Made by a program: the position numbers and the translations under genes
Assembly (NCBI RefSeq): GCF_000010625.1
Contig: NC_010296.1
Coordinates: 5,040,001-5,072,000 of the forward strand
DNA: 32,000 nucleotides
Origin: Microcystis aeruginosa NIES-843
GTDB lineage: Bacteria > Cyanobacteriota > Cyanobacteriia > Cyanobacteriales > Microcystaceae
Reading direction: 5' to 3'
Notes under the pieces: model-generated
The model's input: only the letters and a program-made list of their open reading frames with translations
Database searches by the model: none
What the model was told of the DNA's origin: nothing
In this document: piece after piece, positions 1-32,000 of the stretch
Layout of the letters: the number at the start of each line of letters is the position of its first letter
Position numbering within the stretch: the first letter of the stretch is position 1

Positions 1-919
1 CACAAGAATTAAAAATAGCCAGCGTTAAACCCTTCTCGAGCGCGGTTTTCAGTGCCTCTTCTAACTGTGATATCGTCAAACTATTGTGGGTTGAATTCTC
101 ATTAATATATATTCGACCCGTTTGTCCCTGGGTTTGACTGTGACCGGCAAAAAACAGGATATCCCACCCTTCAGGCTGCCATAATTGAGTATTGAACTCC
201 TGGCGTGAGGGGTTGGCCAGGAACTTAACTGACCCATCCTGCAACCGCTGAAGTAAGCGGGTTTCTGTGGCTAAATCAATGCCAGAGCTATTGCCTAAGA
301 CTGCTAAAATCCTGACTTTCTGGTCAGTTTTTGCTGACTTCAGAACATTTCGATAGTGGTACTCTGGTTGACTCAACGCCATTTCCGCTTGGGGATAATC
401 CTCAAAGAAATGCCAGCGATGCCAGGGAAGAGAGCGCAATTCCAGATCGTTAGTTTCAATCATGACTCGGATGGGAGCGGATGAGTCGAGTCGCGATCGC
501 AGTTGCAGTTCAATGGGGAGAAAACCCTCTGATTTCAGCCAAGTATTGATGCTTGCCTGTAGCTGCTGGCACAACTCATCAAAACTGACCTGAGAAATAT
601 TGGTAATGCCTGCTTCACTGATTTCTAGTTCACCAACTTCTACGAGAGAAGCTGAAGATAGATGTCCTGGTTGGGATATTATGGGATGGCGTTGTCCGCC
701 CGTAATGCGTTCAGTTTCGCTGCGCCCAAGGCGATCGCATAGTCCCCGATAAACAAGCTGCCAATTCCGATACAGTTCCCCTAAAGCGGGTGCGGCGGGC
801 AACGTGCCGATAAATTGCTCTGGCCTCGGATTGCCGTCCGTCCATAATTGAACGGTAACTCGCGGAAATCCCTGATACAAATTCCCACTGCCTAGATTAA
901 TAATCACTGACTTGTTCAT
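1..919 (-). CDS. CHAT-domain (caspase-fold) protease, N-terminal ~306 aa; the 3' part runs off the window start
   Basis: Absent from the ORF track because it is open-ended. Manual minus-strand translation from ATG at 919-917 gives MNKSVIINLGSGNLYQGFPRVTVQLW...IRVMIETNDLELRSLPWHRWHFF...GWDILFFAGHSQTQG...GLTLAIFNSC with no stop down to position 1. The LPW(E/H) motif, His in FFAGHS and Cys in IFNSC match the CHAT/caspase catalytic dyad pattern. Confidence 0.75.
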   Translation of the reverse strand, partial: MNKSVIINLGSGNLYQGFPRVTVQLWTDGNPRPEQFIGTLPAAPALGELYRNWQLVYRGLCDRLGRSETERITGGQRHPIISQPGHLSSASLVEVGELEISEAGITNISQVSFDELCQQLQASINTWLKSEGFLPIELQLRSRLDSSAPIRVMIETNDLELRSLPWHRWHFFEDYPQAEMALSQPEYHYRNVLKSAKTDQKVRILAVLGNSSGIDLATETRLLQRLQDGSVKFLANPSRQEFNTQLWQPEGWDILFFAGHSQTQGQTGRIYINENSTHNSLTISQLEEALKTALEKGLTLAIFNSC

Positions 920-1152
920 TTCAGGTAGTAAGGTAAGTTGGCTCTTCGTTACTTGTTATGGTTCGATAGGGGGGCATAAATCGACTAAATCCTTATCTGG
1001 CAAGAGACTTAATTGATTAGTTCGCTCTAGAGCAAAAACAATTGACAAAAATCGCTAAATGCCTTTCTATATAAGGGTTCCATCCCTTATAACCCCCGTC
1101 CATTGCATAACACAAACCGAAGAGCCGGTAAGTTTTGCCATCGGCGCATAAT

Positions 1153-1391
1153 ATAGATGTCAGCCCTTTCATCTTAATACAGGAAAACGGAAGAAAACTG
1201 GAGAATGCTTTAAATTTGGGAAGGGGGGGATGCGATACGCCCTGACAGCAAGGCTTTTCAGCTATCAGGAGAGTAAAGCTTTTCTCAAAATGTATCAGTG
1301 CGATACATCTTGTCCACAAAACCCAAGAGAGCCATCCAGAATTTAGAACCGTAAGTGTATAGGTTGATTTTGCTCACAACTACTAACGAGT
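1153..1391 (+). promoter_or_regulatory. Copy A of a duplicated bipartite intergenic element (module 1 at 1153-1201, module 2 at 1338-1391)
   Basis: About 80-85% identical by eye to 7509-7556 and 7636-7688, in the same order and orientation. It lies between the divergent CHAT (-) and GH104 (+) genes. Module 2 contains GTGTATAGGT and CAACTACTAACG blocks. On the minus strand module 1 reads CCTGTAT(T)AAG, which is -10-like. The repeat itself is solid; its function is inferred. Confidence 0.6.
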
Positions 1392-1520
1392 GTAACGGTT
1401 CGCAGTCGTATGAGGTACATTATCACGGACTACAAACCAGTCTAAGCAAGGCTTTGCCTGTATCTCACTCAATTGCGTATCGCTATAACTGAATCGAGAT
1501 CTAACAAAAGGAGAAATTAC

Positions 1521-2231
1521 ATGGCAGAATTAAGTTTGACCGCCCTTCAAGATACCGTGATCAAGCGATTTACTATCGATAGCACGGATATTGACAATCC
1601 AGGAGAAAAGTTTGATTTAGAAAAAGGCGAAAAAATTGGTATCAACTGGTATCGACCAGCTTCCAAGAATCATTGGGAATTTGAACTCAAATCTCCCCAC
1701 GGAGGCTTTTTCAATTGGTACGTTTTCCAGCCGCACGTTCAGATTAACGATCCCACGCCTGGACATACTGAAGCTTCAGGAAGCAAACAAGTCATGGCTT
1801 TCTTAGATGCCATTGCTTGGCCAGAAGGGACAGATAAGAGCGTTGGAGATGGTGTAAGGACAGGATACAATATCATGTTCACTGGCCAGACATTTTCTAG
1901 TTATGCGGATCATCCCCGTAAGGTTATATGTTCAGGAGGATTATGCTCGACAGCAGCAGGGCGATATCAATTTCTGAACACAACTTGGGATGGAGTTGCC
2001 AAAAAACTAGGCTTGAAAGATTTTTCTCCTAGTAATCAAGACAAAGCCGCCATTCAACTCATTAAACAACGAGGTGCATTAGACGAAATAGAAAAAGGTA
2101 AAATCAGGGCAGCCTGTGACATCCTAAGCTGGGAGTGGGCTTCTTTACCACCAGGTCGTTATGGTCAGCCCACAGTTACCTACGAGAAAATGGAGCAACT
2201 GTTTAAACAGGCGGGGGGAGTACTAGGGTAG
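1521..2231 (+). CDS. GH104 lytic transglycosylase (phage lambda R endolysin-like) with a ~95-aa N-terminal domain of unknown function
   Basis: The C-terminal 150 aa align residue by residue with lambda R as I recall it: AFLDAIAWPEGTD, YADHPRK, STAAGRYQFL, LGLKDFSPSNQD, IKQRGAL, WASLPPGRYGQ, FKQAGG. The catalytic Glu is retained in AWPEGT. I prefer ATG at 1521 (AAGGAG at 1508-1513) over the track's TTG at 1473. No signal peptide is visible. Confidence 0.9.
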   Translation: MAELSLTALQDTVIKRFTIDSTDIDNPGEKFDLEKGEKIGINWYRPASKNHWEFELKSPHGGFFNWYVFQPHVQINDPTPGHTEASGSKQVMAFLDAIAWPEGTDKSVGDGVRTGYNIMFTGQTFSSYADHPRKVICSGGLCSTAAGRYQFLNTTWDGVAKKLGLKDFSPSNQDKAAIQLIKQRGALDEIEKGKIRAACDILSWEWASLPPGRYGQPTVTYEKMEQLFKQAGGVLG

Positions 2232-2453
2232 TAAAACTTAGTGCGATCACCTCTTTCTAAGTGGATTGATACGGCTAATTTAGTGTATTTAATTGGGTGG
2301 GCAATGCCCATCAAATCTCGAACATCTAATACCTCATTTTAGTCGTGTCAATCAACTACAAAATTCTACTTGTGATGATCGAAAAAATTGATCACACGAG
2401 AAACAAGAGGGCAGGGTAAATTTAGTATACTTCCTATTGTCTAAGGCTATTGT

Positions 2454-2786
2454 CTAAGGGGCTGAATGGTATTTTCCCGTAAGCATGATCCGTGATTGGT
2501 GAATCCATCCTATTTGCTCTTTTCCGCAGGCAATAGTTGAATACCAGCCATTTATTGGACTACCTAGCCCATTCACACTATTGGTAAAGTGATACACAGA
2601 AATTGTGACTTTTTTGGTAATGCGACAGATAATTTTTCCATTAGGTTGAGATCGAACATTAGAAGGGATTTTCTGGACTATTGCGTATTCTGCCATGACA
2701 GTTGAAGCAGATAATGGTTGATTGAATGTCAATCCCAGATTCATTAAAGTAAGAAACGTGATTTTCAAAAAGAAGTAAGTATTCAT
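2454..2786 (-). CDS. Small secreted SH3b-like (bacterial SH3) domain protein
   Basis: Hydrophobic N-terminal signal-like segment (FFLKITFLTLMNLGLTF...SAS), followed by NVRSQPNGKIICRITKKVTISVY...NGWYSTIACGKEQIGWIHQSRI, which fits the SH3_3 pattern. Confidence 0.6.
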   Translation of the reverse strand: MNTYFFLKITFLTLMNLGLTFNQPLSASTVMAEYAIVQKIPSNVRSQPNGKIICRITKKVTISVYHFTNSVNGLGSPINGWYSTIACGKEQIGWIHQSRIMLTGKYHSAP

Positions 2787-2922
2787 GAGGTGTTGTCGAG
2801 TAAAGATTAATTATAACTTGAGCGTTGTTCAGTTACGATCAAAAGCCCAAACTGGCTCATAGCGGAAACAGCGAGCATGGCCAATAAACACCATACAGCT
2901 TACCTCAAGATGTCGGGAGAGC

Positions 2923-3090
2923 CAGTCACTGAGATCGCCGATCTGGTAGGTTGGGTTGACGTGAGGAAACCCAACAACCAATCAAAAGTTATCTTGTAGT
3001 ATCAAAGATACTAATCTTGATCGATAAAGTTACTGAACATCAGTGAGATCGCCGCTCTTGTAGGGTGCATTAACGAAGTGTAATGTGCCT
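2923..3090. repeat. Two copies of a short dispersed cyanobacterial repeat, each ending in a hairpin
   Basis: CACTGAGATCGCCGATCTGGTAGG (2927-2950) matches CAGTGAGATCGCCGCTCTTGTAGG (3041-3064) at about 21/24 positions. The first copy is followed by the hairpin GGTTGGGTT-N-AACCCAAC and the second by GTGCATTAAC-N-GTAATGTGC. Confidence 0.6.
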
Positions 3091-3248
3091 TAATTTATGG
3101 CAGAAACCCGTCATCTTCTGTAAAATAAATTGAAGATAGGATTTTTCTTCGCCTATCATAAATCCATCCCCTAAAATAACCATAAGGAGACCACATCACT
3201 CAATCTAAACTACTTACAGGAGAAGGAAAAGTCGGGACATACGGCGAC

Positions 3249-3602
3249 TTGTTAAAATTGGGTCGTAGAGGAGATAACTTAACACCTCATCATGTACCAT
3301 CCAACGCTTACATGAAAGCTAAAATCAAAGATTACACAACTAATCAAGGAATAGCTATCATGATGGAACATTTATCCCCCGGAAAAGGAGGTCATCATCG
3401 TCACACCTTATCTTATGGTAAAAGTCCAGACTTAACCCTTTCCCCTCGACAAACCTTAGCGCAAGAAGTTTGGGATATTCGCTCTATTTATCTGCGTCAA
3501 AGATTATATGATACAGATATTAGAAAGCGTCTGCAAGAACTCATTAAACTTAATAAAACAACTTGGTTAACCTTTTTTGATAAAGGAGTTATAAACCCAT
3601 GA
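3249..3602 (+). CDS. Orphan polymorphic-toxin-like C-terminal module (HH-motif, possibly HNH/EndoVII-fold); probably a displaced toxin tip without its own ATG
   Basis: The frame is open from 3186 (GDHITQSKLLTGEGKVGTYGDLLKLGRRGDNLTPHHVPSN...) with no ATG; only TTG at 3249 is available. It has PHHVPS and GGHHRHT His clusters. The segment is AT-rich, and there is a 4-nt ATGA overlap with the next ORF. Family assignment is uncertain. Confidence 0.4.
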   Translation: MLKLGRRGDNLTPHHVPSNAYMKAKIKDYTTNQGIAIMMEHLSPGKGGHHRHTLSYGKSPDLTLSPRQTLAQEVWDIRSIYLRQRLYDTDIRKRLQELIKLNKTTWLTFFDKGVINP

Positions 3603-4027
3603 ATTTACTAAAAATCTTACAAGAAAATCGTTTACTGAAAACACCTCAAGAAATCAAGTTATTTGAGGAAACTTTAGAAAAAATTGCTAAATATCCTAAG
3701 GATGACAATCTAAAGGAATTACATCTTATCTTAGATGATAATTGTGAACATCCTGAAATTATGTTTAGTTTAGTTCATTTTTTAGAAGATTTTGATCTAC
3801 AAAAACAAATACCAGCTTTTATTGAAGTGATTCCTCAATTAATGATCGCTGCACCAGAATGGACAAAAATCATTCACTATCGCATCATGAATGATGAATC
3901 TGCTTGTAAACTTTATCACAATACTCTGGAATTAGCCAATCAAAAGACCCCTCATTTCTTATATCAACTTTTACTAGAAAGTGTTAAAAATCATCTCAAT
4001 TCACCTTCGTACCAAATACGCTTTTAA
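3599..4027 (+). CDS. Putative cognate immunity protein (small, acidic, helical)
   Basis: Its start overlaps the upstream stop (ATGA at 3599-3602). It is 142 aa with no signal peptide or TM segment and shares the AT-rich composition of its partner. This architecture is typical of toxin/immunity cassettes. I do not recognise a family with confidence. Confidence 0.4.
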   Translation: MNLLKILQENRLLKTPQEIKLFEETLEKIAKYPKDDNLKELHLILDDNCEHPEIMFSLVHFLEDFDLQKQIPAFIEVIPQLMIAAPEWTKIIHYRIMNDESACKLYHNTLELANQKTPHFLYQLLLESVKNHLNSPSYQIRF

Positions 4028-4043
4028 AAGTAGAGTAACCCTA

Positions 4044-4113
4044 TACCTCTGTTGCCTGTTTCCTGTTGCTTTTGCCTGTCTCCATGAGTAGCCTATGATA
4101 AACGGATTTAGTA
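4044..4113 (-). repeat. Solo terminal-inverted-repeat-like remnant related to the IS5-type element at 13600-14635
   Basis: The reverse complement reads ACTAAATCCGTTTATCATAGGCTACTCATGGAGACAGGCAAAAGCAACAGG. The IS left end reads CTAAATCCGTTGAGTATAGGCTAGTTATGAGGAGAGGCAAAAGGCAAGAGG. The remnant abuts the vapC stop codon. Confidence 0.55.
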
Positions 4114-4545
4114 TCATTGGGGTACCTGTACTTTATAAGCAATCTCAGAACCCAGCCTTGTAAAATGCTTTGGGTTGAGGGTTAACAGAACATCAGCCTG
4201 AGATTTGAGGACTGCTTGGGCGATAAGGGCATCAAAGATACCACCGCCAGGAAGCTGACGTTGCACCATTAGGTCAATAGCTGCCGTGTAATCTTCAGCA
4301 GTCAGCGAAACAGTATCGAAGGTCTGTAGGTTATCGCGGATCAAGTTTTGGGCGACGGCAGGGGAGATTTTGGTTTTGGGAATGCGCGTTAGAACAGAAT
4401 AGAGTTCTGCTAGGGTATGCGTGGCAATAAGTCCCTGAATTTGCTGGGATTGGGCTTGAAGGAGAAAGGGCAAGCAGGCCGAATGATGAGTGTGTCCAGT
4501 CAATAGGGCAGCGATGAGAGCAGAGGTATCAAAGAGACATTTCAT
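4114..4545 (-). CDS. vapC: PIN-domain ribonuclease toxin, VapC family
   Basis: MKCLFDTSALIAAL (N-terminal Asp), TLAELYSVL (Glu), GIFDALIAQA (Asp) and LTLNPKHF match the PIN acidic signature. It overlaps the upstream antitoxin gene by 4 nt. Confidence 0.85.
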   Translation of the reverse strand: MKCLFDTSALIAALLTGHTHHSACLPFLLQAQSQQIQGLIATHTLAELYSVLTRIPKTKISPAVAQNLIRDNLQTFDTVSLTAEDYTAAIDLMVQRQLPGGGIFDALIAQAVLKSQADVLLTLNPKHFTRLGSEIAYKVQVPQ

Positions 4546-4799
4546 GCAGGCAATTGGCTTTGAATGCGTTCCTCGCGGAGGTCATCAATAAGGGTATCGA
4601 GATGGCCGAGGGGTGGGGTTTCTAGCACTAAGGCACTGCCTTGACGTTGGACTTTAGCTTCTTGCTCCAAGGGTTGTAGGATGATGCAGCCTTGTCTAAC
4701 CTCAAGATTGAGGGATTGGGCTGTGGTGATGCCGAGTTGTTGACGGATTTCTAGAGGAATTTCTAGTTTTCCGCTGTCATCGATCGCAATTGCCGTCAT
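4542..4799 (-). CDS. vapB: AbrB/SpoVT/MazE-fold antitoxin, VapB type
   Basis: GKLEIPLEIRQQLGITTAQSLNLEVRQGCIILQP is a swapped-hairpin AbrB-like motif. The protein is 85 aa and sits immediately upstream of, and overlapping, the PIN gene. Confidence 0.8.
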   Translation of the reverse strand: MTAIAIDDSGKLEIPLEIRQQLGITTAQSLNLEVRQGCIILQPLEQEAKVQRQGSALVLETPPLGHLDTLIDDLREERIQSQLPA

Positions 4800-4811
4800 G
4801 GAACGCTCCTA

Positions 4812-4861
4812 GGGATAGAACGAAAGTTTGGCTCTTTCAATAACGCTATAAATTCTATCCC
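4812..4861. promoter_or_regulatory. Inverted repeat in the vapBC upstream region (possible VapB operator)
   Basis: GGGATAGAA (4812-4820) and TTCTATCCC (4853-4861) are perfect 9-bp arms, starting 13 nt upstream of the vapB start. The function is inferred from the known autoregulation of vapBC loci. Confidence 0.3.
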
Positions 4862-4910
4862 CTGTAAGGTAGTTTTGCCTGTGTAGAAAACGCCCATGAT
4901 ACCCCAACGC

Positions 4911-5987
4911 CTAGAGTTCAAAATTCTCGCAGAGGCAGGTGTCACCGAGACTAACCACAATACTAAAGGGGATACCAGAGCGCCCTTTAAAAGATTTAAG
5001 CTGAATATAGTTATCTTGCGTTCTGGAGCCCACTTCTTGAAGCTTTTTGCCTGCCTGAGAAAGCAACGTTAAGGCGATCTGGGGTGGCAGATATCGCTCC
5101 TCACCCGCCGGATGTAACTGAACCAGCACAGATAGCTGATTATCGGCTTCTTCTGTAACATTCACCAACAAGACCACTCTCTGTCCTTGCAACTCCATCC
5201 CCAAGTCAATAAGCTTCCCGCGTTTTGCACCCTCTCTCTGATTCCGAGGACTCCAAGCAAGATGAACTTCTGGACTAAACAGATCGTCGATCGCTTGCCA
5301 TCCTGCTGCAAAGACCCCCTGTATCCACTGTCCTAACTGGATAGGAGTTTCTTGAGAAGCCGTTAATGTGGTTTCAGAGATTGCTTCAGGCGTTGCGGTA
5401 TGCTCCGTTGAAATGACGGGCAATAGTATTGAGGCAGGTTCTAGAAAATCACAGTAGAACAATAAATGATTGGGTTCAGGATCGAAAACAGATAGGGGAA
5501 TTTGATAATAATCGTTTTGTAAACCATCACTGACCCGATGGCAATAATTCATGAGTCGGTCAGATCGCAAAAAGCCTCGAATCATCACTCGCTGCTGCTC
5601 TTCACAGACCTCAAGCAGGACATAGAAATGAGCGACAAGAGCCGGCTGTTCGATCGCTTCTCTGGGAATTTCCACTACTTCATCTAGAACCTGCTCTTTG
5701 ACAATTAAATTTAGCTTAAATTCATCAATTTTAAGGTTGTAAACAGCACCAATATGATTGATACATTGAGTTCGATCGAGGCAGTGTGATGGAGCGCGTT
5801 TCTCTAGCCATTGCTCAAAACCCAATAGTGCCAGGGCATTCAGATAGAGTTGCCACTGACCCGCTTCATCGACTGAGGGACTGGCCAGGGGATTGACTAG
5901 CGCCTGCTCAAACTGTTCTGGTTCAAGCCTTATGGCTTCAGGTCGGCTAAGATTTAAATCTGGTGGGATCGCTCTTAAGCTAAACAT
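4911..5987 (-). CDS. DUF1822-family protein (cyanobacteria-restricted, function unknown)
   Basis: WQLYLNALALLGFEQWLEKR and the overall ~360-aa layout match my recollection of DUF1822. The likely start is ATG at 5987-5985, forming a TAATG overlap with the stop of the upstream sigma-like gene. The track's longer ORF to 6035 starts inside that gene. Confidence 0.65.
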   Translation of the reverse strand: MFSLRAIPPDLNLSRPEAIRLEPEQFEQALVNPLASPSVDEAGQWQLYLNALALLGFEQWLEKRAPSHCLDRTQCINHIGAVYNLKIDEFKLNLIVKEQVLDEVVEIPREAIEQPALVAHFYVLLEVCEEQQRVMIRGFLRSDRLMNYCHRVSDGLQNDYYQIPLSVFDPEPNHLLFYCDFLEPASILLPVISTEHTATPEAISETTLTASQETPIQLGQWIQGVFAAGWQAIDDLFSPEVHLAWSPRNQREGAKRGKLIDLGMELQGQRVVLLVNVTEEADNQLSVLVQLHPAGEERYLPPQIALTLLSQAGKKLQEVGSRTQDNYIQLKSFKGRSGIPFSIVVSLGDTCLCENFEL

Positions 5988-7459
5988 TACGAAACTCCTT
6001 GTGTAACCTTTGTACACTCTTCTAAGTAAAAGCAAAGCTGTTGAGCATATACACTTTTCATCAGACGATTCTTTCCCGCTTGAATTTCTTCAAACGCTTC
6101 CTGAAATATTTCTGCATCTGCCAGCGCCTCGATTTGCTTGGCTAAATTTTCTAAATAATCGGGTTGAGGAGGAAGAGCAGTCAGTCCTTTCTCTTCAGCT
6201 TTCTTCAGCATTTGGTCAAGCACTTGTCGAATTGTCAATGTCCGAACAGTGTTAATTAACTCTCCCGGATTCAACACCCGTCTTGCTTGCGCCCAACCAG
6301 ACATTTTTAATAAATCAGCAATCTCTTTCAGTGCGATGCCCTGAGAATAATAGAGGTGTAATCCTGGAATAAATCGATCGGCGAAAGCGGCATACCCTTT
6401 GCTTTTTTTTAAATAAGTAATGCGATCGCTAATTGCCTGCTTAATGGAATGAACTAAGGCAAGTTGAAGCTGTTTGTGGAAGAATTCCAACATTTCTTGT
6501 TGCTCTTGCTGCTCCACATTATATTCACTGGCAATATCCTGCGGCAGCTCTGAGCGAATCAGGCGATCGCCTGTCTCTGGATCTTCAACTTCTAACGGTT
6601 CTCGATGGCTCCAAAGGTCAAATTGTCTAAGTTGTAGTGCCACTCTTCGCAGTTCTGTGATCAATTGGTTGGGCTGAATTGTGATATTTCGTGCTTTTAA
6701 ATAAGTCACCATCTCTTGAAGTTGCCCGGTTGTGGGATCTAGACAGCGTTTCGTACCCTGGTGTTGCTGATGCCTGTCTCGACGATAGACAGCGTGGAAG
6801 GCGGCAATTAAGTGGCGATCGCGTTCTGCCAGTTGTTGCAATTGTTTCGAGCGAGTGCGATTGAGTAGAGCCCAGTCGCTCAATTGTTTGAAGCCAAACT
6901 CGGATAAAAAATTCTTTAATTCTGGATTTTGTTTGGTTTGTAAATAAGTCCAGTTATCTAAGCTCATACTGGATTGAGCGTTGGGCTTAAAGGTTCGCAG
7001 AATTTGCAGTGAGAAACATTGATAAGCCGTTGTTTGAGGCTTGCCAGTGGGGTCTAAGGTGAGATAGGTTTTGCCATCTGAGTCTAAAACCATCAGCGTT
7101 TTCCCGTCGTCATTGAGGACAAACGGCAGCAAATCTCGGTAAGTAAAGGAGCGATCGTCTCCGAACAAATGATCGATTTTGCGGCAGGCGTTGAGAATCG
7201 GCTCAGAAACGTAACACCGCAGGCATAGTCCTGCGTGCGCTCTTTCTGTGGTATCAACTGCTGGAGCTTGAAAGCGGGATAGCAAATCAGTCTGGAGATT
7301 TCTCTGTTGGGAGCGATCGCCCCTATCCTCCTCTGCCTCACTTAACCCTTGGCTTTGAAAAAAATCATTTGCCAACGGGAGGAAACAACGCTTGTATCCA
7401 GTGCGATCGCTGGCAGGGTCAATGCGCCAAAGGTTGCAGTATCTTGATGCAGCACTCAT
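5987..7459 (-). CDS. Atypical long (490 aa) sigma-70-family-like protein
   Basis: It has a C-terminal region-4-like HTH (GLHLYYSQGIALKEIADLLKMSGWAQARRVLNPGEL) and an N-terminal stretch that could be a degenerate region 2 (CLRCYVSEPILNACRKIDHLF...FTYRDLLPFVL). It is coupled to a DUF1822 gene, a pairing I recall from cyanobacterial annotations. This was not verified by profile search. Confidence 0.55.
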   Translation of the reverse strand: MSAASRYCNLWRIDPASDRTGYKRCFLPLANDFFQSQGLSEAEEDRGDRSQQRNLQTDLLSRFQAPAVDTTERAHAGLCLRCYVSEPILNACRKIDHLFGDDRSFTYRDLLPFVLNDDGKTLMVLDSDGKTYLTLDPTGKPQTTAYQCFSLQILRTFKPNAQSSMSLDNWTYLQTKQNPELKNFLSEFGFKQLSDWALLNRTRSKQLQQLAERDRHLIAAFHAVYRRDRHQQHQGTKRCLDPTTGQLQEMVTYLKARNITIQPNQLITELRRVALQLRQFDLWSHREPLEVEDPETGDRLIRSELPQDIASEYNVEQQEQQEMLEFFHKQLQLALVHSIKQAISDRITYLKKSKGYAAFADRFIPGLHLYYSQGIALKEIADLLKMSGWAQARRVLNPGELINTVRTLTIRQVLDQMLKKAEEKGLTALPPQPDYLENLAKQIEALADAEIFQEAFEEIQAGKNRLMKSVYAQQLCFYLEECTKVTQGVS

Positions 7460-7508
7460 ACTACGCTCTCCCGAAGTTTGTTGAGCTTGCGATTAGCTCA
7501 CCTGATCA

Positions 7509-7688
7509 ATAGATGTCAGCCATTTTAGCTTATACAGGAAATCGGAAAAAAACCGGGGAGATTTAGATTTAGACAAGATGGCTCAGTTCCAGATTTTCCA
7601 GAACTGATCATCCCTTGCCAGACCTAAGAATTTCTAGAATTTAACCTTCAAGTGTATAGGTCGGTTTAGCTAACAACTACTAACGGGT
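7509..7688 (+). promoter_or_regulatory. Copy B of the duplicated bipartite intergenic element (module 1 at 7509-7556, module 2 at 7636-7688)
   Basis: See copy A. It lies between the divergent sigma-like/DUF1822 operon (-, ATG at 7459) and the secretin-like gene (+, ATG at 7749). Confidence 0.6.
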
Positions 7689-7748
7689 AGAAGGAAAGCA
7701 AATGAGCTTAACTTCCCAAACAAACTCAATTTTTTACAGGAGAAAATC

Positions 7749-9881
7749 ATGTTCACTATTTCTAAGCAATCCATGTCATTCCCGCGTAGAAAGTTATCTC
7801 GTCAGCTTGCTCTGGGTCTAAGCCTCAGTATGATTGTAAGCTTTGGGGGGGAAGTATCTGCTCAAACCGCAGATATTAATATTAGAGTTAGTGAGCCTCA
7901 AGGAGGAGGGGCGAAATGTGAAGATCTTGACTATACGCAACAAAAATCATTCAAGCAAGCATCTCAATCCGTGAAACTCTACTATATCCGTTCCGCATCT
8001 GATCTTAAAGGGATACTAGCTCAGATTGCATCTAAAAATCCTTGCATAAAAGGTACGGTCATTGAAGCTCAAGGTGATAACACTATTGTTTTATATGGCA
8101 ACGAGGAACAGAGAAAAGCATTGCAACGAGTCATTACAATTTTAGATCTGCCCCGTGAGAGTGTCAATCTGGAAATGTGGGGAATACTCATATCCAGCAG
8201 CAACCCTGGTAAACTGGCTGAAGTCATGCGCCAAGTCAACAAAGAAATTGATACGACTCAACAATTACTGCAATATACTTATCAAAAGTTTGAAGAGTTT
8301 GCAAAAGATGTCGATATCGATATCGATGCGGATGATGACAATTCTAAAATGAGCTATAGCTCATTATTGCAACAAACTCTTGGATATCGGACAGCATTAG
8401 ATAAAGATCGTTCCCTATCTATGATGGATATCTTACTACGCATCAACGCGGCGAAAGATCCCTATTGTAATAATAAGGCTGCCGCCAAAAAACTTGATAT
8501 ACTTTTTCAAGAAGAGCGTTATAAACCCTATATAGAAGCTTTAAAAAAAGAACAGAAAATACCATTTGGAAACTACATACAATTGGGTTTACTACAAGAA
8601 AAAAGTTCAAACTTAAATCAAAATTGTGAAATTAAAAGTAAAGATCGAGAAAAAGTATTGCTCAAAAACTTGAATAGACGAAGAGCCGTGCTGGATTTTG
8701 CCCTACAGTACTCTAATCTAATGAACAATCCGGCGGGTTTTGATCCCGAAGCTTTGCAACAATCTGCCGAAACCCTGAACTCAGTTTTGCAGCCGATTGT
8801 TCATGCTATCAACCGTGACGTAGAAGAGTTATTCATTGAACCCACCTTAGCAAGAATCCAAAGCATCGTGAGGGATTATAAGAAGGTGTCCTATGCAGAA
8901 GTTGGTAAAACCAGCGTACAGGGTTTAAATGGAATTAAATCGACAGTCACCTCAACAACAGTCAGTGCCTTTGATGAGACTGGCCCTCTAAGGTTGGATG
9001 AATTGTTCAAAACAGCTAGTGAGATCAATAATTTTTCTAAAGAGTTAATCCCTGCTCCTGCTGGAGCCAATACCGTCCCTAGTGCACCAGTGTTAAGTCT
9101 GATTGCTGCCCTCAGCAAAGATACATCGGCATGGCGAGCAATAACATCAGGTGTTTCAATGGAAATTACTCCGTCAGTGTTACGCAACAGTGCATCTGCC
9201 GAACTAGATATTAATTTTACTACTGGACCGACAAAAGATAAAGAGCCTGTGCCAGATCAGTTCACTGGAACGACAAGACTGCGCCCCCTATCCCGCATTA
9301 AGCAGAATACAGTATCGACGAGGGTTTATGTTAATACTCTAGATATTTTTGCCCTTTCCACCTTCAACAGTCAAACCACCGAAGATGGAGGACGCACCTA
9401 TATCCCTGTTATCGGGACAATCTGGCAGGGAGTATTTAGCGGTGTCCCAATCATTGGTCAACTGTTCAGTTGGAAAAACTCTCCTCAAAGTGTCCAGCAC
9501 CAAAGCATCGTACTGACAAATTCTTTTATTGTCCCTACGGCGATGGGATTAGCTACTTTGTATCAACAACAACATCAACAACAACATCAACCGTCGTCAC
9601 TGTCGTCGCCGCCGCCGAAGCCGCCAAGAATGAAGGATGAGGAATATGAGGAATATAAGCAATCTTATGAGCAATATAAAGCTAAATTACTTTACTATGA
9701 TCACTGTTACGCAGTTGAACAGTATATAATTAACCGTGAGGGTGAAATTGAGGAAGAAGAATCTTCTGGAGAACAAAAACAAAATTATAATTTTAATCAA
9801 CCTCTCTCATTCTCATCATTAGATAAAAAAATCAAAGATGTCTGCGGAAAGCCACCACAACCACCAGACTTTTATCGTTAA
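7749..9881 (+). CDS. Divergent stand-alone secretin-like outer-membrane protein
   Basis: Signal peptide (LALGLSLSMIVSFGGEVSA/QT). Secretin_N-like module (VKLYYIRSASDLKGILAQI...GTVIEAQGDNTIVLYGNEEQRKALQRVITILDLPRESVNLEMWGILISS). Secretin C-domain-like end (SGVSMEITPSVL...STRVYVNTLDIFALS...IPVIGTIWQGVFSGVPIIGQLFSWKN...SIVLTNSFIVPT). The middle ~280 aa and the Q/H/P/E/Y-rich tail are not canonical. AGGAG lies 8 nt upstream of the ATG. Confidence 0.65.
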   Translation: MFTISKQSMSFPRRKLSRQLALGLSLSMIVSFGGEVSAQTADINIRVSEPQGGGAKCEDLDYTQQKSFKQASQSVKLYYIRSASDLKGILAQIASKNPCIKGTVIEAQGDNTIVLYGNEEQRKALQRVITILDLPRESVNLEMWGILISSSNPGKLAEVMRQVNKEIDTTQQLLQYTYQKFEEFAKDVDIDIDADDDNSKMSYSSLLQQTLGYRTALDKDRSLSMMDILLRINAAKDPYCNNKAAAKKLDILFQEERYKPYIEALKKEQKIPFGNYIQLGLLQEKSSNLNQNCEIKSKDREKVLLKNLNRRRAVLDFALQYSNLMNNPAGFDPEALQQSAETLNSVLQPIVHAINRDVEELFIEPTLARIQSIVRDYKKVSYAEVGKTSVQGLNGIKSTVTSTTVSAFDETGPLRLDELFKTASEINNFSKELIPAPAGANTVPSAPVLSLIAALSKDTSAWRAITSGVSMEITPSVLRNSASAELDINFTTGPTKDKEPVPDQFTGTTRLRPLSRIKQNTVSTRVYVNTLDIFALSTFNSQTTEDGGRTYIPVIGTIWQGVFSGVPIIGQLFSWKNSPQSVQHQSIVLTNSFIVPTAMGLATLYQQQHQQQHQPSSLSSPPPKPPRMKDEEYEEYKQSYEQYKAKLLYYDHCYAVEQYIINREGEIEEEESSGEQKQNYNFNQPLSFSSLDKKIKDVCGKPPQPPDFYR

Positions 9882-9959
9882 TGATAATGAGAATTTTCAG
9901 GAATAATGGTGCAGACTACATAACAGCAGTTTCACTCTGTCAATCATCTCTATCGCCTG

Positions 9960-10085
9960 GTTAAGTAGGGAGGCACAATTATTTGTAGGATGGGTTAGCG
10001 GTAGCGTAAACTATACGGGCGTTGGGTTTCATGCTTCAACCCAACCTACGTTCATCTTATATTTAATTCCACCCACCTACTTAAC
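9960..10085. repeat. Nested palindromic MITE-like element between the secretin-like and patatin genes
   Basis: Outer arms are GTTAAGTAGG (9960-9969) and CCTACTTAAC (10076-10085). Inside are the hairpin units GTAGGATGGGTTAGCGGTAGCGTAAAC and GTTGGGTTTCATGCTTCAACCCAACCTAC, which are common cyanobacterial dispersed repeats. Confidence 0.6.
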
Positions 10086-10107
10086 ACTTTGAAAATAGGA
10101 CAAAATC

Positions 10108-12279
10108 ATGAACACTACGAATTCAAAACAGAAACTAAACTACATTCCACAGATCATCATCGGCATCGGCATAATTGCGATCGCTGTAGTGGTTTGGTGG
10201 CACATTCCTGATTCTTTCTGGAAATATCTTTTTTTCTTGCGTGCACCTATTCTCTGGGGTTTACTGCTGGTGACACTCCCTCTAATAGCTACCTTATGGC
10301 TGCCAGCCATGCTGAGAAATTTATTTGTTCTTCGTGGTCCGTGGCAACTTATCTCTGTAATTGTCAGTGCAAACATGGCGGCAATAGGGGTCATTATTAA
10401 TGCCTATATGCTTCTCAAAGGTGCGCCAGATCGTTTTGGACTATCACCGTGGCTCGAAATTTCTGACATCTGGCAATATGGGTTGGCGATCGCTTTGAGT
10501 TTACCGATCTGCGTCACCTCTTATAAGCTTTCAAAAGAGGAAATTAAAGAAAAGAATCCCATCCAAGGAGTGATTTTCAGCGTGTTATTGAGTTTGGTGC
10601 TGTTGTTTGCAGTGATTCAGACGAAAACCTGGATATTTACTAACTTTGCTAACAATAAGTTACTCATTAGTTTCGTTGAATTCATTACCAGACATAAAAC
10701 TGAAGGCTATATTATAGGAACACAGCCAAAACCACAGCAATTCCTTGAAGGTCATCTGAGTAACATCGCTTTTTTTATAGTTGCCTTCATCGTCTATGGC
10801 ATCATTGGTTGGAAATTTCAGCCACAATCTCAACCATCCGACAAGAAAAAAGAAGCGGCTGCCCTAATGTATGTGATGCTAATCATCATGATGATAGCAC
10901 CCTTGTCTGGAAGCCTAACCTTCTATTTCGATTACTATCGCGTTCCTGTCTTTCTGCTCTTTGTGGTTATTGTTGCTTTGATGTATGCGCTGTTTAAGGT
11001 GGATCACTTTTTTGAATTAAACTTAAATGAGGCAAACAAATACGATCCCAAGGATTTCAAAAAGGCAATAGAAAAACGACTCGAGTATCAAGAAGAAGAA
11101 AAGGAAAAGACCTTAGTAGTTGTCTGTGCGAGTGGGGGCGGCATTCAAGCCGCAGGCTGGATAGTTCAAGTCCTGACGGGATTACAAGATATGCTAGGTA
11201 ATTCGTTTACCAAGTCAATTGGTTTTATTAGCTCTGTTTCAGGTGGTTCAGTTGGAACGATGTATTATCTCGATCGCTTTGCCGATAAAGGATATCCTGA
11301 GTCTAAGGAGTTTGAAAATATCTTTAAGAGTGCTACTGAAGATAGTTTGGATGCGGTAGGTTGGGGATTAGCTTATCCTGATTTATGGCGCATTATTGGG
11401 CTTCCTTTTTTCGCTCCTAAAATGTGCGATCGGGGAAAAGTAATAGAGACAGATTGGCAAGGAGAGTTAAAAAATCCCAATAGCAAACAATTTTTATCTA
11501 CTTGGAGCGAACAAATTTTAAATGGTAAAATTCCCATCCCTATTTTCAATGCGACTCTGGTTGAAGATGGTCGTCGATTTCTAATTTCACCGATGACTTT
11601 TTGTAAACCTAGTAGCAACAAATCAGTGGATTTTAACACCCTTTATGCGGGATATGACATTGATGTTGTCACAGCCGCAAGGCTCTCAGCAACTTTTTCT
11701 TATATATCGCCTATTTCTCGCTATGTTGGTGAAAATAAAAACCAGAAGGGGAAAGGGAAGGGGAATTATCATATTGCCGATGGTGGCTATTTCGATAATT
11801 CTGGTATGGTAACAATGGTGGAATGGCTCAATGAATGGCTAGACCCCCAGAAAGGACTTAACATTAAACGAGTTCTTTTGTTACAAATTAATGCTTTTCC
11901 TAAGACTGAACCCTCCAAAAATGAGAGTGGCGGTGGAGGTTGGTGGCAGGCGATAATAGGTCCTTTACTGACCTTATTCAGCGTCCGTGATACTACCCAG
12001 TTGTCTCGAGTTTCTACTGAAGTAGAACTTCTTCAACAGCGATGGAAAAATCAAGTAAAGATCGCATATTGTCCTATCTTTTTTCCAAAGAATGGTAAAA
12101 ATAGTGAAAATAAACCACCTCTGTCTTGGCAACTAACGGAAAAGCAAAAACAAAATATTAAAAACGGATGGTGCGGAATTAAGAAGGAAATTGGGGAGCA
12201 AATTGGGGAGCAAATTGGGGAGGAGTGGAAAAAATGGGGATTTGAAGACCCATCTCAAAAATCGACCAATGAGAAATAG
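10108..12279 (+). CDS. Patatin-like phospholipase fused to an N-terminal ~8-TM membrane domain
   Basis: About eight hydrophobic segments lie in aa 15-300. The patatin hallmarks follow: oxyanion-hole CASGGGIQAAG, nucleophile GxSxG in VSGGSVG, and catalytic Asp in IADGGYFDNSG. Confidence 0.8.
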   Translation: MNTTNSKQKLNYIPQIIIGIGIIAIAVVVWWHIPDSFWKYLFFLRAPILWGLLLVTLPLIATLWLPAMLRNLFVLRGPWQLISVIVSANMAAIGVIINAYMLLKGAPDRFGLSPWLEISDIWQYGLAIALSLPICVTSYKLSKEEIKEKNPIQGVIFSVLLSLVLLFAVIQTKTWIFTNFANNKLLISFVEFITRHKTEGYIIGTQPKPQQFLEGHLSNIAFFIVAFIVYGIIGWKFQPQSQPSDKKKEAAALMYVMLIIMMIAPLSGSLTFYFDYYRVPVFLLFVVIVALMYALFKVDHFFELNLNEANKYDPKDFKKAIEKRLEYQEEEKEKTLVVVCASGGGIQAAGWIVQVLTGLQDMLGNSFTKSIGFISSVSGGSVGTMYYLDRFADKGYPESKEFENIFKSATEDSLDAVGWGLAYPDLWRIIGLPFFAPKMCDRGKVIETDWQGELKNPNSKQFLSTWSEQILNGKIPIPIFNATLVEDGRRFLISPMTFCKPSSNKSVDFNTLYAGYDIDVVTAARLSATFSYISPISRYVGENKNQKGKGKGNYHIADGGYFDNSGMVTMVEWLNEWLDPQKGLNIKRVLLLQINAFPKTEPSKNESGGGGWWQAIIGPLLTLFSVRDTTQLSRVSTEVELLQQRWKNQVKIAYCPIFFPKNGKNSENKPPLSWQLTEKQKQNIKNGWCGIKKEIGEQIGEQIGEEWKKWGFEDPSQKSTNEK
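12190..12225 (+). repeat. 12-bp in-frame tandem repeat (ATTGGGGAGCAA x2 plus a diverged third unit) in the patatin gene 3' end
   Basis: Read directly from the sequence; it encodes IGEQIGEQIGEE. Confidence 0.9.
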
Positions 12280-12427
12280 CCAGCTTCCTACGGTTGCGCT
12301 TCATCCCCAATAATTTAATGTGCGATCGCTTTTTTTTGACCTTCAACTGATCCGCGATCACTTTTTGAGGTTTTTATAACTGCGATCGCTCATCAACCGG
12401 GCAAATAACCAAGTCACTATCAATGCT

Positions 12428-12682
12428 GTGGATACCGGGAGCGGAGCGCTGGCGAAGCCAGATCGCTTCGGGCGTACCGTGGCCGAGGTGTACGCAGGGG
12501 GTCAGCTAGTTCAACTTCAGCAGGTGAAGGACGGGATGGTTTGGGCTTATGATCGATTCAAGGCTGACTGTCCAAGCTGGAATGAAATCGAGAGGGCTTT
12601 TAAGGAAACTCCCTCGAATCGCAAGGGAATTTTCGGGGGAAACCCGATGCCACCCTGGGAATGGCGACGACGGAATCGGTAG
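12428..12682 (+). pseudogene. Thermonuclease (staphylococcal nuclease-like) C-terminal fragment
   Basis: DRFGRTVAEVYAGGQLVQLQQVKDGMVWAY...PWEWRRRN matches the C-terminal third of SNase-family proteins. The N-terminal catalytic part is missing and only a GTG start is available. Confidence 0.6.
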
Positions 12683-12710
12683 TTTATAGAGAAATTCCGA
12701 GAGGTAAACT

Positions 12711-13124
12711 ATGAACAGAGACATCATTACTGGAATGGACGGCGAGATTTATGCCAGACGCGATCTGAGTCGGGAGTGGGGCGGGGCGATCGATCTGGGA
12801 ACCGCGAGAACGGGAAAAAGTTTCGGCGTTGACGGACACTTAGGGGAAACTAATTGCCTCGGCGTTTGGGATAGTGTGGACAGACTCAGATTCAGGACTT
12901 CGCGTAACCTTCGTCTGGAACTCGCCACCGACCCCAAGGTGATCACCGAGTTGGTCCGATTCGATAGTAAGGGTGTCGCCACCGTCGTCGGTTCGGTTGA
13001 ATACGGCGCTCGATTATCCTTGAATTTAACACCGGGTCGCTACGGCCTCAGTTTCTTTGTCGAGGGAGATTTGATCTCTTATCAGGTTAATGCCAGTTTT
13101 AGCCAGGGAACAAACGATTTCTAA
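12711..13124 (+). CDS. Hypothetical protein (137 aa), beta-rich; weak resemblance to pre-peptidase C-terminal (PPC)-type domains
   Basis: ATG with GAGAGG upstream. It lies in a locally GC-richer patch. The DSVDRLRF...LRLEL...GRYGLSFFV pattern is only suggestive. Confidence 0.4.
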   Translation: MNRDIITGMDGEIYARRDLSREWGGAIDLGTARTGKSFGVDGHLGETNCLGVWDSVDRLRFRTSRNLRLELATDPKVITELVRFDSKGVATVVGSVEYGARLSLNLTPGRYGLSFFVEGDLISYQVNASFSQGTNDF

Positions 13125-13132
13125 AATCTTAA

Positions 13133-13248
13133 CCATTGAAGCTGTTCTAAGCTAAACGGCGCTTAACCTGCATGATCCAACAGCTATAACCCTTTTGGAG
13201 TCTATATCGGTGATCCAAAGTAAAAGCCGTTTAGCTTAGCTTCAATGG
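13133..13248. repeat. Long hairpin / MITE-like inverted repeat
   Basis: CCATTGAAGCTGTTCTAAGCTAAACGGC (13133-13160) pairs with GCCGTTTAGCTTAGCTTCAATGG (13226-13248), separated by a ~65-nt spacer. Confidence 0.75.
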
Positions 13249-13270
13249 CCATAACCCAAGAAATAATAAG

Positions 13271-13333
13271 TTGATAGCTGAATGCTGATCGCTGATGACT
13301 GATCGCTAACGACTGATGACTGATGACTGATTA
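13271..13333. repeat. Heptanucleotide microsatellite, about 9 units of CTGATNN
   Basis: TTGATAG CTGAATG CTGATCG CTGATGA CTGATCG CTAACGA CTGATGA CTGATGA CTGATTA. This is the reverse-complement family of the repeat at 18273-18321. Confidence 0.85.
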
Positions 13334-13599
13334 CTAGAACTCTTGCAAATTAATTATATGTTATAATGGTGGGTTAACTAATTTTCCCAAAAAAATAGTT
13401 AATTAGCGCATTTGTTCTGAATGAAAACCTGAAGTTTAACTTTTAACCCAAAACTCTTTAGATATGCTTTAATTTGGTTGTCAAAACCTCTTTATTTAAG
13501 CAGCACAAACTATCTCAATTATAAAAATTGAGAATAAATTCTCCTTGACTTGATTAATGTTTGGCAACTTTTAATAAGTTGCTATACCTATCCCTAATA

Positions 13600-14635
13600 C
13601 TAAATCCGTTGAGTATAGGCTAGTTATGAGGAGAGGCAAAAGGCAAGAGGCAAAAGGCAAAGGGGAAAATAAATAATCAGTTTTTCATAACCAGATTTAG
13701 TATAACTCATAGTTATAAACAGCCGCCAACAGGTTAATTCTTAAACTATATCTTCGACGACGATTCCGATATTTACAGGATAAGATTTTCAAGATTTTGA
13801 GTTTCCTATTTATAGGTTCAATGATAATCCTTTCTTTGGCTAAAGCCTTGTTATAAACCTTCTCTAACTCTGTTAATTTTCTATTTTTCGGTTTCTTTTT
13901 CGGTGTATAACTATTACTATGGTATGCAGCTATTCCCTAATAACCACTGTCTTCTCTGCTAGTAGTTAAAGGATGAAAACGAATTCGACTTTTTTTAAAT
14001 AAACTAAAATCATGACCTCTACCTTTCCCACAAAAGACACAGATAATTTCCCCGGTATTTTTATCAGCTACTAATTGGGATTTTCAAGTATGATAACCTC
14101 TTTTACCCCCAAAAAAATCTTTCTGTTTCTTTTGGGGGCGTTCCATGGGAGTTTCCGTTACATCCATTACCGTTACGACCGGTATCTCTGCTTGATTTAG
14201 TAGAGATTTTTTTCCTTTTAAACGGAAGTTTCCCGATTGTAAAAGCATTTTTTCCGTCTTATTTACAATCCGACCTATAGTTGATTCTGATATTTGACCG
14301 CTTGTACCAATGTGAAAAGATGTTCTATATTCTCGCCAATATTCTAACGTTACTAAAACTTGTTCTTCTATAGATAGTTTAGGTTTCGGTCCCCTTTTAG
14401 ATGCTGAATTAGATTCGGCTTCAACACTTTTTACTGATTCTACCATCTTTCTGTATGTTTGTTTATACACACCGAAACGGCGTTTGAATTGTTCATCTGA
14501 TAAGTTTTGATAATCCATATTTTTGCTAATAAACATAGCAAAAGTATAGATGATACTAAATCCCGTTATTAAAGACTGATTATCTATTCCTCCTTTTGCC
14601 TATCCTGATATGTAGCCTATACTCAACGGATTTAG
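13600..14635 (-). mobile_element. IS5-family (DDE_Tnp_4 / Harbinger-like) insertion sequence, 1036 bp, with long structured TIRs; inactivated
   Basis: The outer 23-bp ends CTAAATCCGTTGAGTATAGGCTA (13600-13622) and TAGCCTATACTCAACGGATTTAG (14613-14635) are perfect inverted repeats. Similarity continues inward through GGCAAAAGG tracts to ATACTAAATC(T/C)(G/C)G (13650-13705 vs 14553-14600). The element encloses the transposase pseudogene. Confidence 0.8.
13697..14536 (-). pseudogene. IS5-family transposase with two in-frame premature stops
   Basis: The track ORF 14084-14536 (…RGPKPKLSIEEQVLVTLEYWREYRTSFHIG…GGKRGYHT*) continues in the same frame after TGA at 14086-14084 as KSQLVADKNTGEIICVFCGKGRGHDFSLF…EDSGY*GIAAYH…NKALAKERIIIEPINRKLKILKILSCKYRNRRRRYSLRINLLAAVYNYELY*. 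The total is about 279 codons, ending at TAA 13699-13697. Confidence 0.8.
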
Positions 14636-15067
14636 GATGATTTCCTGACCTAAGATCACATTTTATTCTTTTTTCCACTTCCATCTAAAAATTGAGAAAA
14701 AAGCCAAACCCTCCATTATACAATAAAAAAATTATGCAAGAGGTCTAGTGAAGTCGCTGGTTTCGCTCTAATCTTTACGGGGCAAGTCTTTCAACCGATT
14801 TTACTCCTTCACTCCCGAAAAATTGAGCGAACGATGAGTCCTGACTCGGAGAATACTGACTCGGAGAATACTGACAGCTTTCTTTTGCCTTTGGCCTTTT
14901 TACCTAAAATGTCGGATGAATGCCCCCGCTACATTTTTCGACAAGACATCAACCTTTGCGGGGGATGAAATCCGACCAGGATATTAACTGCGAAGCACGA
15001 TTTTAATACTACCATCTATGGGTAAACTGTGTTATAATTAAACTATCCAATGGTCGAGGATTAATCA

Positions 15068-16354
15068 ATGCTAGTCGTAGAAGCCAAGTTAAAAAACGGG
15101 ACACCAGAACAATACCAAAGACTAGATGAAGCAATTAGGACATCTCAGTTTGTGCGTAACTCTTGTGTTCGTTATTGGCGGTCCAATCAAGGGACAACCC
15201 GCAATGATCTCCAAAAACTTTGCTCGGTACTAGCTAACAATAAAGAGACACCTTGGGTTAATAAGCTTAACTCCCAAGCTCGTCAATCGGCTGCTGATAG
15301 AGCCTGGCAATCAATTAGTCGGTTTTACCAGAATTGTCATGCTAAGATACTTGGGAAAAAGGGTTTTCCTCGGTTCAAGAAGCATAGTCGTTCGGTTGAG
15401 TATAAACTAACAGGCTACCAACTATCTGAGGATCGACGTAAAATCAGATTTACTGAAGGTTTTAAAGCAGGAGAATTTGATTTATGGTGTAGTCAAAAGA
15501 CATTAGTTTATTATTCAGAGCAACAGATTAAACGGGTAAGAGTTGTTAGACGTGCTGATGGTTATTATTGTCAGTTTTTGATTGACGTAGAACGGCAAGA
15601 ATACCATAAACCGACGGGACAAATAACAGGAATTGACTTAGGGTTAAAGGAATTTTATACCGATGCCCAAGGCAATACTGTAGAGAATCCACGTTATTTA
15701 AGAAAGTCAGAAAAACGACTGAAAAAAGCACAAAGGAGATTATCAAAACAATTTCGCAAAGGAAAGAAACAGTCTAACAACTATCACAAGCAACGGATAA
15801 AAGTAGCTAGGCTTCATCTTAAAGTATCAAGACAACGTAAAGACAAAGCAATTAAAGACGCTTTGGCGTTAGTCCAGTCTAATGATCTGGTAGTCTATGA
15901 AGCTTTAAAGGTAAGAAACTTAGTCAAAAATCGTCAGCTGTCTAAGTCGATTAGTGATGCTTCTTGGTATCAATTCACTGAATGGTTTGAATTTTTTGCC
16001 AAGATTTATCGGATTGTTTGTGTTGCTGTTCCTCCTCATTTCACTAGCCAAGATTGTTCAGTTTGTGGGACGAGAGTTCAAAAATCATTAAGCACTAGAA
16101 CTCATCAATGTCCTAACTGTAAAACAATCTTAGATAGGGATCATAATGCAGCAATCAACATTCTTAAAAAAGGGTTAAAATATTTGGGAAATCATCTCAA
16201 CGGTACTGTTGGGCAAACAGAAACCGACCCAAACGCCTTGGGAGAGTCCGGCCTCTGGATTCTTAATGGAGACATTGAGAATCTAAGCTGTCTCGTTGAA
16301 CAAGGAATTTCCGATAGTGATAGGTCAAGAATCCCCCGTCACAGCGTAGCTTGA
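15068..16354 (+). CDS. tnpB: TnpB (IS200/IS605-family OrfB, RuvC-like RNA-guided nuclease); no tnpA partner nearby
   Basis: RuvC triad candidates are ITGIDLGLKE (Asp), LVVYEALKV (Glu) and LDRDHNAAINI (Asp). A zinc ribbon CSVCG...CPNC is present. The N-terminal QYQRLDEAIRTSQFVRNSCVRYW is typical of cyanobacterial TnpB. A TATAAT box lies at about 15042 upstream. Confidence 0.9.
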   Translation: MLVVEAKLKNGTPEQYQRLDEAIRTSQFVRNSCVRYWRSNQGTTRNDLQKLCSVLANNKETPWVNKLNSQARQSAADRAWQSISRFYQNCHAKILGKKGFPRFKKHSRSVEYKLTGYQLSEDRRKIRFTEGFKAGEFDLWCSQKTLVYYSEQQIKRVRVVRRADGYYCQFLIDVERQEYHKPTGQITGIDLGLKEFYTDAQGNTVENPRYLRKSEKRLKKAQRRLSKQFRKGKKQSNNYHKQRIKVARLHLKVSRQRKDKAIKDALALVQSNDLVVYEALKVRNLVKNRQLSKSISDASWYQFTEWFEFFAKIYRIVCVAVPPHFTSQDCSVCGTRVQKSLSTRTHQCPNCKTILDRDHNAAINILKKGLKYLGNHLNGTVGQTETDPNALGESGLWILNGDIENLSCLVEQGISDSDRSRIPRHSVA

Positions 16355-16385
16355 CGGTGGGAGTATGTCAATTGCTATAAAGTAG
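16150..16385 (+). ncRNA. Predicted omega/right-end RNA scaffold of the TnpB element (overlaps the tnpB 3' end and extends past the stop)
   Basis: Inferred from the known IS200/IS605 TnpB architecture. A hairpin CCCCCGTCA-N10-TGACGGTGGG spans the stop codon (about 16331-16359). The boundaries are guesses. Confidence 0.35.
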
Positions 16386-16418
16386 GTTTATTGAAGAAGT
16401 GGAGGGAATCATCATCCT

Positions 16419-18272
16419 ATGGCGATAATGACAAAATCATTTAGACAAAGACTGGCAGAGATTTTCGGGTTTGACCTGCGATCGCTGGCTTTATTTCGCA
16501 TTGCCTTGGCGTTAGTGGTTTTAGTAGATTTATCGGTTCGTTTTAGCCAAGTAACTGCCCATTACAGCGGATTGGGGGTTTTACCCCTAGGAAGCTTATC
16601 GAAAGTCTCTGCTAGTCCTTTTTACTGGTCTATTTTTGCTCTCAGTGACTCGGTGCTGGTGCAGAGTATCCTGTTTATTGTCGCTATAGCGATCGCATTA
16701 TTGCTTTTAATTGGCTATCATACCCGTTTAGCCACGATCGCCACTTGGGCGCTAATCGTCTCTTTACATCATCGCAACCCCCTGTTACTATTTGCCGCCG
16801 ATGACGTAATCCGGGCAGTATTATTCTGGGCGATGTTTTTACCCCTTGGTGCCTGTTATTCCGTGGAAAGTGCCTTAAACACCAATCCCAACCCCTTACC
16901 CAAGCGTGTGGTTTCGGCTGCCACGGTCGCTTTTATGATACAGGTGTGTTACATCTATATGTGGTCAGTGGTCTTTAAACTCAAAAGTGAGACTTGGTGG
17001 CCCGACGGTACGGCCGTTTATTACTCTCTTAGTTACGATCAATACGCTACCGCTTTGGGGAGTTTTTTACTGACTTTACCGCAGCAATTCCTCAAATTTC
17101 TAACAATTTCAGCCCTAGGCTTTGAATGGTTCGGTCCGCTATTGATGTTTGTTCCCTTTCGCAATAGTTTATTTAAAATAATCGCCGTAGTTTCCTTTAT
17201 TTTCTTGCATACGGTTTTTGCACTGATTCTACATTTAGGGGTTTTCCCTTTCTTGAGTGTTACCTATTGGTTGCCGATTATCCCTAGCTTAGTCTGGGAT
17301 TGGGGACAAAAACGGATAATAAACCCAGAAAGAGAAGGTTTAAGGATTAATTATGATCGAGATTGTGGATTTTGCAAAAAAGTTGTTCATCTTCTCCGCA
17401 CGTTTCTCATTTTACCCGGCACTCCCCTGTTAGTCGCTCAGGATAACCCCTCAATATACGAGGATATGGTGGCCCAAAATTCTTGGGTGGTGGAAGATTG
17501 GCAGGGAAAACGTCAGTTTAAATGGTCAGCAGTGGTTTATATTGTCAGTCTTTCGCCAATTTTCTGGTTTTTAGCGCCAATTTTGCGTTTACCGCCCCTT
17601 ATGGCCGTGGGAACGAGAATTTATGAGTGGATTGCCTCCCATCGTCGTTTTATGGGCAATTTCACCAAACCTCTCAAGTTTCGTCCCCTGACGATTAAAT
17701 CCTCTTTACCTTTAAATATTTTGGTAATTTTCTTCTTATTGTTGACCAGTATCTGGAATTTACGCAGTTTTGTCCGGCAATCGGCCATTAGAGGCGATTT
17801 AAATACACCTTTAATTCAGTCCCTCGATCGCTTGCTCACCCGTCGTACTTTCAATACAATTGATATTCTGGCAAGAATAACTCGTTTAGACCAGTATTGG
17901 ACTATTTTCTCCCCTAGTCCGCCCCGGGATGATGCTTGGTTTGTGGCAGTAAGTCAATTAGCCGATGGTTCCACGGTAGATATATTTAGAGAAGGACAGC
18001 CAGTAATTTGGGATAAACCCACCGAAAGCGATCGCAATCGTTTGTATAAAACCATGCAGTGGCGAGTATATTTTATTAATCTTAATCGAGCTATCGGTCG
18101 GTCAGTTTATGGAGAGTTTGGTCAGTATCTCTGTCAAAACTGGAATCAGCAGCACGGTAGGGATCAACAGATTAAATCCCTGCAACTTTATATCATGCGG
18201 GAAAGGACTGTCCCCCCCGGAGAAAAACAGGGAATCGAAAAAGAACTACTCTGGCAGCAAAACTGTCTTTAA
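16419..18272 (+). CDS. HTTM (vitamin-K-carboxylase-like transmembrane) domain fused to a DCC/DUF393 thiol-disulfide oxidoreductase-like module and a C-terminal domain
   Basis: FGFDLRSLALFRIALALVVLVDL plus multiple TM segments form the HTTM signature. INYDRDCGFCKKVVHLLRTF is the DCC-family CxxC motif. The C-terminal ~200 aa are unassigned. Confidence 0.75.
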   Translation: MAIMTKSFRQRLAEIFGFDLRSLALFRIALALVVLVDLSVRFSQVTAHYSGLGVLPLGSLSKVSASPFYWSIFALSDSVLVQSILFIVAIAIALLLLIGYHTRLATIATWALIVSLHHRNPLLLFAADDVIRAVLFWAMFLPLGACYSVESALNTNPNPLPKRVVSAATVAFMIQVCYIYMWSVVFKLKSETWWPDGTAVYYSLSYDQYATALGSFLLTLPQQFLKFLTISALGFEWFGPLLMFVPFRNSLFKIIAVVSFIFLHTVFALILHLGVFPFLSVTYWLPIIPSLVWDWGQKRIINPEREGLRINYDRDCGFCKKVVHLLRTFLILPGTPLLVAQDNPSIYEDMVAQNSWVVEDWQGKRQFKWSAVVYIVSLSPIFWFLAPILRLPPLMAVGTRIYEWIASHRRFMGNFTKPLKFRPLTIKSSLPLNILVIFFLLLTSIWNLRSFVRQSAIRGDLNTPLIQSLDRLLTRRTFNTIDILARITRLDQYWTIFSPSPPRDDAWFVAVSQLADGSTVDIFREGQPVIWDKPTESDRNRLYKTMQWRVYFINLNRAIGRSVYGEFGQYLCQNWNQQHGRDQQIKSLQLYIMRERTVPPGEKQGIEKELLWQQNCL

Positions 18273-18321
18273 TCAGTTATCAGTTATCAGTCATCAGTCA
18301 TCAGTTATCAGTTATCAGTCA
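18273..18321. repeat. Heptanucleotide microsatellite, 7 units of TCAGT(T/C)A
   Basis: TCAGTTA x2, TCAGTCA x2, TCAGTTA x2, TCAGTCA. It begins immediately after the HTTM gene stop codon. Confidence 0.95.
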
Positions 18322-18431
18322 GATCAAAGTTATCTTGTCATGTTTGTCAGAAAAATGGCTAATTAATGAAACAACAAATAACTAAAATCTGATTGCTTCT
18401 TTTTCCCTTTCAAACTAACTACCGCTAAACC

Positions 18432-18773
18432 TTAAACATCGCTAGAACCGCTCTGGAGAGTAGCGAGGGATTTTTCAAAATTCATTCTCTGTTCAGCATT
18501 GCGGAGAAAGTAACCACTCATCATTGCTGAGGCCAATAACCGGCCCAGATGTTCGCGACTGGTACTGATAGTGACCCCGAAATGTTCCGAAGGAAGGTTG
18601 CCCAAAAGTCCGATAATGTTGCGTTCCATCACTTGGAAAACCTCTTGGGACTCCGGTTTCGAGAGTTGGGCGATTGTTTCTGGACTTAAGGTCTGGACAT
18701 ACTGCCACAAACTCTCGGAAAATTCACTATCGGTACCGAATAAATTGTGAGGGCGATCGTTTTCTCTATACAC
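18432..18773 (-). CDS. DUF760-family protein (conserved in cyanobacteria and plastid lineages)
   Basis: LWQYVQTLSPETIAQLSKPESQEVFQVMERNIIGLLGNLPSEHFGVTISTSREHLGRLLASAMMSGYFLRNAEQR matches my recollection of the DUF760 consensus. Confidence 0.75.
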   Translation of the reverse strand: MYRENDRPHNLFGTDSEFSESLWQYVQTLSPETIAQLSKPESQEVFQVMERNIIGLLGNLPSEHFGVTISTSREHLGRLLASAMMSGYFLRNAEQRMNFEKSLATLQSGSSDV

Positions 18774-19039
18774 CTTTGATCTCCTTAACTCAATTTTTTT
18801 AAATTATCCTTTTGGTTCTTCCAATTGGGAGCATCTCACCTTTGTAACCCCTAAATCAGGTTTTATGTCAAGCTATTTTGAAAGCCTTGCTAGAAACCAG
18901 TTTTAGGGACAAGTATAATTACTCACTTGCATAAATGAGACGCTCCCTTCCAATTTAACAGTTTTTTGAGATAGTGGGGGTCGGTAGAACCGAACCTGAA
19001 GGTGATGGTAATCCCAAGCAGAAAATCCATCTCTGGCAA

Positions 19040-19066
19040 AAATCAAAAACTGCTCCGAGAAGCAGA
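19040..19066 (-). terminator. Probable intrinsic terminator downstream of guaB3
   Basis: The minus-strand RNA reads CUGCUUCUCGGAGCAG (stem CUGCU/AGCAG), followed by UUUUUGAUUUUUG. Confidence 0.5.
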
Positions 19067-19093
19067 TAACCGATCACTGTTCACCGATAACTT

Positions 19094-20257
19094 TTATTTA
19101 CCCATACCTAACTGCTGGGCCTTTTGATAGACTTTACCCTCCGTCAGCAGCGAGGGGGCAATCACCACTTCCACCTGTTGCATTTCCTTTAAGTTCTTAG
19201 CACCCAAAGTTCCCATACTGGTTTTCAGCGCCCCCAAGAGGTTATGAGTACCATCATCTAATTTTGCCGGTCCTACGAGGATTTCGGCAATAGTTCCCGT
19301 ACTGCCCACACTAATTCGGGTCCCCCGGGGTAGAACTGGGCTAGGTGTGGCCATACCCCAGTGAAAACCGCGGCCAGGGGCCTCCACGGACCGGGCAATG
19401 GGAGAACCAATCATCACCGCATCGGCCCCACAGGCGATACATTTGCAGATATCACCGCCGGTAATAATGCCGCCATCGGCAATAACGGGGACGTATTTAC
19501 CAGTTTCCTGGAAAAAATCGTCCCTAGCGGCGGCACAATCGGCCACAGCAGTGGCTTGGGGAACTCCCACTCCTAAAACGCCGCGAGAAGTACAGGCAGC
19601 CCCGGGACCGATACCGACTAAAACCCCGGCTGCCCCAGTTTTCATCAGGTTAAGGGCGACTTCGTAGGTGACGCAGTTGCCCAAAACCACGGGAATGGGC
19701 ATTTCTTGGCACAGTTGCACTAAATCGAGGGGGGTGATAGCTTCCGGGGATAAATGGGCAGTGGAAACAACCGTTGCTTGGACAAAGAGAATATCGGCCG
19801 CTGCTTGGGCGACGATAGCACCGTATTTGACGGCACCGGCAGGGGTGAGGCTAACTGCCGCAATACCGCCTTTTTCTTGAATTTCTTGGATACGAAGCTC
19901 GATTAGTTGCGGTTTAATCGGTTCTGCGTAGAGTTCCTGCATTAAACCGACGAATTCTGCTTTGCCGACTGCGGTAATGCGATCGAGAATCGGGTTAGGA
20001 TCCTCGTAACGGGTTTGAATTCCTTCGAGGTTTAGTACCCCTAGCGCCCCCAACTCGGAGAGGAGGACGGCCATTTTAGTATCCACCACCCCATCCATAG
20101 CGCTGGCGATAATCGGGATTTCCCGCTCGATATTGCCGAGAGACCAACGGGTATCGGCTAAACTAGGATCGAGGGTTCGCACTCCGGGTACAAGTGCGAT
20201 TTCATCGATACCGTAAGCTCTACGGGCTGTTTTGCCCCGACCAATAATTGTATCCAC
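19094..20257 (-). CDS. guaB3: GuaB3-type IMP dehydrogenase-related protein (IMPDH/GMPR family TIM barrel without CBS insert)
   Basis: [25 protein letters not shown]..., [37 protein letters not shown] and a length of 387 aa are characteristic. This is the GC-richest gene of the window by eye. Confidence 0.85.
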
Positions 20258-20339
20258 GTTTCTATACTATTTCAGACCTATTTAGCCTAGACTAGCAAAT
20301 TTCGCACCATCTCGAAAAGCTTTTCAGTATTATGGCAGA

Positions 20340-20576
20340 CTAGGCCCTGGGAAAATAATCACCGCAGTCGATCGCCTGTTCGGTGTTGGCGCTCCGGGGT
20401 TGTACACTACATTTGAGGCGATAATCGTTGGTAAAGTAGCGACAGTGGGAGCAAGGGATGGAGTGCATCCGTCGGGCAACTTGCCAACTATCGCGCACGG
20501 CACTGGCTAAAGACCAGCAAACTAAAGCGATAATGGCAGCGGCGATTGAAAAACGTAAAATAATCCAGATTTCCAT
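20340..20576 (-). CDS. Small membrane protein with a Cys-rich cytoplasmic tail (hypothetical)
   Basis: One N-terminal TM segment (IWIILRFSIAAAIIALVCWSLA), then CSHCRYF...KC...DCGDYF. Confidence 0.45.
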   Translation of the reverse strand: MEIWIILRFSIAAAIIALVCWSLASAVRDSWQVARRMHSIPCSHCRYFTNDYRLKCSVQPRSANTEQAIDCGDYFPRA

Positions 20577-20666
20577 GGCGAGCGACTAAAATTACCTGAT
20601 GTGGAGGGGAATCAACCGAGGCAATTGGCAGAGGTTTAGATACTGAACAGTTTACTGACATCCAGA

Positions 20667-21356
20667 CTAACCGTTAGCAATCACCAGACTTTTAAGAACA
20701 TTTTCGGTCATGGCCGCTATTTGATCCAATTGTTCCTGATGGCGTTTTGCCTGTTTTTTGGCTTCTACCTTGCGTTTCAGGGCTTCCCGGGCTAAATCAT
20801 CGCGATTTCTGCTTAAAGCTTCGATCGCTACTCGATTCCATGTTTCTGCTTCTTGAATGGCTTTTTTATACTGGGGTTGAATTTCATCCCAACTGACCTT
20901 AAGATTGCTTAAAGCCCCTTTTAACAGGGTTTGGGCATTGTTGGGGTCGGCTCCGATGAGGGATTTTTTCAGAGGTTCGTAGAGTCCCACCGCTTGTAAA
21001 TGGGTAATAATCGGGATAAATTCTTCTATCTGTTGACTTTTGCTAATACCGGTTTTACACCAAGTGGCAAAATGTTCGCAGTTGTTAAAAAGAAGATTAT
21101 ATTTCTGTTCCCCCAGACGACTTAGCGCCCTTTCTACCACCACATCGGGGATAAAGGAAAATCCCACCTCTACATGGCGCACCACATAGATTTTACCGCC
21201 CCTAGCAAAGGTTTCTAGGGAAGTTCGTTCGACAATCTCGCTCGGTTTTCGGTAATGAATGACGCTACCATCACCGCAATCGATGCCATGATGGGCATAA
21301 ACACCCTGAAGATTGAGCAATTCCCGATAGGCGTATATTTGATCCCCTCTAGCCAT
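20667..21356 (-). CDS. LRAT/NlpC-P60-superfamily (NC domain) protein with a C-terminal PspA/IM30-like helical segment
   Basis: GDQIYAYR...YAHHGIDCGDGSVIHY (His box) and LLFNNCEHFATWCKTG (NCEHF catalytic Cys) are present. The C-terminal WNRVAIEALSRNRDDLAREALKRKVEAKKQAK resembles the PspA N-terminal helices. Confidence 0.75.
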   Translation of the reverse strand: MARGDQIYAYRELLNLQGVYAHHGIDCGDGSVIHYRKPSEIVERTSLETFARGGKIYVVRHVEVGFSFIPDVVVERALSRLGEQKYNLLFNNCEHFATWCKTGISKSQQIEEFIPIITHLQAVGLYEPLKKSLIGADPNNAQTLLKGALSNLKVSWDEIQPQYKKAIQEAETWNRVAIEALSRNRDDLAREALKRKVEAKKQAKRHQEQLDQIAAMTENVLKSLVIANG

Positions 21357-21465
21357 ATTTTTTTAGTGATAAAGTAAACAAGAAGATTATCTATTGAGCC
21401 AGTTTTTCCGGTTATTAATAAGCCATTCAGATTTGGCTATTTTGGTTTTCGTGTTTTACTTTTTG

Positions 21466-21747
21466 TTATGAATTAAAGCCAGCAAATAGCTTAAGTCGAA
21501 GATGTTCAAGATTGCTGCATCCATAACTTATTTTTTTAATAGGCTTTATTTTTGTATTCATGCCCTCAGTTAATCCATTGGTTGTATAATTTTCACAGTA
21601 ATTACCTAACCGTTGACTCTGTGGAAGGACTCTGCTGGGGCAGCGGGGAAGGAGAATCACTAACCCTCCTAGAGGCGCGATTCCTGATTTTGAAAATATG
21701 CGCTGCCGCTTTTTAGCCAGCCTTTCGCCATAATTTTTGATTATCAT
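21466..21747 (-). pseudogene. ISL3-family transposase C-terminal remnant
   Basis: NGLTEGMNTKIKPIKKISYGCSNLEHLRLKLF matches the ISL3 C-terminal N-G-x-x-E-G-x-N-x-K-I-K...Y-G motif. Only about the last 50 codons look homologous, and there is no DDE core. Confidence 0.65.
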
Positions 21748-21778
21748 CCTTGATCCAGAAGAGCCTTTTCTTATTTTA

Positions 21779-22660
21779 CTAAAGAATGCTTAACAGAGAA
21801 ACACCAGCCAGTATAATAATACAACCAAATAGTCTTTGTTTGATATTTTTTTCATGAAATAAAAAATAGCCATACCCCACACTCATCAATAAACTGCTTT
21901 GTTTCACCGCCACTGAATTCGCCGCCACCGTAGAGGCGATCGCCATAACATGACACCACATATCAACAGCTTTTAAGCCACCTAATAAGATTAATTTAGC
22001 GAGATTAGCCCTTAATTTAGAAAACCAATTAGGTGAACAAACTATCACGATGGGAAATGACATTAAGGCTGTACAAAAATAAAGGGAAGCCGAGAAAAAT
22101 AAAGGGGATGAATTTTTTGCGCCAATTTTATCAAAAGATGTGGTCAAAGCCCACAAAAAAGCCACTATTATCATCAATCGAGAAGGCTGGTTAGTGATTA
22201 AGGATTTCAACGGTGCAAGATAATTTTTTTCTCTAGGATTCAAGTTTAAACAATACGCCCCTAAGCAGACTAATAAAATACCTAAAAACTGTGCTTTTGA
22301 AGGAAATTCATGTAAAAGCACAGGTGAAGCCATCACTAAAAATAGAGGTGAAAACCCCATTAAAGGGACAGTTAGGGATAGATCACCATAACGCAACGCT
22401 CTCATATACAAAATGCCACCAATAGTTGATAGAGTCGCATCCGCTAATAAAGCCCACCAAAAATCTTGCCCAATGGTAGGAATGGGATGGGGTGACAACA
22501 ACAGCCAAGGTAGATAAATGATAAGAGTAAATGCCCTTAATGACCATGCCACGAGATATTCGTCTAAAGGTTGATTTCCTTTATTGGTAATAATTTTGCT
22601 AAAAACATCTCGGAGAGATTCAAAAAATGCGGCCGCAAAAGAGAAGTATAACCAAGACAT
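21779..22660 (-). CDS. EamA/DMT-superfamily transporter
   Basis: 293 aa with about 10 hydrophobic segments in a two-fold repeat layout typical of EamA. Confidence 0.7.
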   Translation of the reverse strand: MSWLYFSFAAAFFESLRDVFSKIITNKGNQPLDEYLVAWSLRAFTLIIYLPWLLLSPHPIPTIGQDFWWALLADATLSTIGGILYMRALRYGDLSLTVPLMGFSPLFLVMASPVLLHEFPSKAQFLGILLVCLGAYCLNLNPREKNYLAPLKSLITNQPSRLMIIVAFLWALTTSFDKIGAKNSSPLFFSASLYFCTALMSFPIVIVCSPNWFSKLRANLAKLILLGGLKAVDMWCHVMAIASTVAANSVAVKQSSLLMSVGYGYFLFHEKNIKQRLFGCIIILAGVSLLSIL

Positions 22661-22683
22661 AGAGTTAAAGCCTAAATTTTTAC

Positions 22684-22723
22684 AGAAAAAACAGGGGTCA
22701 ATTTTTCTATAGTGACCCCTGTT
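22684..22723 (-). terminator. Intrinsic terminator ending the 22785-23477 transcription unit
   Basis: The minus-strand RNA reads AACAGGGGUCA-N12-UGACCCCUGUU, a perfect 11-bp stem, followed directly by UUUUUCUG. Confidence 0.75.
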
Positions 22724-22784
22724 AATGTTATTACAAGAATATCAAAAAGGTCCTTGGGTTTATGCTGTTCAAGAAAGAACCTTG

Positions 22785-23477
22785 CTAGTGGTTAATACAG
22801 TGGCGACAATGACGGACACAATGACTACAATCATTATGGATGTAACAAGCTGTTGCACCTTTTACAGGATTATTTGGCTCAAATGTCCATAAAGTCTGAG
22901 TTAATTTGTCCGGGTCAATGCTTGCTTGGACAGTGGCGGAACAAGTTAGTGTACGGGCTGCGTCATCTGTTGTTTCAACGATGATTTCTCCTTCAGCTAG
23001 TTTGATTAAACCCCGGTGAATAATGGCGATACCGAAAATATCCGCCAATCCCAATTCTGATAATTTGGTAGCCATTTCAGCTAAAAATTCATGATTAGAA
23101 GTTACCGATTCAGCCGCCTCTTTAATATTGTGAGTCTCATGATTAACTCGGGCAAATTCGAGGGGAAAGTAGTTCCATGTTCCTGATTGTTGAGCGGCTT
23201 CGACTTTCCATAAGTAGGCGGTCACGTCTGAACAATCGGCCTCAATCCGAGGCTGAATAAGAAACTGATTATCAACAAAGTCCTCGACCAAACGCTCCTG
23301 CGGATCGAGGTCAAAGTGTTTGTGGAGTAACGATACACCTACGTCTTGATGTAAATTATAGGCACAGATTACGTCTCCAAGTTCCAGTAGATGGTCTTGG
23401 CGTTTTTCCAACTGTTCTCGGGCGATGGAGAATTCATTGAGTTGGTTAAAAATGTTGGGGTTATATGTAGTTCTCAT
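22785..23477 (-). CDS. Hypothetical protein with a C-terminal Cys/His cluster
   Basis: 230 aa; no family recognised. The tail is GATACYIHNDCSHCVRHCRHCINH (6 Cys and 5 His in the last 21 residues). It lies downstream of, and on the same strand as, the two NTPase genes. Confidence 0.55.
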   Translation of the reverse strand: MRTTYNPNIFNQLNEFSIAREQLEKRQDHLLELGDVICAYNLHQDVGVSLLHKHFDLDPQERLVEDFVDNQFLIQPRIEADCSDVTAYLWKVEAAQQSGTWNYFPLEFARVNHETHNIKEAAESVTSNHEFLAEMATKLSELGLADIFGIAIIHRGLIKLAEGEIIVETTDDAARTLTCSATVQASIDPDKLTQTLWTFEPNNPVKGATACYIHNDCSHCVRHCRHCINH

Positions 23478-23690
23478 GGTTACTTTTTCATTCCAAACTA
23501 AGTGGGTTGACGAAGATGTTGTCTGAGATGATTACAGTGTAGGGGTGATTCTTATGAAAATAGCTGTTGATGGATTTATTTTTTTAAGAAATGTTCAGTT
23601 ATCGAAAGTTTGGGAAAAAAGTTGATAATTCAGGCCGTGAAAAGGAGGAGCGTGAATTTTTTTTCAAGGTATGGCTGAGAACATCGGCAG

Positions 23691-26600
23691 TTAGCGAGAA
23701 GTTTTCAGAGCTTGTTGACAGACAGGAAGTTCTTGTAAGTCTTGGGGGTGGGAGACAAAGTAATCTTTCAGCCAATGACATCCCCGGACGAGTAAAGCAT
23801 CTAGATCCTCGATCAGCCAAAGTCGAGCAGTTGCATCCATTGAGCCTGTAGCTAGATATTTCCCATCGGGACTAAAAGCTACACTTTTGACACCTTCCTG
23901 ATGTCCCTTGAATTCTGCGAGGATATTGCCTTGCAGATCCCATAAACGAGCCGTGTTATCCCATGAGCCAGTAGCTAGATATTTTCCATCAGGACTGAAG
24001 GCGACACTACTGACACCTTCCTGATGTCCCTTGAACTTGGTTAGTAAATTTCCCTTGAGATCCCAAAGACGCGCCGTATTATCGCCTGAGCCAGTAGCTA
24101 GATATTTTCCATCAGGACTGAAGGCGACACTACTGACACCCTGCTGATGTCCCTTGAACTTGGTTAGTAAATTTCCCTTGAGATCCCAAAGACGCGCCGT
24201 ATTATCGCCTGAGCCAGTAGCTAGATATTTTCCATCAGGACTGAAGGCGACACTACTGACACCCTGCTGATGTCCCTTGAACTGTGCCAGTAAATTTCCT
24301 TTGAGATCCCATAAACGAGCAGTATTATCCTGTGAACCTGTAGCGAGATATTGATCGTCAGGACTGAAGGCTATAGTATTAATGTCTAAATTTTTCCTAT
24401 GTCCTTTAAACTCTATTAGCAGCTTGCCTTGTAGATTCCAAAGTCTTGCAATTCCATCTTCTGAACCCGTAGCTAGATATTGACTATTAGGACTAAAAGC
24501 TACACTAGCATCAAAATCTGCAACAGTAGCACCAAATTTAAGGTCACGTTTACCCAAATTTACAAGCAATTTTCCTTGTAAATCCCATATCTGAGCGATT
24601 GCAGATCTTTTTGGTCCCGTAGCCAAGTATTTGCCATTAGGACTAAAGGAGACAGAAGAAATATGATGTATACTACAATAAATAGCTTGGAAAGCAATTG
24701 ATTCTGTCGATTCATAGCAATCTTTGGCAATGTCAATCAGAACATTACTGGCTATACAAGGTTGTATTCTTTCGTTATCTTTTAGACAACTCAACTGCGT
24801 GATCAAATCTTTCGGTAAATCCCAAACAAAAAGAGTATCATTTTTATCAATTACTCCTGTTGATGCTATCGACATGAGATATTGTCCATCAGGACTAAAC
24901 TCTAAACGTTTTCCCTGATCAAAGTGTACTTTAAACTGTATAATTAAGTTTCCTTTCAGATTCCAGAGCCGAACGGCACCATAATAATCAAGCGTCGCTA
25001 GATATTTGCCATCAGGACTAAAAGATACGTCTATAACCCCTCTTTGATGCCCATTTAATTCTGTAATTACATTTCTTTTGATATCCCAGAGTTCTGCTTC
25101 AAATGACCGTGTAACCAAATATTTACTATCAGGACTGAATACAATTCTTTTGTTTTTTTTGAACTCTTTCACTAAATTTCCTTTAATATCCCAAAGACGC
25201 GCCGTATCATTCTCATCCTCTGATCCAGTGGCTAGATATTTTCCATTGGGACTAAAAGCTACACTTTCGACATCCTCATCCTTCTGGTGTCCCTTGAATT
25301 CGGTCAGTAAATTTCCTTTAAGATCCCAAAGACGAAGCGTATTATCCTTTGAACCCGTAGCGAGGTATTTACCATCGGGACTAAAATTCACACTTACGAC
25401 ATTATTTTGATGTCCCTTCAATTCTGCAATTAAATTACCATTGAGATCCCACAGTCGAGCCGTATCATCCATTGAACCCGTGGCGAGATATTTCCCATCG
25501 GGACTAAAAGCTACTGTTTCTACATCCCCTTGATGTCCCTTAAACTCTTTCAGTAAATTTCCTTTAAGATCCCACAGCCGAGCCGTATCATCCTCTGATC
25601 CAGTGACAAGATATTTCCCATCGGGACTAAAAGCTACTGTTTCTACATCCTCTTGATGTCCCTTGAACTCGGTCAGTAAATTTCCTTTGAGATCCCAAAG
25701 ATGTATAGCTCCATCTTTTGATTCGGTAACAATATATTGACCGTTAGGACTTAAAGTTATAATTTTAGCTTGAAAAACAAGACGGTTTCTTTCTTGTATT
25801 TCATTAATAATAGTACGTATGGTGAGCAAAAAACCAGGGGCAGAATATTCATTTTTAAAACCAGATTTAGCCACATTTTGCAACTCTTGCCCTATTTCTA
25901 ACGCCTCTATCAATAAACTGATCTGTCCCTCATTTCCATTCTCAAAACGCCGAGATATATTAATCCCTCTTTGCTCCAACTGTGTCAGCTTAATAGTCAA
26001 TTGTTGTGCTTGTTCTGCCTTTTGTAAATTTCTATTCACCTCCTCTAACCTTTGACGATTAACTTGAAGACTTCCTTTAATTTCTTGTAACTCACCTTGA
26101 CTTTTCCGCGTTCTCGATTCTGCCTCTAACTTTTGTGCCAAGATGATTTGACGTTCCCGTTCTAAAATAGTTTTTTGCCTCTGAAATTGTGTAACTTGTT
26201 GTTGAGCTTGATTCCTAGCCGTTTCTAGCCGCTTTAGATTACCTTGAGCAACAGCCAATCGCTGTCTCGCATTCAACTCAATTTGGCGGCGTTCTGCGCT
26301 CACTTGTGATAGCCTGTCATTAGCTCTAATAACTTCCTGTCCGATTTTATCTCGTTCTTTTTTTATATTAGTTAAAGCTTGCATTGATTGATTTGCCTCT
26401 TGAGATGCTCTTTCAGCTTTAGTTGTTTGAATAATCGCAAAAACTAATGTTCCCGCTATGATCAATGCACTGGCAATGATCGAGCCTGTTAAAGCTTTTT
26501 GAGCTTTCTTTTTTGCTTTCTCTAGAATTTTTTTCGCTTCTCTTTCTGCCTCAATTTTCTGAGCGGAGTCTTTATCCTTTTGGGCTAATTTACTATCTCG

Positions 26601-27848
26601 GATAAACTCTTCATCCTCTCGGGTTAGAAATTTTCCCTCTCTCCAAATATCCGCCCGTGCTGTTTCAGTCTCGTCCAGCAAGTAAACATTATTTTTCTCC
26701 GAAGCAAGCCAAGCATTCAAAGCAACAGCATAAGGGCGTAAATTATCTAACTGTTTTTGTACCCATTCGAGGGAGAAAACCTCTCGATAAATAGGATTAA
26801 AAATCTCTAAATCGGCATTTCTCTTAACAACTAAACCAGATAAGCGTAACTCCGATTCTAACTGATTTCCCTCTGTCGTAAAATAACCATTTTGTAGAAT
26901 ATGGCGATAAATTTCCAACAATTTTCCAGTCAATATTTCCTTTGCCAATAATCGAGTTTTTATGTATTTTAAATGGAGAGGATCATCTTGCGCTTCCCAG
27001 TTACGGATGATTGATGAGTAGATAAATTCCTCGATAAAAGACTTTTCTTGACCTTCCCCAATCCTAACCTGAGATTCAACCAACAAAGCACAAACTTTTT
27101 GTGTTAAAAAAGGTTGTCCTCCCGTCCAAAATAAAATCTCCCTCAAGACTTCTTCAGGAACATTCGCCACGTCCTGTAGTCCTTGCGCTAAAACTAAACT
27201 TTCATTAAATTCAAACCCTCTTAGCTCAATAGCTCGACCAATATTAAACGGACTCTGTAAAGGATTTTGAATTAAATCATTCGGTGTTGCTACTCCTAAA
27301 AAACAAAATGTTAAACGATTAAATTCATCGTACTCTGCCCGCTTTTCATGAAAAGCACGAATCAAACCAAAAAAATTATCCCTAAAAGATAACTCTAGAA
27401 TTTTATCAATTTCATCAATAAAAATAACCAAATTAGAAGATGTTAATGGCAATAAAACTTCCACAATAAAGTCCGAAAAAGAGCTAACAGATCCTTGTCC
27501 AGAAAACCTTGACCAGCATTCATCAAAATTAGCCTGTTTCTGCAAATTTAAACCGCGAAATATTTTTTTAGACAACCCGCGATACCATTGATTTTCAGAA
27601 CTAGATTGGCTAACGCCCATTTCCTGAAGCGACAAATAAACACATTGATTTTCCTGGGCATTAGTAGCTTCTAGACGGATTTTTACTTGAGCCTGAAGAG
27701 ATGACTTTCCCATCTGACGACAGTTAAAAACATAACAAAAATAATTTTGTTTTAACAGTTCATATAACTGACCATCCGCAAAACGCTTAACATAGCTCGG
27801 CGTATGGGCATGGAGTTTGCCTCCATATTTATAGAAATTGTTAATCAT
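23691..27848 (-). CDS. AAA_35/STAND-like NTPase - TM helix - coiled coil - ~15 WD40 repeats (1385 aa)
   Basis: Walker A is NCRQMGKSSL, Walker B is LVIFIDEIDKI, and the STAND-type motif is TGGQPFLTQ. A hydrophobic helix LTGSIIASALIIAGTLVFAIIQT lies at aa ~453-474 (nt 26427-26492). A ~200-aa Q/E/R/L-rich coiled coil follows. Then come ~15 units of the form GH-x-x-V-x-SVAFSPDGKYLATGS-x-D-x-TARLWDL (nt ~23810-25750), with a ~45-aa insert between blades 8 and 9. Confidence 0.85.
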   Translation of the reverse strand: MINNFYKYGGKLHAHTPSYVKRFADGQLYELLKQNYFCYVFNCRQMGKSSLQAQVKIRLEATNAQENQCVYLSLQEMGVSQSSSENQWYRGLSKKIFRGLNLQKQANFDECWSRFSGQGSVSSFSDFIVEVLLPLTSSNLVIFIDEIDKILELSFRDNFFGLIRAFHEKRAEYDEFNRLTFCFLGVATPNDLIQNPLQSPFNIGRAIELRGFEFNESLVLAQGLQDVANVPEEVLREILFWTGGQPFLTQKVCALLVESQVRIGEGQEKSFIEEFIYSSIIRNWEAQDDPLHLKYIKTRLLAKEILTGKLLEIYRHILQNGYFTTEGNQLESELRLSGLVVKRNADLEIFNPIYREVFSLEWVQKQLDNLRPYAVALNAWLASEKNNVYLLDETETARADIWREGKFLTREDEEFIRDSKLAQKDKDSAQKIEAEREAKKILEKAKKKAQKALTGSIIASALIIAGTLVFAIIQTTKAERASQEANQSMQALTNIKKERDKIGQEVIRANDRLSQVSAERRQIELNARQRLAVAQGNLKRLETARNQAQQQVTQFQRQKTILERERQIILAQKLEAESRTRKSQGELQEIKGSLQVNRQRLEEVNRNLQKAEQAQQLTIKLTQLEQRGINISRRFENGNEGQISLLIEALEIGQELQNVAKSGFKNEYSAPGFLLTIRTIINEIQERNRLVFQAKIITLSPNGQYIVTESKDGAIHLWDLKGNLLTEFKGHQEDVETVAFSPDGKYLVTGSEDDTARLWDLKGNLLKEFKGHQGDVETVAFSPDGKYLATGSMDDTARLWDLNGNLIAELKGHQNNVVSVNFSPDGKYLATGSKDNTLRLWDLKGNLLTEFKGHQKDEDVESVAFSPNGKYLATGSEDENDTARLWDIKGNLVKEFKKNKRIVFSPDSKYLVTRSFEAELWDIKRNVITELNGHQRGVIDVSFSPDGKYLATLDYYGAVRLWNLKGNLIIQFKVHFDQGKRLEFSPDGQYLMSIASTGVIDKNDTLFVWDLPKDLITQLSCLKDNERIQPCIASNVLIDIAKDCYESTESIAFQAIYCSIHHISSVSFSPNGKYLATGPKRSAIAQIWDLQGKLLVNLGKRDLKFGATVADFDASVAFSPNSQYLATGSEDGIARLWNLQGKLLIEFKGHRKNLDINTIAFSPDDQYLATGSQDNTARLWDLKGNLLAQFKGHQQGVSSVAFSPDGKYLATGSGDNTARLWDLKGNLLTKFKGHQQGVSSVAFSPDGKYLATGSGDNTARLWDLKGNLLTKFKGHQEGVSSVAFSPDGKYLATGSWDNTARLWDLQGNILAEFKGHQEGVKSVAFSPDGKYLATGSMDATARLWLIEDLDALLVRGCHWLKDYFVSHPQDLQELPVCQQALKTSR
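23964..24332 (-). repeat. Three tandem 123-bp WD40-encoding units with very high nucleotide identity
   Basis: Units start at 23964, 24087 and 24210. Units 1 and 2 differ at 2 of 123 nt (CACCTTCCTG vs CACCCTGCTG). Units 2 and 3 are identical over the first ~74 nt. Confidence 0.9.
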
Positions 27849-27897
27849 TGTTGATCACCTATAGATTTGAACCTAATTACTAAAAAATAATGGCAAT

Positions 27898-29313
27898 TTA
27901 AAGGTGTAAATATCTGGCAAAATATTCACGGTATAAGCGACAGCCTATCTCAACACCATCTTTTGTTCTTGATACTAATCCCAAGCTATACAACTCAAAA
28001 GTTTCTATTGGATTTAATACGACAGGTCGATTGCTTTCAATGACTTTTTTGAGACATTCCTTGAGACCATATTGACAAATGCTCCTATAAAGACGAGAGA
28101 GATACTCATGATAAATTCCTACCTCTGTTGCCGCCTCCGCTAAGATAGTCTCTAGTGTTTTTTCTTCTTTGCTTAGGGAGTACATAGCTTGGCGAATCAA
28201 ATAGGGATGTCCTCCAATCATTTCTTGCAAGGCTTCTAGTTGTGTCTCTGTCAATCTGAGACTATGTTTTTGAGATAAATTTAAAACTTCCCGATGATTA
28301 AACTCTCTCAACTCTTGTCCTTTACCTACGTTTGCTAGAGGAGATCCAGCCAAGCTCTTGATTACATAATCATCTGTAGAATAGGCTAAAATCAGCACTA
28401 ACTTTCGCCACAACTGATTGGTTACGCCTTTTTCATGCCATGCTCGTAATTTTTCCAAGAAATCTGTCAACGCTGGATCCTCACAAACACAGAGCAAATT
28501 ATCTAAGCCAAGAAATATTGGTTTATCAATTTTGCTAAGGATAAAATCTTCAAGAAACTCATCACAAGCGTCGGAAGCAAAAGACTCTTTATCCCATTGT
28601 GACCTGAGATTTTCACGAATATCAAGTCCGATTTGACGACCGATTTGCTTACATAGCCATGGATAAAAAACATCTGGAGTTAGGATCTCGCGGTCAGTAT
28701 TTAGGTCTAAATAGACGGCCTTGCCTTGACCATTTTTAACCATTGTATTGTTTAACAAGCCTTTTATTAACGATGTCTTCCCCATCCGACTCGGTGCTTT
28801 TAGGCGTAGCAAGATAGCTTGCTCTCCAGCATTATTTAAATAAGTATGACAATTTTGCTCAATAGGAGAACGTTCTTGATAGTAAAGTGAATCAGTGGCA
28901 ACAGTACCACTGGGCAGAGGAATATTTAATTCGTACTGCTCTAGTGTGTCCACAGTTACAAAATCAGGGATATACCTGACACAATTGTTAACAACCTGTC
29001 GTAAATCATCTGTTAAATTTCCCGTTGATTCAACGCCAAAAGTATTGCAAATTCCCCGTAAATGATGGGCTAGTAAGGATTGTTCCGTTAACTGGCCGGC
29101 TTCAAGCATCTCCAACCGTTCTCGTTGTCGTGGTTGCAAGTTTTCTCGATTTCTTTCAGTCAATACCTCACGATCAAGCCAAACCGTCTTATCTCCACGA
29201 ATTGACTGATATGACTTCCCCCGCAGGAGACGACGCAAAATTCGTTTTTGAATAGGCGTTAGTTGCTCATGATAAATATTGTCAAACGCTTCTGGTGTTA
29301 ATCGTAGTGGCAT
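27898..29313 (-). CDS. AAA_35/STAND-like NTPase paralog with an N-terminal LuxR/sigma-r4-like HTH (471 aa), no repeat domain
   Basis: Walker A is KAPSRMGKTSLIKGLL. The Walker B-like motif is PIFLGLDNLLCV (Asp-Asn instead of Asp-Glu). GGHPYLIRQ and LRAWHEKG align with GGQPFLTQ and IRAFHEKR of the neighbour. The N-terminus has LTPIQKRILRRLLRGKSYQSI ... LLAHHLRGICNTFGV, which is HTH-like with an insert. Confidence 0.75.
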   Translation of the reverse strand: MPLRLTPEAFDNIYHEQLTPIQKRILRRLLRGKSYQSIRGDKTVWLDREVLTERNRENLQPRQRERLEMLEAGQLTEQSLLAHHLRGICNTFGVESTGNLTDDLRQVVNNCVRYIPDFVTVDTLEQYELNIPLPSGTVATDSLYYQERSPIEQNCHTYLNNAGEQAILLRLKAPSRMGKTSLIKGLLNNTMVKNGQGKAVYLDLNTDREILTPDVFYPWLCKQIGRQIGLDIRENLRSQWDKESFASDACDEFLEDFILSKIDKPIFLGLDNLLCVCEDPALTDFLEKLRAWHEKGVTNQLWRKLVLILAYSTDDYVIKSLAGSPLANVGKGQELREFNHREVLNLSQKHSLRLTETQLEALQEMIGGHPYLIRQAMYSLSKEEKTLETILAEAATEVGIYHEYLSRLYRSICQYGLKECLKKVIESNRPVVLNPIETFELYSLGLVSRTKDGVEIGCRLYREYFARYLHL

Positions 29314-29689
29314 TTTAGGATTTCTCCTGAGTAAGCTTCTCTCAACATTCTAAGTAATGCCTGCCGATCTGCAACAGCCAAGTAATTATACTCAGGGTAA
29401 AACCTCTAGGATCTCAGGCAACTCATCCAGTCTAACGATAGGATATAGGTCAAGACGTTTTTCTTTAACAGTTTGAAATTTTAGTTGAAAAATTTCTTTT
29501 ATTATGCCTTGTCCTTGAATTTTTTTTCAAGCTCCACTGTTGTCTTATCCCGACTGCCCAATTTTTCTTAAGCTTCAAGAGAGAATTTTATAAAATAAAT
29601 TATTTTTCTTTCTGATTGCTCAAGGTTCTCAAAACAAGCTGTAAGGTAAAAGTGTTAGGTCAAATCACCGATTCAATTGAGGACGAACA

Positions 29690-30112
29690 ATGGCTATTCA
29701 CTTATTACCCTTCGCTGCTAAATTAACAATGGGTGCTGTTACTGCTTATATCACTTTTAAAGGCTGTCAAGCTACTGCCAAAAAGATCAATGAGCTTTTA
29801 GACAAACGTTATCCTAACGTAAAATTTCGCCTTAATGCAACAATTGTTGATTGGAGTGTTAAGTTAATCCGCTCCACTGTTTCTTCAATGCTTGCTGAGG
29901 ATAAAAAAGGGGAAATCAAAAAACAGTTACAGGCTTTATCCATTGATGCCTGGGTCGAGCTTTTCCGTCGTATTATCAAAGATGCTTTCAATGGTGGTAA
30001 TGCACCCAATGGAACAGAATCTGAGGATCCCTCGGAAGAAGAACTCGTTATTGATATCATTGCCCAAACAGCCTATACCTGTTTGTTGGAAGAAGCTGTA
30101 GCCAATTCATAA
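29690..30112 (+). CDS. Hypothetical protein (140 aa) with a hydrophobic N-terminus and an acidic C-terminal half
   Basis: ORF only. It is divergent from the NTPase pair across a 376-bp AT-rich intergenic region. No family recognised. Confidence 0.4.
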   Translation: MAIHLLPFAAKLTMGAVTAYITFKGCQATAKKINELLDKRYPNVKFRLNATIVDWSVKLIRSTVSSMLAEDKKGEIKKQLQALSIDAWVELFRRIIKDAFNGGNAPNGTESEDPSEEELVIDIIAQTAYTCLLEEAVANS

Positions 30113-30228
30113 CTATAGTTGAAACCACTACTACCAGAGTAGAGGCAACAGGAAAGCATCAACTTTCACCTAATGACTTTAAGTCTTTAAATTATCCAAT
30201 CACTAACTAGACTATTGAGGATTAAATT

Positions 30229-30504
30229 ATGTCCTGGGATTATCTCAACCGCTGTCTTAAGCAAGAAGCTAAAGCCGTAGGTAAAGGCATTATCAAAGAT
30301 GTAACCCATATCAGCCATCTAGAAAACTGGGTAAAACACGTCGGTACACGGGCAGTTTGTAATGCTCTATCTTCTACTCTAGCTTATATGACGCAGCCAA
30401 TCACTCTAAGCGATCGTGCTTATATGTCGCCCCAAGAACGAGATCTGGCCTATAAGAAAATGCGTGAAGATTTTGAAGGCTACAAACGTCGTTTAGGCTG
30501 CTAA
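30229..30504 (+). CDS. Hypothetical protein (91 aa)
   Basis: ORF followed by a good intrinsic terminator. No family recognised. Confidence 0.4.
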   Translation: MSWDYLNRCLKQEAKAVGKGIIKDVTHISHLENWVKHVGTRAVCNALSSTLAYMTQPITLSDRAYMSPQERDLAYKKMREDFEGYKRRLGC

Positions 30505-30551
30505 TAGTCTAAATTTAGATCTCTTAACTGAAGTTTACTTAATAATTTTTG

Positions 30552-30578
30552 AGGCGCGTTTTTAACGTGCCTTTTTTC
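30552..30578 (+). terminator. Intrinsic terminator
   Basis: AGGCGCGUU-UUU-AACGUGCCU forms a 9-bp stem including one G-U pair, followed by UUUUUU. Confidence 0.75.
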
Positions 30579-30981
30579 AAAATTTTATTTAAACTTTGGC
30601 GATCATAATTGACATTAATTCCTTGCATTTTCACGAGTGCGCTTAGGTGTCTCATGCCAACGATACTTTTAGCCAGCACAAAACCTACCCAGCAGCACAT
30701 CAAGGTAAATGTACTTATGTAGGATAATCATTTTTGAGCAGTGGTTTGAGAAGCTCTTTCATTAGTTTTGGGAAAATTATAAGCCTAGCTTATTCACCCT
30801 TATTAGTGTATATTTAATTTATGTTTTTATCTATAAAAGCAACTTTTGTATAACTTTTTTTCACGTTTGAAGATTTACCGCTTGCCAAAACCTATTATAG
30901 CATTTATCTTAATGGTGAGGTACGAAGTTTTCCCCTTGTGGAGTCGGTCATCAATACCAAATTAGGTTACACTTCATCTCT

Positions 30982-31320
30982 ATGGGAAACGCTGTAAAAA
31001 TTATCGAGGTAGAAATTGAGGACTATAGCCTAAACACCAGCGATTCAAGCCCCTTTTCCACTGTTAACCCCCTTAACCCAGAGATTATGGATGCTTTTAG
31101 TCCCTTTCCCCCTGACTGGACAGAGAATGCTGTTCACGCCTACAATTTTTGTTGTCCTTACTGTGGGTCCAAAGCTAAAGAAGCTCAGGCCGTTTGGATC
31201 AATCGCCGCGCCCCTGTTTTAGGAGAAGATTCCCGTCGTAAATGGCAGGAATTCTATCATTGTCAATGCGATCGAGTTTGGTGGGCCTGGAGTAGCGATC
31301 GACCTGCGGAAAATAAGTAA
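30982..31320 (+). CDS. Conserved hypothetical zinc-ribbon-like protein
   Basis: CCPYCGS...HCQCD forms a four-Cys arrangement. The gene is 13 nt upstream of the phosphoribosyltransferase gene. Confidence 0.55.
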   Translation: MGNAVKIIEVEIEDYSLNTSDSSPFSTVNPLNPEIMDAFSPFPPDWTENAVHAYNFCCPYCGSKAKEAQAVWINRRAPVLGEDSRRKWQEFYHCQCDRVWWAWSSDRPAENK

Positions 31321-31333
31321 TTCTCAATCGGGA

Positions 31334-31837
31334 ATGGAAAATATGGCCGATGTCTATGTTTCTTGGGATGAATACCATCGTCTGATCGAAAAATTAGCAG
31401 TAAAAATCGATCATTCTGGTTGGCAATTTGCTCAGATTGTCTGTTTAGCTAAGGGAGGATTGCGCGTCGGTGACATTCTCTGTCGTCTTTTTCGTCAACC
31501 CCTAGCCATTCTCTACGCTGCTTCCTACGGGGGGCAAAATCATCAAATTCGGGGAGAATTAACTATTTCCTCGAATTTAGCCATGATCGAAGCCAAATTA
31601 AAGAGTCCCTTGTTATTAGTGGATGATTTAGTCGATTCGGGAATCACTCTCCAAAAAACCTCGATTTTGTTACGGGAAAAATACGGGATTACCAATATCA
31701 AAACTGCGGTGATCTGGTACAAAGCGGCATCAAGAATCAAACCTGACTATTATGTGGAATATTACCCCGATAATCCTTGGATTCATCAACCCTTCGAGCG
31801 TTACGAGTTAATTACACCCAAAGACCTCCTAAGCTAA
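31334..31837 (+). CDS. Phosphoribosyltransferase, xanthine-guanine PRT (Gpt)-like
   Basis: VSWDEYHRLIEKLAVKI, CLAKGGLRVG, the PRPP-binding loop LLLVDDLVDSGITL and a terminal PWIHQPFE parallel E. coli Gpt as I recall it. Confidence 0.8.
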   Translation: MENMADVYVSWDEYHRLIEKLAVKIDHSGWQFAQIVCLAKGGLRVGDILCRLFRQPLAILYAASYGGQNHQIRGELTISSNLAMIEAKLKSPLLLVDDLVDSGITLQKTSILLREKYGITNIKTAVIWYKAASRIKPDYYVEYYPDNPWIHQPFERYELITPKDLLS

Positions 31838-31882
31838 GACGTATTTAAACCGCTTATTCTTAGATTAGCCAAAGCTGAAAAA

Positions 31883-31954
31883 GTAGAGGCGAAGCATTCG
31901 GATAAAAAATCTACGGTTTCAGCAATAGGTTATGCCCGAATGCTTCGCCCCTAC
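31883..31954. repeat. Hairpin / MITE-like inverted repeat downstream of the PRT gene
   Basis: GTAGAGGCGAAGCATTCGG (31883-31901) pairs with CCCGAATGCTTCGCCCCTAC (31935-31954), about 18/20 complementary with a 33-nt spacer. It may also act as a terminator. Confidence 0.7.
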
Positions 31955-32000
31955 AGTAGGCGATCGCCGCTCAAGATGCAAGGTTTTTGAGCCACTAGCT

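Follow-up and report, generated by a model that had tools for sequence, protein, structure and literature searches.

Microcystis has here its own copy of a cyanobacterial system, EACC2-caspase plus ECF sigma plus DUF1822 (TPR), that was described computationally by Kaur et al. 2021 (eLife, PMC8195603); its core runs sigma-like gene, DUF1822 gene, EACC2-CHAT-nSTAND gene. From its sequence, the locus is probably this known caspase-gated sigma module equipped with Microcystis-specific envelope-active cargo, with a single motif marking the system. Gene identities, synteny, the motif and the motif statistics were observed directly. What is new relative to Kaur et al. 2021 is the motif, together with the cargo at this locus (muramidase and secretin-like gene); the presence of the system's conserved promoter before genes for a wall-cutting enzyme and an outer-membrane pore suggests how sensing might be linked to attack on the envelope, which can be tested. 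The window, i.e. the whole analysed stretch of 32,000 nt, contains the following features of the locus.

1-919, minus strand: 5' part of the gene for an EACC2-like N-domain plus CHAT (caspase-fold) protease, the rest lying beyond the window edge
1148-1184, minus strand: promoter-motif copy A1, pointing at CHAT, degenerate with a 1-nt insertion
1352-1388, plus strand: promoter-motif copy B1, 84-132 nt upstream of the muramidase start
1521-2231, plus strand: GH104 lambda-R-type lytic transglycosylase (muramidase), proposed cargo
4911-6035, minus strand: DUF1822 protein, probable start ATG 5987
6021-6057, minus strand: embedded promoter-motif instance inside the 3' coding end of the sigma-like gene, 34 nt upstream of the DUF1822 ATG
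5987-7459, minus strand: atypical sigma-like protein of 490 aa
7504-7540, minus strand: promoter-motif copy A2, 45 nt upstream of the sigma-like ATG
7649-7685, plus strand: promoter-motif copy B2, 63 nt upstream of the secretin-like ATG
7749-9881, plus strand: divergent secretin-family outer-membrane protein, strain-variable cargo
10108-12279, plus strand: membrane-anchored patatin-like phospholipase with 7-8 TM segments

The six gene calls of an earlier note on this DNA all stand, that of the sigma factor with weak support. The DUF1822 call was borne out by profile search (Pfam PF08852, E 2.8e-64), and the true start of this protein is likely the ATG at 5987. The caspase-fold call holds for the 306-aa CHAT fragment (Pfam CHAT, E 2.3e-5) and for a full-length Microcystis orthologue (CHAT, E 1.7e-14; nSTAND1, E 1.3e-63), and the His/Cys dyad FAGHS...NSC was seen. 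The domain name EACC2 is assigned from architecture and context.

The sigma-like protein is highly conserved across cyanobacteria, and the corresponding gene is named an ECF sigma factor by Kaur et al. 2021 (PMC8195603). Searches of Pfam, NCBIfam and PDB gave no match above threshold, and region 2 was not detected by profile searches. Of 15 family members, 8 showed a Sigma70_r4 match that stayed under the threshold (best E 0.024), and a candidate region-4 HTH lies near residues 355-395. The top Foldseek matches are sigma-A chains, at non-significant E values of 0.1-3; alignment to RpoE region 2 with hhalign gave an E of 0.079. Because no profile passes its threshold and the Foldseek matches lie at E 0.1-3, sigma identity is weakly supported: region-4 and fold signals and the published assignment speak for it, the profile thresholds against it.

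The core was compared across 79 cyanobacterial loci containing the sigma-like gene. DUF1822 lies immediately 3' of it in 77, and an EACC2-CHAT homologue within 10 kb in 43, often contiguous and on the same strand. The first ~150 aa of the CHAT protein are kept at 41-79% identity in these 43 loci, and the Microcystis gene is 79% identical to an Aphanocapsa gene immediately 3' of DUF1822. The N-terminus is constant and the C-terminus varies among genomes (nSTAND1+WD40, nSTAND1 alone, or CHASE2); Kaur et al. 2021 (PMC8195603) likewise describe the C-terminal part of the caspase protein as highly variable. The Microcystis locus shares with that cyanobacterial system its three components, the sigma identity being weakly supported, the constant N-terminal domain plus caspase with a variable C-terminus (nSTAND1/WD40/CHASE2), and a caspase gene adjacent to those for the sigma-like protein and DUF1822. 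The earlier claim of an undescribed system does not hold for this core, which was published in 2021 (PMC8195603); neither promoter nor target genes are named in the passages of that paper covered here. Muramidase, secretin-like and patatin genes were found in 0 of the 79 loci, so the gene-neighbourhood check supported DUF1822 and CHAT as partners of the sigma-like gene but not the six-gene composition as a conserved system.

Unlike the published arrangement, the ancestral operon sigma-DUF1822-CHAT has been split here by an insertion of about 4 kb, and the CHAT gene has gained its own copy of the promoter region. The insertion, between the CHAT and DUF1822 genes, carries VapBC, a toxin-tip/Imm30 pair, a small secreted protein and the GH104 muramidase. 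The first three of these had been left out of the earlier note. TnpB and transposase fragments were also seen near the locus.

The motif reads AACTGCATAAG-N13-CATCTATTTA. A duplicated bipartite upstream element had been reported before, and it is real: the two copies (1153-1204 with 1353-1391, and 7509-7559 with 7650-7688) could be aligned within the window, A1/A2 and B1/B2 are paralogous and about 85% identical, and this one motif accounts for element "A" as well as element "B". By matrix scan, 55 of 68 species have the motif ahead of the sigma-like gene; a regular-expression scan found it there in 53 of 77 loci, with a spacing of 13 nt in 52 of the 53 regex matches and usually 47-58 nt from the sigma-like ATG. 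Further sites among the 79 loci precede DUF1822 (21) and other ORFs (53). Control cyanobacterial loci totalling 182 kb yielded no site, against about 11 expected at near-sigma density.

For a stringent search, the matrix was built from non-sigma sites of other species only. It returned exactly four outliers in the 32-kb window: A2 before the sigma-like gene (25.1 bits with PWM2; 32.3 bits with PWM1), B1 before the muramidase (23.4 bits), the embedded site before DUF1822 (18.9 bits) and B2 before the secretin-like gene (13.9 bits; 18.9-21.3 bits in Microcystis strain variants). The next best site scored 3.5 bits, and 0.03 sites of at least 13.8 bits are expected per 32 kb under the null. The embedded site also encodes the peptide SVYAQQLCFYLE of the sigma-like 3' end; orthologous embedded sites in other loci reach 33 bits, and loci whose sigma-like and DUF1822 genes stand apart have strong sites in the intergenic stretch. 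A1 before CHAT is a fifth copy, out of register only by a 1-nt insertion (CTGTATtAAG). It scores 23.4 bits after deletion of one base, and its intact counterpart in strain L084 scores 30.1 bits. The element that four transcription units were said to share is therefore confirmed and belongs to five, the CHAT copy being weakened.

The tie of this promoter-like motif to the sigma-like gene across cyanobacteria makes co-regulation of the motif-bearing units by the sigma/DUF1822 pair a well-founded prediction. A2 is presumed to be the autoregulatory promoter of the sigma-like gene, and the sigma-like protein is predicted to read the motif. It is quite unlikely that the genes are chance neighbours in a variable island, the cargo being unrelated and the intergenic motif copies relics of a segmental duplication during operon rearrangement. 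Such an origin would account for the ~85% identity of the paralogous copies, the lack of muramidase, secretin and patatin synteny noted above, the secretin presence/absence variation and sigma 5' pseudo-fragments among Microcystis strains, and the VapBC, Imm30, TnpB and transposase fragments close by. However, B1 and B2 fit a matrix derived from other species, and in 300 simulated windows B1-level scores never and B2-level scores rarely occurred. Divergent motif pairs resembling A/B also lie beside the sigma-like gene in 17 other loci, each from another species, with different cargo. The B promoter, moreover, is kept in every Microcystis strain, whatever gene comes next (secretin, a 192-aa secreted protein, or the patatin directly).

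It is unlikely, though less so, that control runs by activation or repression, the motif being the operator of another regulator or the 490-aa protein an HTH transcription factor and not a sigma subunit. Consistent with this are the failure of every sigma model to pass threshold, the undetected region 2, and a length far above that of ECF sigmas with additional beta-strand inserts. Against it stand the form of the motif, i.e. two conserved blocks at a constant spacing that lie a short and constant distance from the start codon, as expected of -35/-10 elements, and the sigma-A fold matches together with the Sigma70_r4 matches in 8 of 15 members; in addition, no sigma-70-type promoter was predicted in the sigma/secretin intergenic region. 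ECF sigma/anti-sigma modules with autoregulated promoters exist, e.g. sigma-E/RseA. Another example is DdvS/DdvA (PMC6061681). Like these, the Microcystis pair has its own highly specific bipartite promoter-like motif, a probably co-transcribed partner gene and a predicted small local regulon. It differs in having a protein of 490 aa that matches no sigma profile above threshold, a partner, DUF1822, that is not a known anti-sigma fold, and a predicted cytoplasmic input, the caspase-STAND protein, instead of a membrane signal cascade.

Among the cargo, the lambda-R-like lytic transglycosylase was confirmed by a match of residues 89-234 to phage lambda lysozyme (1am7/3d3d, E 1e-37); a Pfam search gave no match. 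The catalytic Glu (E19) is conserved, with AWPEGTD aligned to AWSEGTD, and the enzyme shares about 50% identity with lambdoid R endolysins. It is extremely improbable that the region is a prophage remnant or phage-type lysis cassette. This identity of the catalytic domain points that way, but the N-terminal 87 aa of the muramidase are unique and absent from phages, and no holin, spanin, phage structural, terminase, integrase or tRNA gene was found in the window, which upheld the absence of phage structural genes stated before. The muramidase adjoins the small secreted protein, toxin/Imm30 pair and VapBC, with neither holin nor spanin beside it. The lambda lysis cassette consists of S holin, R transglycosylase and Rz/Rz1 spanin; the trait shared with it is a GH104 enzyme of R type, lacking a signal peptide, close to genes that potentially breach other envelope layers. 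Unlike there, the Microcystis genes form separate transcription units, are not phage-borne, come without holin or spanin, and include a muramidase with an extra N-terminal domain.

The secretin call was sustained by SctC TIGR02516 (E 2.6e-8) together with PDB profile and fold matches. Pfam Secretin was hit at E 1e-4, with 22.5 bits against a gathering score of 27.5, and PF00263 is carried by some homologues. A family profile run against PDB matched only secretins, in the N domains of GspD, MxiD and PilQ (best E 9.5e-4), and the seven best Foldseek matches of the AF2 model were all secretins (best E 3.4e-4). In the model, residues 71-132 form a beta-alpha-beta-beta-alpha unit (N3-like domain), residues 153-375 a large helical insert, and the C-terminal part the secretin core; the sequence also shows a Sec-type leader. 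The family is nevertheless separate: at E<=1e-3 it comprised 702 clusters with 0 canonical secretins. Secretins are known as GspD, InvG and PilQ of T2SS, T3SS and T4P, and pIV is an orphan phage secretin. The Microcystis protein shares with them the signal peptide, the N3-like ring-building domain and a secretin core with an IPxLGxLF-type motif, and its fold matches are EpsD, GspD, PilQ and InvG. It differs by the helical insert of ~220 residues, by a C-terminal tail of low complexity, by a gene that often has a membrane lipase or esterase gene next in line, and by its lack of partner machinery. No T2SS, T3SS, T4P or filamentous-phage partner gene was found in the window or in 8 homologous neighbourhoods, so the T2SS/T4P part of the earlier statement of absence likewise held. 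The gene is absent or replaced in Microcystis strains L080, L081 and L087 and is thus dispensable within the genus.

The TM-patatin scores below the Pfam Patatin gathering threshold (E 3.5e-4; 21.3 against 27.7 bits). The call was accepted on the catalytic motifs GGG (ASGGGIQA), GGSVG (SGGSVG) and DGG (ADGGYFDN) and on homologues annotated PF01734 or patatin-like; 7-8 hydrophobic segments are present. No motif directly precedes this gene in the window and no terminator was found between it and the secretin-like gene, with which it may be co-transcribed. Patatin-like phospholipases serve as effectors of defence systems, e.g. CBASS CapV. Catalytic motifs and a possible membrane-degrading output are shared with CapV-type patatins, but the Microcystis protein is fused to an N-terminal domain of 7-8 TM segments, and PADLOC (PADLOC-DB v2) gave no match for any of 10 proteins.

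If the caspase-gated module operates as its composition suggests, the STAND/caspase protein would detect an invader or stress signal, and its protease activity would free the sigma-like protein from a restraint, DUF1822 being the likely partner or anti-sigma. The sigma-like protein would then guide RNA polymerase to its own promoter, giving positive feedback, and to the cargo promoters. Wall-cutting enzyme, outer-membrane pore and possibly the membrane lipase would be made, and the envelope would be breached or remodelled. Control of the sigma-like protein by caspase and DUF1822 is inferred here, as is the fate of the cell; lysis, abortive infection or export as the function of the region would be pure inference. 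It is doubtful that the whole is a programmed-lysis switch, in which a caspase-STAND sensor gates a private sigma whose promoter drives muramidase, secretin and patatin as a set that would take apart three envelope layers. Were this so, the conserved motif would define the module's death/defence regulon across cyanobacteria.

Tentatively, and with somewhat more likelihood, the wiring may be as described with a non-lethal output, envelope remodelling or protein release instead of suicide or abortive infection, such as wall turnover, export of secreted cargo by way of the secretin, or a colony or sheath change. The endolysin-type muramidase without export signal, the toxin-antitoxin and toxin-immunity genes adjoining the locus, and the controller itself argue against this, caspase-STAND fusions being assigned to conflict and cell-death systems (Kaur et al. 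2021, PMC8195603). In its favour, TM-patatin is a widespread stand-alone cyanobacterial gene with homologues usually among housekeeping genes, and the secretin-like gene recurs as a separate cassette with membrane lipases or esterases next to it; neither the motif nor the sigma pair was found with the patatin or secretin-like genes of other organisms. The motif cargo of other species, which holds no obvious killers, points the same way: it is often secreted or peptidoglycan-related, with CAP (6), LysM (5), GH19, GH75 and 3D domains recurring besides small signal-peptide proteins and Nif11-type peptides.

The region from 1 to 12279 contains the following genes and intergenic regions.

919 to beyond the window edge, minus strand: CHAT gene (Pfam match, the fragment scoring at threshold)
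600 bp: intergenic region between the CHAT and muramidase genes
1521-2231, plus strand: lambda-R-type muramidase (GH104; PDB 1am7/3d3d, E 1e-37, catalytic Glu aligned)
2454-2786, minus strand: small secreted protein
3249-4027, plus strand: 117-aa toxin-tip-like ORF, then an Imm30 immunity gene (Imm30 E 7e-42)
4114-4799, minus strand: VapBC pair (PIN E 1e-14)
4911-6035, minus strand: DUF1822 (E 2.8e-64)
5987-7459, minus strand: 490-aa sigma-like gene
290 bp: intergenic region between the sigma-like and secretin-like genes
7749-9881, plus strand: secretin-like gene
10108-12279, plus strand: multi-TM patatin gene

For the CHAT protein, a full-length Microcystis orthologue matched CHAT (E 1.7e-14) and nSTAND1 (E 1.3e-63), and a His/Cys dyad was visible in the sequence. 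GGG, GxSxG and DGG motifs are present in the patatin protein, as are 7-8 hydrophobic segments; many of its homologues carry PF01734. PADLOC recognised none of the window proteins tested and NCBIfam yielded nothing useful for classification. The six gene calls of the earlier note were correct, the sigma-like call being the weakest; the intervening toxin-antitoxin and toxin-immunity genes had gone unmentioned. The 117-aa ORF is an orphan polymorphic-toxin tip with a PHHVPS motif and no Pfam match, and with its Imm30 gene it lies beside the VapBC (PIN) pair.

For comparison of gene neighbourhoods, 79 loci from different cyanobacterial species were fetched via an alignment of the sigma-like family, and the window proteins were compared with them by tblastn.

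Occurrence of homologues of the window proteins in the 79 loci
DUF1822: in 77 of 79, on the same strand as the sigma-like gene and immediately 3' of it
EACC2-CHAT: within 10 kb in 43 of 79, in many immediately 3' of DUF1822
Muramidase: 0 of 79
Secretin-like: 0 of 79
Patatin: 0 of 79
Imm30: 0 of 79
Small secreted protein: 0 of 79

The conserved unit is sigma-like gene, DUF1822, EACC2-CHAT, in that order. In an Aphanocapsa locus (L003) it is contiguous (sigma, 3201-4673; DUF1822, 4625-5749; CHAT-STAND-WD40, 5753-10501). The CHAT proteins have a constant N-terminus, followed by nSTAND1 and WD40, nSTAND1 alone, or CHASE2 at the C-terminus. Microcystis carries an insertion of about 4 kb between DUF1822 and CHAT, made up of unrelated genes that include the muramidase; in Microcystis strain L084 a copy of the CHAT-proximal spacer (window 939-1053) still lies directly after DUF1822. 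The toxin tip/Imm30 genes (3249-4027, plus strand) and VapBC (4114-4799, minus strand) both lie within this insertion, the content of which differs among Microcystis strains. The Aphanocapsa CHAT orthologue runs on into WD40 repeats (1582 aa), and in Microcystis L087 the CHAT-nSTAND1 gene (11025-13022) stops at 665 aa within the STAND domain and may be truncated or decaying.

This core was described before. Kaur, Iyer, Burroughs and Aravind (eLife 2021, PMC8195603) reported proteins in which a constant N-terminal EACC2 domain is followed by a caspase domain, the C-terminus being variable, and proposed "a multiplicity of genes" to be regulated through the sigma factor. The EACC2-caspase/sigma/DUF1822 systems are known solely through comparative genomics, and in the text covered no report of a promoter, target gene or phenotype was found. 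The proposal of an undescribed system is therefore wrong for the core. The neighbourhood conservation suggested for the whole group held for the sigma-like/DUF1822 pair and CHAT, but not for the muramidase, secretin-like and patatin genes. As a unit, the six-gene composition is lineage-specific and even strain-specific, the effectors being absent from the 79 loci and the secretin gene variable within Microcystis.

The two divergent intergenic regions have two blocks in common, A (1153-1204 and 7509-7559) and B (1353-1391 and 7650-7688). Between the sigma-like and secretin-like genes, no promoter was detected on scanning for the sigma-70 consensus. Neither Rfam nor tRNA scans gave a match in the window; thus, A and B do not correspond to any known RNA, and no tRNA marks an island border. 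That A/B might be a dispersed repeat of Microcystis, or a MITE, was considered and rejected: in a metagenome scan, B occurred at the orthologous locus only, with two copies per locus, in Microcystis and Aphanocapsa. Comparison of the 250-nt regions preceding sigma-like genes across the 79 species gave a common motif, CTGCATAAG-N13-CATCTAT, which is block A. By regular expression it preceded the sigma-like gene in 53 of 77 loci with a spacing of exactly 13 nt in 52 of the 53, its end usually lying 47-58 nt ahead of the start codon.

With a first matrix (37 nt, 35 bits), the motif was also detected before DUF1822 and many other genes of the same loci. The 21 sites before DUF1822 were intergenic where the genes lie apart; where they abut, the sites fall within the 3' coding end of the sigma-like gene. 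The stretch that encodes a conserved C-terminal peptide of this protein, SVYAQQLCxYLE, also contains the DUF1822 site (window 6021-6057, minus strand; also loci L007, L009, L010 and L016), an apparent dual-use coding and promoter sequence; embedded sites reach 33 bits in other species. Against circularity, a second matrix was built from non-sigma sites only, excluding Microcystis and Aphanocapsa. Over all 64,000 window positions it gave four outliers.

Best window sites of the second matrix
7504-7540, minus strand: block A2, before the sigma-like gene, 25.1 bits
1352-1388, plus strand: block B1, before the muramidase gene, 23.4 bits
6021-6057, minus strand: site before DUF1822, 18.9 bits
7649-7685, plus strand: block B2, before the secretin-like gene, 13.9 bits
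Next best window site: 3.5 bits

Markov simulation of the window (300 runs) gave a mean of 0.03 sites with at least 13.8 bits, and none reached 18.9. At block A1, before CHAT, one inserted base breaks the match; with this base removed it scored 23.4 bits, and strain L084 has an intact form (30.1 bits). In 182 kb of control cyanobacterial loci plus the rest of the window there were zero motif sites, versus about 11 expected at the density near sigma genes. Judged by sequence, blocks A and B are one signal in opposite orientations, because the cross-species matrix finds both and the controls none. The co-regulation that the earlier note had argued from the duplicated blocks is strengthened, as the motif is conserved across cyanobacteria and is placed before five units in the window. 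No report of it was found in the searchable literature.

A divergent motif pair lies beside the sigma-like gene in 17 other species, with a different gene behind each. In Scytonema sp. HK-05 (L032 9450-9702, minus strand) four tandem copies with a 72-nt period lie upstream of a 287-aa ORF diverging from the sigma-like gene. For analysis of cargo, 49 motif-preceded ORFs of other species were scanned against Pfam. CAP (6) and LysM (5) were found, together with Nif11-type peptides and pentapeptide proteins (2 each) and one each of GH19, GH75, 3D domain and RTX protein; many motif-preceded ORFs encode small signal-peptide proteins. As secreted or peptidoglycan-directed cargo recurs in this way, the GH104 muramidase and the outer-membrane protein are plausible as cargo, and not just neighbours by accident. 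A reading of the effectors as unrelated passengers, based on 0 of 79 loci, was overturned for muramidase and secretin by the cross-species motif analysis. That muramidase, secretin and patatin are pure chance neighbours of the sigma pair is likewise hard to reconcile with the matrix result. A prophage remnant is very unlikely: the lysozyme domain of the muramidase is of phage type, and the window has no other phage gene.

The secretin-like protein matched the SctC model (E 2.6e-8) and stayed under the Pfam gathering scores. A profile of 18 family members matched only secretins in the PDB (GspD, MxiD, PilQ), and with the AF2 model as Foldseek query, all of the top seven matches were secretins (E down to 3.4e-4). 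Behind a Sec leader, the protein has a single N3-like domain, a confidently modelled helical insert of ~220 residues and a low-complexity tail. The full profile search returned 702 cluster representatives at E<=1e-3, which makes this a distinct family rather than a single case. In the other organisms examined its genes never adjoin a sigma/DUF1822 pair, and often a membrane lipase or esterase follows: TM-patatin in loci L090 (35% identity, E 4e-114) and L096, and a DUF900/DUF676 esterase in L092 and L093. The window and these four loci share a two-gene cassette of secretin-like and multi-TM lipase/esterase genes with no secretion machinery nearby. In Crocosphaera (L095), a secretin-like gene lies near DUF928, CHASE2, TPR-CHAT and a PG_binding/Phage_lysozyme2 gene. 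The family is an uncharacterised outer-membrane component worth study. The TM-patatin family has >600 members, and in Nodularia, Nostoc and one Xenococcaceae genome it stands alone among housekeeping genes. The motif was absent from the secretin-like and patatin genes of other organisms; thus, neither family is a general member of the regulon. In the window, the patatin gene has no motif of its own and may be co-transcribed with the secretin-like gene, because no terminator-like site separates them.

Among Microcystis strains, L084 and L086 resemble the window at this locus. In L080, window 7758-10075 is cleanly deleted, and with it the whole secretin gene; L081 retains only the last 29 secretin codons, and L087 has a 192-aa secreted protein instead. 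The B promoter is fixed beside the sigma-like gene, and the gene behind it varies: it is secretin, patatin with no gene in between, or the gene of the 192-aa protein. Pseudo-copies of the sigma-like 5' end were found at L081 4758-4901 and L087 2808-3035 (codons 28-104, Microcystis) and at L003 474-620 (motif and codons 1-24, Aphanocapsa), so the promoter-proximal region was duplicated repeatedly.

The sigma-like protein (99% identical to Microcystis MAG proteins) had no above-threshold match in Pfam, NCBIfam, or PDB sequence and profile searches. A Sigma70_r4 match below threshold was found in 8 of 15 family members, and the mediocre AF2 model (pLDDT 69) gave a Foldseek list headed by sigma-A chains, not significant. 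With hhalign, the conserved RCYVSEPILKAC...FTYRDLL block aligned weakly with region 2 of an E. coli RpoE sequence (E 0.079). The 490-aa protein is a putative sigma factor on these grounds, and since this assignment is weak, a different kind of regulator could possibly act on the motif.

If it is a sigma factor, ECF-sigma logic and the proposal of Kaur et al. suggest that it would read the motif and hence autoregulate. DUF1822 and the caspase-STAND protein would control its activity, e.g. by proteolytic release after sensing of an invader or stress, and the output would be synthesis of envelope-active proteins. The muramidase has no export signal and there is no holin, so its route to the wall would require membrane damage, with patatin as candidate, or another route. 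The cargo, which comprises CAP, LysM and glycosidases elsewhere and, in Microcystis, a secretin and an endolysin-type muramidase, suggests the cell envelope as the target of the output; lethal lysis, abortive infection, non-lethal remodelling and export would all be compatible with it. The motif provides a concrete, searchable handle on what EACC2-caspase/sigma/DUF1822 systems switch on. Microcystis is a bloom-former in which mass lysis and caspase-like activities have long been debated. The small set of genes and promoters makes both its programmed-lysis question and the uncharacterised caspase/sigma system directly testable.

Mobile-element debris flanks the locus at 12428-16354, with a staphylococcal-nuclease fragment (12428-12682), an HTH_Tnp_4 transposase fragment (14084-14536, minus strand) and TnpB/IS605 OrfB (15068-16354). 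A 14-nt perfect inverted pair, GTAGGTTGGGTTGA at 2946-2959 and TCAACCCAACCTAC at 10036-10049, may be a REP-like repeat; the latter copy sits between the secretin and patatin genes, in sequence resembling a stem-loop. At 20667-21356 (minus strand), an LRAT/NlpC-P60-like domain (E 1e-25) is fused to a PspA/IM30 segment. At 23691-29313 (minus strand), a 1385-aa WD40-repeat protein is encoded downstream of an AAA_35 protein (E 3e-87), with no sigma-type motif; these genes look like a second STAND/WD40 conflict-type pair.

Follow-up and report, generated by a model that had tools for sequence, protein, structure and literature searches.

Two-class upstream motif at a sigma-like regulator, DUF1822 and CHAT locus of Microcystis aeruginosa: candidate back-to-back promoters of a locus-specific regulon

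Genes and motif copies in the window

The window is the whole stretch of 32,000 nt analysed from Microcystis aeruginosa NIES-843 (NC_010296.1, positions 5,040,001 to 5,072,000), and it contains genes for a sigma-like protein, a DUF1822 protein and a CHAT (caspase-like) protein on the minus strand, and for lysozyme-, secretin- and patatin-like proteins on the plus strand (Table 1). The sigma-like and DUF1822 genes overlap, with the stop codon of the former and the ATG of the latter combined in TAATG (read directly), and the CHAT protein, which has ~150 residues ahead of its CHAT match, matches a CHAT-nSTAND1-WD40 gene located directly after DUF1822 in Aphanocapsa. The genes for the sigma-like HTH protein, DUF1822 and CHAT/caspase are adjacent, with the order regulator-DUF1822-CHAT in loci L001 and L003, and in the window CHAT is set apart by a segment of ~4 kb which is missing in Aphanocapsa. 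This segment carries a second pair of motif copies, the lysozyme gene, a toxin fragment with Imm30, and a VapBC-like pair consisting of a PIN-domain gene and a small ORF upstream of it. Judging from these sequence comparisons, the regulator-DUF1822-CHAT operon is split in Microcystis by an insertion of ~4 kb, in which the second motif pair is located. A repeated element adjoins the motif pair of the inserted segment.

The preliminary description reported two modules, each present in two divergent intergenic regions, and both pairwise alignment and a repeat finder retrieved them at the same places: module 1 at 1153-1201 and 7509-7556, and module 2 at 1338-1391 and 7636-7688, with copies ~85% identical (repeat D16, 86% identity across 28 nt; repeat D13, 87% across 39 nt; both ungapped). 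Degenerate module patterns with up to 3 mismatches matched the window at these two places only, with chance expectations of 0.00 and 0.01 (100 dinucleotide shuffles). As had been reported, there is no third copy in the window, since profile HMMs at relaxed thresholds gave none, including upstream of the patatin-like gene, and the flanking genes agree with their earlier description in Pfam and PDB matches. The patatin-like gene may be co-transcribed with the secretin-like gene.

The reported bipartite element of two different modules is better described as inversely oriented copies of a single motif family. One 31-base upstream motif underlies both modules in opposite orientations, with the minus-strand reading of module 1 and the plus-strand reading of module 2 representing sub-classes of TGCATAAGyT-N7-CTnnCAnCTAT, designated class A and class B, respectively. 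Class A copy 2 ends 49 nt upstream of the sigma-like ATG (7459), a position which matches that of class A in 57/79 genomes; the sequence CCTGTATAAG, previously placed about 50 nt from this ATG, is 71 nt away from it, and the distance of 49 nt belongs to the far end of the module. Class A copy 1 has a 1-nt insertion within its first block and is 233 nt from the CHAT ATG (919), with a terminator-like hairpin in between; its sequence is identical in other Microcystis strains. The class B copies end 134 nt ahead of the lysozyme ATG (1521; copy 1) and 65 nt ahead of the secretin-like gene (copy 2).

Table 1. Features of the locus, in window coordinates
Feature	Coordinates	Strand	Sequence or evidence
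CHAT (caspase-like) gene, 5' part, continues beyond window	1..919	-	Pfam CHAT at gathering score; ATG 919
~4-kb segment between DUF1822 and CHAT	920..4910	.	blastn of locus L092 against the window; L001 gene calls; Pfam
Class A motif, copy 1	1153..1184	-	TCCTGTATTAAGATGAAAGGGCTGACATCTAT; weak HMM match (13.7 bits); alignment to copy 2
Class B motif, copy 1	1353..1386	+	AAGTGTATAGGTTGATTTTGCTCACAACTACTAA; class B HMM E 4e-07 (locus set), 1.1e-08 (window)
Lambda-type lysozyme (lytic transglycosylase) homologue	1521..2231	+	PDB 1am7/3d3d, E 1e-37; predicted class B target
DUF1822 gene	4911..5987	-	Pfam DUF1822, E 3e-64
Sigma-like gene, 490 aa	5987..7459	-	sigma-70 region-4-type HTH at ~residues 355-400
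Class A motif, copy 2	7509..7539	-	TCCTGTATAAGCTAAAATGGCTGACATCTAT; nhmmer E 2e-05 against whole locus set
Class B motif, copy 2	7650..7683	+	AAGTGTATAGGTCGGTTTAGCTAACAACTACTAA; class B HMM E 5e-05 (locus set), 1.5e-06 (window)
Secretin-like gene	7749..9881	+	weak Pfam Secretin, Secretin_N, NCBIfam SctC, GspD; predicted class B target
Patatin-like phospholipase gene	10108..12279	+	Pfam Patatin, E 3.5e-04; downstream of secretin-like gene

Motif register and conservation in cyanobacteria

The motif consists of two blocks, TG(C/T)ATAAGyT upstream, with TGTATA in the Microcystis variant, and CTnnCAnCTAT(nnA) downstream. When the class A and class B weight matrices were compared they matched sharply at offset 0 with a score of 15.5 (next best 4.2, reverse complement 6.7), but cross-detection between the two models was poor (8/50 and 2/52), and the two classes could therefore have different factors as readers. 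The blocks TGCATAAG and CA.CTAT hold one register throughout 96 instances, apart from just two kinds of instance that differ by 1 nt, with almost no length variation across genera, and the logos are asymmetric and lack a dyad. The sequence TGTATAAG, earlier taken for a -10 box, is instead the upstream, -35-like block, and is followed 16–17 nt downstream by the second conserved block CTGACATCTAT. Two blocks with a fixed spacer of 16–18 nt are as in promoters of the sigma-70 family, and as a purely geometric reading the register fits a -35-like hexamer, a 17-nt spacer and a TATnnA -10-like hexamer. ECF promoters typically have AAC in the -35 and CGT in the -10 region, and this signature is absent from the consensus aaCTGCATAAGcT...CA.CTAT. 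A site for NtcA (palindrome GTA-N8-TAC) was rejected, as neither TGTATAAGCTAAAATGG nor TGCATAAGyT.AAA has TAC 8 nt after GTA when read directly.

At E<=0.01, class A is present upstream of the 490-aa sigma-like gene in 57/79 cyanobacterial genomes. All comparison loci in which the general motif was searched were selected for carrying the regulator gene, so that the association of motif and locus is partly by construction. The distance from the end of the motif to the start codon is 45–59 nt in 46 of these 57 genomes (median 55 nt), and class A is kept although protein identities are merely 52–60%. A motif copy is thus found ahead of the sigma-like factor's own gene, which is a hallmark of autoregulated alternative sigma factors (ECF).

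With regard to class B, there were 54 matches across 35 loci, and all but one of these (53/54) fall outside long ORFs, even though ~80% of the DNA is ORF. The orientation is the same as that of the next gene for 43/47 matches, and the next gene starts at a median of 87 nt (range 3 to ~790 nt); in a search with a mixed model 84/88 matches were co-oriented with the next gene, while reversed-sequence decoys gave 0 motif matches. Both the non-coding upstream location and the co-orientation with genes are as for promoters. Genes downstream of class B encode LysM-chitinase, LysM-CAP, lambda-type lysozyme, proteases, a lipase-like hydrolase, CHAT/caspases and a secretin-like protein, and secreted lytic enzymes and CHAT/caspase genes are over-represented among them. 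Divergent A/B pairs were found at 19 other loci. The duplication proposed earlier is therefore only part of the picture: the second copy in the window does look truly duplicated and is tied to the 4-kb insertion, but the layout is not merely a local duplication because it recurs in 19 other genomes.

The regulator and possible readings of the motif

The sigma-like protein has four conserved Cys in its N-terminal half and belongs to a family of 580 clusters at 50% identity. Its sigma-70 region 4 HTH is matched weakly by Sigma70_r4 in 9/20 close family members (best E 0.024), and in divergent members by Sigma70_r4_2 (E 8e-06) and Sigma70_ECF (E 1.8e-04). A deeper profile searched against PDB gave HTH domains of DeoR/SorC-family regulators as best sequence matches, together with region 4 of SigF. 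No Pfam match to sigma region 2 was obtained for the 490-aa protein, an AlphaFold model of the N-terminal 300 aa (pLDDT 81.5) had no significant fold match in PDB (a sigma chain ranked 10th, E 1.8), and sigma-A chains came top in a Foldseek search with the full-length model, at an E of only 0.19. As no sigma region 2 was detected, the protein may be an HTH activator and not a sigma factor.

We consider it probable (roughly 60%) that the intergenic regions hold promoters arranged back to back, which serve a regulon specific to this locus and whose probable reader is the protein with the sigma-4-type HTH encoded there. Since the motif is conserved upstream of both the regulator and genes for secreted enzymes, it would most likely be the promoter set of a caspase-linked switch; from the comparison of loci we infer both the promoter activity and the sigma-like protein as its reader. 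Each intergenic region would then contain two members of one motif family, pointing away from each other and acting as promoters or promoter-proximal operators. Class A would drive the sigma-like/DUF1822 operon, which normally includes CHAT, and in the window its second copy (copy 1 in Table 1) would serve the CHAT gene cut off from the operon by the insertion. The 1-nt insertion in this copy, its distance from the CHAT ATG and the hairpin in between count against the model, as does the lack of the ECF signature. Class B would drive a variable cargo, which in the window would be the lysozyme, the secretin-like gene and perhaps the patatin-like gene, and elsewhere LysM hydrolases, CAP proteins, proteases, lipase-like hydrolases and caspases. 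If the 490-aa protein reads the motif through its HTH, as is most likely, the regulon would be autoregulated and locus-specific. We also infer regulatory roles for its neighbours: DUF1822, translationally coupled to it, may cooperate with it or antagonise it, and an upstream switch may be provided by the CHAT protease. The comparative evidence favours the original suggestion of divergent promoters or operators tied to the sigma-like protein, while three of its details (the bipartite element, the -10 box and the local duplication) have been revised.

A more ambitious form of this model, which we put forward tentatively as possible rather than probable, treats the 490-aa protein as a non-canonical sigma factor which DUF1822 restrains and the CHAT caspase frees, and which then reads a private 31-nt promoter and forms the transcriptional execution arm of programmed cell death or anti-invader defence. 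It would combine the region-4 HTH with a novel Cys-rich N-terminal module replacing a recognisable region 2, class A would be the self-amplification grade of promoter, and class B would control a self-lysis and secretion programme (muramidases, chitinase-like enzymes, CAP proteins, proteases, lipases, secretin and further caspases). If true, such an execution arm of cyanobacterial cell death or defence exists in bloom-forming Microcystis.

Rather unlikely, but the most serious of the alternatives, is a role of the motif as operator of a conventional transcription factor. This factor could be the 490-aa protein (as an activator or repressor with an HTH), DUF1822 or another regulator, with a housekeeping or group-2 sigma factor recognising the promoter and only the TATnnA part serving as -10. 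The detection of a sigma-4-type HTH alone, the DeoR/SorC-like best PDB matches, and the resemblance of TATnnA after the CA.C block to a weak sigma-70 -10 box are all consistent with this, but the motif has no dyad, keeps a fixed register across genera and is strictly directional relative to genes. A region-4 HTH by itself would also leave the two-block conservation over ~31 nt unexplained.

A post-transcriptional role of the modules, either as conserved 5' leader RNAs (an option raised in the preliminary description) or as a small RNA, is improbable. The nearly constant distance of class A from the start codon, and the conservation within Microcystis of the sequence downstream of both classes, would suit a leader, but a structure check gave no RNA structure: RNAalifold returned no consensus pair on either strand with ~50 sequences per class, and single sequences folded no more stably than shuffles (mean z ~-0.4 to -0.5). 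Rfam searches gave nothing at gathering thresholds and only chance-level matches at E<=10 (0.77–5.5), the variable distance of class B from the next start is difficult to reconcile with a leader, and a hairpin beside class B copy 1 of the window is missing in other strains and copies. Finally, a mobile or selfish repeat (MITE/REP-like), or a recent neutral duplication without function, is very improbable: the two intergenic regions of Microcystis are alike beyond the motif core and the second pair is in an inserted segment next to a repeated element, but the Microcystis class B pattern matched just 10 stretches in 241 million metagenome records, most of them the same locus in other strains together with an orthologous Aphanocapsa contig (blastn), the repeat finder gave no terminal inverted repeats bounding the modules, neither search yielded the dozens of unrelated loci with terminal repeats expected of a MITE, and the motif is kept in the same gene context across genera in which the intergenic DNA is otherwise unalignable.

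Relation to known systems

The regulator-DUF1822-caspase triad is widespread in cyanobacteria, and has so far been known from protein-domain genomics only. A defined cis-motif turns the proposal of many-gene control into a scannable target list and reporter constructs. Among the predicted targets, secreted cell-wall hydrolases, proteases, lipase-like enzymes and caspases predominate, which provides a direct experimental handle on how caspase-like proteases might trigger lysis or defence, including in toxic bloom-forming Microcystis; the motif and its regulator could also serve cyanobacterial engineering as an orthogonal promoter/regulator pair. In the searchable literature, the motif and its predicted targets were not found described.

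Like MITEs and REP-like cyanobacterial repeats, the modules are short, repeated, non-coding and intergenic, but they lack terminal inverted repeats, their copies are confined to this locus, and position and orientation are kept across genera. As in divergent regulator/target promoter regions, the sites are back-to-back, 20–1000 nt apart with one direction each, although here there are two directional copies of an asymmetric motif and not one shared symmetric operator. The closest parallels in regulation are autoregulated ECF sigma regulons (sigma-E, sigma-W), which share a two-block motif at fixed spacing before their own operon and targets, a regulator gene translationally coupled to a partner gene, and a region-4-type HTH suited to recognition of the upstream block. 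The differences are that the protein here has ~480 aa without detectable region 2, the motif is without AAC or CGT, the partner is DUF1822, with no similarity to known anti-sigma factors, the operon includes a CHAT protease, and there are two distinguishable promoter classes.

The gene triad itself has been described before, as 'ECF sigma factor', DUF1822 (TPR) and EACC2-caspase, where the gene called 'ECF sigma factor' is the same as the sigma-like gene here and is predicted to control 'a multiplicity of genes' (Kaur, Iyer, Burroughs and Aravind, eLife 2021, PMC8195603). In the described system an alpha+beta domain, EACC2, sits N-terminal to the caspase domain. A term search of that paper gave no cis-element, promoter classes or target list. 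The neighbourhoods presented there resemble the locus in having the 490-aa HTH protein, DUF1822 and CHAT/caspase proteins with variable C-termini, whereas an insertion interrupts the triad in Microcystis. As far as the passages retrieved by the term search go, only the proteins are defined there, and what is new here is the motif, its two classes and its candidate targets.

One motif in two classes

The minus-strand reading of module 1 (CTGTATAAGCTAAAATGGCTGACATCTAT) shares TGTATA.G-N6-T.GCT.ACA.CTA.T in the same register with module 2 read on the plus strand (GTGTATAGGTCGGTTTAGCTAACAACTACT), and we refer to these two readings as class A and class B, respectively. The element had been described as bipartite, and while it does consist of two conserved units, these are one motif in opposite orientations and not two different units. 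Both modules are present as the preliminary description had located and quoted them, and were recovered by pairwise alignment of the two intergenic regions together with a repeat finder (repeat D16, 86% identity over 28 nt; repeat D13, 87% over 39 nt; both ungapped). The degenerate pattern for each module matched at these two places alone in 32 kb, even with three mismatches (expected matches from dinucleotide shuffles 0.00 and 0.01 for the two patterns), and profile searches at relaxed thresholds agreed that there is no third pair in the window.

The motif was then searched for in 79 genome loci, each surrounding a homologue of the 490-aa sigma-like protein (52-99% identity, many cyanobacterial genera) and every one of them chosen through this regulator gene. 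Iterated nhmmer searches seeded with the four window instances settled at 96 instances, distributed over 70 loci, with a cut-off of E<=0.01; reversed-sequence decoys gave 0. The consensus, aAcTGCATAAGtT.Aaa..gCTggCAtCTAT, contains two information-rich blocks, TGCATAAG.T and C...CA.CTAT, and three bases beyond the second there is a further conserved A. Two sub-classes separate cleanly, with the class A consensus (aaCTGCATAAGcT.AAAa.gCtGgCAtcTATttATtt) corresponding to window module 1 and the class B consensus (aaaAGTGCATAAGTtgATTT..Ct.aCA.CTATTAA.Aa) to window module 2. The weight matrices of the two classes gave a sharp match at offset 0 (15.5; next best 4.2; reverse complement 6.7), and cross-detection by pure class models was poor (8/50 and 2/52), consistent with classes that are related but distinct.

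Position, direction and downstream genes

Class A is located before the regulator gene in 57 of the 79 genomes, and ends 45-59 nt from the start codon in 46 of these 57 (median 55), while in a Rivularia/Calothrix group a copy is found 25 nt before the DUF1822 gene instead. Class B gave 54 matches in 35 loci, 53 of which fall outside long ORFs (which make up ~80% of the DNA), and was directed at the next gene in 43/47 cases, at a median distance of 87 nt from the start (range 3-789 nt). In 19 loci a divergent class B is present within 1.2 kb upstream of class A, at times ~20 nt apart, and the divergent layout is therefore an ancestral trait of the locus that is not specific to the window. The duplication of the pair in the window was correctly noted, but these 19 loci do not support the layout being a local feature only. 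This is a real, conserved and directional DNA motif with two classes, which are arranged as divergent pairs. In Scytonema sp. HK-05 (locus L036, 7415-7701), four 99%-identical 72-nt tandem repeats, each with a class B motif, precede a single 287-aa gene, in divergent orientation to the regulator gene, and make up a putative multiplied promoter array.

According to mechanical ORF calls, the genes downstream of class B encode cell-wall or secreted proteins (LysM-GH19 chitinase, LysM-3D, three LysM-CAP proteins, GH75 and a Tlde1-like protein), proteases (trypsin-like, astacin-like and PatG-type subtilase), a DUF900 alpha/beta hydrolase, switch or regulatory proteins (CHAT and CHAT-CHASE2 genes, a response regulator and an AraC regulator), and a Nif11-domain protein among further families; in the window they are the lambda-type lysozyme and the secretin-like gene. 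Other Microcystis strains have different cargo behind the same class B sequence, including small secreted proteins, a 1118-aa Peptidase_C14 orthocaspase fused to an alpha/beta hydrolase (locus L087, 114-3597), and a CAP-domain protein replacing most of the lysozyme gene, of which a truncated N-terminus is left (locus L086, 1441-2250). Class B thus seems to behave as a portable control element for exchangeable, mostly secreted or lytic genes.

The duplicated pair and its genomic setting

Features of the locus and its surroundings (window positions)
Feature	Position	Strand	Detail
Class A, copy 1 (module 1)	1153-1201	-	CHAT/lysozyme intergenic region
Class B, copy 1 (module 2)	1338-1391	+	CHAT/lysozyme intergenic region
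Class A, copy 2 (module 1)	7509-7556	-	regulator/secretin-like intergenic region
Class B, copy 2 (module 2)	7636-7688	+	regulator/secretin-like intergenic region
Inverted repeats bracketing class B	1344-1400, 7643-7697		GAACCGT...ACGGTTC and CCTTC...GAAGG
490-aa sigma-like (regulator) gene	7459-5987	-	
DUF1822 gene	ATG 5987	-	overlaps preceding stop as TAATG; Pfam E 3e-64
CHAT gene	ATG 919	-	~4 kb beyond DUF1822
Lambda-type lysozyme homologue	1521-2231	+	PDB 1am7, E 1e-37
Secretin-like gene	7749-9881	+	weak similarity
Patatin-like gene		+	
Insertion	920-4910		between DUF1822 and CHAT
Terminator-like hairpin	1116-1129	-	ACCGGCTCTTCGGT, then T-rich tail
117-aa ORF and Imm30 immunity gene	3249-4027		overlapping; Imm30 Pfam E 7e-42
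~46-50 nt element (CTTTTGCC...AACGGATTTAGTAT)	4069-4118, 13597-13643, 14592-14642		
Heptamer tandem repeats	13272-13335, 18272-18321		TGATCGC/TGATGAC type
IS605 OrfB/Cas12f-like (TnpB) gene	15068-16354		
WD40-repeat/AAA_35 module	23691-29313	-	1385-aa WD40-repeat protein

In related genomes the genes follow one another as regulator-DUF1822-CHAT(-nSTAND1-WD40), separated by tens of bases. In the window, whose 490-aa protein shares 99% identity with Microcystis proteins, blastn comparison with an Aphanocapsa contig identified the insertion, which carries the first module pair (copy 1), the lysozyme gene, a toxin fragment with Imm30, and a VapBC-like pair (a PIN-domain gene with a small ORF upstream). 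The two Microcystis copies are alike outside the motif core, with a T-rich stretch upstream of class A and AGAATTTA before class B common to both regions, and GTAGAAGGAAAGCAAAT follows class B in most Microcystis strains. This flanking similarity is not conserved in the other genera, and the second A/B pair of the locus is therefore probably a true paralogous copy, which is located exactly where the 4-kb insertion parts CHAT from the operon. The simplest account is that the paralogous pair would restore class A control to CHAT and place the inserted lysozyme under class B. CHAT expression from copy 1 is the least secure step of this account, since its class A is degenerate, scoring 13.7 bits with one extra nucleotide in block 1, and is separated from the CHAT ATG by 233 nt, with the terminator-like hairpin, which may attenuate CHAT expression, within this 233-nt leader.

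Several other features were observed in the window. The 117-aa ORF within the insertion overlaps the start of the Imm30 gene, and the two resemble an orphan polymorphic-toxin tip accompanied by the matching immunity gene. Two copies of the ~46-50 nt element, inverted and 89% complementary, enclose a 150-aa ORF that encodes a DDE-transposase HTH (HTH_Tnp_4), and the third is at the edge of the 4-kb insertion, adjoining the PIN-domain (VapC-like) gene; the element looks like an IS or MITE remnant. The heptamer repeats are mutual reverse complements, and flank the TnpB gene and a 617-aa gene. The gene for the WD40-repeat protein, origin of 123-nt DNA repeats, adjoins an AAA_35 ATPase gene and constitutes a second STAND-like conflict module in the window, near which the window profile search detected no motif copy. 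None of the proteins of the locus is covered by a PADLOC model.

Predicted promoter geometry and its candidate reader

The spacing of the two blocks fits a sigma-70-family geometry: with TATnnA (motif positions 29-34) as the -10 hexamer, CATAAG (6-11) would be the -35 hexamer with a 17-nt spacer, while an alternative register (GCATAAG-N16-CTAT) would fit ECF-type spacing. With this block geometry, the CCTGTATAAG previously labelled -10-like is more likely the upstream, -35-like block. In either register transcription would start ~10 nt past CTAT, giving a ~45-nt leader before the regulator gene, and GGGAGAG precedes the regulator ATG in the window. A scan for consensus sigma-70 promoters matched the first region at chance level only and the second not at all.

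The 490-aa protein certainly carries a sigma-4-type HTH. Sigma70_r4 was weakly detected in 9/20 close members, and the best matches among 63 divergent members were Sigma70_r4_2 (E 8e-06) and Sigma70_ECF (E 1.8e-04). Compared with PDB sequences, a shallow profile found nothing, and a deeper profile matched the HTHs of DeoR/SorC-family regulators (E 5.7e-05) and SigF region 4 (E 0.04). With hhalign the HTH aligned to region 4.2 alone of E. coli RpoE without significance, which is a weak test. Sigma-A chains were the top Foldseek matches of the full-length AlphaFold model (pLDDT 77), but at a non-significant E of 0.19; the model of the N-terminal 300 residues (pLDDT 81.5) had no significant match, and neither model revealed a region 2. 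An exhaustive representative search gave family members only among the best 150 matches listed, with no link to canonical sigma factors. The main rival reading, in which the protein is an HTH activator rather than a true sigma factor, draws on the failure to detect a region 2, and we consider it unlikely. That the motif is read by the locus's own sigma-like protein has, in our estimate, slightly better than even odds. The protein also has conserved cysteines at residues 79, 82, 92 and 239 (LCLRC...C and KRC.DP), invariant or nearly so in close members and with three >90% conserved across divergent members, and these residues could make up a metal or redox site within its N-terminal half.

A conserved 5' leader RNA, initially proposed as the alternative, is not supported: RNAalifold returned an empty consensus on both strands for ~50 non-identical sequences per class, single sequences folded about as stably as their shuffled counterparts (mean z -0.4 to -0.5), and Rfam gave nothing meaningful, either at gathering scores for the whole window or at E<=10 for the second intergenic region. 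The 5-7 bp stem formed by the inverted repeats around class B was dropped as a candidate for covariation, as neither the other Microcystis copies nor other genera have it, and it is thus probably due to chance or strain-specific. A MITE or other mobile repeat was rejected by a metagenome scan: a 22-base degenerate pattern of the Microcystis form of class B, run against 241 million records, returned 10 stretches, most of them placed by blastn in the same locus of other strains and an orthologous Aphanocapsa contig; the repeat finder also detected no terminal inverted repeats bounding the modules in the window. An NtcA site was dismissed because the motif, read directly, is not an NtcA-type palindrome.

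The gene system itself is already known from domain genomics. Literature searches for DUF1822 and EACC2 led to a single paper (PMC8195603), and those for the motif string to unrelated primer sequences only. Kaur et al. (PMC8195603) propose that the sigma factor regulates "a multiplicity of genes", and the passages of that paper matched by term contain no cis-element or target list. In the searchable literature we found neither the motif nor its two classes described, nor any account of the predicted targets with lytic or secretory roles. We estimate the probability that the motif is a cis-regulatory DNA element of the regulator-DUF1822-caspase system at about 0.85, and it most likely represents the promoter set of this system. 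Copies before both the regulator's own operon and target genes are a classic hallmark of alternative sigma factors under autoregulation.

Follow-up and report, generated by a model that had tools for sequence, protein, structure and literature searches.

An atypical sigma-70-like protein encoded with DUF1822, and the conserved bipartite box upstream of its gene, in Microcystis aeruginosa NIES-843

The gene pair and the DUF1822 protein

The window, the whole stretch of 32,000 nt of the Microcystis aeruginosa NIES-843 genome that was analyzed here (NC_010296.1, positions 5,040,001 to 5,072,000), holds on its minus strand two genes joined at a common stop and start site. Their features are as follows:

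5987..7459, minus strand: gene of a 490-aa atypical sigma-70-like protein, with an ATG start and the stop codon TAA at 5989-5987
4911..5987, minus strand: DUF1822 gene, 358 aa, with the start codon ATG at 5987-5985 and the stop codon at 4913-4911
5985..6000, minus strand: coupling junction, with the Shine-Dalgarno sequence AAGGAG at 6000-5995, a spacing of 7 nt, and TAATG at 5989-5985
5193..5414, minus strand: DUF1822 linker, aa 192-265, of low confidence in the AF2 model and of variable length in the orthologue alignment

Within TAATG, the stop codon of the first gene (5989-5987) and the start codon of the second (5987-5985) share a single base. The tight coupling proposed in a preliminary description of this DNA is thus present, and it recurs elsewhere: stop and start overlap (-1, -4 or -8) in 26 of 76 loci, and 25 further ones have a gap of no more than 30 nt, so that in 51/76 loci the genes overlap or lie no more than 30 nt apart. 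A check of the co-occurrence of both families showed DUF1822 to be the next downstream gene, in the same orientation, in 77 of 79 genome loci. As the remaining two are cut by contig ends, all 77 testable cyanobacterial loci are syntenic, and it is confirmed that the adjacency of the two genes is not due to chance.

A longer, TTG-initiated DUF1822 version of 374 aa (4911..6035) was rejected because 37 orthologues align from the methionine of MF...; this alignment fixes the start at the ATG, and the 374-aa frame is, as had been suspected, an over-extension into the sigma-like gene. The 358-aa product matches Pfam PF08852 from end to end (aa 20-357 on profile positions 2-370 of 370; 218.2 bits against a cutoff of 25 bits, E 2e-64). 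The AF2 model has two domains, an alpha/beta one at the N-terminus (aa 17-185) and a beta-sandwich at the C-terminus (aa 255-357), with a disordered linker between them, and its architecture is not TPR. The linker has pLDDT values below 50 at aa 192-215 and 221-265 and is variable and rich in indels in the orthologue alignment (A3), and we infer from the model that it may be a protease-accessible segment. No membrane-grade hydrophobic segment was found in DUF1822, and judged by its sequence the protein is soluble.

A search for an anti-sigma fold in DUF1822, be it of the ASD/ZAS type, an RsbW-type kinase or similar, returned none: Pfam shows DUF1822 only, and Foldseek against the PDB yielded generic Ig-like beta-sandwich matches and no informative fold, besides a weak likeness to the ClpX-associated adaptor PDIP38 (E 8e-3). 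Neither Csx30 nor CalpT was among the best 50 Foldseek matches in the PDB, and neither Pfam nor Foldseek revealed a recognisable DNA-binding or sigma-like segment. A reading of the N-domain as PD-(D/E)xK-like, prompted by its acidic and His motifs, was dropped as no match supported it. By analogy with Craspase and CalpL-CalpT-CalpS, discussed below, an anti-sigma or protease-substrate role of DUF1822 is plausible.

Relationship of the 490-aa protein to sigma factors

The 490-aa protein belongs to a family without a Pfam domain whose members share 55-80% identity across cyanobacteria, and its AF2 model has a mean pLDDT of 78. Three segments bear on its relationship to sigma factors:

6860..7243, minus strand: region-2-like segment, aa 73-200, aligning with aa 65-~160 of NPUN_RS36720
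7019-7111, minus strand: beta-hairpin insertion of ~30 aa in the region-2-like segment, aa 117-147
6260..6397, minus strand: sigma region-4.2-type HTH, aa 355-400, containing LHLYYSQGIALKEIADLLKMSGWAQARRVLN, with pLDDT >90

When checked against curated sigma models, the protein itself passed no cutoff. The Pfam scan gave no sigma match, NCBIfam gave FliA_WhiG at E 0.08 only, the family consensus had no match in NCBIfam, and nine divergent family members searched singly produced one TIGR02937 match only (E 0.053). The family profile A1 retrieved nothing from the PDB sequences and only 583 matches at E <=0.001 from 1.84 billion representatives; the 150 matches listed of these 583 are mostly proteins of ~430-550 aa or shorter fragments, and no flood of ordinary sigma factors appeared among the results. 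Foldseek with the whole model found no significant match, the top one being Mtb SigA at E 0.21.

Paralogues that are linked to DUF1822 do, however, pass TIGR02937, with 98, 48.8 and 45.6 bits against a cutoff of 42.9 bits. The match at 98 bits is that of NPUN_RS36720, where aa 74-360 cover profile positions 4-165, that is regions 2 to 4. As evidenced by hhalign, the 490-aa family aligns with this sigma-70-annotated paralogue clade over 311 columns (98.5%, E 2.6e-15), and 24 of the 82 family members show TIGR02937 matches of their own. Note that the plasmid proteins L090, L091 and L092, encoded upstream of DUF1822, could not be linked to the 490-aa family or to sigma models; L090 and L092, in this position and without detectable kinship with the family, count against the explanation preferred below.

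The region-2-like segment of the window protein contains ILRTFKP...SLDNWTYL, akin to sigma regions 2.1/2.2. Its counterpart in NPUN_RS36720 is the region-2 part of the TIGR02937 match (positions 4-~70), and there Pfam Sigma70_r2 gives a subthreshold match to aa 87-144 (E 0.012). The segment has no direct Pfam or NCBIfam match in the window protein and is recognised through the intermediate clade only. The HTH is more readily identified: Sigma70_r4/r4_2 is the commonest Pfam match among the 82 members, SigBFG matches 15 of them, and the family profile finds the SigF region 4 among PDB sequences at E 0.027. Direct hhalign to E. coli RpoE is weak (E 0.039) and restricted to region 4.2, with the HTH in register with RpoE aa 144-182. 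A region-4-type HTH near the C-terminus had been predicted; the HTH is real, but at aa ~365-396 it does not form the C-terminal end, being followed by ~90 more residues that are helical and conserved.

The assignment as an atypical sigma-70-like protein is based on the transitive homology to TIGR02937-positive paralogues, on the region-4-type HTH matches and on a DNA box, described below, that co-varies with the recognition helix. Taken from these comparisons of sequences, the 490-aa protein is supported as a probable divergent and enlarged member of the sigma-70/ECF-like superfamily, with transitive homology, and the original proposal of an enlarged sigma-like protein with a weak region 2 holds on the same three grounds.

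A bipartite box upstream of the sigma-like gene

In most loci, an orthologous bipartite box AACTGCATAAG-N8-GCTGGCATCTAT precedes the sigma-like gene by ~60 to 70 nt; its form in Microcystis is CCTGTATAAG...GCTGACATCTAT. The window contains four copies, which are listed with the genes that they face:

7509..7541, minus strand: box copy 1, TTTCCTGTATAAGCTAAAATGGCTGACATCTAT, ~50 nt upstream of the sigma-like ATG
1153..1186, minus strand: box copy 2, with a spacer longer by 1 nt, ~230 nt upstream of the CHAT gene
1..919, minus strand: 5' part of an EACC2-CHAT (caspase-like) protease gene, ATG at 919-917, product beginning MNKSVIINLG..., running off the left end of the window
7652..7680, plus strand: variant box GTGTATAGGTCGGTTTAGCTAACAACTAC, facing the divergent secretin-like gene
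7749..9881, plus strand: this divergent gene of 710 aa, with a signal-peptide-like N-terminus and weak similarity to secretins, the variant box lying upstream
1355..1383, plus strand: variant box GTGTATAGGTTGATTTTGCTCACAACTAC, PWM score 16.4, facing the lysozyme-like gene
1473..2231, plus strand: gene of a 252-aa protein with a phage-lambda-type lysozyme, a lytic transglycosylase, at aa 105-250 (PDB 1am7 and 3d3d, E 1e-37)

A search of the window with the box pattern gave two matches (7509..7541 and 1153..1186) where none was expected. A PWM of the box scored 133 matches against one in the reversed-sequence null. The box is orientation-specific and keeps a constant distance to the start codons. 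In its consensus CTGCAT and ATCTAT are 17 nt apart, a promoter-like geometry; the spacing of the box AAC to the downstream block is unlike that of classical ECF promoters. It precedes DUF1822 in the 12 loci where this gene is separated from the sigma-like gene, and it precedes a separated CHAT gene in at least four cases, namely L026, L043, the window and Microcystis metagenome contigs, of which L097-L099 show the same arrangement. Opposite-strand variants (AAGTGCATAAGTTGATTTGGCTGGCATCTAT) adjoin the sigma-like gene in other loci as well. A metagenome scan for further copies added none to the two promoter positions seen in Microcystis, and an Rfam scan of the window gave no match.

Residue 390 of the HTH and base 5 of the box vary together. 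The residue, D or A, follows the base, C or T, in 56 of 56 and 6 of 6 loci, in two separate clades. The sigma-like protein thus appears to read the conserved box, as far as such co-variation can tell, and the pattern predicts a specific protein-DNA contact between the two positions. The box also turns a published observation on gene neighborhoods into a testable regulon, with predicted transcription start sites and target genes.

Alternatively, the box could serve a conventional regulator as its operator. The 490-aa protein would then be an HTH regulator with a sigma-4-type domain, the box its operator or activator site, and DUF1822 a signal-sensing partner. The HTH is the sole direct and significant similarity of the protein, its best match among PDB sequences is the HTH of a DeoR/SorC repressor (E 2.7e-5), HTH_Cbp1 matches 11 of the 82 members, no curated sigma model is passed, and the box contains inverted half-sites, AACTGCAT...ATGCAACT. 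On the other hand, the alignment of ~310 columns to TIGR02937-positive paralogues spans the region-2 segment and not the HTH alone, and orientation, fixed distance to start codons and two blocks with a 17-nt spacing are features of the box that speak for a promoter. Moreover, no consensus sigma-70 promoter was found beside the box on its strand at the 7509..7541 copy in the window. We consider this explanation unlikely.

The two plus-strand genes that face variant boxes, with 89 nt between box and gene in the case of the lysozyme-like one, are only candidate regulon members. Pfam Secretin scores 22.5 bits on the 710-aa product, below the cutoff, and the gene is missing in other Microcystis strains. 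The secretin-like gene and a patatin-like neighbor were rejected as conserved parts of the system, as they are not conserved in other genera.

A CHAT protease, a possible signalling module and known systems

The protease gene at 919..1 is a third component that was overlooked in the preliminary description, so that all three families, sigma-like, DUF1822 and EACC2-CHAT, are present in the window. The part of the gene product inside the window scores 24.4 bits on Pfam CHAT and is, in tblastn, 58% identical to aa 1-285 of a CHAT-nSTAND-WD40 protein (L082) whose gene comes directly after DUF1822; in L098 and L099, where more of the CHAT gene is present, the alignment extends over the CHAT-nSTAND part of that protein, its first ~600 aa. 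The CHAT gene of the window is separated from DUF1822 by ~4 kb, with a VapBC module and an Imm30 cassette in between. In an Aphanocapsa locus (L003) the three genes are contiguous, on a plasmid a paralogous triad consists of a gene annotated by PGAP as 'sigma-70 family', a DUF1822 gene that overlaps it and, after them, CHAT-CHASE2, and further triads with DUF1822 and CHAT were seen among paralogues. EACC2-CHAT lies within the flanks of 38 of 79 loci (19 of the 34 whose flanks are complete), and in 18 it is the next gene downstream, in the same orientation. About half of the loci lack it in the flanks that are available. In the relatives the protease is fused to STAND/WD40 or CHASE2 sensor modules. 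PADLOC returned no match for any of the three proteins, and we know of no experimental study of them.

Our preferred explanation, to which we give somewhat less than an even chance, is that the pair provides the transcriptional side of a three-component signalling module conserved in cyanobacteria, in which DUF1822 is inhibitory and is overcome by CHAT. The analysis has established the gene linkage, the transitive homology to the sigma family, the box and its co-variation with the HTH. The factor would consist of a sigma-2-like region interrupted by an insertion, a long linker, the sigma-4.2-type HTH and a C-terminal helical extension of ~90 aa, would bind RNA polymerase and would recognise AACTGCATAAG-N8-GCTGGCATCTAT as a dedicated bipartite promoter. 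In the window this promoter would drive the factor's own operon and the CHAT gene, and probably also neighboring genes for secreted or envelope-active proteins. DUF1822, whose gene overlaps or closely follows that of the factor so that both would be made in a fixed ratio, would by analogy be a soluble two-domain partner that binds the factor and keeps it inactive until the activated EACC2-CHAT protease cuts it, probably in the disordered linker, and the factor is freed.

The sign of the DUF1822 effect might also be the opposite. It could be a positive partner, a co-factor or second subunit for RNA polymerase binding or DNA opening, with CHAT acting elsewhere or switching the system off; the two-subunit sigma factor SigO-RsoA of B. 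subtilis is a model for such an arrangement. The obligate synteny and frequent overlap imply a complex of fixed ratio and are silent on the sign, the region 2 of the factor is degenerate, and DUF1822 lacks an anti-sigma fold. A separated DUF1822 carries its own box and is therefore co-induced with the factor. Such co-induction is, however, equally usual for the sigma and anti-sigma proteins of ECF pairs, DUF1822 has no recognisable DNA-binding or sigma-like segment, and the linked protease has well-studied precedents for the degradation of inhibitors. A positive role is thus given a minor share of the probability.

Very improbable in our view is a scheme in which CHAT processes the sigma-like protein itself in the manner of a pro-sigma factor, at its N-terminal ~70 aa, the C-terminal extension or an inter-domain insert, with DUF1822 as a presenting adaptor. 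It would account for the extensions and low-confidence loops (aa 233-236 and 281-313) that canonical ECF sigmas lack, and for the weak resemblance of DUF1822 to PDIP38. These extensions are nevertheless highly conserved and for the most part confidently modelled, unlike a disposable pro-peptide, and the most disordered and variable segment of the pair is the DUF1822 linker.

With inhibition by DUF1822 and release by CHAT as the preferred mechanism, an extension that we regard as quite unlikely is a caspase-triggered suicide or lysis switch. STAND-CHAT would sense an invader or stress and destroy DUF1822, and the freed large sigma factor, of a class not recognised before, would use its private promoter to express envelope-attacking effectors. 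In the window these could be the lambda-type lysozyme, the secretin-like pore and a patatin-like phospholipase, and elsewhere CAP, LysM and hydrolase proteins. If true, this would be a transcription-based pathway of programmed cell death or defense in bloom-forming cyanobacteria, and the candidate lytic regulon would bear on bloom collapse. The module occurs in Microcystis and in many filamentous cyanobacteria, often in several paralogous copies and also on plasmids.

In classical ECF operons such as E. coli rpoE-rseA, a partner gene comes closely after that of the sigma factor, as is the case here. Autoregulation from a dedicated promoter and regulated proteolysis are usual in these systems. 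In contrast to these operons, the partner here is soluble as judged by its sequence, with neither a transmembrane segment nor an ASD or ZAS fold detected; the factor is enlarged by sizeable insertions and an extension at its C-terminus, and the box does not fit the GGAAC-N16/17-CGT pattern.

[quoted passage not shown] The protease there is of the Lon type (SAVED-Lon, with cA4 as the signal) whereas it is CHAT here, and no relation of sequence or fold was detected between DUF1822 and CalpT. In the type III-E CRISPR Craspase (Cas7-11/Csx29 TPR-CHAT/Csx30/CASP-sigma; Strecker et al. 2022, PMC10028731), the genes of a CHAT-family protease and a sigma factor are linked, as in our system, and the sigma inhibitor Csx30 is a substrate of the protease Csx29. 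Cleavage of this soluble sigma-binding inhibitor releases a transcriptional response there, and the linked CHAT protease may act on DUF1822 in a similar way. Here there is no CRISPR component, the protease carries a fused sensor of the STAND/WD40 or CHASE2 kind, no similarity of DUF1822 to Csx30 was detected, and the sigma factor is twice the usual size. If DUF1822 were a protease-cleaved anti-sigma factor, the module would be a CRISPR-independent, caspase-driven addition to the newly discovered protease-released sigma factors, and a Pfam DUF would be assigned a function.

The closest precedent is the neighborhood of an ECF sigma, DUF1822 and an EACC2 caspase described computationally by Kaur et al. 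(eLife 2021, PMC8195603), who proposed that caspase activation is coupled to the ECF sigma factor. The association of the sigma-like gene with DUF1822 is for this reason not new, contrary to what had first been claimed. The same three families, in the same order in many relatives, are all found in the window, and the idea is shared that a sensor caspase is connected with transcription by way of a sigma factor. That description consists of one computational sentence and a figure, without a mechanism, promoter or experiment. In the window, by comparison, the CHAT gene is ~4 kb away from DUF1822 and is preceded by a box of its own, the sigma factor has 490 aa and fails the curated sigma models, and DUF1822 is modelled as an alpha/beta domain with a beta-sandwich rather than as TPR. 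What is new relative to the published gene association is the conserved bipartite box, apparently read by the sigma-like protein.

Overlapping gene pair and its conservation

The pair was read from the open reading frames on the minus strand as follows:
7459 (ATG) to 5989-5987 (TAA), minus strand: gene for the 490-aa sigma-like protein
5987 to 4911, minus strand: DUF1822 gene, ATG at 5987-5985

The DUF1822 start codon begins with the final A of the preceding stop codon, generating the sequence TAATG, and an AAGGAG motif at 6000-5995 is situated 7 nt 5' of this ATG. The resulting ORF of 358 aa is a full-length match to Pfam DUF1822 (E 2e-64, 218 bits). The overlapping gene pair put forward in the preliminary description is real. 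The suspicion that a 374-aa, TTG-initiated version of the DUF1822 ORF is an over-extension was equally borne out, as all 37 of 37 orthologues align from the M of MF.... The nearest relatives of both proteins, with 98-99% identity, are from Microcystis, and neither protein contains a membrane-grade hydrophobic segment.

Relatives of the 490-aa protein were sought in one genome per species, where 192 assembly stretches matched, and the synteny counts rest on 79 distinct loci from the best 80 of these stretches. All 79 are cyanobacterial. A same-strand DUF1822 gene is next downstream in 77 of them and the remaining two end at contig ends; such pairing is not a matter of chance. Among 76 loci with an explicit stop/start location, 26 show an overlap of -1 (TAATG or TGATG), -4 (ATGA) or -8, and in 25 more the gap is at most 30 nt; tight coupling is therefore recurrent in the pair and not peculiar to this genome. 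Gene order is variable in two loci (L062, L076), where a CHAT (caspase-like) protease gene sits between the sigma-like gene and DUF1822, the latter having its own copy of the promoter-like box (see below) about 83 nt upstream.

DUF1822 genes are also present on 37 plasmid records, 19 of which carry a relative of the 490-aa protein detected by tblastn, and both genes are adjacent on those of the 19 that were compared. Six plasmid DUF1822 genes from records without such a relative were inspected; the upstream gene is positive for the NCBIfam sigma-70 (ECF) model TIGR02937 in three cases and encodes an unrelated hypothetical protein in two. In the sixth case, on Planktothrix plasmid p1 (L091), a 214-aa gene at 2532-3176, directly 5' of DUF1822, bears the PGAP name 'sigma-70 family RNA polymerase sigma factor', but in spite of this name its product has no NCBIfam match at E 0.01 or better, and only a 19-residue, region-2.2-like stretch aligned with the sigma-like family (E 0.044).

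Relation of the 490-aa protein to sigma-70 factors

The 490-aa protein itself has no sigma match in Pfam and only a FliA/WhiG fragment in NCBIfam (E 0.08), and a first family profile had no match among PDB sequences. Against 1.84 billion representative proteins this profile retrieved only 583 relatives, and the 150 matches listed are mostly similar in size to the 490-aa protein or shorter fragments. The helix-turn-helix (HTH) is revealed by a more diverse alignment of 82 members with 27-57% identity (A2), whose profile matched a DeoR/SorC HTH (E 2.7e-5) and region 4 of SigF (E 0.027) in PDB sequences. The first of these matches would suit a rival reading in which the factor is an HTH regulator of conventional type; on the sigma side, Sigma70_r4/r4_2 is the most frequent Pfam match among A2 members, and TIGR02937 matches 24 of the 82, at best with E 6e-6.

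The decisive link to sigma-70 is a paralogous, TIGR02937-positive clade. On plasmid pNPUN03 of Nostoc punctiforme, DUF1822 is overlapped by a 396-aa gene annotated by PGAP as 'sigma-70 family RNA polymerase sigma factor', and a CHAT-CHASE2 gene comes after the pair. With TIGR02937 (cutoff 42.9) the 396-aa protein reaches 98 bits in a single stretch, profile positions 4-165 of 165; it also passes Pfam Sigma70_r4_2 and has a Sigma70_r2 match below threshold at aa 87-144. Two more DUF1822-upstream proteins of about 505 aa likewise pass TIGR02937. Using hhalign, A2 matched the 396-aa protein at 97.3% and A4, in which 32 relatives of that protein are aligned, at 98.5% (E 2.6e-15, 311 columns, window-protein aa 73-450), the latter placing aa ~95-190 of the window protein (…DLLPFVL…[30-aa beta-hairpin insert]…ILRTFKPNAQSSMSLDNWTYLQTKQ…) opposite the region-2 segment of the paralogue.

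The AF2 model of the 490-aa protein (pLDDT 78) is mainly helical, its C-terminal half being predicted with very high confidence, and the top Foldseek match, SigA of M. tuberculosis, is not significant (E 0.21). We read the protein as divergent and enlarged, belonging to a branch of the sigma-70 superfamily that is associated with DUF1822. The original assignment as sigma-like is supported with reservations: region 4.2 is clear, and there is homology with the TIGR02937-positive paralogues; a direct Pfam or NCBIfam sigma match is lacking, and region 2 is supported only transitively, through those paralogues.

Four cysteines, C79-x2-C82-x9-C92 (GLCLRCYVSxPILxAC) and C239, are invariant or nearly so throughout the 27-57%-identical family and absent from the TIGR02937-positive clade. 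They could constitute a metal or redox site, but three of the four are located on one long helix of the AF2 model. One family member, P0264 (951 aa), has an N-terminal AAA_35 domain fused to the sigma-like module.

A promoter-like box and its co-variation with the HTH

Comparison of two intergenic regions revealed that some 55 nt preceding the sigma-like gene are repeated in front of the CHAT gene. Exactly two matches to TTTCCTGTAT-N-GCTGACATCTAT exist in the window, with 0 expected, and in orthologous loci the box aligns as aaCTGCATAAG.T.aAAa.gCTGgCATCTAT, typically 60-70 nt 5' of the ATG and with a spacing of 17 nt between CTGCAT and ATCTAT. No consensus sigma-70 promoter was found alongside the box in the window, and no Rfam family matches it. 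Transcription would be predicted to begin roughly 6-8 nt 3' of ...CATCTAT, near 7501-7503 and 1145-1147 of the minus strand. Elements and neighboring genes are:
7509-7541 and 1153-1186, minus strand: box
7652-7680 and 1355-1383, plus strand: opposite-strand variants, GTGTATAGGT.G.TTT.GCT.ACAACTAC
7749-9881, plus strand: secretin-like gene, divergent from the sigma-like operon
10108-12279, plus strand: patatin-like gene, likewise divergent

One variant faces the secretin-like gene, the other a gene with a lambda-type lysozyme at aa 105-250 (PDB 1am7, E 1e-37). What is encoded divergently from the sigma-like operon differs among Microcystis strains (L087, L088, L099): the secretin-like gene may be absent, a remnant or replaced by a DUF7888 gene, and in L088 a CAP-domain gene follows downstream.

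A box PWM that disregards the spacer, scanned over 1.2 Mb on both strands, gave 133 matches versus 1 in a null of reversed sequences. The sigma-like gene forms a BLAST cluster of 56 among the ORFs behind these matches, and it also follows the box in additional loci in which the first ORF called is short and spurious. The box precedes DUF1822 in the 12 loci where this gene lies apart from the sigma-like gene, and CHAT genes in two loci (L026, L043), while the other ORFs encode varied secreted or envelope-type proteins (CAP/SCP, LysM, small membrane proteins, alpha/beta hydrolase). Microcystis metagenome contigs show the same box arrangement. A local regulon is suggested by clusters of 2-4 extra opposite-strand copies in several genera (L054 8655-10270, L070 767-4471, L025, L040); the genes behind these copies encode a CAP protein, a DUF900 alpha/beta hydrolase, a DUF4278-like peptide (MQLIYRGHTY...) and small membrane proteins. 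In L054, L012 and L041, from other genera, CAP/SCP proteins likewise come after the box.

In the predicted recognition helix, the residue that follows an invariant Trp (HTH residue 390) is Asp in 56 loci, with C at box position 5 in 56 of 56, and Ala in six loci, with T in six of six. In a neighbor-joining tree the Ala/T state occupies two separate clades, one comprising Microcystis and Aphanocapsa, the other an Allocoleopsis/Symplocastrum pair that branches among Asp/C loci. Two independent paired changes of residue and base are modest evidence for a contact of box and HTH, yet they suggest that the HTH of the 490-aa protein reads the box directly, from which autoregulation of the sigma-like gene would follow.

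The CHAT gene and a model for the module

A CHAT gene is often found 3' of DUF1822 in relatives. Of the 79 loci, 38 have an EACC2-CHAT gene in the flanks available (19 among the 34 whose flanks are complete), and in 18 it lies immediately 3' on the same strand. In the window we find:
919 to 2, minus strand: N-terminus of CHAT, by tblastn with relatives' CHAT proteins (58% identity over 285 aa), running off the left end
3249-4027, plus strand: 117-aa ORF, then Imm30 immunity protein (E 7e-42)
4114-4799, minus strand: VapB/MazE-like antitoxin (85 aa) and PIN toxin (143 aa)

The truncated CHAT product scores 24.4 bits on Pfam CHAT, and its gene is separated from DUF1822 by about 4 kb containing the VapBC module, the Imm30 cassette and a lysozyme-like gene. 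As the DUF1822 and CHAT genes are contiguous with the sigma-like gene in Aphanocapsa (L003; sigma-like protein 78% identical), where the CHAT protein extends into an nSTAND NTPase, the VapB/MazE-PIN and Imm30 cassettes look like insertions splitting the module. Further genes of the window are:
14084-14536, minus strand: HTH_Tnp_4 protein, mobile-element gene
15068-16354, plus strand: IS605 OrfB/TnpB-type protein with Cas12f-like TNB domain, mobile-element gene
20667-21356, minus strand: 229-aa protein, an unusual fusion of an LRAT/NlpC-P60-type domain (E 1e-25) and a PspA/IM30 segment
27898-29313, minus strand: AAA_35 protein (E 3e-87), beside the following; the two may be another STAND-type conflict system
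23691-27848, minus strand: 1385-aa WD40-repeat protein

The sigma/DUF1822 association, considered new in the preliminary description, is already published, from comparative genomics only, by Kaur et al. (eLife 2021, PMC8195603), who described proteins with a constant EACC2 and caspase module and variable C-termini; the claim to novelty is therefore overtaken, and the window adds a further member, here split, to a system described computationally. In the literature searched, neither experimental work on this system nor any mention of the box or of how it co-varies with the HTH was found. The present analysis shows gene linkage, family relationship, box and co-variation, and the latter two make the system directly testable.

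The AF2 model of DUF1822 (pLDDT 70) consists of three parts:
aa 17-185: alpha/beta N-domain (pLDDT 80-92)
aa 192-265: disordered segment, variable and indel-rich among orthologues
C-domain: beta-sandwich

DUF1822 is not a TPR protein. Beyond generic Ig-like sandwiches, Foldseek retrieved just a weak match to PDIP38/POLDIP2; neither Csx30 nor an anti-sigma fold is among the 50 best PDB matches, a result to be set beside the rival reading of DUF1822 as a positive co-factor of the sigma-like factor. A further rival reading is pro-sigma processing. Of the models considered, a protease-gated sigma switch has the best support; for it we infer binding of the factor to RNA polymerase core and to DUF1822, the sign of the latter interaction, and cleavage by CHAT. 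DUF1822, co-produced with the factor, would keep it inactive until the sensor-fused CHAT protease cuts DUF1822, with the cut predicted within aa ~192-265, and the released factor would then transcribe from the box, its own operon included. Experimental precedents for this logic of a protease-released sigma factor are the CHAT protease Csx29, which cleaves the sigma inhibitor Csx30 (PMC10028731), and CalpL, which cleaves the anti-sigma factor CalpT so that CalpS is released (bioRxiv 10.1101/2024.05.08.593097).

Follow-up and report, generated by a model that had tools for sequence, protein, structure and literature searches.

On sequence comparison, two neighbouring genes of Microcystis aeruginosa NIES-843 form one copy of a cyanobacteria-wide two-gene module, in which a predicted output NTPase (type A, 471 aa) is followed on the same strand by a predicted sensor NTPase (type B, 1385 aa). 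The first-pass annotation of the window (the whole stretch of 32,000 nucleotides that was analysed) had listed three ORFs of 471, 1385 and 230 aa with a 49-bp gap between the first two, and these coordinates held, all on the minus strand and with a second gap of 213 bp (Table 1). Its assignment of both NTPases to AAA_35 was borne out across the entire Pfam domain, since against a curated cut-off of 27 bits the type-A protein, an exact match to a database protein of this strain, scored 292.9 bits (3.2e-87, residues 134-466) and the type-B N-terminus 116.7 bits (1.3e-33, residues 10-358). The proposed common motifs were likewise present in the short and the long protein, respectively, as RMGKTSL and QMGKSSL, LRAWHEK and IRAFHEK, and GGHPYL and GGQPFL. 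The two proteins are distant paralogs with 25% identity over 209 aa (E 2e-10), which rules out a recent tandem duplication, and we regard type A and type B as two old AAA_35 subfamilies. Type A consists of an N-terminal output domain and a canonical AAA_35 core with a D-N Walker B, and type B of an N-terminal core with a D-E Walker B, one transmembrane (TM) helix, a coiled coil and sensor repeats.

Table 1. Coordinates of the gene pair, its parts and its flanking elements (positions in the window)
Feature	Position	Strand	Basis or remark
Conserved 5' region of the pair: TATAAT-like -10 element, leader, AGGAG ribosome-binding site	29314..29448	-	
Type-A AAA_35 gene, output-bearing NTPase, BAG05315.1	27898..29313	-	471-aa ORF; Pfam match
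N-terminal LuxR/GerE-type HTH domain (aa 1-130), predicted	28924..29313	-	hhalign
HTH insertion (aa 41-77), between helix 2 and recognition helix	29083-29193	-	hhalign
HTH recognition helix (aa 78-96)	29026-29082	-	
Type-A AAA_35 core	27916..28914	-	Pfam, motifs, alignment
Type-A Walker A PSRMGKTSL	28768-28794	-	
Type-A Walker B IFLGLDN	28498-28518	-	
Type-A LRAWHEK	28429-28449	-	
Type-A GxP motif IGGHPYL	28198-28218	-	
Intergenic spacer, 49 bp	27849..27897	-	no hairpin
Type-B AAA_35 gene, predicted membrane-anchored sensor-bearing NTPase, BAG05314.1	23691..27848	-	1385-aa ORF; Pfam AAA_35 + WD40
Type-B AAA_35 core (aa 2-394)	26667..27845	-	Pfam, alignment
Type-B Walker A CRQMGKSSL	27696-27722	-	
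Type-B Walker B LVIFIDEID	27405-27431	-	
Type-B IRAFHEK	27342-27362	-	
Type-B GxP motif TGGQPFL	27105-27125	-	
Single predicted TM helix ALTGSIIASALIIAGTLVFAIIQTT, Lys-rich flank before, predicted N-in/C-out	26421..26495	-	hydropathy
Coiled-coil-like linker (aa 477-690)	25779..26420	-	composition
About 15 WD40 units	23811..25778	-	Pfam WD40 3.1e-158, repeat list
230-aa gene with (C-x-H-C)n tail	22785..23477	-	adjoins pair
Intrinsic-terminator-like hairpin + U6 after the 230-aa gene	22684..22723	-	folding

In the type-A core, G178, D271 and G367-G368-H369-P370 were invariant (alignment A1, 14 sequences). The Walker B does read LGLDN as annotated, but it is not degenerate: hhhhD-N, with an invariant Asp, characterises canonical AAA_35 (type A) throughout the family, and we therefore reject its reading as the relic of a decayed copy. 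An AF2 model (pLDDT 86.6) comprised an NBD, a helical domain and a winged helix, its nearest folds being archaeal ATPase_2 (2qen, 2fna), ORC/Cdc6 and NLR/Avs/Apaf-1. The N-terminal HTH claimed earlier escaped a direct Pfam search, which returned GerE at E 0.57 only, but was recovered by profile-profile comparison with genuine GerE domains from the N-termini of other type-A proteins (hhalign probability 98.6%, E 1.4e-15). We thus take it to be an atypical LuxR/GerE HTH split by about 40 residues, an insertion modelled at lower confidence (pLDDT 67-73), so that DNA binding is not assured.

The type-B protein has over 7600 database relatives, whose C-termini vary. Across 36 sequences (alignment A7) the type-B core showed a mean column identity of 52%, with K48, E146, D148 and G244-Q245-P246 invariant and D145 conserved in at least 90%. 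The TM helix and the WD40 blades announced for the 1385-aa protein were found, the latter as 15 WD-type units, and the announced coiled coil corresponds to a coiled-coil-like segment rich in E/Q/K/R. By hydropathy and composition, the only basis of our TM and coiled-coil calls, the strong hydrophobic helix spans residues 455-473 (Kyte-Doolittle 2.41), and exactly one helix of this kind is present in 76 of 118 full-length type-B proteins, with a median distance of 61 aa past the core. Its N-flank is richer in K+R than its C-flank (mean 4.57 vs 2.42), being the more basic side in 65 proteins and the less basic in 1, a consistent positive-inside bias. Some WD40-bearing type-B proteins have no TM helix (L025, L037, L070 and L075), and therefore an extracytoplasmic WD40 sensor would not be general. 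The linker of about 215 residues contains 42% E/Q/K/R and 1 Pro, and about 135 aa of this segment are absent from the Dolichospermum ortholog. The WD40 units, which probably make two propellers, are encoded in part by 123-bp tandem DNA repeats (TRF; 23841-24371, with 88% matches, and 25159-25701) and vary from one to the next mostly directly past the GH dipeptide and directly past GS. Divergence is much more rapid in the sensor part than in the cores: identity to the Dolichospermum ortholog was 90% in the core and 95% in the linker and TM helix vs 55% in the WD40 region.

Co-conservation of the pair, on which the earlier proposal had been staked, held decisively. Orthologous pairs at 34-50% identity recur in Cylindrospermopsis, Cronbergia, Anabaena, Okeania and Crocosphaera. 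Genome and metagenome scans each covered the best 80 matches, and their counts are samples rather than a census: in 80 species genomes, B lay downstream of A, within 6 kb and on the same strand, in 57 cases, against 2 with B upstream on that strand and 6 with B on the opposite one. Among these best 80 matches, a downstream B was present at 53 of 73 informative type-A genes in the genomes, and an upstream A at 59 of 71 informative type-B genes on metagenome contigs; no partner lay near 20 of the 73 and 8 of the 71, and some of these genes may act alone or in trans. The gap between A and B was -49 to +300 bp for 27/83 type-A genes (genomes) and 43/87 type-B genes (metagenomes), again for the best 80 matches. 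Across 160 loci, same-strand gene runs read AB 103 times and ABB or ABBB 6 times, while BA alone or AA never occurred; A followed by B on one strand is thus the usual arrangement. For 71 adjacent pairs, distances among the A cores correlated with those among the B cores at a Mantel r of 0.763, a value reached in 0 of 999 permutations and stemming partly from the species phylogeny common to both cores. One locus (L065) encodes a natural B-A fusion, a single 712-aa protein carrying both cores.

The domain repertoires fit a division into output and sensor between A and B. Among 79 type-A N-domains we counted 19 TIR, 8 kinase, 7 CHAT, 5 GerE, 4 HTH_3 and 3 trypsin domains, further ones being EAD1, EAD4, caspase, cyclase and Macro. 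Type-B C-termini carried WD40 repeats in 28 of 53 cases, others having TPR, GUN4, CHASE2, PG_binding_1 or HisKA; a few bear enzyme domains (trypsin, a kinase-like PD-T4-6 match, HisKA), and therefore the predicted split is blurred. The co-conserved order, the co-divergence and these repertoires, observed alongside homology and a single natural fusion, strongly support a co-functioning AAA_35/STAND-like pair. Comparative genomics thus argues strongly for the suggested sensor/output pair recalling paired NLRs, while its function and mechanism remain at the level of prediction.

We infer membrane topology, signalling direction, hetero-oligomerisation, DNA binding and biological role as follows. 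On balance, we favour a single module in which the effector-NOD-sensor layout typical of STAND/NLR-type switches is divided over two paralogous AAA_35 NTPases in the fixed order A-B. The type-B protein would be the receptor, its NTPase core cytoplasmic and its TM helix and coiled coil placing two WD40 propellers outside the cytoplasm for binding a ligand. Binding would switch the B core, with its canonical D-E Walker B, to an ATP-bound, oligomerisation-competent state that recruits or nucleates the paralogous A core via NOD-NOD contacts, like NAIP with NLRC4. Type A, with its D-N Walker B, may hydrolyse slowly, and its clustering would gather its N-terminal domains. In the window this domain is of LuxR/GerE type, so that altered transcription is the predicted output; where sister modules carry TIR, CHAT, caspase, trypsin or kinase domains instead, the output would be defensive or suicidal.

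Co-conservation, co-divergence and fusion would fit equally well a resting hetero-complex in which membrane-bound B keeps A inactive at the membrane until a ligand or the loss of B frees it to act by itself, as RGA5 represses RGA4 or an anti-sigma factor holds a sigma factor; sequence is compatible with activation by nucleation and with release of repression alike. The predicted membrane anchor of B and DNA-binding domain of A suit sequestration and release, and some type-A genes have no B close by. However, a broken type-B gene is tolerated beside an intact A at two loci (L003 and L006), which would be costly if A without B were constitutively toxic, although with an HTH output this cost may be small. 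We consider such a repressive complex rather unlikely.

It is still less probable, and in our judgement doubtful at best, that type A is merely a local transcription factor of the downstream B gene, with adjacency reflecting cis-regulation and no signalling between the proteins. The window type A has an HTH, and HTH variants are common in type-A proteins; however, most type-A N-domains (TIR, kinase, CHAT, protease) cannot regulate transcription and yet keep the same A-B order. Moreover, A lies upstream on the same strand, its frame often overlapping or coupled (gaps -49 to +50), unlike the divergent layout of typical local regulators, a B-A fusion exists, and the NTPase core common to both would be left unexplained. 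As for functionally independent paralogs brought together by chance, for instance as a relic of duplication or of a transferred island, the pair does lie in a horizontally transferred block with IS remnants at its flanks, so that linkage in Microcystis alone proves little. Such independence is nonetheless extremely improbable and effectively refuted by the sampled synteny counts, given two anciently separated subfamilies at 25% identity and a strongly directional, co-diverging pairing across cyanobacterial orders, plus the fusion.

Returning to the favoured division of labour between A and B, one close parallel is the animal NAIP/NLRC4 inflammasome, where paralogous NOD NTPases likewise comprise a ligand recogniser and a carrier of an N-terminal signalling domain, with several sensor paralogs per executor, as in the ABB/ABBB arrays here; recruitment of the executor via NOD-NOD contacts would be common to both, and hetero-oligomerisation, demonstrated there, is predicted for A-B. 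NAIP and NLRC4 differ in having NACHT domains rather than AAA_35 and LRRs of their own in both partners, and in being both cytosolic and not operon-encoded. The linked plant NLR pairs RGA4/RGA5 and RRS1/RPS4 and the sensor/helper NRC networks resemble the pair in genetic linkage, sensor/executor division of labour, partner co-evolution and rapid sensor diversification; yet the plant pairs are mostly head-to-head and both proteins are full NB-ARC-LRR, whereas neither A nor B is tripartite, effector and sensor being strictly separated. The antiviral NLR-like proteins Avs1-5 and bNACHT and the ATP-dependent transcription factors of the MalT/LAL and AfsR type share the NTPase, helical and winged-helix switch, the GxP motif, TPR/WD40 sensors and TIR, protease, nuclease or HTH effectors, and Avs3, Avs4 and Apaf-1 are similar in fold to the type-A model, but single-chain STANDs unite all functions in one cytosolic polypeptide and MalT has its LuxR HTH at the C-terminus. 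Structurally, the type-A model matched ORC/Cdc6 and archaeal ATPase_2 (PF01637) best (2qen, E 1.6e-8; 2fna; Orc/Cdc6 structures); in sequence, no PDB chain showed detectable similarity. ORC is likewise a hetero-oligomer of paralogous AAA+ and winged-helix subunits, some binding ATP without hydrolysing it, but these proteins are replication initiators lacking effector or sensor domains. The NTP-dependent conflict systems of Kaur, Burroughs, Iyer and Aravind (2020, PMC7159879), namely MoxR-vWA ternary, GTPase-centric, EAD-coupled and TRADD-N systems, share TIR, CHAT/caspase, trypsin, EAD1/EAD4 and HTH effectors, constant modules with hypervariable parts and enrichment in cyanobacteria; AAA_35 or a paralogous NTPase pair is never mentioned in the main text and one supplement of that paper. 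PADLOC models of known systems gave no match to AAA_35 cores, and we found no description of the A-B pair in PADLOC or the searchable literature.

The first-pass annotation had extended the unit to the 230-aa gene, whose Cys/His tail is indeed present and conserved within its family. This extension did not hold: no homolog of the protein occurred in any of 87 AAA_35 loci examined, homologs occur in unrelated contexts, and the closest orthologous pair loci have nothing in its position and carry EamA inverted, indicating that it does not belong to the module. Its AF2 model was confident and had no match in PDB. The strong terminator noted behind it was confirmed as a G+C-rich stem of 10-11 bp, a 12-nt loop, because of which a scanner missed it, and U6 (dG -17.5 kcal/mol, z -4.1; equalled by 0 of 200 shuffles); it is predicted to close the transcript of the 230-aa gene, and we do not assign it to the pair. 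No terminator-like site was found in the 49-bp spacer, which is compatible with co-transcription of the pair. The conserved 5' region shares about 90% identity with the Aphanizomenon and Dolichospermum copies, similarity ending abruptly farther upstream, and by blastn the block 24925-29448 matches L006 at 87% identity. The suspected AT-richness received weak support, the GC content of the pair being 38.9% vs 42.1% in the remaining window.

ORF calling in the Microcystis aeruginosa NIES-843 window, with the longest ORFs taken throughout, placed the three genes on the minus strand exactly where the first-pass annotation had drawn them (see table), with spacers of 49 bp between the genes for the 471-aa NTPase (type A) and the 1385-aa NTPase (type B) and of 213 bp between the type-B gene and the neighbouring 230-aa gene. 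The NTPase motifs that it had quoted as shared were all found in both large proteins, and its call of AAA_35 membership was borne out by HMM search, in which both proteins matched Pfam AAA_35 (PF14516, gathering score 27 bits) over the whole domain: type A with 292.9 bits at profile positions 2-330 of 331 and the N-terminus of type B with 116.7 bits at positions 4-329 of 331. Type B represents a divergent AAA_35 subfamily, and subfamily HMMs built in this analysis, by which all members were assigned, split A from B cleanly. The two proteins share only 25% identity over 209 residues and belong to two old subfamilies, which rules out a recent tandem duplication. NCBIfam gives no family assignment for either core. 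Domain content does not support the database names of the two proteins, 'Serine/threonine protein kinase' for type A (UniRef; UniProt B0JGP9) and 'eIF2A-related protein' for type B (NCBI); the kinase label on B0JGP9 has probably spread from kinase-AAA_35 relatives.

Features of the window on and around the A-B pair
Feature	Position	Strand	Basis or remark
Type-A gene, 471 aa	27898-29313	-	ORF; product identical to BAG05315.1
Type-B gene, 1385 aa	23691-27848	-	ORF; product identical to BAG05314.1
123-bp tandem DNA repeats in the WD40 region	23841-24371 and 25159-25701		88% matches (23841-24371)
230-aa gene	22785-23477	-	ORF
ISL3 transposase remnant	21466-21747	-	
LRAT/NlpC-P60-like protein with PspA-like C-terminal coiled coil	20667-21356	-	
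TnpB/OrfB_IS605 gene with Cas12f-like TNB domain	15068-16354	+	

The Walker A motif (RMGKTSL in type A, QMGKSSL in type B) and the Walker B motif up to its Asp (IFLGLD within IFLGLDN in type A, VIFID within a canonical LVIFIDEID in type B) vary little or not at all across alignments of 14 type-A and 36 type-B sequences. We regard the D-N of type A as the ordinary state of its subfamily, with no sign of decay, because the Asp is invariant in the 14-sequence alignment and is followed by N, D or K; a degenerate Walker B is thereby ruled out as a description of LGLDN. In the AlphaFold2 model of type A (21 homologs, pLDDT 86.6), the helical N-domain precedes a nucleotide-binding domain, after which come a helical domain and a winged-helix-like domain, the last of these, at the C-terminus, being built as a helix/beta-hairpin. 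The top Foldseek matches of this model were the archaeal ATPase_2 proteins 2qen and 2fna together with ORC/Cdc6 (E 1.6e-8 to 1e-6), and close behind came Sr35, Apaf-1, NRC2/4 and Avs3/4 (E 3e-6 to 1e-4), along with ZAR1 and CED-4. A PDB sequence search with the type-A family profile gave spurious saposin matches only and no chain alike in sequence.

Leipe et al. reportedly defined the STAND NTPases in 2004, and we applied the criteria of that definition. Both proteins have the Walker A GK[ST] and the hhhhD of Walker B; the second acidic residue (hhhhD[DE]) is present in type B, which has D-E, and absent from type A, which has D-N. Both also carry a GxP helical domain followed by a winged helix, in type A by motif and AlphaFold2 model and in type B as a layout predicted from homology. 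The motif is GGHP (G367-P370), invariant in the type-A alignment, which we equate with the GxP motif in the helical domain of STAND proteins in the sense of Leipe et al., and in type B G244-Q245-P246, within GGQP, is likewise invariant. Neither protein has the one-chain effector-NOD-repeat layout: type A consists of an N-terminal domain and a NOD with no repeats, while the NOD of type B begins at residue 2, has no N-terminal domain before it and is followed by repeats. On account of these mixed criteria, and of a fold ranking in which ATPase_2 and ORC proteins stand against NLRs, we call both STAND-like AAA_35 NTPases, not STAND members.

The N-domain of type A had been read as a LuxR-like helix-turn-helix. 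Pfam GerE (PF00196) reached only E 0.57 on it (10.3 bits, below the cut-off of 23.5, residues 17-38 only), and the contiguous helix-turn-helix expected of GerE is missing, since some 40 inserted residues (aa 41-77) part HTH helix 2 from the recognition helix; this insertion was found in each of the seven proteins that make up the window's subfamily. The type-A N-domains of two other loci, L037 and L025, match GerE at 3.8e-8 and 1.1e-5, and a profile of the window N-domain family aligned with these GerE-type N-domains at a hhalign probability of 98.6% (E 1.4e-15, 87 columns). Thus the HTH is real by homology but structurally atypical, and it may bind DNA. A recent Pfam entry, PF26355, covers the N-domain of some type-A proteins; the window N-domain resembles PF26355-like N-domains weakly (hhalign probability 28%).

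In type B the core is followed, after a Lys-rich flank, by a strong, single hydrophobic helix (residues 455-473) and then by about 215 Glu/Gln/Lys/Arg-rich, Pro-poor residues, read from this composition as a putative coiled coil. The C-terminal region matches the WD40 family (PF00400) at E 3.1e-158 with 11 stretches, and 15 WD-type units were found by motif count. Two neighbouring WD40 DNA units specify the same 41-aa repeat, from which a third departs at two positions. Variation between repeats clusters right after the GH dipeptide and right after GS, positions that lie on the ligand-binding top face of WD40 propellers, a pattern also seen in fungal NLRs, whose WD repeats are highly conserved and diversifying. 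Comparison with the ortholog in Dolichospermum LEGE 00240, in which the coiled coil is about 135 residues shorter than in Microcystis, gave identities of 90% for the core and 95% for the linker and TM helix as against 55% for the WD40 region, so that the sensor part turns over much faster than the switch.

Hydropathy predicted exactly one TM helix in 76 of the 118 type-B proteins that are full-length, with a median distance of 61 residues behind the core. Its N-terminal flank was the more basic one in 65 proteins and the less basic in 1, and because of this bias the NTPase is predicted to lie in the cytoplasm and the C-terminal region outside it. The CHASE2 and peptidoglycan-binding domains found on other type-B proteins fit this prediction. 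Some WD40 type-B variants have no TM helix, and the extracytoplasmic topology is therefore not universal.

Co-conservation of the pair in other genomes, on which the first-pass annotation had made its sensor/transducer reading depend, was found: the A-then-B order recurs across cyanobacteria, is directional, and its two members co-diverge. Each close homolog that shares the window's type-A N-domain has a type-B gene 20-50 bp downstream, and such close pairs occur in Cylindrospermopsis, Cronbergia, Anabaena, Dolichospermum, Aphanizomenon and Crocosphaera. For a broader view we scanned genomes (one per species; 80 loci, nearly all from named cyanobacteria and a few labelled only 'uncultured bacterium') and metagenomes, each scan covering the best 80 of at least 577 confirmed relatives. 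Within this sample of best relatives, type B lay directly downstream on the same strand of 27 of 83 type-A genes and within 6 kb of another 26, was not nearby in 20, and in 10 the contig end was too close. With equal room for partner genes on both sides of type A, the type-B genes within 6 kb, again among the best 80 of at least 577, stood downstream on the same strand in 57 cases, upstream on the same strand in 2 and on the opposite strand in 6. The reciprocal scan, in which a type-B core profile was run against metagenome contigs, yielded 87 type-B genes from an equally limited set (best 80 of at least 577): type A was adjacent upstream in 43 and within 6 kb in 16, while 4 belonged to tandem type-B arrays, 8 had no type A and 16 had no room for one. 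Same-strand patterns at the 160 loci of both scans (best 80 of at least 577 in each) were AB in 103, ABB or ABBB in 6 and ABAB in 1, with neither BA alone nor AA among them.

The two cores also co-diverge: in 71 adjacent pairs, the distances from one A core to another correlate with those from one B core to another at a Mantel r of 0.763, a value reached by 0 of 999 permutations; part of this correlation reflects shared phylogeny. Moreover, an Allocoleopsis MAG carries a Rosetta-stone-type fusion (L065:5780-7918, plus strand), a single 712-aa ORF with a type-B core at aa 7-367 and a type-A core at aa 377-711, which appear as two AAA_35 stretches (618.7 bits) in an order opposite to the usual gene order. 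Runs of type-B genes (ABB, ABBB, BBB) were seen at loci L052, L070, L080, L113, L120 and L143, and the ABB and ABBB arrays resemble several sensors sharing one executor. Broken pair members are frequent and could reflect decay or assembly errors in repeats; examples are a truncated type-B gene in one Cylindrospermopsis strain (L003:9344-11122; 396 + 167 aa), a split one in A. gracile (L006:11469-14646; 724 + 341 aa, of which the latter is WD40) and the frameshifted type-A gene of the Okeania copy (L011:3740-5251).

The domains attached to the two cores differ systematically. Among 79 type-A N-domains scanned (from the best 80 of at least 577 relatives), we found TIR in 19, protein kinase in 8, CHAT in 7, GerE in 5, Cro/C1-type HTH in 4, trypsin-like in 3 and EAD1 in 2, with EAD4, caspase, cyclase and Macro once each; these are the effectors in use among conflict systems built on NTPases (PMC7159879). 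On the type-B side, 28 of 53 partners within the same best 80 of at least 577 carry about 14 WD40 units, and the remaining C-termini are TPR, GUN4, CHASE2, peptidoglycan-binding, HisKA with HATPase_c, or trypsin-like. At six Microcoleus loci (L036, L038, L040, L043, L044 and L051), whose type-A genes carry the PF26355 HTH, A and B are separated by one or two RTX/HemolysinCabind genes of the opposite strand, and in A. gracile a Calx-beta/RTX gene lies upstream of the pair (L006:7730-9001); such RTX-type genes could be regulatory targets or cargo.

Beside the observed homology, gene order, co-conservation, co-divergence, fusion and domain repertoires, we propose that the module is probably a split NLR-like switch built from two paralogous NODs. 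Membrane-anchored type B would sense a ligand through its WD40 propellers, its hydrolysis-competent core with the D-E Walker B would switch state and then recruit or nucleate the paralogous type-A core with its D-N Walker B, and the clustered type-A N-domains would deliver the output, which in the window would be a transcriptional one, exerted by the atypical LuxR-type HTH. The fusion and the co-divergence lend only indirect support to the ligand-induced hetero-oligomerisation of A and B NODs that this would entail, and we infer the direction of signalling as well as a biological role, be it defence or environmental signalling. The main rival, to which we give a minor share of the probability, is a variant of the same module that works by release of repression. 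That type A is merely a local transcription factor appears improbable and fits the data poorly, and the notion that the adjacency is coincidental, a poor fit as well, is hardly credible.

A further-reaching form of the split-switch proposal, which we offer as tentative and rather doubtful, is that type-B proteins are transmembrane NLR-like receptors whose extracytoplasmic WD40, TPR or CHASE2 domains signal across the membrane to a cytoplasmic NOD, which would nucleate a paralogous NOD that has its own gene and bears a TIR, caspase-like, kinase or HTH domain. If true, prokaryotes would possess an outside-in pathway, immune or signalling, that joins Toll-like receptor logic with NAIP/NLRC4 logic; it would be abundant in cyanobacteria and as yet missing from the catalogues.

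NLR/STAND switches have a central place in the immunity of animals, plants, fungi and bacteria, and to our knowledge the bacterial examples studied to date are single-chain cytosolic proteins. In paired NLRs the NODs are linked paralogs, of which one bears the sensor and its partner the signalling domain, and the A-B pair shares this layout, a likeness in way of working and not homology; its closest functional analogues appear to be NAIP/NLRC4 and the plant sensor/executor NLR pairs, and its nearest bacterial relatives in kind are the single-chain STAND proteins Avs, bNACHT, MalT/LAL and AfsR. A widespread, ordered NOD pair that splits output from sensing would place paired-NLR logic, with sensor and executor, in prokaryotes and would offer a simple operon-encoded model of one NOD activating another, and the predicted membrane-spanning topology would add sensing beyond the cytoplasm, which is not known for this class. 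Since both families are large (more than 7600 matches to the type-B query and at least 600 stretches in each scan), a large block of cyanobacterial 'AAA-like domain' and 'WD-repeat' annotations would gain a functional frame, including those of bloom-forming Microcystis, Dolichospermum and Aphanizomenon. PADLOC-DB 2.0 contains no system model for AAA_35 cores: in the window, PADLOC matched type A only to PDC-S27 (E 4e-4) and type B to HEAT-ARM_XIII via its WD40 region, and ten diverse A and B proteins gave matches only via TIR, CHAT, protease and TPR domains. We found no description of the A-B pair in the searchable literature other than subscription journals, and an earlier description elsewhere is possible.

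Window positions 24925-29448 are 87% identical in DNA to Aphanizomenon gracile, with 79% for the EamA gene, and the similarity starts about 135 bp upstream of the type-A gene, including a -10-like TATAAT and a ribosome-binding site. The block of pair and EamA gene (window 21779-29448; loci L006 and L008) is common to A. gracile and Dolichospermum LEGE 00240 at 79-87% DNA identity. GC content is 38.9% in the pair and 42.1% in the remainder of the window, and only a handful of Microcystis records contain the protein. From the DNA identity, the GC content, the IS and TnpB neighbours and the few Microcystis records we infer that the pair probably passed as an accessory block between Chroococcales and Nostocales that form blooms, and the near-identical copies in these bloom formers suggest module exchange within bloom communities. 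A phage origin was rejected, as no type-B relatives were found in IMG/VR viral contigs.

The three-gene unit with the 230-aa gene, which the first-pass annotation had thought plausible, was unsupported, and synteny speaks against it. None of the AAA_35 loci checked contained a member of the gene's 27 homolog clusters, and two genomic contexts of these homologs have nothing to do with AAA_35. Among orthologous loci, the closest have the type-B gene next to an EamA gene that is inverted relative to the window, and the 230-aa gene accompanies the Microcystis copy alone, not those of A. gracile and Dolichospermum LEGE 00240. The terminator proposed downstream proved to be a good hairpin (22723..22684; dG -17.5 kcal/mol, z -4.1), which the terminator scanner had overlooked owing to its loop-length limit, but it closes the 230-aa transcript, and an end of the pair's transcript at this site is not supported. 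We found no support for 'glycerol-3-phosphate ABC transporter substrate-binding protein', the label of Microcoleus relatives, as a name for the 230-aa family, and Foldseek of the 230-aa model against the PDB gave no structural match (best E 0.17). The AlphaFold2 model itself is confident, with a pLDDT of 86.8 and a pTM of 0.82, and the protein is one of a small cyanobacterial family in which the motifs LLHKHF and PLE are invariant, an ETTD-like stretch is conserved and the C-terminus carries a (C-x-H-C)n tail.
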